A stretch of DNA of 64,000 bases from Sminthopsis crassicaudata (lineage: Eukaryota), in the NCBI RefSeq assembly GCF_048593235.1, contig NC_133619.1:637710558-637774557 (forward strand), written 5' to 3'. Position numbers and translations under genes: made by a program. This document shows positions 1 to 64,000 of the stretch, piece after piece. How positions within the stretch are numbered: the stretch's first letter is position 1; every line of letters starts with the position of its first letter. A model generated the notes under the pieces. The model was not told the origin of the DNA, did not search any database, and worked only from the letters and a program-made list of their open reading frames with translations.

Positions 1-184
1 GTCTCTCAAGCTGCCTTAGTGGGAATCCTTCTTTCTAGGTACAAACTCTCACACAGATAGATCACCAAATGGACTCAGTCTGAGGCCCATGAACACCTTT
101 TTTTTTTTTTTTTTTAAATACTGGATAACTGTTACCTTTGAAATCTTAGGGATTTTATATTATGCTTAAAGGTAGCAGTGAACC

Positions 185-400
185 AGAGCTATGGGCTTGA
201 AGTCAAGATTTGGGTACAAATGCAGCCCCAGACATTTAGCCGTGTGACGCTGGCTAAGTTGATTCACCTCTGCCTGCCTCAGTTTCCTCTTTTATAAGTG
301 GGACTATTAAATGCTCCTACCTCTTAGGACTGTTGTCAGAATCAAATGAAATAATATTTGTAAAACTCTTAGCACTGTTCTCAGCATATGGTAGGTGCTA
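185..400 (+). mobile_element. MIR/CORE-SINE fragment with L2-like 3' tail
   Basis: Degenerate core 'gctgtgtgac..ggctaagttgattcacctctg..cctcagtttcctct..ataagtggg' followed by 'cttagcactgttctcagcatatggtaggtgctaataaa'. Confidence 0.6.
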
Positions 401-2562
401 ATAAAAGCTTATTCCTTCCGCTTTCCTTCCATTCTGATGATAATGGATCCACGGGTTTCACTTAACTGCCAAAGGGGACGTCTTGACACAGAGCAAAGGT
501 TGGACAGGAACGTTCTTCATTCCCGAGTTGATCACATAACACCCCCACTTTGTTCCTATGAAGGAAGCACCCTGGATTCTACCCAACAGTGCCCTCCGCC
601 TGTGCCAGGGGAATGCCAGAGCACTATAGCAACAGCTCCAGTTTTAGGGTATAAACTTGGAGGGTCTGGGAATCCTCTGATGGAGGAAGAACACCCATAG
701 GCTCTGTGTACAAAAAGACAAACTCCATTCTGACCACCTTCATGAAATCCTGGGCAGGTCCTCATGGACTTCACCAACATATTCCCCAGCACCACAACGA
801 AAGGAACATGGGGTTCTTGTGTTTAGCCTAAGGACCCCTGTGTCCAGAGCAAGGACACAGTCTCATTTACTTCCTGAGGTTGACATTCTAGGCCCTTCAA
901 CAATCTAACTACCTTCTCAGACTTGCACCCTTTTCTCTATGGGTGACTTATATGCAGGCCTGGACTGCCCTGTCTTAGATGACAGCCATCCCAGTCTCTT
1001 CCTTTCTCTTTCTCCTTCTGGACTAGCCCACCCCCCGAGGCCCTCTCTGCTCTTTACTGCACTGGGCTGAACATGCTCGAGGCCTTTGACTTAACTAAAC
1101 AGGCCAGCTGATCTGCTACCTTTTTTTGAAGGAGTCCTGACTTCCCAATAAGATATTCTTTTGGTTATCCCTTTGCAGCCATAGGCATTTGGCTAAGTTA
1201 GAAGATGCCCCGGACGGAGGTTTCGTGGTTGTTCAGTCTCTTCCGACGCTTCTCTGCAGCCCCATTCCGGTTTTCTCAGCAGATACTGGAAGGGTTGGCC
1301 ATTTCCTTCTCCAGCACATTTTACAGATGAGGCAATGACTTGCCCAGGCTCACCCAGCTAATAAGTCTGAAGCTGTGTTAGAACTCAGTGAGATGAGTCT
1401 TCCTTCCTCCATGCCCAGTGTTCTGTATTCGGCTCCAGAGGGGAAGCAGACAGTGACTGAGCCCTCTAAGGCTCACAAAGGGCTTCATACCCAATATCCC
1501 TTCTAATACCCCCAAACCCCCAGGGACAGAGACTTTTCATGACTCCTCATTGTCCCCATTTTATCACTGATGTGAAAAGAGAGGATGAATGAGTTGCTAA
1601 CACAGCAGGGCAGAATTTTCTCTCAGAGCACTCTCCTTGCCTCCAGACCTGGCCCTTGAGTTAGCTGGGCAGGGCTGGATGACATCCCTCCACATTTCAG
1701 CTAGAAGCTGATCTGACTGGGACTTTCTGTCCGCTTTCCTTTTCCATAACCACAGATTAAAAAGCCCAAATACTCCAGCATCCAGAGCCCAGCAATGAGG
1801 GGGCTGGGGTGGGGTGGATCCAAGGGGAAACAGGGAGAGGGAAGACTGAAGAGAGCTAGGAGCCCCTTTCTGGGGCCAAATATTTGCAAGGTGGCAAGAG
1901 AAAGGATGATTCAATTTCGGGACTGAGGTCAGGATGACCAGGTATTGTTACCAGCCACTTCCTCGGGTAAAGTTCTTCCCCCTCAGCCCCTATTGCCTTC
2001 CATGACCATAAAAGAAATCTCCACTGGTACCCGGCCTCCACATGCCCTGAGCCTTGGGACCTCTTTGTGCTCCAATCTTCCTCAAGCACTTGTCCTAACT
2101 GGTAGAAGTCCTGGCAGGCACCTCAGTGGTGGCTTGGAAGTTGGTGCACAGGCCTAAGGACACCTCGCCATGCTCTTCATGAGTCGCATGACAGACCCCA
2201 ATTGTCTGTTCCAGTTCTGGAGTCTATGATTCCATTTTGTGCTTATGTGCCTCATTTCTAGCCTGAGTCTGATTGTCTGATTATCCTAGAAATCATAATC
2301 AAGGCCTAGGGTGAGTGTTTACCAAAGGCACTTAATGTGGATCTCACTGAACTGCTGCTGGGCCATGACAGTGCACAAAGACAGCTTTCCCCTCCTAGAC
2401 TCTGACCACACACCCAAGAATCGAGACCTTTTTCATGACTTCGCTACTTGACACACAATATGAAAATCCCAGAAATGGGAGACAGGAGGAGGATAATGTC
2501 AAGGAAGCTCTCTGCCTCCCGGCTCTGGGGCAGACCTTGGTCTGAGAGGGCCACAGACTCAC

Positions 2563-2758
2563 CAGCACTGTTGGCCTCTGACTCCAGAAGGTGGATGTCG
2601 TTACAATCTGCCAAGGAGTGCTCCAGGCAAAGCTGCAGAAATCGGGCCTGGGTTCGGGTGACCCGCTTCAACAGGGACAGCAAGGCCACCGTCTGCTCAC
2701 ACTCATTCCAGCCCTTGAACCAGCCGGCAAGGATGCCAACCTGGTCTCGGAACATCAT
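2563..2758 (-). CDS. SAMD4B: SAMD4B (Smaug homolog 2) first coding exon; rest of the gene lies beyond the window start
   Basis: Translates [65 protein letters not shown], the Smaug-family N-terminus. ATG at 2758-2756; phase-1 donor G|gtgagt after 2563. Whole exon is 2563-2954, with acceptor ctcttttctctcttctag at 2955. Gene order SAMD4B-GMFG-LRFN1-IFNL matches human. Confidence 0.96.
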
Positions 2759-2954
2759 GGTGCCGTGGCCAGGGCCTGGGCTTGGCACCGGCAGAGGCCG
2801 GGGGTGGGGGAATGGTGGGGCAGGGCAACGCTGTCACATGGTCTCGGCTCCAGAATCTTGTGGTCTCTCCCCAGGGGATCAGGGTGCTTAGAAAATCCCG
2901 GGAGGGGCAGCGGGGGCAGAGGCCTGCTCACATCAGGGAGGTTTCCATGGGCTC
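2759..2954 (-). other. SAMD4B: SAMD4B 5'UTR part of the first coding exon, containing upstream ATGs
   Basis: Lies between the pyrimidine-rich AG acceptor (2955-2956) and the start codon. Contains ATG GAA ACC TCC CTG ATG TGA (2948-2928) and ATG TGA (2839-2834). Confidence 0.75.
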
Positions 2955-5900
2955 CTAGAAGAGAGAAAAGAGGGTATCAGACCCAGTCCAAGAGCTTCGG
3001 AGGCCTTGGTGTCTCAGCATGCAGAGCCAAGTCAGCAGCTGAGCTGCCGGGAAGAAAGAAAGCGGAACGGATGTCCCCTTAACTGTGTCCCCAGGTCCCC
3101 TAGGCCAAAAGAGTTGACTTAACTGGCCACTCCCATACTGCCACATGAGAATGCTGACCCACTCATTCACATTCTGAAGAACCAAGCTCAAAATGCAGTA
3201 AGACACACACGGTCTGGCTGACCCAAGAGCTTTCAAAAAGCCTCGGCCATCCAGGAGGGCAGAAATGCCAGAGCATTCCACCAGGAAGCAGGTCACCCGA
3301 GTTCTGGCTCACAAGTGACTGATTTTGCAACCTGGGGTGTCACTTCCCTAACTGCCTGGATTTTAGCTGCCTCATACCTAACCTGCCTGAAGGAGACAAT
3401 CTCTTTAACCCTTTTTGGCTTAAATACTATCTGTAAAGTTCTCTAATCCCATGAGTAAGAGCCTCTGAAAGGTCCCTCAAAGGGGGTCCTGAAGAACATG
3501 AGAGGTTTATCTCAAGATGAGCTCCTGTCCCAAAGCAAGAGGACAAACTGAATGATCTCTTCAGAGAGCTTTCATAAAAAGCATCTTTTGCCTTTGTAAA
3601 ATATTCTTTCTTTCTAGATTTGGGCCACTCTGAGAGACTGCTGAGTAGAGAGACTTATAACTTCCTTCAGGGGTGAGTCCACTTCCCTGACTCTCTGATT
3701 TCAGGCAGGGAAGGCAGAAAGGAAAAACCATTTATTAAGCACCTACTACATGCTTGACACTGTACTCAGTGCTTTGCAAATATTATTTCATTTGTTTCTC
3801 ACAAGAACCCTTCACTTCCCAGATTCATCTATTTAAATAGGGTTTTTTTTTTTTGGGGGGGGGACTAAGTGAAAGAGCAGATTCTTTGCCTCAGTTGCTA
3901 TCTAGCACTGAATCACTCAATGGGTACAGCCTCAGTCAAAGGCTGGCGATCTTGCACAGCCCTCCCTCACTTAAATCCAATTGCAGGTCATGGCAGACCC
4001 TCCCTGATGTCAGAGTCCTCTTGGAAAGGAATGGAAGGACAAACAATATCCCTGCAAGGTAAATACTATTAGTTTAACCCTTTTACACCTAAGGAAATAG
4101 GAACAGAGAGCATAAGGAAGTTGTCCAGGGTCTCAAATCTGGGACGCATCTGAGGCTAGCTGTAAACTTAGATCTTAACTCCAGTCTGGGCACCATGCTA
4201 ACCAGTTACCTACAAATTCCTGGATTGTCACATACAGCCTCCTCTCCAATAAGAATATTCAGTGGCTACCTGGTCCAACCAGGAGCTGAAAAAAAAAAGT
4301 CCCATGCAACATCCAAGAGGTCAACCAGGTCTCCCTACTGAAGCACTGTCTACAGGAAAAGCTCCTGGCTCTTTCCTTTAGGGCCAAGCAGGACATAGCT
4401 ATATATAGCCTTTTCCAAAAGAGAAGCCCACCTGAAGACAAACATTATGCCCCTTAAGTCTCCGCCACCTTCGAATTTTTTCAACTGACCACATGGCCTG
4501 AAATCAAGGCCTGGCACTCATCCCTACTTCCTTCTTCTTTCTAGAATCTCTTTTTTCAAGAGTTGGCCCCAAAACTATCTTCTATATGAGATCTTTCCTC
4601 AACTCTATTATACCCTCCCTTCCAAACTTATATTAATTTTGTGTTTGTCCTATGCCCTTGTGCTTCCCCTTAAATGTTCAATTTTGGGGGCACAGAGATC
4701 AATCCCGACATTATTTGTTGCACTCCAGCACCCAGTACAGTACCAGGCACACATGAATGATTGGCAAAAGGTCAAAGGGGCCAGGCTCTTGGGTCCCCTT
4801 GTTAATGACTGAAGACTGGAGTCAGAAAAGCTAACACCAACTTCACTGAGTTTGATGTGCCTGGCCCTTGCTAGAAATTCAAAGTGGTCACAGCTTGCTC
4901 AGCAAGCTAATGCCTACAGGTGGGAAGGGGGAAATTACCTTGTAGCTCTTTTGGATGGAACAATGTGATCTAACTAGTAATATTCCTTGTACCCCTGAGG
5001 GGGTGGGAGCAGGTACAGTTCTTTGCTTATTTAATGGGATTTGGGGAAAATCAAGATTTTTAAGTAGTAATGTTGGAAAGACCTGGGTTCAAATTCCCAT
5101 GCTTACTGTGTGTGATACCATTCTCTATAAAAACGAGGACAATAATATCTGTAATATCTACTTCATAGTATTGTTATAAGGCTCAGATAAGATGAATGCA
5201 AAACACTCTGCAAATAAAGCAACGTACAGATATCAATGGGCATGACATAAGTGTCCACAGAAAGGAAAAGTGAATCTAGAAACTATGAAACACAGTTGAG
5301 AAAACTGGAGGTAGAAAAATGGAGAAAGTTCTTAAATAGGGGAAGATAGATGACCCAATCATTTCTTCAAACCACCAAAAGATTTTCAAGAACAAGAAAC
5401 AAATTTGTTTCTTCGTCTCCATTAACAGAAAACCCAATGAACAAAAAGGACAAGCTTCATCCAGGAATGGAAAAAGGGAAAAGCCTCTCTTCCCAGATCT
5501 CTGTTATAAATACCTATAACCATGGGCAAAATTCCTCCTCCTAAGCCTCAGTTTCCCCATCTATAAAATGAGGGGATTGGTCTAGATGATTTTTAGGGGT
5601 TATGCTGCCATCAACAAGGCCAAAAAAAAAAAAAAAAAAAATCTCCAACAGTAAAGGAAAACAGGAGAAATGGAGGAAGGATTAGCTAAGAAAAGTCCGG
5701 AATAATGCAAGAGGGCCTGACCGTCATCTGCAAACAGACTTTGGGGAAAAAGGTAGTTTTAAAATCAGCAATATTAAAACTTCATCTAATGAGGAAATCT
5801 GCAGCTCCTTTCAGGAGTTGAGGGCTATCTAAATGTTTGGAACACAACCAAATGATGAGATCCCTCATCACGGGGGATTCATTCCCTGCTACAACCTGAT

Positions 5901-6999
5901 GCTCACCCAGTCCTAGCTACTCTGCGGCCACTGGGAAGGACAGCCTGCTTGGCATGAGGACAAAAGCTGCCTTAGCTTCAAACATGGCCAGAACAGAATC
6001 CTTGGATGTCACAGATGAACAGGCATCACAGGGAATCCTTAAGGTAAAAGTCCTCTCAAGAGAATTCATCAAGCTCCCCGCCAATATCTGTGCGTAAACA
6101 AGGAGCTTGACACTGAGGAGGTACTTGCTAATCCCAAAAGTGAAGGTCAGAGGGATTATCCAGGAAATCACCTAGTCAGACCAACAGGTGATCCTGAGAT
6201 GTTTTTTTCTTCATAACTCTTACAGAGAAGACAAGAGGGCCCTGTTCCAAGAGAAGAGGCCAAAGAGGATCCAGAGTGCTGCTCATTTTCCTGGCTCCTA
6301 CTGGCAGTCTCATACCCCACGTACGCCAACACCACCTGAACAAACAAGGTGGCACGGATGCCTCCCCTCACCCTTACTGCCTCTTACGTATTAACAGGTC
6401 AGTAACTGAAGGCAGCTGCCTATCCTAACAGAAGAAAGCAATCATCAAGTGAAAACCAAAGCCAAGGAAACAACTCCAGGTCTTGAGCAGTACTGAAATG
6501 TGATTTTTTTGCTAGGCATTTCTAAAGGGCACAGACTTGCCATGAGAAAAGGAAGATCTTGCTACAGGGAGGGAAATTATCATAAGGGTAAAAAATAAGA
6601 GATGAGCAGAGCTTCTTGGGAAATGACCAGAGCACAGGAATTCCTTGGAAATCCTTGAAAGAGAGCAAACAGCGCTGGTTCCTCTTGGGTCCTACCTGCC
6701 ATGAGCAAATGGCTCCTAAAGCTCTGTGCTGCAGATTCAGCTCTTCTCTATCACACACTTGCTCTCTTGGGAAGCCCGTTCTTTCTCATGGGGCAGATAC
6801 CTCCTTTATGAGCCCCCAGACTCTCCAACCCTTGTTTTTAATTCCAGATGCCTGCTAGTGGAACATATCATCTGTACTTCAACTTTAACATGTCAGGCAA
6901 TAAACATTTAGTAGTTATGACTAACAGTACTCTCGTTGTCTTACCCTCAAATTGGCTTCTCTACATAACATCTCTTTTCTGTCACAGTGGGATCCCCAT

Positions 7000-7880
7000 T
7001 CTCCCAGCACCCAGACTTGGAATTTCCGATTCACGTTCAGGCCTATCATGCAGGTCCTCACTGACCTGCTAAGTTGGGCTCTTCCTGTTTCATCCCAACC
7101 ATCACTCAGCTGTCAGAGGTATCCTAAAACACAAGTCTGACCATGGCCACCCCTCACTTCACACACCCCAGTCTTTCAAGAACTTCCAGTTGGCTTCTCA
7201 TTACTTTCAGGATCAAATATAAAATCCTCTGCTTGGAGTTCAAAACTCTTCATTATCTTGTCCTCCCCTCCTACTCTTCTAGACTTCTTCCAGGGTGCTC
7301 CCTCGCCCATACTCTTCAATCCAGTAAACCTGGTATCTTGGCTATTCTGTGAACAAGACCCTTCATCTCCTGACTGTGGTTTTCACTGACTGGCCCGGCA
7401 ATTCTCTCCTTCCTCACCACTGCCTCCTGGCTTTCTTTGAATCAATGCTAAAATCCTCCCTTGTTCAAGAAGTCTTTCCCGACCCCCTTGATGCCAGTGC
7501 CTTCTGAAAACATTGCCATTTTAGCCTGCAAAGTCTCATTTGTGCATGGCTGTCTGCATGCTGTCCAGGAATTTGCTAGAGCCAGCTTGATCATGAAAGC
7601 CATTTTCAGTATGAGCATTTACACAATGGAAATCAACAAACACTGAAAATCAAGGCTTGTTTGTTTTTCTGATTGTCTAGATTTAAGAAAGAGATACAGA
7701 AAAAGTTAAGAATACAGTTTAAATTTAAAGTTGTGTACTACCCATATCTCTCTCTTCCTTACCAGTTGTCCCCATTTGACTGAAAGCTCCTTGAAGAGCA
7801 AGGACTGTTTCTGCCTTTCTTTGTAAACCCAGTCCTAGCACAGTATTAGGTACCCATCAATGCTTATTGACATGAATAGT
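7000..7880 (+). mobile_element. LINE-2 3' fragments (degenerate)
   Basis: L2-like motifs 'tcctaaaacacaagtctgaccatg..ccctc', 'caggatcaaatataaaatcctctgcttgg', ending 'aagctccttgaagagcaaggactg..caatgcttattgacatgaat'. Confidence 0.6.
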
Positions 7881-8454
7881 TCTGTTGTATTCTGCTCTGA
7901 TTAGAATACGTTTGGAATACAGATAGTTCTCAGTTCTCATCTTACACAAATTTGACTTTACATAAAGAATTTTGAAAGAAATCTGCATTCCAAAAAACCT
8001 ATGTTAACTTTGCTGTACAGTACTGTGTCCATGCTCCCAAGTTCGCTCTCTCCCTCCCTACTGCTGCTTCTTGGCTCAGCACTCCTAGGTCTCCCCCATA
8101 AAACAATCCCCTTCAAGTGAAAGCATATGAGACCACCACTGTCACCATAGTGAATAACAGACTTGACTTGAGAGAAGAGACCCCTTTGCCCTGCTCTACC
8201 ACCAGCATGTCTGTTTTCTGTCAGCCCTCAGGTACCAAGTGTCTTCTCCTGTCTGTGTCCGTGTCTGGGCCCTGCTTATTCTTCCTCCAACTCTCTCTTG
8301 TCCATCTCTAGTCCCCAAATATCCTTAAACCAGTCCCCTTCCTTCATGGATACGCTGTCCCCTTTCTGCCTCCCTCCCTCCCTTCCCCATGTCTATAAGT
8401 AAATTCACATTACACAAAAATTGCTTCACACTTACATAAAGTGAGAACCATTTG

Positions 8455-8830
8455 TTGTTCTGTGTTTAGTTTGGTCACTTTTAAGAAGGAAACTAACAAA
8501 CTGGAGCATGTGAGGAGAACATAAGACCGTGACATATAAAGATGAACTAAAGGACTTGGGATTTTTAGCTACAGAAAAGAGAACTGAGGAAAGAAAAGCT
8601 AGTTCTCTTCAGATTGGAAGTGCCTTTTGTATCTTGGCCACTGTCCTGAATTAAGAGCAATGAGTTAAGCTGCAAAGAAAGAGAGGTTACTGTATAGGGA
8701 AAAAAAAAAAAAAAAAAACTACCTGATGACTAAAGCCGTCCAGAAATGGAAGGGGCTTCCTCCATAAATAGCAAACTCCCCATCTAAGGAAGCTGAATGC
8801 TGGCTCATCAAGTATGTTGCAGAGGGGATT
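8455..8830 (+). mobile_element. L3/CR1 fragment
   Basis: 'gtgtttagtttggtcacttttaagaagga..aacaaactggagcatgtg..gaactaaaggacttgggatttttagc' resembles the CR1/L3 ORF2 3' end; similar text at ~11270-11430. Confidence 0.45.
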
Positions 8831-11800
8831 TTCGTTAAGTACAGATTAGATCAGAGGAACTCTGGGGTCCCATTCATTCCTGATATACCTTCTCTCTCCC
8901 TGGAACCCTTCCCCCCATATCCATTCAACATAACAACTCTTCCTTCCTCACCGCCCCAAGACCACATTCTCACCACTTCACACCAAGCCTACTCAGCTGG
9001 TCTAAACAGTCCCATTTTTCTCCCTCCTTGAAACCACAGTACACTTGGCTGCTGGAGTCATTTTTCTAAAACACCATTTTCATTATGTGACTCCCCTGTC
9101 CCAAAATCAAAAATGGCTTCGTACTGCCTGAAAGAGAAATTCTTAATCGCTCACCTAACCCAAACTATCCAATCTCCATTGCTCCAGCCAAACTGATGCT
9201 CTAACACCCTCACATAGAAAGCACCTCACAAACTGCCAGCTCTGCCCTTTGCTTACACCAGACCCCTGCCCAGCTGAAATCCTTTTAGTTTACCTGAATC
9301 ATGCTCATTTTAACTCCACTTCCTCCATAAAACCTTCTGTGGCCACAGCAATGTCATTTTTCCTCTGAATGGCTATAGCATACATTGATCTGTACCACTC
9401 ATCTCTCCTTCCATAATAAGCTAGCATATACTATTATTTTTTTCTGGCCATGTGTTAACTTACTATGTAATTCAAGTCCCCTGAAGACAGGCACTTAACC
9501 ATACTTGTCATCCTAGCTCACCCATGCCTAAGAGGAATAGCAATGATGAAGGAAGGTCCTCCGTCTCGAGGATCATCTCCAAATGCCATTTCCACTGTTC
9601 ATCACTCCCATTCCTGCAAGGCTTCCTTGTAAAATGATATCAACACATGTTTCTTCTGAGCTCAGAATCTATCCAGTGGCTAGCGAACTCTCGATTCAAC
9701 TTTTCTATCCTCTGCTCAATGATGTCAAACTCAAAGAGAAATGAAAGGCTGCTCAGAAAACTACAAATTCACATTCTCTATGCTGCACTGTATTCTTATT
9801 TACTTTCCTACATGTGTCCCAATAACATGTTAATCTGGTTTGTCTTCAAGAGTTTCCTGGCATTCCTGACCTCTTGTAGTCCCCACCATAAGCTTTCTGC
9901 TCAATTACTATTTTATATATTACTCAACCTCTGAAAGAGTCCACTGCACAGAAACCTGACAGTTAAAAAAAAAAAAAAAATCAACACTTTATTCCACCTA
10001 CAGAGATCTTCCTCTAGTCCATCCACTACTCTGAGCCCAAGTGATTATACTGAGAGAATGTCAGAGAAATCACGGAGCCCAACCTAAGAGTGAAGAAAGA
10101 ATGGCTGGGCACCAGGAATGCTGGCTATGGATGATGCTCCCACCAGAATGGACTCTTCATTCAGCTCTTCTTTAAGCCTGGAGAAAAGGCCATGATGGTT
10201 CAATCAGTCAAGTTAGCCAACACAGCTAGCAATTCCGTCATCCCCTCTGATCTCACAGCAGACTTGTGCTGTGGGTCCTACAGATATTGTTTCCCCAAAT
10301 CAAGAGCAAAGGAAGCTGGGTCCAAGAGGTTAAGTTGGGAGACAGAATTCCACAGTGAAAAAGAGGCTTGCATTTCATCCAAAGACCTACTCTGCTCCTA
10401 TTACCCGTATGACTCTGGACAAGTCATTCCACCTCCTGGCTCTCCTCACCTGCACAAGGTGCCCTCTGGTCCTACTTCTATACTCCCAAGATGTGAAGCC
10501 CAACCTCTTTCTTTTAATTAAGCACTAAGAGTTGGTGTGGCTTTTCAACAGCAAGTATTCTAGGAAGAGTTCAGAAAAGCAAATGAAGAAGAACTATGTA
10601 CTGAACAGCTCCAGATTCCCAGCTCAACCAACAAGTTGAGACCAATGGACAGTGATGAAGGTCTTGGCCAAGACAGGATTTTCAACAAAACTAAATGATA
10701 CAATGACTACTAAGGATAGCCTTTCTCCTATTCCATTCCCCTTTCTTGTTTAAAATAACGTGTTGGCTATCTAGGATCCATGTACAGACTTCTCATCTAT
10801 GGGCAAGAGAGCTCAAAGCACTGTACAGTTTATTCCCTCTCATGTTTCACTATTCAACAGGAATGTTCAGAAAGGATTCTTTCAGAGTGAGGAAAAGAAA
10901 ATGAGGCACAGAAAGGGTAAAGGGATAATCTGGAGCATACAAAGAATCTAAAGACATTAGGTACCTCTGCCCATTGTGGTCCTGATTAAGAATCACTGGT
11001 TGGAAGGTCATCTACTCCAATTCCTCTGGAATGAGAAATGAACTAAAGACTCTAGTGTTTAAAAAGAGAACTGACAGGATGAGGAAGAAACACTCCAGAT
11101 GTTGGGCAGTGAGGACAGGAAAGGACAAGGGAAGTTAGACATGAAAAAGACCCTCTTTCCTCCTTCCCACTAGGGTGGGAAAAATTATAATTCTGGAGAA
11201 GTGGCAGGGTGAGAAGTTTAGGATACATTAACGGATATCAAGGGAAGTGCCTGCCCAAGTTAAGAGTGCAGAAAGATTCTGGGGTTCATTTCTCGATAGC
11301 ACGTTTTGACAAAGATACTATCAAACTGGAGAACTAGCCAGGGTGGAGCCAGGGTTTAGAAATCATCTCAGAGGAGAAATGGCTGAAGGAATGAGAGGTG
11401 TTTAGGTCCCGGGAGTAAGGATTTAGGGGATCTCCTCACTGATGCCTAGAATCCCCGAGTGCCTGTCACACAGAAATGGGAGCCAACTCTCACTTGCTTC
11501 TACAGGGCAGTTATGAGCCCAGTGACTGGAGACCAAAAGGAAGCAGGCTTCTGCTCAACTAAAGTAATCATGAGAAATCTCATCAGACCAAGGGCTCCTC
11601 ATTCTGTGCTATATTCAAGCAGGGGTGTTCCTTCTCAAACACGTGGAAGAGGGGATCCTTACACTGAGAAGAATGGACCAGGTAATCTCTCAAATCCCTT
11701 TCCAATGTCAAGGTCCCATAAGAAAATCCTTCTCTCCTTGGAGGCCCAGGGGTCTGCCTGACCTGGACTACTCTGGCCCAACCCTCAGAGGAGACAGGGC

Positions 11801-12559
11801 TGGAGGAGCAGAAAGGATGTCCAAGGGCAGGGAGCTCCTGGCTTCTATGGGCAGAACAGTGTGGCACAAAGGGAAAAAACAAAACAAAACAAAACAAAAA
11901 ACAGGTATTGGTAAGAACACGGTAGAGGATAAGTTCTCTTAAAGTGCTGGAGAAGGCCTGATGGAGGTAAGGAGAAATCAGAGAGAAAAGATTTAAAGGA
12001 AGAAGAGGACATACACAGAAAGGGGAACAGAGCTGCACCAATGAAAAGGAACTTTAGAAAAAGTTGTGAGTGTTCAAAGGGGTACAGCTTAAGAGTAGAA
12101 TTCAATGGATTAAGAAACCAAGGTGATGAGGGGAGGCAAAAGTATGGAAGTTGTGAATAATTTTAAGGGAAGAGTGAAGACTTTAAATTAACTTGAGAAA
12201 TGGTCAGAGGGCAGAAGTGGGGGAAGAAGCCCTGGCAAAGAATTAATAGGACTAGACTAGAAAGTTCTAAAATCTTTTCTGTCTCATGTCTGGAAAAGTC
12301 CATAGACTCCTTCAGCATGTTTTTAAATGGATAAAACAAAATACATAGGATTATAAAGGAAATCACTTATGTAGAAGTATAGTTACCAAAGAGTGGAGGG
12401 AAAAAAGTTCAGAAACCTTAGTTTGAGAATCCCTGGTCTAGAAGAGAGGTCTCTCTAAGGGACCAATAAAGGCTGATGAGATGGGGAAAAGAAATGGCAA
12501 GTGGTGTCTGCTGGAGGGTGGAGGATGATAAGGAAATGAGGAAAAAACTTTTACCTTCC

Positions 12560-13191
12560 CACATTCCTCTTTCCCTTTCTATCCCTCCTAAATTAGGTTT
12601 CAGAAAGTCCTGCCTAGACTATTTAGTCTTCATTAACCTCATTTCTTGTCTCTTCTTTCTCCAAACCATCTTTCACTTGGTTGCCAAAATAATCTTAAAA
12701 CCTAGTGCTGGCCACTTCCCTGATCAAAAAAGCTTCCCGAGGTCCCATATGTACATTAGATGGGCAATGAAATCCCTCCATAATCTGACTCCCACCTAAC
12801 TTTCCAGCACTACTTCCTAATACTCTGATCCAGTCATTCATTCTCCAGACTATGAGCATACCCCAAACTCTAGAATCTGCCCTCTCTCGGCTCCCACATC
12901 AACCGTTCCTCATGCCTAGGGCGTCATCCTTCCTCACGCCCATTAGTCTGAAGCTCAGTCTTCCACTGAACCTCAGCTCCTCTCTTCTGGAAAGCCTTCT
13001 TTAATTCCACCTTCTTGCAAGCATGCACTCCTCCCCTCCATTTTCCTTGGACTGTGCCAGTTTGGGCACCTGTTTTATCACTCCATTAGAACAAAAGCTC
13101 CTTGAGGCTAAAAGCTCGTTTTCCTCTTTCCTCAGGGAATGTCCAAGTGCTCTGTCCATCATCAGTGCCTAATAAATGTTTGCTGAATTGA
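12560..13191 (+). mobile_element. LINE-2 3' end
   Basis: L2-like 'tgcctagactat..ctccaaaccatctttcacttggttgccaaaataatctt' and terminal 'aagctccttgagg..gtgcctaataaatgtttgctgaattgaa'. Confidence 0.65.
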
Positions 13192-13629
13192 AGGGAGGAC
13201 AGAGAGCAAGACCAGGAGTGGAATCCCAACCTTGAGAAGATGGACAGGAGCAGGAGGAAAGGCGGTCAAAGCTCTGAAGCAGAGAGGTAGTAAAGGCTTT
13301 GGGAGGGAGAGACGGAAGGCTGGTCTGGGACAAAAGGACCTAAGTAAAGATACAACCTGAGTCTCTTTAGGAAAGAAGGTCTGGGGCAGTGCTCTCCCAA
13401 AGGTCTCGGGGGAGGACGATAGTGCGGGCTCATTTTTTAGAATGAGTTTGTCAGGGATGGAGACTTGGGAACCGAAGATGGGGCCTGAAAGAGAGCTGGG
13501 AAGGATGGGAAACAGGGGAGGACAAGCACACCGACATCAAGGACTCTAGGGAGCGATCTGGAAAGACTGGCAAAAGGGACACCCCGCCCCCAGGGCTGTG
13601 AAAGGTCCATGGACAACAACAAGGAAGCT

Positions 13630-14340
13630 GACTGGAGAAGAGGGAATGGGGGCCTGCAGGACCCTCAAAGGGGAAAGAGACAAGCCGAAGGACATTACTA
13701 AAAGGGGGAGTAAACAGGCTGAGGGGAGTCACTAAGGGGAGTGGGGGACCTGTAGGACCCTGTGAAAGGGGCACAGGGCAGGCTGGGGGTCACTAAAGGG
13801 AGGGGGGCCTGTAGGACCTTCTTTAAGGGGAAGAGACAGCCTGAGGGGCATTACTTAGGGGAGTGGGGGTTGTGTAGGACCCTCTGAAGAGGAATGGGGA
13901 CAGGCTGATGGGCGTCACCAATGGAAGTGGGAGGGTCCCACAGGCCCCCCTGCAGGGGATTGGGGACAGGCTGGGGGGGGTCACAAAAGGGAGGAGAGGG
14001 CCTGCAGGACCCTCTTGGGGGAAGAAACAACCTGAGGGACTTTACTAAGGGGAATGGGATCGGGTAGGACCCTCTGAAGGAGAAAAAGAACAGGCTAATG
14101 GAGGTCACCAACGGAACTGGGTTTGTAGGACCCTCGGACGGGGACTGGGACAGGCTGGGGGGGGGTCACTAAAGGGGAGGAGGGGGGAGAAACAAGCTGA
14201 GGGGCATTACTAAGGGGAGCGTGGTACTCTCTGAAAGGGAAGAACAACAGGCTGATGGGGGCCACCAAGGAAAGTGGGGGGCTTGTAGGACCTTCTGAAG
14301 GGGATTGGGGACAGGCTGGGGGAACTTCTAGGGAGGTGGG
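13630..14340. repeat. ~60-bp G-rich minisatellite with ~185-bp trimeric higher-order structure
   Basis: Recurrent core 'g(c/t)aggaccct(c)tgaagggg' about every 60 bp, with three tails alternating in fixed order. Confidence 0.8.
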
Positions 14341-15130
14341 GCCTCTTGCGGGAGGGCCGGGGGGTCCTCTTGGGGGCGGGGTACGGGCCGCGGCCCGGCG
14401 GCCGGGGGTCCCCGAGGGGCGGGGCCGCGCGGCTGGGGGGTCGGGCTCGCGCCGCGCACGCGCGCGGGGGGGCGGGGCCGGGCGGCCTCGCGCCTCTCCC
14501 TCCCTTCTCCCCGGAGCTGCGCCGCGGTGAGGAGAGGGTGGGTAGCTGCCCGTCCGTCCCTCCCTTCCTCCCGCCCGCTCCCCGAAGTGGGGAGGCCTCT
14601 TCAGGTCACTCGGGACTCACCGCCTCGGGCCCGCGCCACCGCCGCCCTCACTCGCCTCGCTCTCTCCGCCTTCCCTCCCTCTCTCCTCACACCGACCGAC
14701 GCCGCCGCTGCCGCCGCCGTCGCCGCCGCCACGCTGCGTCACCGCGCCGCTGCGTCACCCCTCCTCCCTCTCCGCCCAGCTCGCGCCGTCGTTCCGCCCT
14801 CACCGCCGCCTCCTACTCGGCGCGCCCTCTCATTGGGTAGTGCTTTGCGGATGGACGGCCTTTCAACCAATGGGTGCCGCAGGGGTCGGAAACCGAGAAA
14901 GGGTGAGGAGAAGAACGCCACGGGGTTAGCTGAAGCGCCGGCGGGGAAGGGCCCGCCTCCAGATCCGGGCGAGGATAGGCTGGACGTCGCATGATTGGCA
15001 GACGGAAAGGGAAAGGCGGAGGACTGGGGAAAAGAAGGGAGGGAGGCAGGACCGCGCTGTCTGGAGCGTTGCCATGCCAACGGCTCGGGCTGTACTGGGC
15101 TTCGGGCCTCCGCCCTGCAGGAGGCGGGCT
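14340..15130 (-). promoter_or_regulatory. SAMD4B: SAMD4B CpG-island promoter with CCAAT boxes
   Basis: Very high GC/CpG; CCAAT/ATTGG at 14832-14836, 14867-14871 and 14994-14998; GC boxes. Confidence 0.8.
14621..14830 (-). other. SAMD4B: SAMD4B non-coding exon 1 (TSS approximate)
   Basis: Minus-strand donor gcccgaggcg|gtgagt at 14621/14620; GCG-repeat-rich leader downstream of the CCAAT boxes. Confidence 0.7.
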
Positions 15131-16859
15131 CAGATCGACGCTTCCCCCGCCGGCTCAGCGCTCCACACCCCATCTTCTGGACTCCCCTCGCCTCTCCCCC
15201 TCCTCCTTTATTAAACCCCTCTCCTCTCACGTTCCCTCCTCCCTCGACAAATCCCTTTCTCCCACACGGAGCCTCCCCGGTCCGCGGCTCCCCTCCCTCT
15301 GCACGGACCTCCCCGCCCTCAGCCGGGCCCCCTTCAGCCGGCCCCTGCCCCCTGCCAGACCCTCCCCTTGGGCAGGCCCCGCCCCTCTTCCAGCCGGGCC
15401 CCCTCCCCCTTCCTCTGGGCCTCCTCCTCCCTTAGGCCCTTCCTTTTTAACCTGGCCCCCACTTCTGTCACTTTCACAAACACTTCACTCCTTTGAGTCA
15501 GTAAAATGAACCCTCCGGACCCGTGGAGACCCTCCTAGGGACAAATCTATGATTTTCTAATCCCCCCCTAACTCCCTTTACCCAAGTCCCTGTTCGCCCC
15601 TCCCCACGTTTCTAGCTCGTCTCCCCCCTCCCTTCTCTGAGATTCCTCCACTCTTCCCATCCCTCCGGCCAATCCCGCGGCCTCCCTCTTATCCTCCCTC
15701 TTCCCCTTCTCAGTGCTCCAGTCTCCCTACTCCCCCTCCTCTAAAATGCTCGCCCCTCTTCTGTTCCCCTTCCCTCGGTCCCTTCTTCCGCGTCTCCTCC
15801 GATCCCTCCCAGATCCCAGCCTCCAATTCTCTCCATCTCCTCTGCTCAAAGCCTTCCTTCCAATCCTCCTCCATCCCCTCTCAGAAATCCCCCCCCCCCC
15901 CAGCTCCGTCCTCACACCCCGGGCCACACCCTCATCTCCTTCAGCCCGCGCTTACCCAAACCCTCCCTACTCTTCCTCCTCAAATCCGCGCTTCCAGAAG
16001 CCCCCGTGCCCCCCATCCTGTCAGTGCCTCTGACCCCCGTCTCTTGAGAACCTCCTTGAGTTCTTGTCCACCCCAGATCCCCCGGCGTTATCCCATGTGT
16101 TCTCCTCCCCTGTCTCCGAGTCTTCTTTTCAATACATTTTCCCCAAACCTCTGCCTCCCTGTCTCTTTCCATGTTACCTTTAAACTACCTGACATCCTTT
16201 CCCCCAGACCCCTTCTCTCTCCATCCCCGTAAAACCCTTAGCAGCCCTTCCAGTGCCGCTTGTCCTCCTTCCGTCAGGCTGCCCCCTCCCCAGCCTCCTC
16301 TCTCAGCCCACCTGACCCACAACCCTTCATTTAAGGATGTGGAGACGTGGGAGCAAGGGAAGCAGAACTCGGGTGTGTGCCACGAGAAGTGGGAGACAGG
16401 ATAAAGAAAGTGGGGCGGGTGTGGGCCACAGGTGTTACAGTGTTCTTGTCCAGAGAGATGGGGGTGCTCTGGCTTCCTGGAGGACCCTGCCTAGACCTCC
16501 CAAGCCCTTAGTTTCCCTTTAGGCAGACTGAGAAGTGAAGTCCAAGGTCCCTTATTAACCTTAGAATTGTAGTCCTGGAGACAATCTGGAGCAGGGCTGT
16601 GTATGTCTGGACTCCTCAGAATCCTGTTTTTAAATTACAAAATGAAACTGGATTAAAAAGCAAAAGCAATTGGATTGAACTAAAGAAGTATTTTTTTTTT
16701 CCATCCAAATTCCCAGATCCCTTCATCATGAATCCTAAGACTCCTTTGATTTAGAGCCTGGAAGAGTCAGTGGATCTGGGAGGACTTCCTGGAAGAAGTC
16801 AGGACAGAATGGACATTGGAGGCCTGAAAATAAGGCCTGGAGTACAGAAGTTTGGGGAT

Positions 16860-17023
16860 GGGGAGGAAGTATGGGAAGAGGAAGTATGACGGGGCATAAG
16901 GGAAGAGGAGGGGCTCAGGCAACAGTTACCCCAGGACTGATATAAACAGGATGTGGTATCAGAGCAGACTTTCCCTCCTCCTCGGAAGGCAGGAATCAAC
17001 CCAAGGGAGACATCCTTGGGACC
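16860..17023 (+). promoter_or_regulatory. GMFG: GMFG promoter: two ETS/PU.1-type GAGGAAGT sites and a TATA box
   Basis: GAGGAAGT at 16863-16870 and 16878-16885; TATAAA at 16941-16946; about 80 bp upstream of the ATG-only coding exon 1. Confidence 0.65.
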
Positions 17024-19087
<2,064 letters not shown>

Positions 19088-19178
19088 CTGGGGGTGTCTG
19101 GAGCTGGGGGGATCCAGCTGTCCAAGGATCCAGAGGCGGGACACCGGGGGGCCCTGGGAAATTCAATATCCTGAGACA

Positions 19179-19184
19179 AATAAA
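19179..19184 (+). terminator. GMFG: GMFG polyadenylation signal AATAAA
   Basis: AATAAA about 90 nt after the TAG stop. Confidence 0.75.
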
Positions 19185-19865
19185 CCAGGGAATCTGGACT
19201 GGTCCCCTTGGTTAGCACGACTCCACCCACGCAGCTCTGCAGGGCTCCCGGTGGCCAGCAGAGGTCAGTCAGCGATCGCAGAAGGGGAGGCGGAGCACAG
19301 GGCATCCGGGTCCCACTCCGAGAGGCTTGGGGAAAGGACACTGACTACCCTGAAAGGGGAGAGCGCCGAAGGATGAGCCACTTGGGTGTTAAAGGGCAGA
19401 GGCCCGGCAATCCTGGAGATCTGGGAGGCAGGACCCCTGGGTTCCCTAGAAAAGGAGGCTGTAGGGAGGGGGAGATATTTTTGGAAGAGCCTGCCAGTCC
19501 TTTTAAACTTTTCCTTTTCCTTCAAGGAAGGACTCAGTATGGGAACTGACACTCAGGGAAAGATCTTGGGGAGATATGGAAGGAGACTCAAAACCAGCCA
19601 TCAGAGAGGGAGTAGAGCCCCCTGGAAGTGCTTCCTGCCCTCCAGCCGCTGTCCTTGGGGTCGGGGGCTGCCTTCTACTCCCTCCTTTCACAAGTCCACT
19701 TTAGGGGGGGGGGAGGAGCAGAGGGAGGAGGAGGAGGGAGAAGGGAGGCAGCAAGGGAAGAACCTGGAGGCCATAGTGCAGGGGCCAGGTCTGTGCCCCA
19801 CCCCCCTCAGAGAGCAAGGTACACCCTGGTCCAGAACATGCTGCTGCTGCTGAAGCTGAGGCCAT

Positions 19866-19879
19866 GTTGCCATGGCAAC
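19866..19879. promoter_or_regulatory. RFX X-box (perfect palindrome GTTGCCATGGCAAC)
   Basis: Exact 14-bp RFX consensus palindrome; a second near-consensus GTTGCCATGGAAAT is at 20532-20545. Confidence 0.6.
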
Positions 19880-22349
19880 CAGCTACCATCCCCAGGTCTC
19901 CAGGCCAGAGAACTGTGTCTCCAAGCTCCAGATGAGGGGACTCCACCCTGGGACCCAGGGGCAAGAAAGGAACTCAAATTCTCTCTTTGTTGGGTATAAA
20001 CCTACCTGTCCCCACTCACAGAAGCAATCCCTAAATCTTGATGGGGGGGAAGAAAAGAGGGGAGACTGAAGCAGAGCTCTCCCCATTTTCCTCCAAAGGT
20101 GACCTCCATCCCTACCTCACATCCTCCTTTCTTCCCTTCCTTGGTTAAAGAGAGTTCCTATGACCTCTATTATTCCCCAAACTTGGGGGGGGGGCAGGCA
20201 GAAGGAAGCACTCGCCTACTAGAAGCAGGACTTGTCAATCTGAGAATTAGCATGCAAAGGAGGAGGTGGCAGCAGGAGGAGATTAAAGCAGTAAAGTCAC
20301 CAAACAATTTAATTGCTTCAGGGAATGGGGAAATTAGAGGGAGGGGAGGGGACTGATCTTCCAAGATTACCCACCTTGCCTGAAAGGAGGATGGGGTCCA
20401 AGTGGACCCCATGACAAAGAAGCCTGGAAAACCACAGTTGGGGAAAGAGAACCAAAGGATCCCAGTGTTAACCTTCTCTGAGTCTCTAGTGCCAGGAAAG
20501 CCCCTTCATTACTGGAAGGGACCTGGTGGCCGTTGCCATGGAAATAATGACAGTGACCTTGGGCCCCCAGCCACCTTTTCACCATTTCACCATTGATTGA
20601 GGTTTCACAGAGGAGGGGCAAGAGTTTCCAACCCGGTCCTTCCCTCCTCCCCCTTCCCTTCCCTTCCCTTTCCTTCCCTTCCTTCCCTTCTTAACTCTTC
20701 CATCTCATCCTCACAAAGTAAGGAGAGAGAAAGCCAGGATGGAGATGTTAGTACTGGGGCTCTCTTCAAAGGACAGAAGTCTTGTGATGGAGCACAGAGG
20801 CAGACTCAGTTTTCCTCCCCTCCACATGAAACCATTTCCCTGATCACAGGGTGGACTGTCCACCTTCATTGGGTCCCAGCTTCCTGAACCCGAAAATGGG
20901 CATGTTTTAATGTTCTGTGATCTCATCGATTTTTTTCTGATTTCTTGCTGGGCAAAGGTGTCAGGGTGTTGGACTGAGAGACTCTGAAGGCCAGAGATGG
21001 AAGGCTTAAGGCCTTCCAGAGAAAAAGTTTTCCATGACTTAGTAAAAACCACCACCTTAGAAAGAAAAATCGGATTCTTGATGGATTTTAGGAGGGAAAA
21101 GGAATGCTCATGGAGTACCTTTCGATTTCTCTGCCCCTGGAGGCTTGGGGTAACTTGCCCCTTCCCATGTACTTGGAGTCCTTTAGACAAGGGTGTAAGA
21201 AAGGAACCCGAACTGGGCAGGGCCAATCGGATGGTAGAATGACTAATCAGAAGAGACATTTCAGAGGCTTTTGTCCAATCCAGGTTGAGTAGAGCAGGGT
21301 GTGATCTGAGGACCAGTTGGAAAAGGTACCGAGTAGGCTTCTGCTCAGGAATGGCCAGTACAGAGCAAAAGTACAGGACTCCTCTCCTGATGGCTCGCTC
21401 AAGGCCACTCGAAGGGTTCTGTCCAATCACCTTGTTACTTTGTCCCTTAGCTTCCGACTCAGTTGAATGGGAAGGCTTGGCCCAGGTGACCTAGCCCCCT
21501 TTTGGCTTACAGGTGTGCCCCTATCATCCTTAAGGTTCCTTCTGAGATTCTCTCAAGCCTGGAGGGTGTCTTGGAGCAATGGACTAGAGCAGCCACCAGA
21601 TGAAGCAGGAGATGGAGAGGATGCTGTGAAAGGCTTTTGGGGGACTGGGGATGCTGAGCAGCAGGATTGCAGAGAGGCCTTGGGGAGGGATGAGTGGGCT
21701 GAAGTCTGTTCTAAGTATACCTTCCCTCCTCCCTTTCTCACCCCTCTGCCGAACCAGACTCAGAGCCCTGGCTTTCCAGGTTTTGTTCCTCCCCGGCTAT
21801 CCCATCCTTTTTAGGCTCAGTCCAGGTGGGGGTCTTCTTGGGGGTGTTCAAGAAAGAACTGAATCATCCTATCATAAATAGACCAATCGGCAGGCCTGAC
21901 GGGTAGACTATGGAAAGAAGGCTGTTGGTTTGGGCGAGGCCAGGAGGGCCAGGGAGGTAGACCACAAAGATGGAGCCCCAAATGTCCTTTCCCTGTCTAC
22001 AGTTATTGAGCACCTCCTGTGTACAAGGGCTGCTAGCCATAGCTGTCTCTGGCCCAGGCGTTCCCTGGCTTTGTCTGGGTGCCCTCTGCCAGTCGGTGGG
22101 GTCAGGGTCCCTCCCGGTTCAGCCTCCAGGGCTCCCTGGCTCTTCCTGGGGCCTTCCTCTTCCATCTCTGGCCCAATCTCTTCCCCCTCTTCCCCGCTCC
22201 ACCGGGGCCCTCCTCCTCCTGCAGCAGAATCTCGCCCCCACGTGTGTCCATCTGGTCCCCGTAGGCAGGGGACCCAGGTATCCTGACATCCCAGGGTCCC
22301 GGACCTGGCACGGCCCCTCCCTCTGCGGAGAGAAGAGGGGGCCAAAGCC

Positions 22350-23350
22350 CGACCGCCATGGTTGGGGGCGCTGCGACTAGGCTGGGGGCCTGGGTGGGGA
22401 GGGGTCCGCCGTGCTCCGGCTCCCGGGGCCGGGAGCAGGGGAGGGACCCAGGCGCGCCCGCCTCCCCGCCCCCTCGCCCCTCCCTTCCGCTCCCCTCCCC
22501 CCCTTTGCAGATCGGGCGCACGCGCCCCGCGCTGTGCGGAGGGAGGAGCCGCGCGCCGAGCTCCGGCTGTACCGCGCCCCCCCCGCCCCCTCCCCCCAGC
22601 CCTCCCGGCCCCGGCCCCCCTCCCTCCTTCCCTCCCTCCCTCCTCCGTCCCCATCCCCCTTCCCTCTCCGTCCCCTCCCCTCCCCTCCCCCCGCCATGGC
22701 GCGGACCGAGGCGGCGGCGGCCGGAGCCAGAGCCAGAGCCCGGGGCCGGGCCGGGGCCGGGGCCGGGCCCCCCCGGAGGTGAGCTCGGGGCCCGGGGTGG
22801 GGAAAGCGGGGGACGGGAGCGTGTGTGCTGGGTGCCGGGCGCCGGGGCGGTGGGATGTGTGCGCTGTGGGATGTGTGTGCGCGCGTGTCCGCGCCGCTGC
22901 GGCGCCCCGGTCCGGGTGTCCGGGTGTGTCTGTGTGCGCGTGGGGGGGCCGGGTGGTGGGGGCGGAGGGCGGGGGGTCCGCGGCCGCGCCGGCCCGGGTG
23001 TCTGGCGTGCCCGGCGCCTGGTGCTCGTGGGAGCGTGCGGGCTCCGGCGTGTCCGCGGATGTGTCCGCCCGTTGGTGTGTCCGTGTGTGTCTGTCTGCAT
23101 CTGTGTGTTGCCGTGTGTCTGCGTGTGAGGGGCCGTGTGTGTCCGCCCGCGGCCCGGACGTCTCCCCGGCGCTCCGACCCGTCCATGTGCCTCCGTGGGT
23201 GTCCAGGTGTCTGGGGACAGCTCCTACCTTAAGCCCTTGGGAGGGGGATGGGTGGAGGGGAGGGGAGGGGGGGCACCGTGGGCCTGGGTCCCTGGGGCTT
23301 CCCCCCCTGTCATTTCCTCCCTGGCCGGGAGCGGCCCCGGGCTGAGTGGG
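22350..23350 (+). promoter_or_regulatory. LRFN1: LRFN1 CpG-island promoter and first (5'UTR) exon ending at 22778
   Basis: CpG island 3-4 kb upstream of the LRFN1 ATG; strong donor ggag|gtgagc at 22778/22779. Confidence 0.7.
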
Positions 23351-23795
23351 GGCCGGGGGCTGGACACATGGCCCCGGACTCCCGGGGAGAAAGGTGGAAT
23401 CGCGGGAGACTACCCCCCCCTTGCCAAGGGGAGGCCTGCCCAACCCTGCCCCTCCTAGCAGATCTCCCAGGATCCTTCAGAATCTGCCCGGATCCATTGG
23501 GATCCTCTAGGCCTCCAGAGGGAGGGGGGCCCGAGGGACCCTGCCACAGGCCCAGGTCTGATTTTCTTTGCAGGATTCTCTCCTCCCTCCCCCCCACCCC
23601 CCAGCACATTTCAGTGTTTGGGGATTGGGCCTGGAGAGAAGCCGTAAGAGCGCCCTGGAGCCCATCCTCCCCAAACCCAGACATCCCCCCCTCCCTCCCC
23701 CTCCTTCCCAGCCCCAGCCCTACCTGCCCCACTTCCATCTCAGGAGCCTTGACCTTCTGACCCCTCATCTCTGCTCCTTAACTCTTGATTCCCAG

Positions 23796-23875
23796 AGGCC
23801 CAGATTCCCGGGGCCTCTCTCCCTGCTGGGGTTTGGCCCAGACCGTCCCCTGGGGGTGGTGAGTACTGGACCAAG
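23796..23875 (+). other. LRFN1: Candidate small LRFN1 5'UTR exon (donor after 23858 or 23875)
   Basis: Pyrimidine-rich acceptor ctccttaactcttgattcccag at 23795; donors tg|gtgagt and aag|gtgagg. Splice-site inference only. Confidence 0.35.
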
Positions 23876-23958
23876 GTGAGGTGGAGGCTGGAGCTCGAGA
23901 TCCTGGGATGCGAGTGTGTGCTGGGTACTGGCTGGCGAGGGTCTGTGTCTCCGGGATG

Positions 23959-23963
23959 GTGTG

Positions 23964-24010
<47 letters not shown>
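23959..24010. repeat. (GT)n microsatellite
   Basis: Pure (GT)20 at 23971-24010 with a degenerate left flank. Confidence 0.95.
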
Positions 24011-24012
<2 letters not shown>

Positions 24013-24729
24013 GGAACCATGTGCCACCAGCCAGTCTCCTCCTTTCCACAGCTTTTTGTGTCTCTGTGTGTCAAGGTCCCAGCACATTTTCAGTGGCTGG
24101 GCTCTTTGTCACCTGCTGTGCGCGTGGGGGACGCATGTTGAGTGTGTGTGTATCAGAGTATGAACAAACCCAGGTGTGTCCCCGGGGCAGGCCTGGCAGG
24201 CCTTCCCAGGGGACTGGGAATGGTGGCCTGGGGGAGCATGTCCGAGCATGTGCTGGGGGCTGCATGTCAGCCAAGACGTCCCATCCCTGGACTTCCCTCC
24301 TCCTTCCTCAGTGGGCACGGAAGTCCTGGGGGGCCTGAGCTTGGGGTACTCACCCCCTTCTGAGGGGCAGCTTGAGGCAGGGGAGGTAGAGCTGAGCCTG
24401 GATCCCAGAGTCCTGTGTGCAAATTCTGCCTCTGACACTTCCTAGCCTAGCCTTGAAACCACTGGCCAGCCATTCAACCGATTCCCAGTTTCACCATTTG
24501 CAAAATTGGGGTGGGGGGGAATGACAGGCAGTGTCTCCCCAAAGGACTTTGTGAGACTCGGATGCTGGCTCTTGTGAGGGGCCATCAAAGGCAGTAGTTG
24601 TTCCCGAGGGCCTGGGATCCGAAGCCCTGGGCCTGGGGAACTGAAGCATGAGGGCTGAGAGGCGGACCCCAGGGGGGACTTTCCCAGTCCCCAGGTGGGG
24701 CTGATGGGAGAATGTTGCTGTCTTTCCAG

Positions 24730-24759
24730 GTGGTGCCGGCCATGATTTCGTGAGGAGAG
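24730..24759 (+). other. LRFN1: Candidate LRFN1 5'UTR micro-exon
   Basis: Acceptor gctgtctttccag at 24729; donor gagag|gtgagc at 24759/24760. Splice-site inference only. Confidence 0.35.
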
Positions 24760-25259
24760 GTGAGCGAGGAGTCAGGTGCTGTGGAGGGGGCAGCTTGGAT
24801 TTTGTTTAAACCTCAGGAGCCCTGGGTCAATGCTCTGCTGGGGGGGGGGGGGCAGGGAGGAGCATGTCTGGGGGGAAGGGTGGAGCTTAGACTGGATGTG
24901 AAGGGGGAGGGTTGGAGAAGTGGGAGGGGGGCAGGTGTCATCTTTCACCACATGGATGGCCACTTATGGCAGTGCAAAGGAGAGCCCTACTAGGAACTTC
25001 ATGATGAAGTGAAGGGAGGAAGGAGAGACAGAGGTGGGCCCGGGGAAGGCGGTGGGGAGAGGGAATGGGATCGGGATCCATGCTGTGTGATGGATGGCCA
25101 GTTCCAGGGAGATGGGATTGGGGGTCACCACACTATGGAGGTGGTGAGCGAAGGGCCCGCTCCCTCCCTCCTAGGCAATGGGCACCATGAGGCCCGGTCT
25201 CACCCCTGCTGGTCCAAACTCCGAGAGAGAAACCAGCAAAGGGGACTGAAGTTCAGGAG

Positions 25260-25710
25260 ACAACCAGAGGAAAGAGTCAGAGACAGAGATGGAGACTCTG
25301 AGACAGGCGGAAGCAGAGACCAAAACAGAGATAGAAGAACTGGGAGATTCCGAGAGACACAGGGACTTCCCAGACAGGGGCCAGAAACAGAGGTGGGGAA
25401 GGGAGAAGAGGAGGACATCGGGAGACAGACACAGGAGCTGAAAGGAGACAGACACACAGAGAGAGACACTTAAAACTGAGAGGGAGACAGAGAGAAACAG
25501 ACACCGGGAGACAGACACACAGAGACAAACAGACATAGAAACCTGAGAGGGAGACGGAGATAAGAGACAGACATAGGGAGAGATAGAGGCGGACAGATAT
25601 AGGGAGACAGACATACACAGATAGAAGTACTGGGAGACACAGAGACACAGACACAGAACTGAGAGAAAGAGAAAAGAGAGACGGAGAAAGACAGAGAGAC
25701 AGACAGAGAG
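25260..25710. repeat. GA/GACA-rich low-complexity tract
   Basis: Continuous 'gagacagaga/cagacacaga' degenerate repeats. Confidence 0.8.
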
Positions 25711-26333
25711 AGGTAAAGTGAAGACATGGAGGGTTCCCAGGGGGCTAAAAAGGGGCCAGGAACTTTGCCCTGCTGGCCTCTTGGGTGCTCGTTTCCTGGG
25801 AAAGCCCTGGCTCACGGGGTGGGGAACATGAGGTAAAGTGGAATATGGATGCCCCCCCCATCTCTCCCCATTCCCTCCACACTCCTCCTCGGGCCCTGTT
25901 GTGATGGGAGCTGACACACCGTGGGCTGGAGCTGCCGCAGGGGGATTCCCAGACGAAAAGTTTGCCGGGAGCAAGTGGGGGGCTCTGTGTGTGTGTGTGT
26001 GTGTCTGTGACTGAGCAGGCATTCCCACAATTAGAGCCGTAGGCTGACACTGCAGTGGGAGGGTTGGAGGTTAGACACCAACAGAGACTACCCACAATCC
26101 ACAAGCTCCAGGGCCCAGTTTCTGACTTCCTGGTGTGCCAGTGGCACATGCTCCAAGCCTGCCCCCTCTACTCCTGAGGAGGAGGGGTTGAGGAAGAGGG
26201 AGCAAGGGGAGTCCACACTCCTGGGAAGGGCAGCTGTATTAGAGTGGAGGACAGAGAGACCCTCCCTCCTTCCACACCGCAAATGCTTTCTCTTCTCCTC
26301 CTCCTCTAGGACCAGTCACTGAGGTTCTCCACC

Positions 26334-27748
26334 ATGGCCCCAGGATCTTCTTCATCATCATCTCCTCCATCTCCAGCCCTGCCCCTCCTTCTCCTCCTGT
26401 GGGCTGGGGCACCCCCATCCACTGGGCAGCCCTGCCCAGGCCGTTGCATCTGCCAAAATGTATCCCCGACTCTGACCATGTTGTGTGCCAAGACTGGCCT
26501 GCTTTTCGTCCCACCGGCCATCGACCGCCGGGTAGTTGAGTTACGGCTGACCGACAACTTCATCGCCGCCGTGCGCCGCAGGGATTTCGCCAACATGACC
26601 AGTCTGGTCCACCTCACCCTGTCCCGCAACACCATCGGCCAAGTGGCCCCTGGTGCCTTTGCCGACCTCCGGACCCTCCGCGCCCTCCATCTGGACAGCA
26701 ATCGCCTTGGGGAGGTGCGGGGCGACCACCTGCGGGGCTTGGTGAACCTGAGACACCTCATCCTGGGCAACAACCAGATCCGCTGGGTGGAGCCGGCCGC
26801 CTTCGATGCCTTTCTGGGTACCGTGGAAGACCTGGACCTGTCCTACAACAACTTGGAGTCTCTGCCCTGGGAGGCCGTGGGCCAGATGGTCAACCTCAAC
26901 ACTCTCACCCTGGACCACAACCTCATCGACCACATCGCCGAGGGCACCTTTGTCCAGCTCCACAAACTGGTCCGGCTGGACATGACCTCCAACCGGCTGC
27001 ACAAGCTGCCCCCCGACGGGCTCTTCCTGCGCGCTCAGGCCTCGGGCCCCAAGCCACCGTCCACGCTGACGGTCAGCTTTGGGGGGAACCCTCTGCACTG
27101 CAACTGTGAACTTCTCTGGCTGAGGAGGCTGACCCGGGAGGATGACCTGGAGACGTGCGCCACACCCGAGCACCTGACTGACCGCTACTTCTGGTCCATC
27201 CCGGAGGAGGAATTTCTTTGTGAGCCGCCCCTCATCACACGCCAGGCGGCCGGCCGTGCCCTCGTGGTGGAAGGCCAGGCCGTGAGCCTGCGCTGCAAGG
27301 CGGTGGGTGACCCCGAGCCTGTGGTGCACTGGGTGGCCCCCGACGGGCGGCTGCTGGGCAACTCTAGCCGCACTCGAGTTCGGGGGGACGGGACCCTCGA
27401 AGTGACCATCACCACCCTCCGAGACAGCGGCATCTTCACTTGCATAGCCTCCAATGCGGCCGGGGAGGCCACGGCCCCTGTGGAGGTGTGCGTGGTGCCT
27501 CTGCCGCTCATGGCGCCGCCCCCTGCTGCGCCGCCCCCCCTCAGTGAGCCCGGGTCCTCGGACATTGCCACACCGGGGCGGCCGGGGGCCAATGAGACTG
27601 GCTCTGCCGGGGCCGAGCGGAGACTGGTGGCCGCGGAGCTCACCTCCAGCTCGGTGGTCATTCGCTGGCCTGCCCAGAGGCCTGTGCCCGGCATCCGCAT
27701 GTATCAGGTGCAGTACAACAGCTCTGCTGATGACTCGCTGGTCTACAG
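26334..27748 (+). CDS. LRFN1: LRFN1 (SALM2) coding exon 1: signal peptide, LRRs, LRRCT, Ig domain, start of FN3
   Basis: [68 protein letters not shown]. Acceptor ctcctctag at 26309; phase-2 donor tacag|gtgag at 27748. Confidence 0.98.
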
Positions 27749-27914
27749 GTGAGTTTGTGCTGAGCTCACCCCCTCCGGGGCACCTGAACCTGTTCCTCCA
27801 GCTGGGACCCAAGTCTCTTTTTCTGTCTCCATCATCCGTTTTCTCTTCCACTCTCACTCTGTGTCTCTTCATCTCCGTCTCTCCATTTCTTCCTCTTCCA
27901 CCTTTTTCTTTCTT

Positions 27915-28053
27915 TCTTTTTTTTTTTTAATTTTATTTTTGTTGCTGAGGCAGTTGGGGTCACACAGCCAGGAAGTGTTAAGTTTCTGAGGTCAGATTTA
28001 AATTCAGGTCCTCCTGACTTCAGGACTGATGCTCTATCCACCCAGCTGCCCCC
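27915..28053 (-). mobile_element. Marsupial tRNA/CORE SINE (WSINE1-like)
   Basis: Reverse complement of ggggcagctgggtggatagagcatcagtcctgaagtcaggaggacctgaatt..cttcctggctgtgtgacccc..cctcagc plus A tail. Confidence 0.8.
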
Positions 28054-30308
28054 TCCACCTCTGTTTTTTGTTCCCTTTTTCTTTCTTTCTCAGTCTCTGT
28101 CTCTGCACGGCCCTTTGACCCTTTCGCCCCTCCCTAGTCTCCTGAAGTCTCAGAACAAAAAAGGGACATGGCGTCCCCTCGGTTTATGGATACCAAGGGA
28201 GGGGACGGGGCTCTGTTGGTCACACCGGGAAGACTCCCCAAATTGAAAAGTCCATCTCTTCTGTCTCTGTCTCTTCCCATATCCCTGCCATGTTTGGGGT
28301 GCAAAAATAACCCGCCCCCACATCTTCCTCCAGCCCCCTTGGGACCAAGAATGGGCGGATGGGTCTAATTCCAGTTCCTTCAAGGAATGATAAAGTGGGG
28401 AACCAGCTGAAACCCTCCCTTCCCTCCCACTGATTCCCCCAGCACCCCCTCCCAGTGCTGTGAGGGTTAATTTGTAAGCCTGCCTAGATGGGCTGAGGTC
28501 TCACCCAACCAGAAGCCATCTTTTACTCCAGGCTGCAAGCTCCTGACCAATCAGATCTTCTTGGGCCTGGAGGGGTCTTTAAAGAGCCCGGGGGCCCAAT
28601 CGGACGGATTAATTCCGAAAGAATCCCCGAAGTTTCGGGGAGGGAGTTCAGTGGCGATCTGGAGGCTGAGGAAGACTTTCCCTTTAGAGCCCGCGCCTGG
28701 ACGAGGGGGCTTTCAGGGAAGGTGGGGCGGAGAGAGGGCTGGGGCCGGGAGAGGGGCGGGGCTTAGGAAGAGCGGTGGGCGGGGTTTCTCGCATTTGACA
28801 TTTCTTGGAGAGAGGGGGAGGGCCCTGTATTGTGAGAAGGCGAAGGCTTCTGGGGCGTGGCGGATGCGGAGTGTGGCTGTCTGTCCAGGTTAGGGTCGCC
28901 CTCGCCGCCTGGGGGTACACGTTGGCCTTGGGAAGGAGCGGGAAGCCCCTCAGGCCAGAATAAAGGAAAGCGAGCTCCTTAAGGATGATAATTGCCACAA
29001 TGATAGTAATGGCCTTTTAATTGCACTTTCGAGTTTGCAAAGTGCTTTTCTTCCCTTAATTCTTGGGCCCGGACTCTGGGGACCACGACCCGAGGCGCCC
29101 CGCCTGGTTTAGAATCTCAGATAAGGTGAAACAAGGATGCCCATAATGACCGCTATTACTCAGCCTTGCGCTAGACACGTTGGCTTTAGCCGTGAGAAAA
29201 GCAAAAGGAATTAAGGGAATTAGAGAGGGAATCTCAGATACCTGGGCGCCAGGTTTTCGGAGTGAGGACGCCCCCTGGTGGTTTAGGGGTTAACGGACTT
29301 ACAGGAGGTTCCACGTTGAGTGTATTTCGGGCCCATGGCGGTGGGGAAAGGTCAGGGTTTGAGGGAGGCTGCCCGCCATGGCCACGGTTTCGGGAGGCCG
29401 GCTGGAGGAGCCGCGGGGAGTAGGGCAAAGAATGCTGCGCCTGGAGGCAGGAAGCCTGGGGTTCAAATCGCTGCCTCGGGCACTTATTTCCCTTGTCAAG
29501 AAATCTCTCTCCCGCTGTTACGCGGTAGATCCAGATCCTGCGCATGACAATACCTGTCCCCACAGGGTGATTGTTGCGCGCAAAGCATTTGGAAAGAAGC
29601 CATAAAGCGCTGTCATCCTGAGGCCCCGAGCTAGGTGGGAGGGGAGGGTCCTGAGGGAGGCAGGAGGAACCCCCGAGGCCCGGCTCCATCCAGCCGCCAG
29701 AGGACTCATTAAGGCTAAGGCCGGGATCCAGAGCCTGAAGAGGTTAGCGTTTCCTCAGTTGAAGATGTAGGGCCCGAAGGGACCTTAGAGGCCCAGGCCC
29801 CGCTTTTGCAGAAGAGGACACTGAGGCACTGATGGCTGATGTGGCGGGTAGAGCCAGAGACACGAGACTGTCTCCCTGGGATTCAGAGGGAAGCCTTGGA
29901 GAAGGTGGGACTTGAGCAGAGACCTGAGGAATCGGATTTGGAACCAGGTCCGCTGCTCGAAATCGGACAAGGGGGTGTCGGGGATCGGTCCCAGGGCTTC
30001 CCAGACCGCCTGGCCCCGGGCCAGTTCCGAAAACTACCTGGACTAAGGCTTCTGAAACTGAGGGGCGGGGCGTGCGGGGAGGAATCTGGGCAGCTCCACG
30101 GAGGGGCGGGGTTTAGGGAAGGAGGCCTGGTTGGCGGGTGGTTGGGGTTTGGTCAAGGGGCGGGGCCTGCCCTACGACAGCCTAGTGCAGTCTAGACTGA
30201 AGGGAAGAGCAGCCGGGGTTTGCTTGAAGGGGCGGGGCTTCCTGGACGGGAGAGGCGGGTGCTCACTCCCGTTTCTCCCCCCCCCCCTCCTCTCTCCCGG
30301 GACCCCAG

Positions 30309-31231
30309 GATGATCCCGTCGAGCAGCAAGACGTTCCTGGTGAACGACCTGGCGGCGGGGCGGGCGTACGACCTGTGCGTGCTGGCCGTGTACGACGACG
30401 GAGTGACCGCGCTGACCGCCACGCGCGTCGTGGGCTGCGTGCAGTTCACCACGGCCGGGGAGGTCACTCCGTGCCGTCCGCTGCACGCTCACTTCCTGGG
30501 GGGCACCATGATCATCGTCATCGGCGGCGTCATCGTGGCCTCGGTGCTCGTCTTCATCGTCATCCTCATGATCCGCTACAAGGTCTATGCTGGCGGCGAC
30601 GCCGGCTCTGGCCACAAGGGGGCGCCGCCGCGCGTCAGCCACGTGTGCTCGCAGACCAATGGTGGTGCCGCGGGCTCCGGCTCGGCCCCGCCCCCGCCCG
30701 CCGCTCTGGACCAATACGAGGCTCTGCACGAGCTGGCGCCCGCGCCGTCGGGGCCAGACAAGGAGAAAGTCAAGGTCGAGGCCGAGGGGGCGGTGGCGGC
30801 GCAGCCCGCGGCGGTGGAGGCGGAGCGGCTCCCGGCCCGGCCGCTGGGCGGCGGCGGCTCCTCCACGTCGCTCTGCCTGCTGCCCTCGGGGACCGAGGCG
30901 GCGACGGGCGGGCCGGAGGAGGACGGGCGGCCGCAGCTGGGACCCGCGGGCCCGCGGCGAAGCCGCTCGGGGGCTCCCCTGGGGACCTCGGCGCCGGCCT
31001 CAGCCCCCGCGCTTCCCCCGGGCCGGACCCCCCCGGCAGCGCTACTCTTTCGACGGGGACTATGGCGCACTCTTCCAGAGCCACAGCTACCCGCGGCGGG
31101 CCAAGCGGACAAAGCGCCACCGCTCCACGCCCCACCTGCTGGACGAGGACGGGGGCTTGGGCGGCCTGAGCCCCGCGCGGGCCCGCCTCGCCTTCACCAG
31201 CACCGAGTGGATGCTGGAGAGCACCGTGTGA
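30309..31231 (+). CDS. LRFN1: LRFN1 coding exon 2: FN3 end, TM, cytoplasmic tail, PDZ-binding ESTV; apparent +1 frameshift at 31028-31034
   Basis: Acceptor cccag at 30308, then [53 protein letters not shown]. The conserved tail [33 protein letters not shown] (TGA 31229-31231) is in the next frame; removing one C from the C7 run joins the frames (GRTPRQRYSF). Confidence 0.93.
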
Positions 31232-34060
31232 GCGGGAGCCCGGGACCTCGGCCCGGCCGCGGGCGCCTCCCGCTCCCCAGCCGCGGGGAGTGCGTGCCCT
31301 CCTCTCCACCCGAGGCGCGGACGCCCGGGGCTTCCGGGGGGACACTTGGGCCATCTGGACGCCTGGGACCCGAGGGGAGAAGGGGGACCGGCCGGGGGGA
31401 GAGGGGAGGGGAGGGAGCCCAAGGGAAGCCCCGCTCCTCCTCGGCCCGGCCTCGCCCACGCGCGGGGAGGGGCTGGGTTGGAGGGGGAGGGGAGTAGCAT
31501 GGACGCGTCGGGTCTCCTCTCTTCCCTTTTCTACCCCACCCCGGGTTCTTCACGCGCGCTCCGGGACCTCGCGGGAGCCGGTGCCTTACACAGCGGAGCG
31601 CGGGGCGGACACTTAGCAGCACTGAGACACGACACTCCCCACCGGGGACTGGTGGATGCAGCTCCGGGAGGCCCTCCGGGGAGGAGGCGCCCACCGGGGC
31701 AGGGGAAGGGGGGTTGTGGGGAGGGGGAGGGGGGCCTATTTATTGTATCTGGCTGGACTAGATCTTGTTCTGTCGCGTGTTTCCCCGAATCATGACCCCG
31801 TAATCATCCCCCTCCTCCCACTGCCACTCTCTCGCTCTGCCCCCACGGACCCTCACTCATCCCCTCCCTGACTCCAAGGATCACAGTGTTCGAGCCGGAA
31901 GGGGCTGAGACACCCTAGTGTGCTCCCTGCTCCATTGTACATGCGGGGAAACTCGCCCAGAGAGGGAACGGGATTTGCCTGAGGACACACAGCCAGTTAG
32001 TGGCACAGCCGGGCTAGAATCGGGGTCTCCCGACAGCCAGGCTGTGGCTCTGATCGATGCACCACACTGCCTCCTCTTCGTCCTCCCATCTTTCCCTGTC
32101 ACTTCCATCACCCTCATCTCTCTGCCCCCTCCCCCAATCATACCCATCTCTCTGACCTCCCCACCCCTGACTCTCCCTCCTCATCTTCATTCTGGGCTGG
32201 TCCTGGCCTTGGACTCAGGGTTTCCCTTTGTAGGCCTGGAACTAGGACCTACCCCAAACCAAACCAAATCCTCTTCCATCCACACCCCTCCCCCTAGCCG
32301 GGGGCTTCCAGTCGCAGCAGAATTAAACTTTTCTGTGTCTGAGCCCCCGAGTGATGTGTGTGTGGAGAGGGTGGGGAAGGGATTGAGGTTAGAGTTCAGG
32401 AAAGGGCAAGAGATGGTGCCCAGAAAGGCAGCAAATCCCCGGAGGAGCATGGGAAAACAATCCTCTTTAGAAGGGGAAGAGCCATGGGGCTGCTGCTGGG
32501 GGACATGGGAAGAGGAGGTGAGTGGCAGACTGAGTAAAGGGGCCAGCAGTAAGGAGGTGCAGAGCTCCTGGTGGCAGTGGCAAGCTAGGGTAGGGTTTGG
32601 AGAGCTGGAAGGATCAGCAAAAAGGCAGAAGACAGAAATGGTGAGGGGAGGCAGGGAAGGGGTGTCCTTAGGGACTCAAAACTCCTCCCTACCTGGTCTG
32701 GGGATGCATATATGAGGCCCCAGTTTCCTGGGTTTGCCGGGGGCAGAGCCAGCCCTATGTCCCCTTGGGGCCAAGCAGGCGGGGGATGGAGAGAGACAGA
32801 AATAGAAGCAGAGACGTCTTTGAGAGAAGGGGAGGATGGAAACAACTGCAGACTGCAGAGGGGGGATGGGAGGCCAGCAGGGAGGCTGAGAAACTAAGCA
32901 GGGACAGAGACAGTGGGGTGGGGAGAGGGGGAGAGACAGACCCTGCAGGGGCAACAGCATCTCAATAAATGTTCTAGTAATCGTTGGGGGGAGAGAGTCA
33001 GGCTAAGAATGGAGGCAGAGAGAAAGAGGGAAGGAGATAGATTCAAAAAAAGGAGGAACACAGCTAAAAGAGAAAGGGAAGCCGGCAGCAACAAAGGTTA
33101 TTTTGGCCAAGATGGATTCAAAGGAGGCTTTCACTTGACATAGTAGCTCCTGATGGGTTCTCCCCAGAGCCCCCTTAATCATACTTTGGAACGCCCCAAG
33201 GTCTCTGCCAACCAGCTCCAGCTCTCAGTAGGCTCCACTGCAAAGAGGAGGTACTACACCCCCAAGTGAAGCCCACAATGGCAGAAAGGGAGCGGGGTTA
33301 GGACCCATCACCGAGAGCTTGGAATGCTCCTGTGAACTGGGCTCGCTTTCACAAGAGGCAGACTACTTGACTTTAAAATCAGAGCATCTTGGCAGAGGTC
33401 CCAGTTGGGACTTGGAAGCCCCCACACTAACGATCGAGGACAAAACTAGCCAAGAGGGCAGTGCTTGGAAATGTGGATTTCCAGAAGGCTGAAGGTCTCC
33501 ATCAACATTGGCTAATTTCCTTCTCATTAGCTTCAGCTAACTGGGGAGCTTTTCTCTGGCTCCACAAGGTGACTGGGAGATAGGAGCAAACTCCGAGGAG
33601 CCAGAAAATAAATCTTGACTCCAATGGCATAAATGTGAGGGTGGATTTTTGCAAAACACGGGGTTTTGAATGTGTAGTGTGTGGAATAACTCTTCATACT
33701 CTCCTTACGGAAAGTTGGAATTAAAGTGAATTTTTGTGTTTACAGCTCACCCTATCCCCCAATGACTCTGAAACCATTTTCTCCTAAAGAAGCCATGCCC
33801 AGATTCTGGTCCACTTAGGCATTATGGACATTCTTTTAAGCCATTTCTGTGCCCAAACCCAAGCAGTCCAAGGATTCTGAAGTATCACCAAAAGTGATAC
33901 TACGGTATGGAGAAGATGTGAGGTTCAGAGGTAAGCACACTGCATTTAAAGTCCGAGGACTTGAGTTTAAATTCTGTTTTTCATCTCATACCAGCTGTGT
34001 GACCTTAAGCAAGTCATTTGACTTCTCTGGGCTTCAGTTTCCTCATGTAAAATGAAAGAG

Positions 34061-34219
34061 TTGGACTAGGTAGTCCTTCCGGATTGAAATCTAGAATCTT
34101 GTTGTGGAATTGGACTAGGTAGCCTTTCCAGATTGCCCTTCCAGATTGAAATCTAGAATTCTATTGTGGAATTGCACTAGGTAGCCCTTCCAGGTTGAAA
34201 TCTAGAATCCTGTTGTGGA
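34061..34219. repeat. Three tandem copies of a ~49-bp unit at a MIR 3' tail
   Basis: ttggactaggtag(t/c)ccttcc(g/a)gattgaaatctagaat..tgttgtggaa x3, directly after MIR core 'cttcagtttcctcatgtaaaatgaaagag'. Confidence 0.8.
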
Positions 34220-35699
34220 CAGAGCCCTTGATTTGGATTCAGGGAATCCAGACTGGAATCCCAGGGCTACTTATGCTTCTGTGTCTGTCTCTGCACCTGT
34301 GAGAGCCCATCCAGAAATTAAACCAGTAACAGGACAAGAAGCTTTAGGGGCAGCAGTGGGAGAGCTGCTTGCAGCCCTTTAAAGACTCCCTCCCCTCTCA
34401 AATTGGATAAACTTCCTTCTCGCCTGCCTAGGGAATTGTGACAGTTGTAGGCCTGCCAAGCCTGCCAGTCTCCTTCCAGCCCCGCCCCCATCTTCCCTCC
34501 CTCCCCACTCTCCACCTGTGCTGTCATCAGAGTGGCTGTCCCGTAGCCCAGAAGAAAGGCCCCGCCCCCTTGTTTAGTCCCGGGGTTCTCCCGGATTGGA
34601 GAATCCCTTTATCGATAAAACACAAAATGTGTAAAAAGAAAATGACTCACAGGAGAATCAACAGACAGCTAAGTCACAGGTTGTTGTCACCTGTTAGGTC
34701 ATTGGAAAACCCCTGGGAAGGACTTCCCCATTGCTTACCCTTCAAGCTCCCTGCCCCCTTCTCTAAAAAGACACTCTAAATTCAATGTCACCCGTCCCTC
34801 AATAATGCTGTCACTCCCACTTTGAGACCCTGGGAATCCTCTCTGAAAAATGAGCACAGTGATGTCTTGTTGGTGTCTGTGCTGCAGGTGGCAGATGAGG
34901 CCCTCAGAGAAGTCCAGCTGTAAGGTGGGGTAGGCATGGGAGGAAGAAGCATCGATAAAGTGCCTACTATGTGCCAGGCACTTTATTTACTATTTCACAA
35001 ATAGCTCATTTGACCCTCACAAAACTGCATGATGGATCTTATTACCACCCCATGTTACAATCAAGGAAACTGAGGCATAGAGAGGAACATTTTTTGGGGG
35101 AGGTGATCAGGATTAAGTGACTTGCCCAAGGTCACACAGCTAATAATTGTCAGAGGCAGGATTTGAAGTAAGGTCTTCCTGATTCTAGGCCCAAGGCTCT
35201 ATCCACTGGGCAACAGGGTTACTTATGTCATTGAAGATGGGAGGAAAGAGAAACACAGGAGTAGAGAGCCAAATACAAGGTGGATTGTTAAGACTCGGAA
35301 GTTTGAGACTCCCTTTAGAAGTCTGGTGGAAGTATCATCCTTGGCTTAAAAAAGAAAGCCCTCTGTGAAGGCAGTTAGGAGGACCAGTGGCTAAAATGCT
35401 GATTCTCCGGCAGGAGGACCTGACTTCAAATCAAATCTGGGACACTTGCTAGCTGTGTGACCCTGGGCAAGTCATTTAACCCATTGTCTTCTCCCCAAAC
35501 CCACCTCTCTGTGCCTCAGTTTCCTTACCAATAAACTGAACCAGTCGGATTTCCTTCCAACTCTATAATCCTTTAATCAGAAAATCACAGCAGTAGGACA
35601 GAGGTCGGGTGGGGGTGGGGTGGAAGGGAAAAAAGGAACTGCAGGAGAAATAGAAGGATGGAGGAGAAGATGACATACACCCAGAGGGCTGGGAGAGAG

Positions 35700-35940
35700 A
35701 AAGGAAAGGGAAACAGACAAAGAAACAAACTCAATAAGAGAAAATCCCAAAGAGACAGAAACGGCACAGAGGAGATAGAGAGGGGGGAGGGGGAGGGGTC
35801 TGACGTAATCCTAGCTTTGGTGGTGAAAGCGTGACTCGTGCCCGTTTGAAAAGCCAGGGGAAGTCTTGGCAGGCTTGGCCCTCGCACGTTTTTATTGGTT
35901 TTCTCTCCGACCGCCCCCTCACCGCTAAAAGATAAAATCC
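35700..35940 (+). promoter_or_regulatory. IFNL4: Putative IFNL4 promoter (IRF-, NF-kB-, ATF/CRE-like, CCAAT, GC-box and TATA-like motifs)
   Basis: GAAAGGGAAAC 35704-35714; AGAAAATCCC 35739-35748 (reverse GGGATTTTCT); TGACGTAA 35801-35808; ATTGG 35894-35898; CCGCCCCC 35911-35918; GATAAAA 35931-35937. Confidence 0.5.
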
Positions 35941-36065
35941 AGCATCATGGGGCCGGAGCCAGGCGCAAACGATCCTGGGTACCTCCTGATCGCACTTGAC
36001 AAGGAGGGAAGGAGGCTTCGCACTGCAGGGCACGAAGTCTGGAGGGAGCCGCTTTGTCCTCCACA

Positions 36066-37699
36066 ATGCCATCGGGCCTCAGCTTCCCCATTTCCTTCAT
36101 GCTGGCGCTCTGGGTGCTTCGGGGCTCAGGCGACCCCGGCGTCCGGCGCCCAAGGCGCTGCAGCCTCGGGCATTATTACTCGCTGAATCCCGAGGCAGTG
36201 ACGGTTGTCAAAACGTTCAGCAATTTATACGTGAGTCCCGGAGCCAGGACTTCCGAAAGCCCACTTCTCCAGCCCTCCAGCCCTTCCCAGGCCAGGGGTT
36301 CAGACAGGCTCCCCCCCTTTTGCCCCCAGCTGCTCAGGGACTTAAGTATCTGGAAACGTGGCCAGCTCGCCAGCATAGTGGAGCGGAGACCGCTGAGAAT
36401 GCTGGGATACTCGTATTCGAATTCTGCCCGGGATGTCGCCTAGCTGTGGAATAAGCCTTGGCTAGGATCCTTAATAGGATGATGACCGACACGGTCCTCC
36501 CCGGGTTGTGGCCCAGGCCAAAGGAGAGAATACAGGGGAAAAGCCTTGCGAGCCTCAGAGAAGTCTCTGGAGGCCGCGAGCTGGCTTCGAGTTGGGTCAC
36601 CTGGGGCACGTCCTGGCCGGGTGACTCTGGCTAAGTCACCTCCGGGAGTTCTAGGTGATTCTCTAAACGGCCCTGCAGTGCTGACCTCCCTTGGCCGCCG
36701 CAGCCCCCAGCCTCAGGATTCCTGAGTGCTCTATTATTAGGACATTCGAAGCCTCCCGGAGTCTCAGGCACACTCCAGCCTCGTCCTTCCAGTCTCCCGG
36801 GAGTCTTGCTTCCCTAAAGGTTTTCTTCCTCCTCCTCCTCCTCTTCCACCATCTCTTCCCCCTCCTCCCCTCCTCCCCCAGGAACAAGAGATGCTGAGCT
36901 GGGAAAAGAGGAATTGCTCGTTCTCTAGGCGAAAGGCAACCCAGAAAGTCACGGTGAGACCCTAGGACATGGGGGAGGGGAGGGAGCCTTGGGAGGCTGC
37001 TCCCGGGACATCCCTCCAAGTGGCGTGTGTCTCCCCCAGCCCTGCGCCCGGCTGCGTCAGGTGGCGCTCGCTCTGGCCGCCGCCGAGTCCGTGGTGCGGA
37101 ACCTGCGCCTCCCCGCTCTGGCTGCCAGCGCCGGTCCGGTCCTGGAGCTGCTCTGGGCCGTGCGGAGCGATGTGCTCGCCTGTGTGAGCCCGCCCAGCCT
37201 CGGCTCCCCCTCTCAGTCTTCCGCCGGTCCAGACTCTGCTGACGGCGGAGCGCGGGCGGGCAGATCCAGGGAAGCGGCCCGCTTAGCGGAACCCCGGCTG
37301 GCGGAGAATCACCCCCTGACGCAGCCCGGGACGCGGGCCTCGGAGAGCGCGCGCCCCGGACGGGGGGGAGGGGCTCAGCCCCGAGATTTCGACACTCAAG
37401 GCCACGGCAAGCTGGACCGAGTGGATCGGGGCTCCAAGAAAAAGAGAAGAACACATAAAGCGGCGAGCTCGGTGAGAGTGCCCTGGGCGGGAGGGAGGAG
37501 AGCCAGAAGATCGGGGGCGGGGAAGTTGGAGGGGGAGGAGAAGGGGAGCGATCCCGAAGCGAAAAAAAGCGAAGATGCGCGCGTTCTCCGCTAGGAAAGT
37601 CCTCGATGTCGCGAAGCGGAGACCGTTCTCGGCCTCCTCAAGCTGCTCACGTCGGACCTGAAGAAGGCGATTCTCGCCGGGCCCTGCGCCTCAGCTTAA
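36066..37699 (+). CDS. IFNL4: Interferon lambda-4 orthologue, 5 exons, 181 aa, intact
   Basis: Exons 36066-36230, 36882-36953, 37040-37183, 37412-37471, 37595-37699, all phase 0 and GT-AG; the exon 4 acceptor is the least certain boundary. Protein MPSGLSFPISFMLALWVLRGSGDPGVRRPRRCSLGHYYSLNPEAVTVVKTFSNLY|EQEMLSWEKRNCSFSRRKATQKVT|PCARLRQVALALAAAESVVRNLRLPALAASAGPVLELLWAVRSDVLAC|LDRVDRGSKKKRRTHKAASS|ESPRCREAETVLGLLKLLTSDLKKAILAGPCASA*. It matches recalled human IFNL4 blocks PRRCLLSHYRSL, LSWGQRNCSF, CARLRHVA, AGPILELL, DSPRCRKA and GPCL; exons 2 (72 nt) and 3 (144 nt) equal the human sizes. Confidence 0.93.
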
Positions 37700-38051
37700 G
37701 TAGTCCGGGCTCCAAAGCGGTTTGCTCCGCGGGCGTTTTCCACCGTCCGAGGCTGTGTCCCTGCGCCAACTGCCCAGTGAGGGGGCCAGGCTCCCCGCTG
37801 TGCCTTCGCCGGCGCTCATTTCCAGGGAACACCATCAGACGGCGAGAGACCGGGCATCTGTGCCGGGCCCGGAGCCTCAGGTTCAAAACCCTAGGCCCGG
37901 GGCCAGGTAAGGGGCGCGGGAATGGGGGACGTTCTAATCACGGAGGGAGGGGCGGCTAGCGGCGCAGCGGACAGAATCCAGGCCCTGGATTTAGGAGGAC
38001 CTGATTTCACTCAGAACTGGCTGTGTAACCCCGGCAAAGTCACTTCACCCC

Positions 38052-38180
38052 GGGGCAGCTAGGTGGCGCAGTGGATAGAGCACCAGCCCGGAATTCAGTG
38101 ATCTCTGACACTTAACACTTCCTAGCTGTGTGACCCTGGGCAAGTCACGTAACCCCAGCCTCAGAAAAAAAAAAAAAAAA
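38052..38180 (+). mobile_element. Internally deleted WSINE1-like SINE with ~15-bp TSD, nested in an older SINE
   Basis: ggggcagctaggtggcgcagtggatagagcacc..cttcctagctgtgtgaccctgggcaagtcac..polyA; flanked by aagtcacttcacccc (38037-38051) and aagtcacttaacccc (38179-38193). Confidence 0.85.
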
Positions 38181-38899
38181 GTCACTTAACCCCGATTGCC
38201 TCATAAGAAAAATCCGGGTGGTCCCATTGGGCAATTCCCGGCATCTCCTGGGACCTCAGTATCACCACAGTTGTAAAATGGGACTTAAAAAGGTAGAAAT
38301 TGGAGAGGCACCTGCCACCGGGAAATCTTGGTTCAAATCCTGCCTTTGTCATTGTCTACCGATTTCCCTTTGGAGAAATTATCCGATCTGGAAAATGGGG
38401 ATGATACACCAAGTCGTCGGAATGTGATGCAAAGGAAAATGGACCTGGAGTCTGCAGCCTTCGTGATGACTGCGGAACACTGCGTCACTTACCCGAGCAG
38501 ACAGACGGCCATTCCTCCTGTAACATGGAGATCATCCTTGAAGTATTTAGCTCACAAGATTGTTGTGAGAAACGTGTTCTGTCCAGGACATGGTTTTGCG
38601 AATGTGATTGGCGCTATCCTGCCCACCTCCTAAGGTTGCACATAGGGAAAGGGCCTTGACTTTTGCAGAATGTTTCCTAAATACGGTACTTTGTAAAGAG
38701 TAGATTGTGACACCTCTGTGAGGTATAATTCTGTCAATAGGATACAGATGTTATTTTTTAAGTGAATTTCCTTCCCCTTCTTTTCCATGATAATTTATTG
38801 TTATTTATAAAACTTTTACAACCGATGGTGTCTCTTAACTCACTCCTTGCAGACCCGCTCCGGGCCTACAGGATGGCAGCTCAAAGTCTTCAACACATT

Positions 38900-39330
38900 C
38901 TTAAAAATCTCAGGGTCCCATCAAAAATAGTGCAGGGCGATGAACCAAATCAGCTCCAATAGAGCAGTAATGAACCGAACCAGCGACATCCAGCGAAAGA
39001 ATTCTGGGAGACGACTATGAACCACTGCATAGAATTCCCAATCCCCCTATTTTTGTCCGCCTGCATTTTTTATTTCCTTCACAGGCTAAATGTACACTGT
39101 TTCAAAGTCGGATTCTTTTTGTACAGCAAAATAACTGTTTGGACATATATACATATATTGTATTTAATTTATACTTTAACATATTTAACATGTATTGGTC
39201 TACCTGCCATATGGGGGAGGGGGAGGGAGGAAGGAGGGGAAACGTTGAAACAAAAGGTTTGGCAAATGTCAATGCTGTAAAATTACCCATGCATATATCT
39301 GGTAAACAAAAACTTTAATTAAAAAACAAA
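38900..39330 (+). mobile_element. L1 3'UTR fragment (marsupial type)
   Basis: Characteristic end 'tatttaacatgtattggtctacctgccat..gggggaggg..gtaaaattacccatgcatatatctggtaaa..aattaaaaa', as in the other L1 ends in this window. Confidence 0.8.
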
Positions 39331-40854
39331 ACAAAACAAAACAGTGAAGTGCAATGTTTTGGAGTGGAGAGAGGGGGAGGAGCAGGACTGAGGTCCAGGT
39401 TTCATTCTGTAACCAAATCCTGAATCACTGGGTGATTGCACCTTCCCAAAAATTTCTCGTTTTTGTTTTCCTACAGAAAGTGTCTGTATGTTGGGTGTTG
39501 GGGGAGGGGTGGAGAAGGGAAAGGAGGTGGGAACGGGAGTGTCTGACATACTTGGGTTCCAGGAATGAGTCAGAGATATAGACATGGTGTGGGAACCTGA
39601 GTTCCCTGCTTTGGAGAGCTGCCACTCAGACTCAAACAATGGGTTAAAAAAAAAAAAAAATCTGAGGAGAATGTAAGAGGTCAATCACTGTAGCTCAGGG
39701 AAGGCTCCTATAAAGCACTGGTGGCTGTCTCACTGCAATGGAACTAGAGCATGGCAGCCATTCAAGATAAGGGTACTCATTAAGAAGTTAAGCATTACAT
39801 TGGGACCAGCCAAGGGAGGAAAGGAGTAACTGAGGAAGAAAGACTCCTCCCCTCCTTGGCTGTCTCCAGAGATCAGTTTAGGAGCCACCACCCATTTCCT
39901 CCTCTCCCCAGGCACTTCTGCTGCCTCCCTGCCCCCAAAGCATTTTGTACTTTCATCTGCAGGTTTGCTGATCCCTCCTTACTCATTTCCCAATTAGATC
40001 ATGTTACAGAATCACAGAACTTGAATTCAAAGACACCTCACTCACTATCTAGTCCAACCCATCAAAAAATAAATGAATAAAAAGCAATCCCTATTATAAT
40101 TTACCCAAGAAGTGGAAATCTGCCTGCTTGAAGACCTCTAAGGAGGAGGAACTCAAACCTTCCAAGCCATTCTATTCCTGATGGGGACAGCTCCAATTGT
40201 TAGGAAATTTTTTCTCATATGTTGGCTCCTTCACAACTTCCACCCATTTCTCTTGGCTCAGTTATTTGGGGTCTATTCCTTTCTTGACTTTAATCAATCA
40301 AAGAACATTTATTAAGTGCCTACTACATGCCTGGCATTGTGCTGAGCATTGGGATACAAAAAGAGGCAAAAGATAGTTCCTACCTTTACCCGATGAACTG
40401 GGGGAAGACAGCATGGAGACAAATATAGACAAGTCACATACAGGATAAATATGAATTAATAATAAATTAATTTATTGATTTGGAGAATTAATATTCCCTA
40501 TTATTAATTAATAGTATATTAATTAAGGGAATTATTAATAAATTCCATAATTAAGTATGATAAATTAATAAAGGGAAATCACTAGAAATAAAAGACATTA
40601 GAAAGGAGAAAGGGAGGAAAGAAAAAGAGACAGAGAGATAGAAAGAAAAAAAATTTATCTGGGATCTACAGGAAGCTTAGGAGAGCAGAGAAAGAAAGGC
40701 GTTCCAGGTATAGAGGACAGCCAGCCAGAGAAAATGCCCACAGTGAAAAGATCCAGTGTCTTATTCATGGAGCAGCCAAGAAGTCAGGGTTACTGGATCA
40801 GAGTCTCATGTGACAGTCCTTCAAATACTTAAAAGGGGGCTATTAGACTTCCAA

Positions 40855-43150
40855 TCAAAGCCAAGATGGCTGCCTTAATGGAAGCAGACCATCCAGCTCC
40901 CCATCCCTACTCTAGCAAAAATCTGGAATTCTCACAAAGCCAAATAATGATTCAGAAATCCAAGAAACTAGCTAGCAGGCCACAGGAAATAGGAAAACAG
41001 CCACTGCAGGTAAAGAAGACTGGAATATCCCAGCATGAGAGAGAAGGGTAAGAAACAATTATAATCTGGAGAATTCTATATCTGGAGTAGAAGGATAGCT
41101 TTGAAAAAATCCCAGGTAAAATATAACCCCTCAAAAGATCTCTGGAAGCTCTTGGAAAGCAATAGCTATTAGCTACAATAAGGTAGGCCCACATGAATAC
41201 AGCCAAGATCATGTACCCTAAGGCTTCAAAGTCCTGAAATGGATGCAGTGCTCTAAATCTCAAAGATCTAGGAGGACCTAATCCCAGAAGAAACAGGTCA
41301 GCTTTGAAACTCATGGAATACTGTGAGATCAAGCAGAACTATCACAGTAAGAGTTAAAATCTGACCATTGAAAATTTCAGGAACTAGACTTGGAGAGATG
41401 AGTAGATCCCAGAAGATGCCATCCAGATTTGAAAATGATTCTAAATCTAGAGAGTCCCCCCCAAAAGAAGAAAATAACTCCATAACAACTGCAAGCAGAA
41501 ACTCTTAAAGTTAGAAGTGGCAGGGTGGGGGGAAGTAAATGAAGATTTTCTCACAAGCACTATATGGTTTACAAGAAATAAAGAGGTTAAAAAATTTTAA
41601 GAGTTCTACATGAAAGAGTCAAAAGAAGAATAAATTTAGAAGAGAAAGGGGTAAACCTTATTTAGTAATGGACTATTTGAAAACTAAAAGAGTTGAAACA
41701 GAAATCAATGACTCCATGAGACAGTAAAAAGTATTAGAATAAACCAAAAGACTGAAAAATGAGGGGGGGGGGAGAGATATCTGATTAAGGATAACCAGAC
41801 TCTGAAAACCCTGATTTAAAAAAAATACTATATTTTGAGAAATCATAAAAAACAAAAATTGCCCAGATTTAATAGAACCAGAGGATGAAGGAAGAAATAA
41901 TCTAGTGATCACTCCAAATGGAGAAGTCCCAGGAGTATCACATTAAAAAATCCAGAGTTTCAATATCAAAGAAAAAGTGTTGTAAGTAGCAAGAAAGAGC
42001 TAGTTCATGTACCAAGATAGAATCCTACAAGACCTGGCAGTTTGTACTATAAACTAGAGACCTTAAAATCCAATATTACAAAAGGTTATCTATACACTTA
42101 TGACAAATAATCATTTACCCTACAATGTTGAGTATTATCCTATAGGATAAAAAAAAATGAACTTTAATGGAAAAGGGAACTATAAAACATTTCTAACAAC
42201 AAGATCAGAACTGAATAGGAACTTTGAAGTGCAAGCACAAGAGTCAAAAGAAATCTTAAAAATTAAATGTATTTGGGCAGCTAGGTGGTACAGTGGATAG
42301 AGCACCGGCCCTGAATTCAGGAGGACCCGAGCTCAAATCTGGTCTCAGACACTTAACACTTCCTAGCTGTGTGACCCTGAGCAAGTCACTTAACCCCAGC
42401 CTCAGGAAAAAAAAATTAAATGTATTTGAGGAATTGGAATTAGTTGTGTGATGATGTAGTGCTAACATTCTAAATGGGAGAAAAGAAACCGATGACTCTT
42501 CAGTACTTTAATATCTTCAAAGGACTCTGAGGGAGTTAAATAGAAAAAACAGAGTTCTTGGGAGTTCATTGGTTCTGTTTTAAGGATTTTAAAAGGGAGA
42601 AAAGAAAAGGAAAAAGGAATATCAAGAAAGGAGCAATCAAGGGATGGAGCTTACTATTTTTCATAATTAAGAGATAGAGAATATACAAACATGGAGAAAT
42701 GAGTATGACATTAGGTGAACCTTATTTTTATCTGATACAGGAAAAGCCAAATAGACACAAGTAGTTCTCAATAGTGTCTGTAGTGTCTCAATAAGGAGAC
42801 AAGTGGGGAGAGAATAAGGATGAAAGCATGGCATTAAAAAAGAGGATAATATCAGGCAGGGAATAGTACCAAGGAAAACAAACTCCCCTATCATGAAGGA
42901 TAAAAGTAAAAGCAGGAGACAGAAGGAGAAGAGGTGATCATCAATTAGAAAATGGATGAATAAAATTATGGTATATGTATGTAGTGGAACATTATTGTAC
43001 TGTAAGAAATGATGAGAGACAGTTTTGCAGAAAATCCTGGGCAGAATGAGTTGATACAGAGTGAAGTGAGTGGAAACAGAAGTACAGTACTTACAAGAAC
43101 AACAAGATTGTAAAGACAAACCACTTAGGTTTCTTAGGTTTCTTGGATTC
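40855..43150 (+). mobile_element. Old L1-derived element with 5' end, ORF1 remnant and 3' end but no ORF2 (HAL1-like or deleted L1)
   Basis: Starts 'gccaagatggctgcc'; ORF1-like decayed text at ~41700-42200 ('..tcatttaccctacaatgttgagtattatc', RITYPAKLS-like); L1 3'-type text from ~42950 ('tggatgaataaaattatggtatatg..ggaacattattgtactgtaagaaatgatgag'). Confidence 0.55.
42275..42411 (+). mobile_element. Full-length WSINE1-like SINE with a perfect 16-bp TSD
   Basis: Flanked by aaaattaaatgtattt at 42259-42274 and 42412-42427; A/B-box-like head and A tail. Confidence 0.9.
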
Positions 43151-43313
43151 CGAAGACCTAAAAACCATGATCAGTGTCTTCAGAGAACATGCAATCAAGC
43201 ATGCTTTCCACCTCTTGACTAAGTAGTGCTTCTGTTCTTGGACAGTCTACCAGCACCATGTCAGGAAACGGAATCACTTCCATTTGAAATGTCTTTGTAT
43301 GTGTGTGTGCAAA

Positions 43314-43317
<4 letters not shown>

Positions 43318-43374
<57 letters not shown>
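43318..43374. repeat. (TA)n microsatellite
   Basis: About 28 TA units. Confidence 0.95.
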
Positions 43375-43376
<2 letters not shown>

Positions 43377-43399
43377 TAATAAAAAGCTGCTAGAAATAT

Positions 43400-44500
43400 T
43401 TGGGTAAACATGAGTCTTTTTCCTTTTCCCCCCCACCTCTTTGGGTTATAGGCCTAGAAGTGGTATTGCCAAGTTTAAAGACTATTTAAATGACTTGGGG
43501 GAATCATCCCAATTTCCTTGTCAGAATAGTTGGCCCAGTTCACAGCTCAACCAATAGTGCACCAGTGTGCTTGTTTTCTTGCAGCCTCTCCAACAATTGT
43601 CTAATCTCTTTTTAGCACTAGATTTGGTTGCTATGCTTTTTTAAAAATTGCCCCTGTATACCTGCACCAACCCCTCCCAGAGAACCATTTCTTAAAGATA
43701 AAAAAAAAAAATGAAAAAGAGGAAGAAGAAGGAAAGCCAGTATATTTGAACAAATCTGAAAATATATGTAATGTTTCACATCTCTGGACTTCCCACCATG
43801 GAGTGACAGGGTGAGGTGGAATGAAGCCTTTTGTCATATATCTCTTTTGGGGTCAAGTTCCTTAAAAAATTTAAATAATATCATTATTTATAATATTTAT
43901 TATTAATAATGTTTTTACGTTATTATTTTAATACATTTTTATATTAGTTTTTTATTGTTTCCTAAGTGGTGTTCTTTCATGTATGTTATCAGAGTTATGC
44001 GTATTGTCTTCCTTCAAATGATTTATTTTGAATCAGTTCATATAAATCTTCCTGTGCTTTTCATATTTATGAATGCTTATCATTCAGTAATAACTCATGA
44101 TATTTATATACCACAATTTGTTTAGCCATTTTCCTGTCAATGAGCATCTTCTTTGTTTCATGATTTTTGTGACCACAAAAAATACATCTGTAAATATGCT
44201 GTAAATATAGATATATAAATATGTGTATATAGAATCTTTCTTTTTAATAATTTCCTTGAGGATACGGACATTTTCATCACTTTATTTGTATAATTTCAAA
44301 TTGCTCTCAGTATAGTTGTGTTGATTCATAGCTCCACCAACAATGCATTAGAACACTTATCTTTTCACAACATCTCAATTATTACCTATTCCCATTTTTG
44401 TCGTTTTTCCCGTTAGGGTTAGTTGGGATGAAGTGAAACTTGAGAATGGTTGTATTTCTCTATTATTAGTGACTTGAAACAATCTTTCCTAGGTTAATAG
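43400..44500 (-). mobile_element. Old L1 3' fragments
   Basis: Reverse-strand L1 ORF2-end/3'UTR motifs such as 'tataccacaatttgtttagccattttcc' and 'cagttcacagctcaaccaatagtgcaccagtgtgc'. Confidence 0.55.
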
Positions 44501-45579
44501 TTTGCTCTCTTTTTGAGAAGTCTATTTTCCTTTGATAACTTTTTATTTTGTAACAGCTTTGGGAGCTTATCTATTTATGCTAGTTGGTTAGAAATCTCTC
44601 TTTGATACAAAATCCTTATCAGTATAATTTGATACAATTTAGTTATTCTCCATTCAATGAGCATTTACTTTGTTTCCAGTTAGTTACTACCACACACACA
44701 AAAGTGTTACTATAAATATTTTGCTATCTCTAGTCTTTCTTTTTGTCAATATTACCTTGGAGCATCTGCCCATCATTGGAGTCTCTGGGTTTCTCCACTC
44801 ATAAAGCCACTGCCTTGGGTCAGGTCCTTAACATCCCATCTTTGGAAGATTGCCTTCTGATTGAGCTTCCTATCTCAGGTCTCTCCCCACTCCAAATAAT
44901 CATCCACTTGGATGTCAAAGAGATTTTCCTAAATATTCTAGACACTTGTTCAGTTTCTGAAGTCATATTTGAACTCAGGTCCCCCTGACTCCAGGGCTGT
45001 CCCTCATCTAGGAGCTGTCTACAAGCTCAATTATCCCCTATACCTTTTCAAACTCTCAAAAGAAAACTCCCTTCCCTAATCACCTCATACATACACACAC
45101 ACACACAAACACACAGACATATTTGTATGTGGGTGTACAAATCTGTATATGTGTAAGTATACATACATGCGCATATAGTCATTGCTTTCTTAAAAAGTAA
45201 ATTCTTTATTGCACATGTTTAACATATATTGGATTACTTGCTATCTAGGGGAGGAGGTGGGGGAAAGGAGGGAGAAAAATTTTGGAACACAAGGCTTTGC
45301 AAGGGTGAATGTTAAAAATATTTTGCATACATTTTGAAAACAAAAAGCTATTATTTAAAATTTTTTTAAAAAGGAAAAAAGTGAATTATTTGAAATGTCT
45401 CTTTTTTTTCATCTTTGGTTCCTCTGGCTTATTATAGTCCATGGCATTTAGGTAAGTTCTTAACAAATACATACTTTCCCATTCATTATTAACTCCAAAC
45501 TTCCAAATTAAAACAAGATATGTCCTGAAACTCAGTGACTTCAAAGCAAAAGTGAGAGTGGAAAAATATTATTATTAAT

Positions 45580-47150
45580 TAAAGCTTTTTATTTTTCAAA
45601 ACAGCAGCCAATTCTTCAACATTAGCCCTTGCAAAACCCTGTCTTTTAATCCCCCCCTGCCCCCATGCCCTCCCCAGATGGCAAGTAGTCCAATATATGT
45701 TAAACATGGTAGAAATATGTTAAATCTAATATATGTATATATGTTTATACAATTGTGCTGCACAAGAAGAGAGAAGCAAAATAAAATGCAAGCAAACAAC
45801 AATAACAAAGAGTGAAAACGTTATGTTGTGAACCACACTTAGTTCCCACAGTCCTCTCTCTGGGTGTAGATGGCTCTCTTCATCACTGAACAATTGAAAT
45901 TGGTTTGAATCATCTCATAGTTGAAGAGAGCCATGTCCATCAGTCTGGATCATCTTATAATCTTTTTGTTGCCATGTATAATGATTTCCGGGTTCTGCTC
46001 ATTTCACTTAGCATCTGTTCGTGTAAGTCTCTCCAAGCCTCTCTAAAATCATCCTATTGGTCATTTCTTACAGAACAAATACATTCCATAACATTCACAT
46101 ACCATAACTTATTCAGTCATTTTCCAATTGGTGGACATTCATTCAGCTACAAAAAAGAGCTGCCACAAATATTTTTGCATATATGGGTCCCTTTTTTTCC
46201 TTTAAGATCTCTCTGTCAAATAAGTCCAGTAGAAACTGGGTCAAAGGATATGCACAATTTGATAGCCCTTTGGTCATAGTTCCTAATTGCTTTTCAAAAT
46301 GGCTGTATCAGTTCACAACCCACTAACAATGTATTAGTGTCCCAGTTTTCTCAGTTCAATATCCTCTCCAAACATTCATCATTATCTTTTCCTGTCATCT
46401 TAGCCAATCTGACAGGTGTGTAGTGGTATTCAGCGTTGTCTTAATCTGCATTTCTCTGATCAATAGTGATTTAGAGCACTTTTTCATGACTGGAAATGGT
46501 TTTAATTTCTTTATCTAAAAATTGTTCATATCCTTTGACCATTTATCAATGAAGAATGGCTTGAATTCTTATAAATTTGAGTCCATTCTCTATATATTTT
46601 AGAAATGAGGGCTTTATCAAAACTTTTGAATGTAAAAACGTTTTTCCAATTTATTGCTTCCCTTCTAATTTTGTTTCTATTAATTTTGTACAAAACTTTT
46701 TAACTTAATATAATCAAAATTATCTATTTTGTGTTCAATAATGAACTCCAGTTCTTTGGTAACAAATTCTTTTCTCCTCCACAGATCTGAGAGGTAAAAC
46801 TATCCTATGTTCTTCTAACTTGTTTATATCATTCTTTATGTCTAGATCATGAACCCATTTCAAACTTATCTTGGTTTACAGTGTTAGGTGTAGGTCAATG
46901 CCTACTTTCTGCCATACTAGTTTCCAATTTTCCCAGCAGTTTTTGTTAAGCAGTGAGTTCTTATCCCAAAAGCTGGGGTCTTTGGGTTTGTCAAATACTA
47001 GATTATTAAAGTTATTGACTATTTTGTCCTGCGAACCTAACCTATTCCACCGATCAACTAGTCTATTTCTTAGCCAATACCAAATGGTTTTGGTGACTGC
47101 TGCTTTATAATATAGTTCTAGATTAGGTACAGCTAGGCCACCTTCTTTTG
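45580..47150 (-). mobile_element. L1 3' fragment (ORF2 C-terminal remnant plus 3'UTR)
   Basis: Minus ORF 46876-47208 reads GGLAVPNLELYYKAAVTKTIWYWLRNRLVDRWN (L1 ORF2); T-rich 3' end at ~45585. Confidence 0.9.
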
Positions 47151-47659
47151 TAATGAAGGGCAAAAATATTGAGAAATGTGGTTCAGGATAAAGAATGACA
47201 TAGTCCAAAAACTAATAGAAGAAGTCTCACACTCAATGAATACTATTTTAGAGGAAAGACCTAGAAGACACTGGTTATGGGAAGCCGTAAACAACATTTT
47301 TTCCTCAACAAATTTTAAAGGGTATTAATAGATCATTTTCAAAGTGAAGAATGCAAGCTATAAATGATCCTATGAAAAAGTCCATAATAAGTTGTTGTTC
47401 AGGGGTTTCACTAATGTACCCTTCCCCATGACCTCATTTGGGGTTTTCTTGGGATTTGACATTTCCTTCTCTAAATCATTTTACAGAAATGAGGAAACTG
47501 AAGCAAAGTGCCCAGTATCATACAGCTAATAAGTTTCTAAGACTAGATTGGAACTCAGGGCTTCCTGATGACTAATAATTAGAAAAAATGCTAATTACAA
47601 CTCTGAGGATAATCTCACAGTTATCAGATTGATTTTCTTAGTTTTTTTTTTTTTTTTTA

Positions 47660-48660
47660 AGGAAAGTGATAATTAGGAAAAGATAATTATAAATGTTGGA
47701 GGGAATGTGGGAAAACTGGGACACTAATACATTGTTGGTGACATCGTGAACTGATACAGCCATTTTGAAAAGCAATTTGGAACTATGCCCAAAGGGTTAT
47801 CAAATTGTACATACCCTTTGATCCAACAGTCTTTATATTAGGTCTATATCCCAAAGAAATCATAAAAGAGGGGAAAGGACCCACATGCGAAGATGTCTGT
47901 AGCAGCTTTTTTTATATAGTGGCAAGGAACTAGAAATTGAGGGGATACCCATCACTTGGGGAATGGCTGAATAAGTTATGGTATGTGTTTGTTAGGGAAT
48001 ATTATTGTTCTTTTTTCTTTTCCTGAGGCAATTGGGGCTAAATGACTTGCCCAAGGTCATATAGCTAGGAAGTGTTAAATCTCTGAGGTCTGATTTGAAC
48101 TCAGGTCCTCCCGACTTCAAGGCTGGTGCTCTATCCACTACACCACCTAGCTGCATTTCACAAGAAATGATCAGCAGGATGATTTCAGAAAGACATGAAG
48201 TGACTTACATGAACTGATGCTAAGTAAAATGAGTAGAACCAGGAGAGCATTGTACACTGTGGCAACAAGGTTATGTTATGATAAACTCTAAGGGACTTGG
48301 TTCTTTTCAACAGTGAGGTGATTCAGGCCAGTTTCAATAGACGTGATAGATAGAGCCATCTGCACCCAGAGAAAGGACTGTGGGAACTGAGTGTGGATCA
48401 TAACATAGTACTTTCACTCTTTTCATGGTTGTTTGTTTACCTTTTTTTTTTTCTTTCTTTCTCATTTTTGTCCCCTTTTGATTTGATTTTTTCTTGCACA
48501 GCATAATTGTGGAAATATGTATGGAAGAATTACATTATGTTTAACATACATTGGCTTACTACCTGTCTAGGGAAAGGAAACAGAAAAATTTGGAACGTGG
48601 GGTTTTTCAAGAGTAATTGTTGAAAACTATCTTTGCATGCATTTTGAAAATTTAAAAAGT
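47660..48660 (+). mobile_element. L1 3' fragment interrupted by a minus-strand SINE (48011-48154)
   Basis: 'aaatgttggagggaatgtgggaaaactgggacactaatacattgttggtg..' through the 3'UTR; SINE reverse complement inserted after 'gaatattattgttc'. Confidence 0.85.
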
Positions 48661-48929
48661 GATTATTTTTAAAGGGAAATGATAATTGTTGGATAAAATA
48701 GAATTTTTTCATATATTTGTGCTGAAAATATCCAACTTCCCCTCTGTCTTTTCATCCCGAAACATCTTCTGTTACACTGCCCCCCTTCTCCCATTCTCCC
48801 TCTGCCTCACCCCATCCTCTTTTTTAAGGAGAGACCCACCTTCTGATTTTCTAGTCTTCCACACTAAAACAAGAAACAAATCATTCCTGAATTGGCTCTC
48901 CATGAGATTAAAATAAGCACAGAGGTAAA

Positions 48930-49370
48930 TTTCAGAAATACCTGGAAAGACTAATATGAACTGATGCTAAGTGAAGTGAGCAGAACCAGGAGAACATCTT
49001 ACACAATAATAGCAACATCAGATGATGATCAAATATAATTGACTTAGCTCTTCTCAGTAATAAAATGATCTAAGACAATTCTAAAAGACTCATGATAGAA
49101 AATGCTGTCCGTATTCAGAACTATGGAGTCTGAATGCAGATCCAAGCATATTATTTTCACTTTGTTGTTGTTTTTTTCTTTCTCATAATTTTTCCTTTTT
49201 GTTCTGAGCCTTCTTTCACAACATGACTAATATGGAAATAGGTAATATGAATGTACATGTATAACCTAAGTCAGATTGCTTGCCATCTTAGGAAAGGGAA
49301 ATGAGAGTGAAGAGAAAAGTGGAAATTGAAATACTATAAAAATAAATGTTGAAAACTTTAAAATAAATAA
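48930..49370 (+). mobile_element. L1 3'UTR fragment
   Basis: 'gaactgatgctaagtgaagtgagcagaaccaggagaacat..' ending in an (AAAT)n tail at ~49350-49375. Confidence 0.75.
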
Positions 49371-50249
49371 ATAAAATTAGCCTAGAAGAGGTGAGTAGAT
49401 CAAGGAAGCCCTTAATCAGTTTGAAAAGTTCCCTAATTAACTTGAAGCAGATCGTCTATTCTCCTAGCTTATGAAAATCCCTCCTATTCTAGGCTTTCTA
49501 GATTCTTTCATTTTTTTATGTGTACCTTGTTCCAGATGAAAAGGGATTTTGAATGAAAAGAATGAGCGAAAATGCACTTTGTTATTCAATCATATCCAAT
49601 ACTTTGAAATTTCATTTGTGGCTTTTTGGGGCAGAGATACTGGAGCAGTTTGCCATCCTTTCTCCTGTTCATTTTATAGATGAAGACTCTGAGATAAGGG
49701 ACTTGCCCAGATCTGAGTTAGAAAGTTTCTGAGGTCAGATTTGAACTTAGGAAAATAAGTCTTCCTGATTCTAGACCTGGCACACTACCTACTTTGGGCA
49801 ACCATCTTGATGCCCAAAAAAGATACTGTGCCAGACAACTTTGTACTCACTCTTAGTCAATAAACATTTATTAAGATCCTACTATATATCTAGAGAAAAG
49901 TAAAAGTTCCTATTTACTGTGTAATGGAAGAGATGCAAGTTACTGCAAATCTAAAAACCAAGCTGTATTCAGGATGAATTGGAAACAATCAGCAGAACAT
50001 GCTTAACCTATATTGATTTACTTACTGGCTTGGGGGAGGGGGGAGGGAAAAAGACATGGAACACAAGGTTTTACAGAGGTGAATTTCAAAAACTATCTTT
50101 CCATGTATTTGGAAAAATAAAATATTTTGAAAAAAAATCATCAGAATGAAGGCACCAAAATTAAATAGAATTGGGAAAGGCTCGTTGTAGTAGAATTATA
50201 TCTGGCTTTTGAAGAAAGAAGGGAGGCCAGAAGGTGTAGATGAGGCAAA

Positions 50250-50860
50250 GAAAACTGAGAAGGGTACTATCCCTGAGCCCCAGTCTCTTGTATAGAAGAT
50301 TCTTTAGGGATAAGGTCCAACAAGTCATGAAAGTAAAGAATCTTCTGGAATGAATTCACGGGCTCAAACTATCTCCAGATCAGGGGTCTATATGGAATAA
50401 ACTAAGTGAAGATTCTCTCATAAGAATGTGGCTTCAATCTATCCCCTAATTATAATTTGAGACTTTGCAATAAGTTAAGCTACAGTTAACAAGCTGCAGC
50501 TGTTCAATTGTCTGGAGTGAACATTCCCCTCCTGTTTCCCATCACCTCTTAATTAGCATTGAAGTACTTCTTTTAAAGGCAATTTATTCTTTTGTTTCTG
50601 AGATAGATTTCCATGTTTAGAGAATATGCCTGGACACTCCCAGATAATGAGAGAAAAGATCCAGAGGGGGCCTTCTGTTCTATTTAATCTTGTATTTTGC
50701 AGTTTGGGCTTTGCACTTCTTTAATTGACATCTTGTCAGTTAGGAGTTGCCCTTTCTCGCCAGATCTTAATAAATCCTTTTTTGCTTTTTCTTACTCTGA
50801 GAGTCTCTATTGTTTTCATGGCCACTACGTTACGGCACAGGGCACAGCTTTATTGTGTCT
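50250..50860 (+). mobile_element. Probable solo LTR (family unknown)
   Basis: Non-L1 block with AATAAA (~50769) followed by a short U5-like segment; LTR-like layout only. Confidence 0.35.
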
Positions 50861-51159
50861 AATTGTATAAGATAACTATCAGCATCAGTATAGGATGGCT
50901 CTGTCTGTATAGGATAACTCCATAGGGTCAACTTACTACTCACTAGGACTTACTTAGATACTGAGTTGCTACCAGAGACATGATCTTTTGCTGGAGTCCC
51001 TTCGTGACATAACTAGAATCTAGACAGACTATAGTGTTTCTCTCTCTCCCCTCTCTCTATGTCTCTGTCTCTCTTTGTTGCTGTCTCTCTCTGTCTTTCT
51101 CTCCCTCCCTCTCTCTGTCTCTCACATTCGCTCTCTTCCTTCTCTCCCTCTCTCTGTCT

Positions 51160-51299
51160 NNNNNNNNNNNNNNNNNNNNNNNNNNNNNNNNNNNNNNNNN
51201 NNNNNNNNNNNNNNNNNNNNNNNNNNNNNNNNNNNNNNNNNNNNNNNNNNNNNNNNNNNNNNNNNNNNNNNNNNNNNNNNNNNNNNNNNNNNNNNNNNN
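51160..51299. other. Assembly gap (140 N) next to a (CT)-rich repeat
   Basis: Run of N after a CT/TG low-complexity tract at 51036-51159. Confidence 1.
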
Positions 51300-51434
51300 T
51301 GAATTATAAAGAGAAGATTATCTGTGTAGCGCCAACTTGGAGAGTTGTCTGTGAGTACTTCTAAGTTAAGAGTTCTCCTGTTGGAGTATTTGAGCATCGG
51401 ACATAAAGAGATTTCTTGATTCAATGTCCTCCCT

Positions 51435-53459
51435 AGAAAAAGAAGACAGAGCTATTAGAAATAATTCAGAATTTTAGCAAAGTGGCAGGATACAAAATAA
51501 ATCCACATAAATCCTCAGCATTCTTATATATCACCAACAAAATGCAACAGCAAGAGATACAAAGAGAAATTCCATTCCAAACAAATGTTGAGAGTATAAA
51601 GTATTTGGGAATCCATCTACCAAAGAATAGTCAGGAATTAGATGAGAAAAATTACAAAACACTTGCCACAAAAATAAAGTCAGATTTAAATAATTGGAAA
51701 GACATTCAGTGCTCTTGGATAGGCCGAGCAAATATAATAAAGATGACAATACTCCCCAAACTAATCTACTTATTTAGTGCTATACCAATCAGACTCCCAA
51801 GAAACTATTTTAATGACCTAGAAAAAATAACAACAAAATTCATATGGAAGAATAAAAGGTCGAGAATTGCAAGGGAACTAATGAAAAAAAAAGTCAGAGG
51901 AAGGTGGTCTAAGTGTACCTGATCTAAAGCTATATTATATAGCAGCAGTCACCAAAACCATTTGGTACTGGCTAAGAAATAGAACGGTAGATCAGTGGAA
52001 CAGATTAGATACAAAGGACAAAAAAGGGTACATCTATAGCAATCTAATCTTTGACAAACCCAAAGATACCAACATTAGGGACAAAAATTCATTATTCGGA
52101 AGAAACTGTAGGGAAAACTGGAAATTAGTATGGCAGAAATTAGATATGGACTCACACTTAACACCATATACCAAGATAAGATCAAAATGGGTCCATGATT
52201 TAGGCATAAAGAATGAGATCATAAATAGATTAGAGGAACAGAGAATAGTCTACCTCTCAGACCTGTGGAGGAGGAAGGAATTTATGACCAGAGGAGAATT
52301 AGAAATCATTATTGATCACAAAATAGAAAATTTTGATTACATCAAACTAAAAAGTTTCTGTACAAACAATACTAATGCAAACAAGATTAGAAGGGAAGTA
52401 ACAAATTGGGAAAATATTTTTAAAAGTAAAGGTTCTGACAAAGGTCTCATTTCCAAAATATATAGAGAACTGACCCTGATTTATAGGAAACCAAACCATT
52501 CCCCAATTGATAAATGGTCAAGGGATATGAACAGACAATTCTCAGATGATGAAATTGAAACTATTTCCACTCATATGAAAGAGTGTTCCAAATCACTACT
52601 GATCAGAGAAATGCAAATTAAGACAACTCTGAGATACCACTACACACCTGTCAGATTGGTTAAAATGACAGGAACAAATAATGATGAATGTTGGAGGGAC
52701 TGTGGGAAAACTGGGACACTGATACATTGTTGGTGGAGTTGTGAAAGAATCCAGCCATTCTGGAGAGCAATTTGGAACTATGCCCAAAAAGTTGTCAAAC
52801 GGTGCATATCCTTTGACCCAGCATTGCTGTTATTGGGATTATATCCCAAAGAAATACTAAAGAGTGGAAAGGGACCTGTATGTGCCAAAATGTTTGTGGC
52901 AGCTCTTTTTGTAGTGGCTAGAAACTGGAAGTTGAATGGATGTCCATCAATTGGAGAACGGTTGGGTAAATGATGGTATATGAAGGTTATGGAATATTAT
53001 TGCTCTGTAAGAAATGACCAGCAGGAGGAATACAGAGAGGCTTGGAGAGACTTAAATCAACTGTTGCTGAGTGAAATGAGCAGAACCAGAAGATCATTAT
53101 ACACTTCAACAATGATACTGTACGAGGATGTATGCTGATGGAAGTGGAAATCTTCAACATAGAGAAGATCCAACTCACTTCCAGTTGATCAATGATGGAC
53201 AGAAACAACTACACCCAGAGAAGGAACACTGGGAAGTGAATGTAAATTGTTAGCACTACTGTCTATCTACCCAGGTTACTTATACCTTCGGAAGCTAATA
53301 ATTAATGTGCAACAAGAAAATGGTATTTACACACATATATTGTATCTAGGTTATATTGTAACACATGTAAAATGTATGGGATTACCTGCTATCGGGGGGA
53401 GGGAGTGGAGGGAGGGAGGGGATAATTTGGAAAAATGAAAAAAAAAAAAAAAAAAAAAA
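51435..53459 (+). mobile_element. 5'-truncated L1 (ORF2 C-terminal part, 3'UTR, polyA), frameshifted and with a premature stop
   Basis: ORFs 51482-51922 (AGYKINPHKS..KYLGIHL..WKDIQCSWIGRANIIKM) and 52146-52973 (HLTPYTKIRSKW..C-terminal CWRDCG..GTLIHCWW); polyA at 53437-53459. Confidence 0.97.
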
Positions 53460-54099
53460 GACAGTCCATGGAATTTGTGCATTTTGCCTCCCTTGCAAAA
53501 CAAAGACCCTATGGTATTTACACACTAATTTGGTTCTTCCTCTTCCCCAATCAAATCAATGGAAGATGGAGTATAAAGTAAACGAAGGGGCAGAAAACAG
53601 GGTAATGAGCAAAATGATTATTAAATAACAAATTATTGCAGAGATTTCTGACCTTACCCAAAATATGGGCTACCTATCCTGTCTAGGTGCATTTGTTTCC
53701 TTATCCAAATAGGAAAACCTTTCAAAGAGATTCTAGTCCCAAGAAATCCAATCTTCTGTGCCAAAATTGAGTAGAGGCAGACCCCCTTTTGTCAAGATTG
53801 CCCTAGGCAGGGGTAGTTTGGATAAGAGTAAAGTCCTTTTGTCTGAGTGATCCAAAAAAAAAAAAAAAAAAAAATTGGAGGAGCTGGGACTTGAGGCCAA
53901 TTGGGGAAAGGAGGCAGCTAAGGATCAGAAGTCTCTATCCCTGGGCAATCAAAAGGAAGCTGAGCATCCATGTAGAGTGACACCCCGCATCGCCACATCC
54001 CTCGGATTCATGGCTAAAGGATGCCCCACATGACCTGCTTTTCCCAAGAAATGGATGGGGGCAGAGGGACTTGAGGGAGAGTGAAGACAGACACCAGTT

Positions 54100-54101
54100 T
54101 A

Positions 54102-54133
<32 letters not shown>

Positions 54134-54166
54134 ACAAAAACAAAAACAAAAACAAAAAACAAAAAA
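54100..54166. repeat. (AAAAC/AAAAAC)n simple repeat
   Basis: Direct reading. Confidence 0.9.
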
Positions 54167-54451
54167 CAACCAGCCCCAAACAAATAACCTGATCCATGGG
54201 AAACAATTTTATAGTCTCATAGAAGTATTGGTTGGCTCCCTTTCTGGCCTCCCAGGGTGTTCCCCCATTCCCTCATTAAAGTAAGCCCACCTCTCATTAT
54301 AATATTAATTCATCTCATTAATTATTAACCTATCAGCTATTGCCATCCTTAAGAACAACTACTTTCCAAGCATTGACCAGAAATGCCACTGACCTGAATG
54401 TCAAAGACCCCTTTTAAATAATTAGCTGCTATATGTAAGTATGTGTGTGGG

Positions 54452-54488
<37 letters not shown>

Positions 54489-55299
54489 ATATCTGCTTAA
54501 CAGTAGCCTACTTGAGGGAGATGGGGAAGAATGAAAGGGGGAAAAAAGAATAATGTAAAAAGTGCACAGCAGAAAATAAAAGTATAACCTATAGGGAAGC
54601 AAATATGAACCCTCATGAAAATAATATTTTCTAGTGTTATATCTGTTTTCTCAAAGTGGAAATTCAATATTATATATTTTGAATCTCTCTGATGCTCTAC
54701 TAGACACATCAATTTTTTTGTTTTGGTTTTTACTTTCTTTTTCAGTCCTTTTTCTATTCTGTTTTTTTCTTATTTTGTATTCAGATCAATAAAAAAGGAT
54801 CTGCTAGCAATAATCAAATTATCAATTACCCAGAAGCTATGTCTCTTGAACTTTTTAATGTCATAGTTAGAAGGTAATAAGACATCAATAGAGTAAAAGT
54901 GTCTGTATCCTTTGATCTTTTTAGGAAGTGAAGTTTCTCTGATTGAACTGGAAGCCATTAAGCAGTCTGCCTCTAAACAAATGGGCAAGTAAGCCAAAAC
55001 AAAATTGACCAAAAGAAAATCTATTCTGCTTAGGTTCTGAATTTAGATTAAAGGATTATGAAGTATTAAAAACATTAAAATATTAAATCATTGGTCTTCA
55101 CAGAGCTCAAAGTCCCCCAACCCTTCATCTAGACTTTAGTTTTATCAGGTGAAACAACTTCTTTTCTCTCAATTCATAAGACTATGGCCACATAACAAAA
55201 AAATGTAGGAAAAAGGGTTCAGTGTGCTTGCTTGGAATATTTTAACCCCAAACCTATCCCTAAACTTTCTTTTCCTTGCCTTATTGCCATTTTTAAAAT

Positions 55300-57380
55300 T
55301 ATACCTTTTCATTGACAAAACATATGCATGGGTAATTTTCCAACACTGACCTTTGCAAAAGCTTCTGTTCCAACTTTTCCCCTCATTCCCTCCACTCCCT
55401 CCTCTAGATGGCAGGTAGTCCCATACATGTTAAATATGTTAAAGTATATGTTAAATACTATATGTATACATATTTATATAGTTGTTTTACTACACAAGAA
55501 AAATCAGATTTAGAAAGAGGGTAAAAATGACCTGGGAAGAAAAACAAAAATGCAAGCAAACAATAATAGAAAGAATATAAATGCTATGTTGTGGTCCACA
55601 CTCATTTCCCAGTGTTCTTTCGCTGGGTGTAGCTCATTCTGTTCATTACTGATCAATTGGAACTGATTTGGATTCTCTCATTGTTGAAGAGAGCCACTTC
55701 TAACAGAATTGATCCTCATATAGTATTGTTGTTGGAGTGTATAATGATCTCTTGGTTCTGCTCATTTCACTCAGCATCAGTTCATGTAAGTCTCTCCAGA
55801 CTTCTCTTTATTCATCCTGCTGGTCATTTCTTACAGAACAATAATATTCCATAACATTCATATACCATAATTCACCCAGCCATTCTGCAACTGTCTGGCA
55901 TCCATTCATTTTCCAGTTTCTGGCCACTACAAAGACGGCTTCCACAAACATGTTTGCACATACAGGTACCTTTCCCTTCTTTAGTATTATTTCCTTGGGA
56001 TATAAGCCCAGTAATAACACTGCCACAAATAATGGTTCCCTAGTGACATAATGATTGGTTTATACTCCATATACTATAAATGATCTAATTATAATAGAGC
56101 ATATAAGCTGGGATAAATTTAGCCAGGGATAGACTCCGAAAAGACAGAGGACTGGAGGCTGGACCTCAAGCCCTCGGAGCCCAGGAGAGAGATTCACTCT
56201 ATCTCACATCACTGGGATGGCTGACCTCCTGCATTTCCTCCACTGAGACCAAGCTAGCCCTGGCCCTAGGCAAGGAGATAATAAAGAATACATGGCTATT
56301 CTTGTGGTGATTAATCTGCTGAAATGAAGGCTGCTCCAAGACCTCCAGAAAACCAACCAGAACATTACAGGTATGCACAGTTTGACAACTTTTTGAGCAT
56401 AGTTCCAAATTGCTCTCCAGAATGGTTGGATCCATTCACAACTCCATCAACAATGCATCAGTATCCCAGTTTCCCCACATCCCCTCCAATATTTGTCACT
56501 ATCTTTTCCTGTCACCTTAGCCAATCTGAGAGGTATGTAGTGGTACCACTACATATGGTATCTCAGAGTTTTCTTAATATGCATTCCTCTGAACAATAAT
56601 GATTTGGAACACCTTTTCATATGGGTAGAAATAGTTTCAATTTCATCATCTGAAAATTGTTCATATCTTTTGATTTCTCAATTTTATTTATCAATTGGAG
56701 AATGGCTTGATCTCTTATAAATTTGAGTCAATTCTCTATGTTTTGGAAATGAGGCCTTTATCAGAACCTTTAATTGTAAAGATGTTTTCCCAGTTTACTG
56801 CTTCCTTTCTAATCTTGTCTGCATTAGTTTTATTTGTAAAAAAAGCTTTTTAACTTGACATAATCAAAATTTTCTACTTTTGATCAATAAAGATCTCTAG
56901 TTCTTCTTTGGTCACAAATTCCTTCTTCCTCCACAGGTCTGAGAGATAAACTATCCTATGTTCTTTTAATTTATTTGTAATCTCATTCTTTATGCCTAGA
57001 TCATGAACCCATTTTGATCTTATCTTGGTGTGTGGTGTTAAGTGTAGGTCAACGCCTAGTTTCTGCCATACTAATTTCCAATTTTCCCAGCAGTTTTTGT
57101 CAAATAGTACATTATTATCCCAAAAGTTGGGGTCTTTGGGTTTGCCAAACACTAGATTGCTGTAGTTATTAACTATTTTGTCCTGTGAACCTAACCTATT
57201 CTACTGATCAACTAGTTTATTTCTTAGCCAATACCAAATGGTTTTGGTAAACACCGCTTTATAATATAGTTTTAGATCAAGTATATCTAGGCCACCATCA
57301 TTTGATTTTTTTTCATTAATTCCCTTGAAATTGTTGACTTTTTGTTCTTCTAGATGAATTTTGTTGTTATTTTTTTCTAG
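55300..57380 (-). mobile_element. 5'-truncated L1, interrupted by an LTR-like insert (~56025-56369)
   Basis: Minus ORF 56874-57152 (FGKPKDPNFW..LTPHTKIRSKWVHDLGIKNE) and 3'UTR to ~55300. L1 text stops at 'aataacactgcc' and resumes at 'ggtatgcacagtttgac'. Confidence 0.92.
56025..56369 (+). mobile_element. Solo-LTR-like insertion inside L1
   Basis: Non-L1 block with TATA-like 'catataagc', AATAAA at ~56280 and a terminal ..ACA, splitting otherwise collinear L1 sequence. Confidence 0.55.
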
Positions 57381-58331
57381 GTTATTGCCATTTTTTTTCA
57401 GTTGTCAGAGGGACAATTTCAAAATATGTATACTCTGACCCTGCAGGTCATGGAAAAGACCAAGTGTGTATTTATGGGAAATAGTGGGGAGGGGAGTTGT
57501 ATGTCTGAGACCCCACCTCAGGGACAGAACTATTATCAGTGGAAGATGTGGAAAGAGAGGGTGGTAGATGGATGTTCCTATCTCCTTCCAGACCAAAGGA
57601 ATTTTCAAAAGCTGAACCTTCTATCCACTACTCTACCATTATCATGGGTCTTGATTGTTCAAACTGCTGTAGTTGTCCAATCTGGTGGTCCCAGCTCTCC
57701 CAGGACAGTCCTAATTACAGAAAGTCCCTACTGCCTGCCCCATTCCCCACATCTTCAAAGAGTATCAGGAAATATCTCTTGAGATCAAAGGGGAACACAA
57801 GGGAGAAAATGTATTTTAGGCAAAACAACAGTCTCCCTTCCTTTCTCTAATGTTAAACTTGCCTTCTTGTCATGGAGCTCTAATTCAACAAGATATTATC
57901 CCACAGCACTGTAATGATGTTTCCCCACACTCATGGACATGTTATTGGTGACCAATGCATATCTCTGTTTTCCATACTCAAATAATAAAACCCAAAGGCA
58001 CTGTGTGGGGCACAGGTTAAATCTTTTCGCTATCAAGGTTAATAGAGATACTATGTCTGGCCTCTAACAGCATAGTCCCAGATGTGCTAAGAAAGGAAAT
58101 TGCAACAGCACAGAAGAAAACAGAGATGTGGACTAGAGGCAACCCAATCATGAAGATGTTGAGAGGATGTTCCCAGGCTATGTGAAACCAAGGGAGGGGA
58201 GATTTTAAAGTGTTAGAAAACCTCTCAGAATATATCATTACAAGTAAAGCAACCAAAAGAAGATATCAATCATTACCAACTCACAGAAGGTTTCCTTTCC
58301 TATTTATTTAAATATTTTATGAGAATATTCT

Positions 58332-58334
58332 ACA

Positions 58335-58380
<46 letters not shown>
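58332..58380. repeat. (CA)n microsatellite
   Basis: Direct reading. Confidence 0.95.
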
Positions 58381-58385
<5 letters not shown>

Positions 58386-58757
58386 GGGCATTCTTATTGA
58401 GAGCAGTAGAAGGGAACAAAGGGAAGGCAATCAGAAAGTCTTGACCATATCTTTCATAGTCTACAATAGAGTGAGGTATGTAGGAAATACAGATCCTAAT
58501 TATTACTTAGTAAAATTTTACATGTAAATATATATGGATATATACATATGGATAGAAAAAAAAATATTTCATTTGGGATAGCAAAATATTCTTGAAGGCT
58601 CTCTAGAGAGACAAGATGTTTCCCATTCATTCATCAAGAGGAAGCAAGAATCCTTATTCAATGACTCTCTGATCTTTAACATCAAGTAATGGGGGAGATC
58701 CAGCTTAGATTTGCAACAAACTGTGTACTTTGGAAACTTCTACTTGGGAATTATATT

Positions 58758-59630
58758 TGTTAAGGACCATGGATAAGTGTGAAGTAAATTCTCCAAAAGC
58801 CCCTGCTATGAATCATAACACCCCTGAAGGAATTGCAAATCAGCTTTTACTGACACAGATGTTAATTGTGGATTGGGAATTTAAAAAATTGGAGGCAAGA
58901 GAGGAGAGGGGTTACAGAAGGCAACTGCCTCTCTGTCTCCTGGTATTGTTATCATGTTCTCACATGAAAGGATCTATTCTACTGGTTAGAACTAGATCCC
59001 TAGCAGCCACTAACAAGAAGCTCCTGTAGGAAATGGCACCCAATATGGGGTACAAGAAGCAGCAGCAGCAGTAGTACTCTAAAGCTGTTCCTGAGTAGGA
59101 TCCTCTCAGGAAGGTTCCTTTGGTAACTTGCTCAGAAGGAAAGACAGAAGAGACCTAGTAAGACTTTTTCAGTTGGAGTAATTAAAATGGACCAATACAT
59201 CAAAGAGCAAAGCTGGGAGACTGGATGTCTTAGGATCAGCAGGAGTCAGGATAAGCAAAAGTCTCTGCCTCCTTCCCCTCACACCACAGCCAAAAGAATG
59301 AATTTCCTCCTCCTACTCCACCCACTGATCTCACTTCCCCTTCTTTGTCCACACCCACCCATCCAGCCAGCCCAGAATAATTAAGTAGGGTCATCCTCCA
59401 AACAAGTTAATAGAGAATTGTCCAATTGGTGATTAGCCTCAAGTGCTAGATTATCTTGCATCTGAGTTAAATATATCTCCTCAGTTCTAGCCCTTTACAG
59501 TGAGGGACTTATGAAAATCCCTGCTCTAAATACAATCCTACTTCTCCATTTGTCAGAGAGTTTATCTCCATGACATCTCACAAAATTCAACACCTGCTGT
59601 AGCATCTCACCTTGTAACCATTCAGAGGAA
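58758..59630 (+). mobile_element. ERV2 (betaretrovirus-like) 5' fragment: LTR, degenerate Lys PBS, leader, gag start
   Basis: LTR ~58758-59031; PBS tggcacccaatatgggg at 59034-59050; collinear with the reverse copy at 59970-60606; interrupted at 59226-59499. Confidence 0.65.
59226..59499. mobile_element. Solo LTR (TG..CA) inserted into the ERV2 gag start; second copy at ~61195-61511
   Basis: tgtcttagg..ccctttaca ends; flanks rejoin collinearly with the uninterrupted reverse copy; the related copy shares 'tactccacccact..cttctttgtccacacccac..gttaatagagaattgtccaattgg'. Confidence 0.65.
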
Positions 59631-59969
59631 TAGTTATGATTCACACTGTGAATCATAACACACTTGAAAGAATTCCAAAACAGCCTTTACTGATGCAGAT
59701 GTTGCTTCTGAGAGGATGACAAGCAACAACTTTTTCAGTAAAGGCTGATTTGCAACTTCTTCAGGGCTGTGATGATTCACAGCTGTGGGGGCTTTCAGAG
59801 AAATGACTGGCCCCTTCACACTTAGACATGGTCCTCAATAATTACTCATTTTTTGTTTTATGGGAACAGGATTATTTTTCCCACAACAGCATGATCAATA
59901 AGTTTGTGCAGCAGCTATTATCTGAGTCCATATGCTAAGGAAGCAAACAGGATTGTCAGAGTCTATTCT

Positions 59970-60606
59970 GTCCTATTCATCTGGATGGTTGCAGGATGAG
60001 ACACAATAGCAGGTATTGAATCTTGTAAGATGTCATGGAGGCAAACTTTCTGACAAATGGAGAAGTAGAACTGTAGTCAGAACAGGCATTTTTTGTAAGT
60101 CTCTCATCAATCTCCTGGCTCAACACTTTGTTGTGTTGGCCCATTTTAATTACCCCAACTGAAAAAGTCTTACCAGGTCTCTTCTCCCTTTCCTTCCCCA
60201 CAGGCTATAGCATGAAGTCTCCTGGGAGGATCCTACTCCTGAAAAGCTCTCAAGCACTGCTGCTGCTGATTCTTCTTTGTTTCTTATGCTTCTTGTGCCC
60301 CACTTTGGGCGCCATTTGCTACTGAAGCTTCCTGTTAGTAGCTGCTGGGGATCTACTTCTGACCAGCAGAATAGATCCTTTCATGTGAATGGATGATAAC
60401 AATATAAGGAGACTAAAAGGCAATTGCATTCTCTAACTTGCCTCCTCTTCCCTCTTGCCTCCAATTTATTTCATGTCCAATCCACAAGCAACATCTGAAT
60501 TAGTAAAGGCTGCTTTGCAATTCCTTCAGGTGTTTTATGATTCACAGCTGTGGGGGCTTTCCAGAGAACTGACCTGCTCCTTCAAACATAGGCATCATTC
60601 TTAACA
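59970..60606 (-). mobile_element. ERV2 5' fragment, inverted: LTR, tRNA-Lys1,2 PBS, MGQ gag start
   Basis: Minus strand TGTTAAG..AGCA LTR (60606-60317); PBS TGGCGCCCAAAGTGGGGC at 60314-60297 (17/18 to the Lys1,2 PBS TGGCGCCCAACGTGGGGC); ATG GGC CAA at 60144 (myristoylation-type MGQ). Confidence 0.7.
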
Positions 60607-61089
60607 ATTCCCCATTTTCTGTTTTGTTTTTATTGCTTCAAGTAACAGGTTATTTCAGCCTTCCAGATAAATTTCATAGTCTCTTCAAAGATGAAGAATG
60701 ATGATATGGTGTGATGTGTATTTGGACATACAATGTATAAAACTTGTCCTCCAATATATATATTTTGTACATACATTGCAAATGGACAAAGAGCTGGGTC
60801 CATAATTGTAAAGGAAAAAGAAAGCAGAAACAATTGATTTGGGAAATTGCAGTATTATTTTATTTTAATAACTTTAAGCTTCTCCCAGAAACAAAAGCTC
60901 CCAAGAACAATAACCTTTATATGTTTATAAAAAGTGCAAAACACTTTATGTACATTGATTTGATTCTCCCAAAAATTTTGTTTAGAAAGTTTTATAAGTA
61001 TTATTAGCTCTGTTTTATACAAATTGACAAATTAAATAATTTGCTCTAGTTCACATAAATTCACAGAGGGGAAGATACTTGGCTAAAGA

Positions 61090-61560
61090 GTCATTGGGTA
61101 GAAGAAGCAGTTCAATGGCAGTCATCCTGAAGTCAGGATGACCTGAGTTCAGATCCAGCCTCAGACACTTAACACTTCCTACATGTTGGGACCCTGGATC
61201 TCTTAAAATCAGCTGGAGTCAGGATAATTAAAAGTCTTGGTCTTTTGCTGTCGAGGTCAGGAGATTAGATCTAGCAATCTCCACACGTCCTTCCTCTCTC
61301 TCCACCTCCAGGAGAATGAATCGATCTCCTCCCCCTACTCCACCCACTCATGTCACTTTCCCTTCTTTGTCCACACCCACTGATACAGCCAGCACAGAAA
61401 ATAGTTGGGGAGGGTCATCCTTCAAACATGTTAATAGAGAATTGTCCAATTGGCAATTAGTCTCAAGTGCTCCATTATCCAAGTGCATTTGCTCAGTCCT
61501 AGTCTTTTACACCTACCTGTGTGGGCAAGTCATTTAACCTCAATTGCCTCTGTAAAAAGA
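61090..61560 (+). mobile_element. Marsupial SINE split by a solo-LTR copy
   Basis: SINE 5' part (..gtcaggatgacctgagttcagatccagcctcagacacttaacacttcct..) and 3' part (..gggcaagtcatttaacctcaattgcctc) flank the 61195-61511 insert. Confidence 0.6.
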
Positions 61561-61649
61561 GAAAAGTAAATTAAGAATCTTGGGTAGACCAGAGGAAAGA
61601 TTTTAGGTTCCTGATTTTCCAGATGATGAAAAGCTCTTTCATACACTAA

Positions 61650-62590
61650 TGGAAAGACTAAGAAATGGGAAAAGAAAAGGGAAAGAGGAGAAAAGAAAAG
61701 AGCTGAAGAGGGACAAGAAATTATGGGAGAAAGAAAAGGAGAGAGAAGATATAGGATAGAGAAAGAAAAAGAATGTTGACAGGGGGCAAACAGAAAGAGA
61801 AATGGAGAACAAGGAAAAGATGGAAGGTGTGGGAAGAGGCAAAAGTCTGACTGGAGGGAGAAGGGGAGAGGATGAAGGGAAGAGATGTAGGAGGAGAGAG
61901 GGGAAAGGGCAGCATATAATGGGGAAAAGAGAATAGGATGAAAGGGGGAAAGAATTATGAGGATGGAAGGAGAGGAAGCGGAGGAAAGAGCAATTGCAAG
62001 ATAGGATGGAGGGAGCAAATATGGAGGAGGATTGGGGAAATGATAGGTAGGGAGATGGGAAAAGTTGGGAGAGGGAGAAAGAGGAAGAGGGAAAAGAGTT
62101 AGGGGGAGAAGAAAGAGAGGGAAGGGATCAGAAGAAGAAGAGGCGGAACCAGAGAGAAAGATGAGGAGAGAGAAACAGAGACAAAGGGGGAAGAACAGAG
62201 AGAACAGGGGATAGAAAGAGATAAGAGAAGACAGGAATGGAGGGGGAGGAGGACAGAAAAATGATGGGTCGGTCCAAAAAGGAAGTATAATATAGAGATG
62301 GAGGAAGAGATGAGAATAGGCCGGGAGGGAGGGGAAGAGAAAGGTGCTGGGGAAGGGAAAAGAGACAGGGAAAATTGATCTAAATAGAGAAGGTAAGGGA
62401 AAGATTTGGAGAAAATTTGGTAGGGTAAGAAAGGGGAGAAAGAAGAAGCTGAGAGTAAAAGATTGGAGGGGAGACGGAGGAAAAAGGGAGAGATGCGCTG
62501 GAGAAGGAGAGCCGGCATAAAGAGATCCAAGGGAGAAAGAAGGGAAGGAAAAGGGGGCGTGTTGGAAGGAAAGGGGGAGATGTGCCGGGA
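61650..62590. repeat. ~940-bp polypurine (GA-rich) low-complexity tract
   Basis: Plus strand is overwhelmingly A/G; this is the source of the spurious F/L/S/P-rich minus ORFs. Confidence 0.9.
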
Positions 62591-62604
62591 AGAGGCCGCG
62601 AGGA

Positions 62605-62840
62605 GGGAAGTTGCGCACCCGGGGCGAGCTCAGGAGCTGCTGCTTTTGTGGAACCACTGGCTACAAGAGCCGCTTGCTGTCAACCTCCCTTAGGCTGAAC
62701 CTTGCTCTTTCAGTTTCCCTTTCCTGGTACCCCCCTTCTTACCTGAAGACACCTGGCCCCGCCCCTTCCGCAGCGGGATTTTTGGAATCTGTTTCCACTT
62801 TTCATACATCAGAGGATTATCCGGCTCTGCCGCTTAAAAG
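62605..62840 (+). promoter_or_regulatory. IFN-lambda proximal promoter: ISRE/IRF sites, kB-like site, TATA-like box
   Basis: GGGAAGTTGC 62605-62614; CTTTCAGTTTCCCTTTCC 62707-62724 (ISRE AGTTTCNNTTTC, three GAAA half-sites); GTTTCCACTTTT 62791-62802; TTAAAA 62834-62839. Confidence 0.7.
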
Positions 62841-62893
62841 TGCAGGGATGAAGCGGTCTCCTGCATCACTTGTCACCTCACTTCTCCAAGGCC

Positions 62894-63950
62894 ATGAGGA
62901 CTCCGCAGACTCTCCCGCTGCTGCTTTGTGCCCTGATGTCAGGGGCGATTTCGAAGTCCCTGGCCCCGACTCCCAGCAGCCTTCCCCCCGAGAGGAGCTT
63001 CCAGATCAGCCACTTCAAGTCTCTTTCGCCTCGGGAGCTGGAAACCTTCAAGGTGGCCCAGAATGCCTACGTGAGTTCCTGGAGTGATTTTTGTACCCCA
63101 CTCCTCCCATCCCTCACTTCCCGGGGTCTAACCTCGACCTCTTTTACTGCGCTCTAATATTATCTCTGGCACTGAGATCTAACCTTCATTTTTCCTTCTT
63201 GAACTCTGTCGCTTTCTCTGTTTCTAACCTCCGTCCTACATCGCAAGGACCTAGAAGAGTCACAAGCCTTTAACTCTTTCCTCTTCATCCCCCAAAGGAG
63301 AAGATCATGATTCAGACGGAGAGGAAATGTAGCTCCCGATTCTTCCACAGAAACTGGGACCTTCGGCAGCTGCCGGTAAGAAGGGGCGCTCCCCACCTGT
63401 CAGTCCCCCATCGCCTGTCTCCGAAATCTGTAGCCTCCCCATTTCTCTTCCCCCATCTGTCGGTCCTCCCCGTCTCCTTCCCCTGTCCCCTTCATCAGCC
63501 TCTCCCTCACATCGCCTCTCATCTCTCCCCTCACAGCCGTCCGTCCGGCCCCTGGTCTTACAGGCTGAGCTGAAATTGACTCTGAACGTCTTGAAAGCCG
63601 TAACCAAGCCTGAGCTGGACAGAGTTCTGGCTCAACCCCTACAAACGCTCAGCCACATCTACCAAGAGATCCAAAGCTGTGTGAGTACTGGAGGATGGGC
63701 GGGGCTCCCCTGGACCAATGGGCATGGAGCTGTTCCCTGTCTCTCAGGCGCCTCTGTCCCTTGCAGTGAGGCTGAGAGGCTGCAATACCTGGATTCCTCC
63801 CTCTCCCCCCACCCATCAAGTACCCGAGTTCCCCTTCTCTTTTATCAAGTCCATCCTCTCCCTACACAGGTTACTTCCAGGCCCTCTAAGGAACACAGGC
63901 CTCCAGGCCGCCTGAAGAATTGGCTGAACAAGCTCAGTGAGGCCAGAAAG
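62894..63950 (+). CDS. IFNL3: Interferon lambda-1/3-like, exons 1-4 (exon 5 beyond the window; paralogue name by position only)
   Basis: Exons 62894-63070 (MRTPQTLPLLLCALMSGAISK..QISHFKSLSPRELETFKVAQNAY), 63298-63375 (EKIMIQTERKCSSRFFHRNWDLRQLP), 63537-63680 (PSVRPLVLQAELKLTLNVL..QPLQTLSHIYQEIQSC), 63870-63950 (VTSRPSKEHRPPGRLKNWLNKLSEARK), all phase 0 and GT-AG. Carries the IFNL1-3 hallmarks FKSLSP, WDLRQL, AELxLTL, QPLxTL and GRLxxWL. Confidence 0.93.
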
Positions 63951-64000
63951 GTGAGTCAGGAAAGCTTCAGATCTACGGAGGGCACCCGGGGATGGAGGGG

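What the first reader, a model, noticed from the sequence alone, without database searches (positions are those of the whole stretch)
36066..37699. Intact, hidden five-exon IFNL4 orthologue in a marsupial
Seen: five phase-0 exons assemble into an open 181-aa secreted cytokine with a signal peptide, six Cys at positions 32, 67, 81, 127, 152, 178 (human 27, 62, 76, 122, 152, 178) and the N-C-S glycosylation sequon (36912-36920). No single ORF in the track shows it. Known: human IFNL4 is polymorphically destroyed by the exon-1 dG/TT frameshift, is absent in mouse and rat, and is very divergent from IFNL1-3. Here exon 1 is in frame, and the protein is clearly distinct from the IFNL1/3-like gene in the same window. 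Inference: the IFNL4 versus IFNL1-3 split predates the marsupial-eutherian divergence, and this may be an unannotated antiviral gene; prior annotation status cannot be checked here.
Basis: partly seen in the sequence, partly recalled or inferred. Interest (0 to 1): 0.9.

Follow-up and report, generated by a model that had tools for sequence, protein, structure and literature searches.

The report
Dunnart IFNL4 orthologue, already annotated
The window holds an intact copy of the antiviral cytokine gene IFNL4 in a marsupial, the fat-tailed dunnart; NCBI already labels it "interferon lambda-4-like", and the one unexpected feature is that its third intron looks as if it is translated in marsupials.

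Summary
Five GT-AG, phase-0 exons (36066-36230, 36882-36953, 37040-37183, 37412-37471, 37595-37699, + strand) join into a 181-aa protein with Cys at 32/67/81/127/152/178 and one N-C-S sequon.

The genome is Sminthopsis crassicaudata.

Orthology to IFNL4 is well supported:
- Every named hit of an exhaustive protein search is IFNL4-like.
- The solved IFN-lambda4 chain matches at E 7.6e-20, against 0.08 for IFN-lambda3.
- In an ML tree a 100/100 branch separates IFNL4 (platypus, marsupial, eutherian) from IFNL1-3 (marsupial, eutherian). An all-marsupial clade is rejected (AU p 6e-51).
- Exon boundaries match those of cat, elephant and bat.
- The order LRFN1, IFNL4, IFNL3-like is shared.

"Hidden" and "unannotated" are wrong. 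NCBI has an "interferon lambda-4-like" protein at this locus (270 aa, a different and probably flawed exon model). Devil, Antechinus and platypus carry the same name; the wombat homologue is listed as uncharacterized.

New here: "intron 3" (37184-37411) is stop-free and a multiple of 3 in length in three dasyurids, and it keeps frame in wombat. Its donor G is lost in devil and wombat, and its acceptor is weak. The real product may therefore be about 257 aa, with a disordered insert.

No earlier scan report of this on other DNA was seen. Interest is modest: a new member of a known kind.

The parts
35932..35938 (+). TATA-like box (GATAAAA), about 130 nt upstream of the ATG
   Evidence: Motif scan. 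The block AAAGATAAAAT is identical in dunnart, Antechinus and devil. Its function is inferred.
36066..36230 (+). Exon 1: ATG, signal peptide and start of helix A (55 aa, Cys32)
   Evidence: It is 78% identical to an intact Antechinus exon 1 with a conserved GTGAGT donor. The boundary ...Y|E matches cat, elephant and bat.
36882..36953 (+). Exon 2: 24 aa with the N-C-S glycosylation sequon (36912-36920) and Cys67
   Evidence: It has the same length (24-25 aa) and boundaries as eutherian exon 2. The exon 2 to exon 3 junction is used in the NCBI devil and Antechinus models.
37040..37183 (+). Exon 3: 48 aa, helices C-D, Cys81 and Cys127
   Evidence: It is 144 nt, as in cat, elephant, bat and platypus. 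dN/dS against the other dasyurids is 0.42-0.47.
37184..37411 (+). 'Intron 3' of the five-exon model: 228 nt, in frame and stop-free; probably translated in marsupials (76 extra residues, predicted disordered)
   Evidence: Only frame 0 is open in dunnart, Antechinus and devil. Their lengths are 228, 246 and 234 nt, and the indels are 9, 12 and 9 nt. Wombat keeps the frame at 55% aa identity. The donor reads ATG in the devil DNA, and the wombat protein has Met at that codon. The acceptor is aag with a Py fraction of 0.50. pLDDT is below 50 in the wombat model.
37412..37471 (+). Exon 4: 20 aa, basic (KKKRRTHK), homologous to eutherian exon 4 (25 aa)
   Evidence: The donor GT(G/A)AGAGT is conserved in three dasyurids. 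It evolves fast (dN/dS about 1).
37595..37699 (+). Exon 5: helix F, Cys152 and Cys178, Glu154 (37613-37615), stop codon TAA
   Evidence: Pfam IL28A positions 130-153 match at E 8e-4. It aligns to PDB IFN-lambda4 residues 123-166.
26334..27749 (+). Upstream neighbour: LRR + Ig exon of an LRFN1-type gene (synteny anchor)
   Evidence: Pfam LRR_8 6.6e-35 and I-set 1e-14. The same neighbour lies upstream in devil, Antechinus and wombat.
62894..63950 (+). Downstream neighbour: exons 1-4 of an IFNL1-3-like gene (62894-63070, 63298-63375, 63537-63680, 63870-63950); exon 5 lies beyond the window
   Evidence: It groups with the devil IFNL1-3-like proteins in the tree.

Best explanation
This is the dunnart (Sminthopsis crassicaudata) orthologue of IFNL4. 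It is an intact, selectively constrained type III interferon gene lying between LRFN1 and the IFNL1-3-like genes. It encodes a secreted, N-glycosylated helical cytokine with three predicted disulfides. By homology this cytokine should bind IFNLR1 and IL10RB and induce interferon-stimulated genes through JAK1/TYK2 and STAT1/STAT2. Shown here: the gene structure, orthology, synteny, purifying selection and fold (the fold on the wombat orthologue). Inferred: secretion, receptor use, antiviral function and expression. I think it slightly more likely than not (about 55%) that the stretch between exons 3 and 4 is not removed in marsupials. The main product would then be about 257 aa, with a 76-residue Pro/Ser/Gly/Arg-rich disordered loop between helices D and E, rather than 181 aa.
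For: Identity: exon 3 is 100% identical to NCBI 'interferon lambda-4-like [Sminthopsis crassicaudata]'. An exhaustive phmmer search of 1.84 billion representatives gave 29 hits; every one that carries a descriptive name is IFNL4 or IFNL4-like, and none is IFNL1-3. Against PDB, IFN-lambda4 (9bpu_C) matches at E 7.6e-20, IFN-lambda3 at 0.08 and IFN-lambda1 at 0.16. Identity is 44-46% to eutherian IFNL4, 23-30% to any IFNL1-3 and 26% to the dunnart's own IFNL copy. Tree: a 100/100 branch separates the IFNL4 side from the IFNL1-3 side. Marsupial plus eutherian IFNL4 has 98/96 support, with platypus outside. AU rejects a single marsupial clade at p 5.8e-51. Structure: exon sizes are 55/24/48/20/34 aa against 56/24-25/48/25/32 in cat, elephant and bat, with identical boundaries. 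Synteny: LRFN1(+), IFNL4(+), IFNL3-like(+). IFNL4(+) is followed by an IFNL3-like(+) gene in cat, elephant, bat and platypus. Constraint: dN/dS is 0.44 over exons 1, 2, 3 and 5 against Antechinus, Fisher p 0.0015. Fold: the wombat orthologue model has high-confidence helices, and its best PDB match is IFN-lambda4 (E 1.3e-6, TM 0.84 by target). Intron 3 read-through.
Against: No transcript, protein or functional data exist for this gene in any tool used. No Logan or ENA-derived protein carried this exon 3. No canonical poly(A) signal lies within 1.6 kb of the stop. No NF-kB site (GGGRNNYYCC, on either strand) was found upstream of the ATG in the stretch scanned from 35000, and the one ISRE-like motif (35704) is not conserved in Antechinus. 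Pfam IL28A scores on single exons stay under the gathering cut-off. For the long-isoform reading: the dunnart donor GTGAGC is a good consensus. Substitutions in the stretch are nearly neutral (dN/dS 0.6-0.9). The 3n-indel test alone gives p 0.058. GC-rich introns are also open by chance in a bat.
Confidence: 0.8

Rival explanations
1. The canonical five-exon, 181-aa protein is the only or main product, exactly as in eutherians. The open frame through intron 3 is a by-product of high G+C content and close relatedness.
For: The donor GTGAGC and an AG sit at the positions homologous to the eutherian and platypus sites. Intron 3 is ancestral: it is present in platypus IFNL4-like, in eutherian IFNL4 and in IFNL1-3. 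The intron length of 228 nt is close to the cat's 227 nt. A bat IFNL4 locus is also open through introns 3 and 4. The indel test alone is only p 0.058.
Against: The donor G is replaced by A in devil and wombat and is followed by a poor context in Antechinus. The acceptor is aag with the weakest polypyrimidine tract of all 13 sites compared. All three dasyurid lengths are multiples of 3, and only frame 0 is open. The frame and 55% aa identity are kept out to wombat, the same level as exon 1.
Confidence: 0.4
2. It is a silent or decaying relic: an open reading frame that is no longer expressed or useful in dasyurids.
For: There is no expression evidence. No poly(A) signal lies nearby. No conserved IRF or NF-kB sites were found upstream. 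In the devil assembly exon 1 is absent, the exon 2 acceptor reads CG and the exon 3 donor is lost.
Against: The ORF, all splice sites and the ATG are intact in dunnart and Antechinus. dN/dS of 0.44 is significantly below 1. All six Cys and the sequon are kept. The devil gap lies in an odd, homopolymer-rich stretch that looks like poor assembly.
Confidence: 0.12
3. It is a marsupial-specific divergent duplicate of IFNL1-3 that only resembles IFNL4.
For: The marsupial IFNL4-like branch is long (0.76), and the tree tool warns that long branches meet.
Against: The AU test rejects an all-marsupial clade (p 5.8e-51). Exon 2 length, the sequon, the Cys pattern, the basic exon 4 and the position upstream of an IFNL3-like gene all match IFNL4. 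Sequence searches find IFNL4 only.
Confidence: 0.01

Closest known systems
Eutherian IFNL4 (interferon lambda-4; solved in complex as PDB 9bpu)
   Same: It has the same five-exon, phase-0 layout with identical boundaries. It is 44-46% identical. It has six conserved mature Cys, a single N-X-S sequon at the N61-equivalent position and Glu at position 154. It has a basic exon 4 and lies just upstream of, and on the same strand as, an IFNL3-like gene.
   Different: Exon 4 is 5 residues shorter. The gene is 25 kb rather than 2-4 kb from the next IFNL gene, and it lies next to LRFN1. Intron 3 is frame-preserving with a degenerate acceptor, so it may be coding. Nothing is known of its expression or activity.
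NCBI and Ensembl marsupial and monotreme models: 'interferon lambda-4-like' in dunnart, devil, Antechinus and platypus; 'uncharacterized' in wombat
   Same: The dunnart entry is the same locus and the same gene. All the marsupial models read through intron 3.
   Different: The dunnart model (270 aa) enters exon 2 at an internal acceptor (36929) in another frame and reads through intron 2. It therefore loses the sequon and Cys67. The devil and Antechinus models lack exon 1. The Antechinus model also misses exon 5.
IFNL1-3 (IL-29, IL-28A, IL-28B), including the dunnart copy at 62.9 kb
   Same: They share the Pfam family (PF15177), the fold, the intron positions and, in eutherians, the receptor pair.
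   Different: Identity is only 23-30%. They lie across a 100/100 branch in the tree. Exon 2 is 26 aa and lacks the N-C-S sequon. Helix E in exon 4 is different.

Membership tests
IFNL4 orthologue group | Sequence is closer to IFNL4 than to IFNL1-3 | tested here: met
   phmmer over 1.84 billion representatives: every hit that carries a descriptive name is IFNL4 or IFNL4-like. PDB IFN-lambda4 matches at E 7.6e-20 against 0.08 for IFN-lambda3. Identity is 44-46% against 23-30%.
IFNL4 orthologue group | Groups with eutherian IFNL4 in a tree that also holds marsupial and eutherian IFNL1-3 | tested here: met
   The central branch has 100/100 support and marsupial plus eutherian IFNL4 has 98/96. AU rejects an all-marsupial clade at p 5.8e-51. 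There was no non-mammalian outgroup.
IFNL4 orthologue group | Five coding exons, phase-0 introns, homologous boundaries | tested here: met
   Caveat: whether intron 3 is removed in marsupials is open.
IFNL4 orthologue group | Six conserved mature cysteines and the single N-linked sequon of exon 2 | tested here: met
   Cys 32/67/81/127/152/178 and N66 correspond to 27/62/76/122/152/178 and N61 in macaque and capuchin. N61 is named as the unique glycosylation site in PMC6767866.
IFNL4 orthologue group | Conserved genomic position in the LRFN1 to IFNL cluster, upstream of and co-oriented with an IFNL3-like gene | tested here: met
   Window. Devil, Antechinus and wombat. Cat, elephant and bat. Platypus. 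The human gene order is from memory only.
Type III interferon (Pfam PF15177 IL28A) | Pfam IL28A match above the gathering score | tested here: inconclusive
   Only single exons could be scanned. They scored 14.9, 19.7 and 21.8 bits against a cut-off of 27, but at collinear profile positions. The precomputed Pfam entry for the NCBI protein of this locus lists PF15177.
Type III interferon (Pfam PF15177 IL28A) | Class II helical cytokine fold | tested here: met
   Tested on the wombat orthologue as a proxy (60% identical). Helices have pLDDT 80-93. The top PDB matches are IFN-lambda4 (TM 0.84 by target), then IFN-lambda3 and IFN-lambda1.
Type III interferon (Pfam PF15177 IL28A) | Signals through IFNLR1/IL10RB and induces ISGs; induced by infection | not testable with these tools
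   No expression or functional data. This needs the bench work listed under next steps.

The most novel reading that the evidence does not exclude
In australidelphian marsupials the ancestral intron 3 of IFNL4 has been turned into coding sequence. The donor decayed at a CpG, the acceptor degenerated, and length and frame have been kept for tens of millions of years. Marsupial IFN-lambda4 would then carry a lineage-specific disordered insert of 76-82 residues between helices D and E, which could change its secretion, matrix binding or processing.
Probability: 0.5. Interest if true: 0.45.

Novelty: new member of a known kind. Interest (0 to 1): 0.35.

Why it matters
IFNL4 is medically notable in humans: it is a polymorphic pseudogene tied to hepatitis C clearance, and it is missing from mouse and rat. 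Non-eutherian orthologues help to date the gene and to show which features are ancestral, namely Glu154, the single glycan and the cysteine pattern. This window gives a clean marsupial copy, a corrected exon model and tree evidence that IFNL4 and IFNL1-3 separated before therians split, and probably before monotremes did. It is an incremental result, because automatic annotation already names these genes. The possible exonisation of intron 3 is the only part that a specialist might not expect.

Tried and rejected
1. I tried to widen the last protein search by aligning the window's own IFNL copy-1 exon pieces (A3, A4). I dropped this because most columns would have become insertions. I used stop-free exon 3/4 frames from dunnart, bat and cat instead (A5).
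2. Wombat DNA could not be fetched, so wombat evidence is at protein level only.
3. Six literature searches that paired IFNL4, IFN-lambda4 or interferon lambda with marsupial or monotreme terms found no paper describing a non-eutherian IFNL4. Key et al. 2014 say only 'present in most mammals analyzed', N=12.
4. Promoter motifs: the ISRE-like site at 35704 is not conserved in Antechinus, and there is no NF-kB consensus upstream. I make no claim about induction.
5. The 3n-indel test taken alone is not significant (p 0.058). I use it only together with the other lines of evidence.
6. The spliced 181-aa and 257-aa dunnart proteins have no reference, so I did not hand them to the remote tools. I used them only inside scripts.

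Full report
**1. The observation**

The sequence at 36066-37699 contains five segments: 36066-36230, 36882-36953, 37040-37183, 37412-37471 and 37595-37699.
- Each segment is a multiple of three in length.
- Each is bounded by ...ag|exon|gtgag..., with an ATG at the start and TAA at the end.
- Joined, they translate without a stop into 181 residues, with Cys at 32, 67, 81, 127, 152 and 178.
- The only N-X-S/T sequon is N66-C-S at 36912-36920.

Only one such gene lies in the window.

**2. What genome this is, and whether the gene is hidden**

A search with the stop-free frame that holds exon 3 returned three proteins, all named by NCBI "interferon lambda-4-like":
- Sminthopsis crassicaudata (P0001, 100% identical);
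- Sarcophilus harrisii (P0002);
- Antechinus flavipes (P0003).

P0001 maps onto the window as 36066-36230, 36929-37471 and 37595-37696. The locus is therefore already annotated.

That model loses the conserved EQEMLSW.KRNCSF block, including the sequon and Cys67.

Wombat has two models, P0004 and P0005, both "uncharacterized". Platypus has an "interferon lambda-4-like" model, P0041.

**3. Is it IFNL4 rather than IFNL1-3?**

- **Exhaustive search.** A phmmer search of 1.84 billion representative proteins with P0001 gave 29 hits at E<=0.001. Every hit that carries a descriptive name is IFNL4 or IFNL4-like, from dog, sengi, golden mole, ferret, tenrec, bats, rhinoceros, chinchilla, primates, pangolin, mole and platypus. 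No IFNL1-3 protein reached the threshold.
- **Solved structures.** Human IFN-lambda4 (9bpu_C) matches at E 7.6e-20, IFN-lambda3 at 0.08 and IFN-lambda1 at 0.16.
- **Global identity of the 181-aa protein.** It is 44-46% identical to cat, elephant, macaque and bat IFNL4 and 60% to wombat. It is 23-30% identical to cat, elephant, bat and devil IFNL1-3-like proteins, and 26% to the dunnart's own IFNL copy at 62.9 kb.
- **Pfam.** IL28A hits on single exons are weak (14.9-21.8 bits, cut-off 27) but collinear along the profile.

**4. Tree**

I gathered 26 eutherian IFNL4 proteins. I also gathered 24 eutherian and 5 devil IFNL1-3-like proteins (queried with stop-free exon 3/4 frames from dunnart, bat and cat). 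To these I added:
- the platypus and wombat proteins;
- an Antechinus protein assembled from L002 at the homologous exons;
- the 181-aa candidate;
- exons 1-4 of the dunnart IFNL copy 1.

The careful ML tree (61 rows, 190 columns, LG+C20) shows the following:
- A central branch with 100/100 support separates the IFNL1-3 side from the IFNL4 side.
- On the IFNL1-3 side, the marsupial group has 97/90 support and the eutherian group 96/95.
- On the IFNL4 side, platypus lies outside marsupial plus eutherian (98/96), and the marsupial group has 100/99.

Forcing all ten marsupial rows into one clade costs 96 log-likelihood units (AU p 5.8e-51). This four-cluster topology does not depend on the root, and it implies a duplication before the marsupial-eutherian split. 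The placement of platypus suggests the duplication predates monotremes as well. There was no sauropsid outgroup, and the tool warns about long branches.

**5. Gene structure and synteny**

Exact mapping of the cat, elephant and bat IFNL4 proteins onto their loci gives exons of 56, 24-25, 48, 25 and 32 aa. The boundaries are ...RY|EE...|SC...AC|L and ...|(D/E)SP.C. The dunnart has 55, 24, 48, 20 and 34 aa with the same boundaries.

The window is collinear with the devil and Antechinus loci. Its gene order, all on the + strand, is:
- an LRFN1-type LRR+Ig gene ending near 31.3 kb;
- IFNL4 at 36.07-37.70 kb;
- an IFNL1-3-like gene starting at 62894.

In cat, elephant and bat an IL28A-family gene follows IFNL4 on the same strand after 2-4 kb. 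In platypus one follows after about 9 kb. Wombat also has the LRFN1-type gene immediately upstream. That human IFNL4 lies just upstream of IFNL3, inside the SYCN to LRFN1 interval, is my recollection and was not tested.

**6. Is the gene alive?**

- Antechinus has all five homologous exons intact, including the ATG and all splice sites.
- Over exons 1, 2, 3 and 5, dunnart against Antechinus gives dN 0.113, dS 0.257 and a ratio of 0.44, with a Fisher one-sided p of 0.0015. Intron 1 divergence is 0.16.
- The six Cys, the sequon and Glu154 are kept. Glu154 is the high-activity residue that PMC6181419 and PMC6767866 call ancestral in mammals.
- An AlphaFold model of the wombat orthologue, built from 31 aligned sequences, has confident helices (pLDDT 80-93). 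Its best structural match in the PDB is IFN-lambda4 (E 1.3e-6, TM 0.84 by target), followed by IFN-lambda3 and IFN-lambda1.

Secretion, receptor use and antiviral activity are inferred from homology only. There are no expression data, no nearby canonical poly(A) signal and no conserved IRF or NF-kB site upstream.

**7. The unexpected part: "intron 3"**

The 228 nt between exons 3 and 4 (37184-37411) are in frame with both exons. They have no stop in that frame, against 3 and 1 stops in the other two frames. Other evidence points the same way:
- **Other dasyurids.** The homologous stretches in Antechinus (246 nt) and devil (234 nt) are also multiples of three and open only in frame 0.
- **Indels.** The three indels among the dasyurids in this stretch are 9, 12 and 9 nt. 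In introns 1, 2 and 4 and the upstream region, only 10 of 29 indels are multiples of three. Fisher p is 0.058, so this line is weak on its own.
- **Wombat.** The wombat protein keeps the frame over the whole stretch at 55% amino-acid identity. That equals exon 1 (55%) and exceeds exon 4 (50%).
- **Donor.** The first base of the donor is A in devil (TGC|ATGCCC in the DNA), and the wombat protein has Met at that codon. Antechinus has a poor donor (GTGTCC). The dunnart keeps GTGAGC. The differences sit at a CpG, so repeated loss is plausible.
- **Acceptor.** It is aag|C with a polypyrimidine fraction of 0.50, the weakest of 13 sites compared. Eutherian and platypus exon 4 acceptors are (c/t)ag with 0.65-0.85.
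- **Other lineages.** Eutherian intron 3 lengths (227, 220 and 188 nt) are not multiples of three. Platypus has a true 455-nt intron there. IFNL1-3 genes share the same intron position. The intron is therefore ancestral, and the marsupial state would be a derived exonisation.

Evidence against this reading:
- Substitutions in the stretch are nearly neutral (dN/dS 0.6-0.9).
- G+C-rich introns can be open by chance, as in a bat.
- The dunnart donor is intact.

In the wombat model the stretch is disordered (pLDDT below 50, residues 130-200), and it lies between two well-predicted helices. I put the read-through product (257 aa) at about 55% and the 181-aa product at about 40%. Both could be made.

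**8. What is known**

- Key et al. 2014 (PMC4199494) state that IFNL4 is present in most mammals analysed, is absent from mouse and rat, and is under purifying selection (dN/dS 0.23, N=12).
- Paquin et al. 2016 (PMC4722605) compared 12 orthologues and do not mention marsupials or monotremes.
- Six full-text searches found no paper that discusses a marsupial or monotreme IFNL4.
- The databases do carry automatic "interferon lambda-4-like" entries for dunnart, devil, Antechinus and platypus.
- A solved IFN-lambda4 receptor complex exists (9bpu, released 2025).

**9. Verdict**

The evolutionary inference is supported. The claim that it is hidden or unannotated is not.

What this check adds:
- a corrected exon 1-2 model compared with RefSeq;
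- a formal tree and AU test;
- conserved synteny from platypus to eutherians;
- the lead that marsupials translate what is intron 3 elsewhere.

It is a new member of a known kind, of modest interest.

Noticed in passing
window 62894-63950 (residue 36 at 62999-63001): The IFNL1-3-like gene downstream has exons 62894-63070, 63298-63375, 63537-63680 and 63870-63950; exon 5 lies beyond the window. It has Phe where the devil paralogues and eutherian IFNL1-3 have the first conserved Cys (RSCQISxFKSLSP).
   Followed up: partly
L001:9086-9975 (devil, GCA_902635505.1): The stretch that should hold IFNL4 exon 1 and intron 1 is replaced by odd, homopolymer-rich sequence. The exon 2 acceptor reads CG. This is either a poorly polished assembly patch or a real loss of exon 1 in the devil.
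   Followed up: partly
window 36929-37039: The NCBI dunnart model (P0001) uses an internal acceptor (ctctag|G at 36929) and reads through intron 2 in another frame. This replaces the conserved glycosylated part of exon 2 with 37 unrelated residues, and is probably a gene-prediction artefact.
   Followed up: yes
L006:10001-13105 and 21831-23072 (platypus): The platypus IFNL4-like gene has exons 1, 3, 4 and 5, but no exon 2 equivalent was found by tblastn. An IFNL1-3-like gene lies about 9 kb downstream on the same strand.
   Followed up: partly
L004:1961-3365 (-) and 10001-11402 (+) (Asian elephant): There are two IFNL4 genes of 186 aa in inverted orientation. Some eutherians therefore carry a duplicated, apparently intact IFNL4.
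   Followed up: no
window 26334-27749 and about 30220-31497 (+): These are LRFN1-type exons (LRR_8, I-set). The second long ORF has no Pfam hit and is probably the low-complexity C-terminal exon.
   Followed up: partly
window 45800-56700; gap 51160-51299: Several segments here match each other's counterparts in the devil and Antechinus loci on both strands (70-84% identity), so they look like interspersed repeats. One 140-N assembly gap was left untouched.
   Followed up: no
window 35801-35808: A perfect CRE-like octamer, TGACGTAA, lies 265 nt upstream of the ATG and is conserved in Antechinus. Its relevance is unknown.
   Followed up: no
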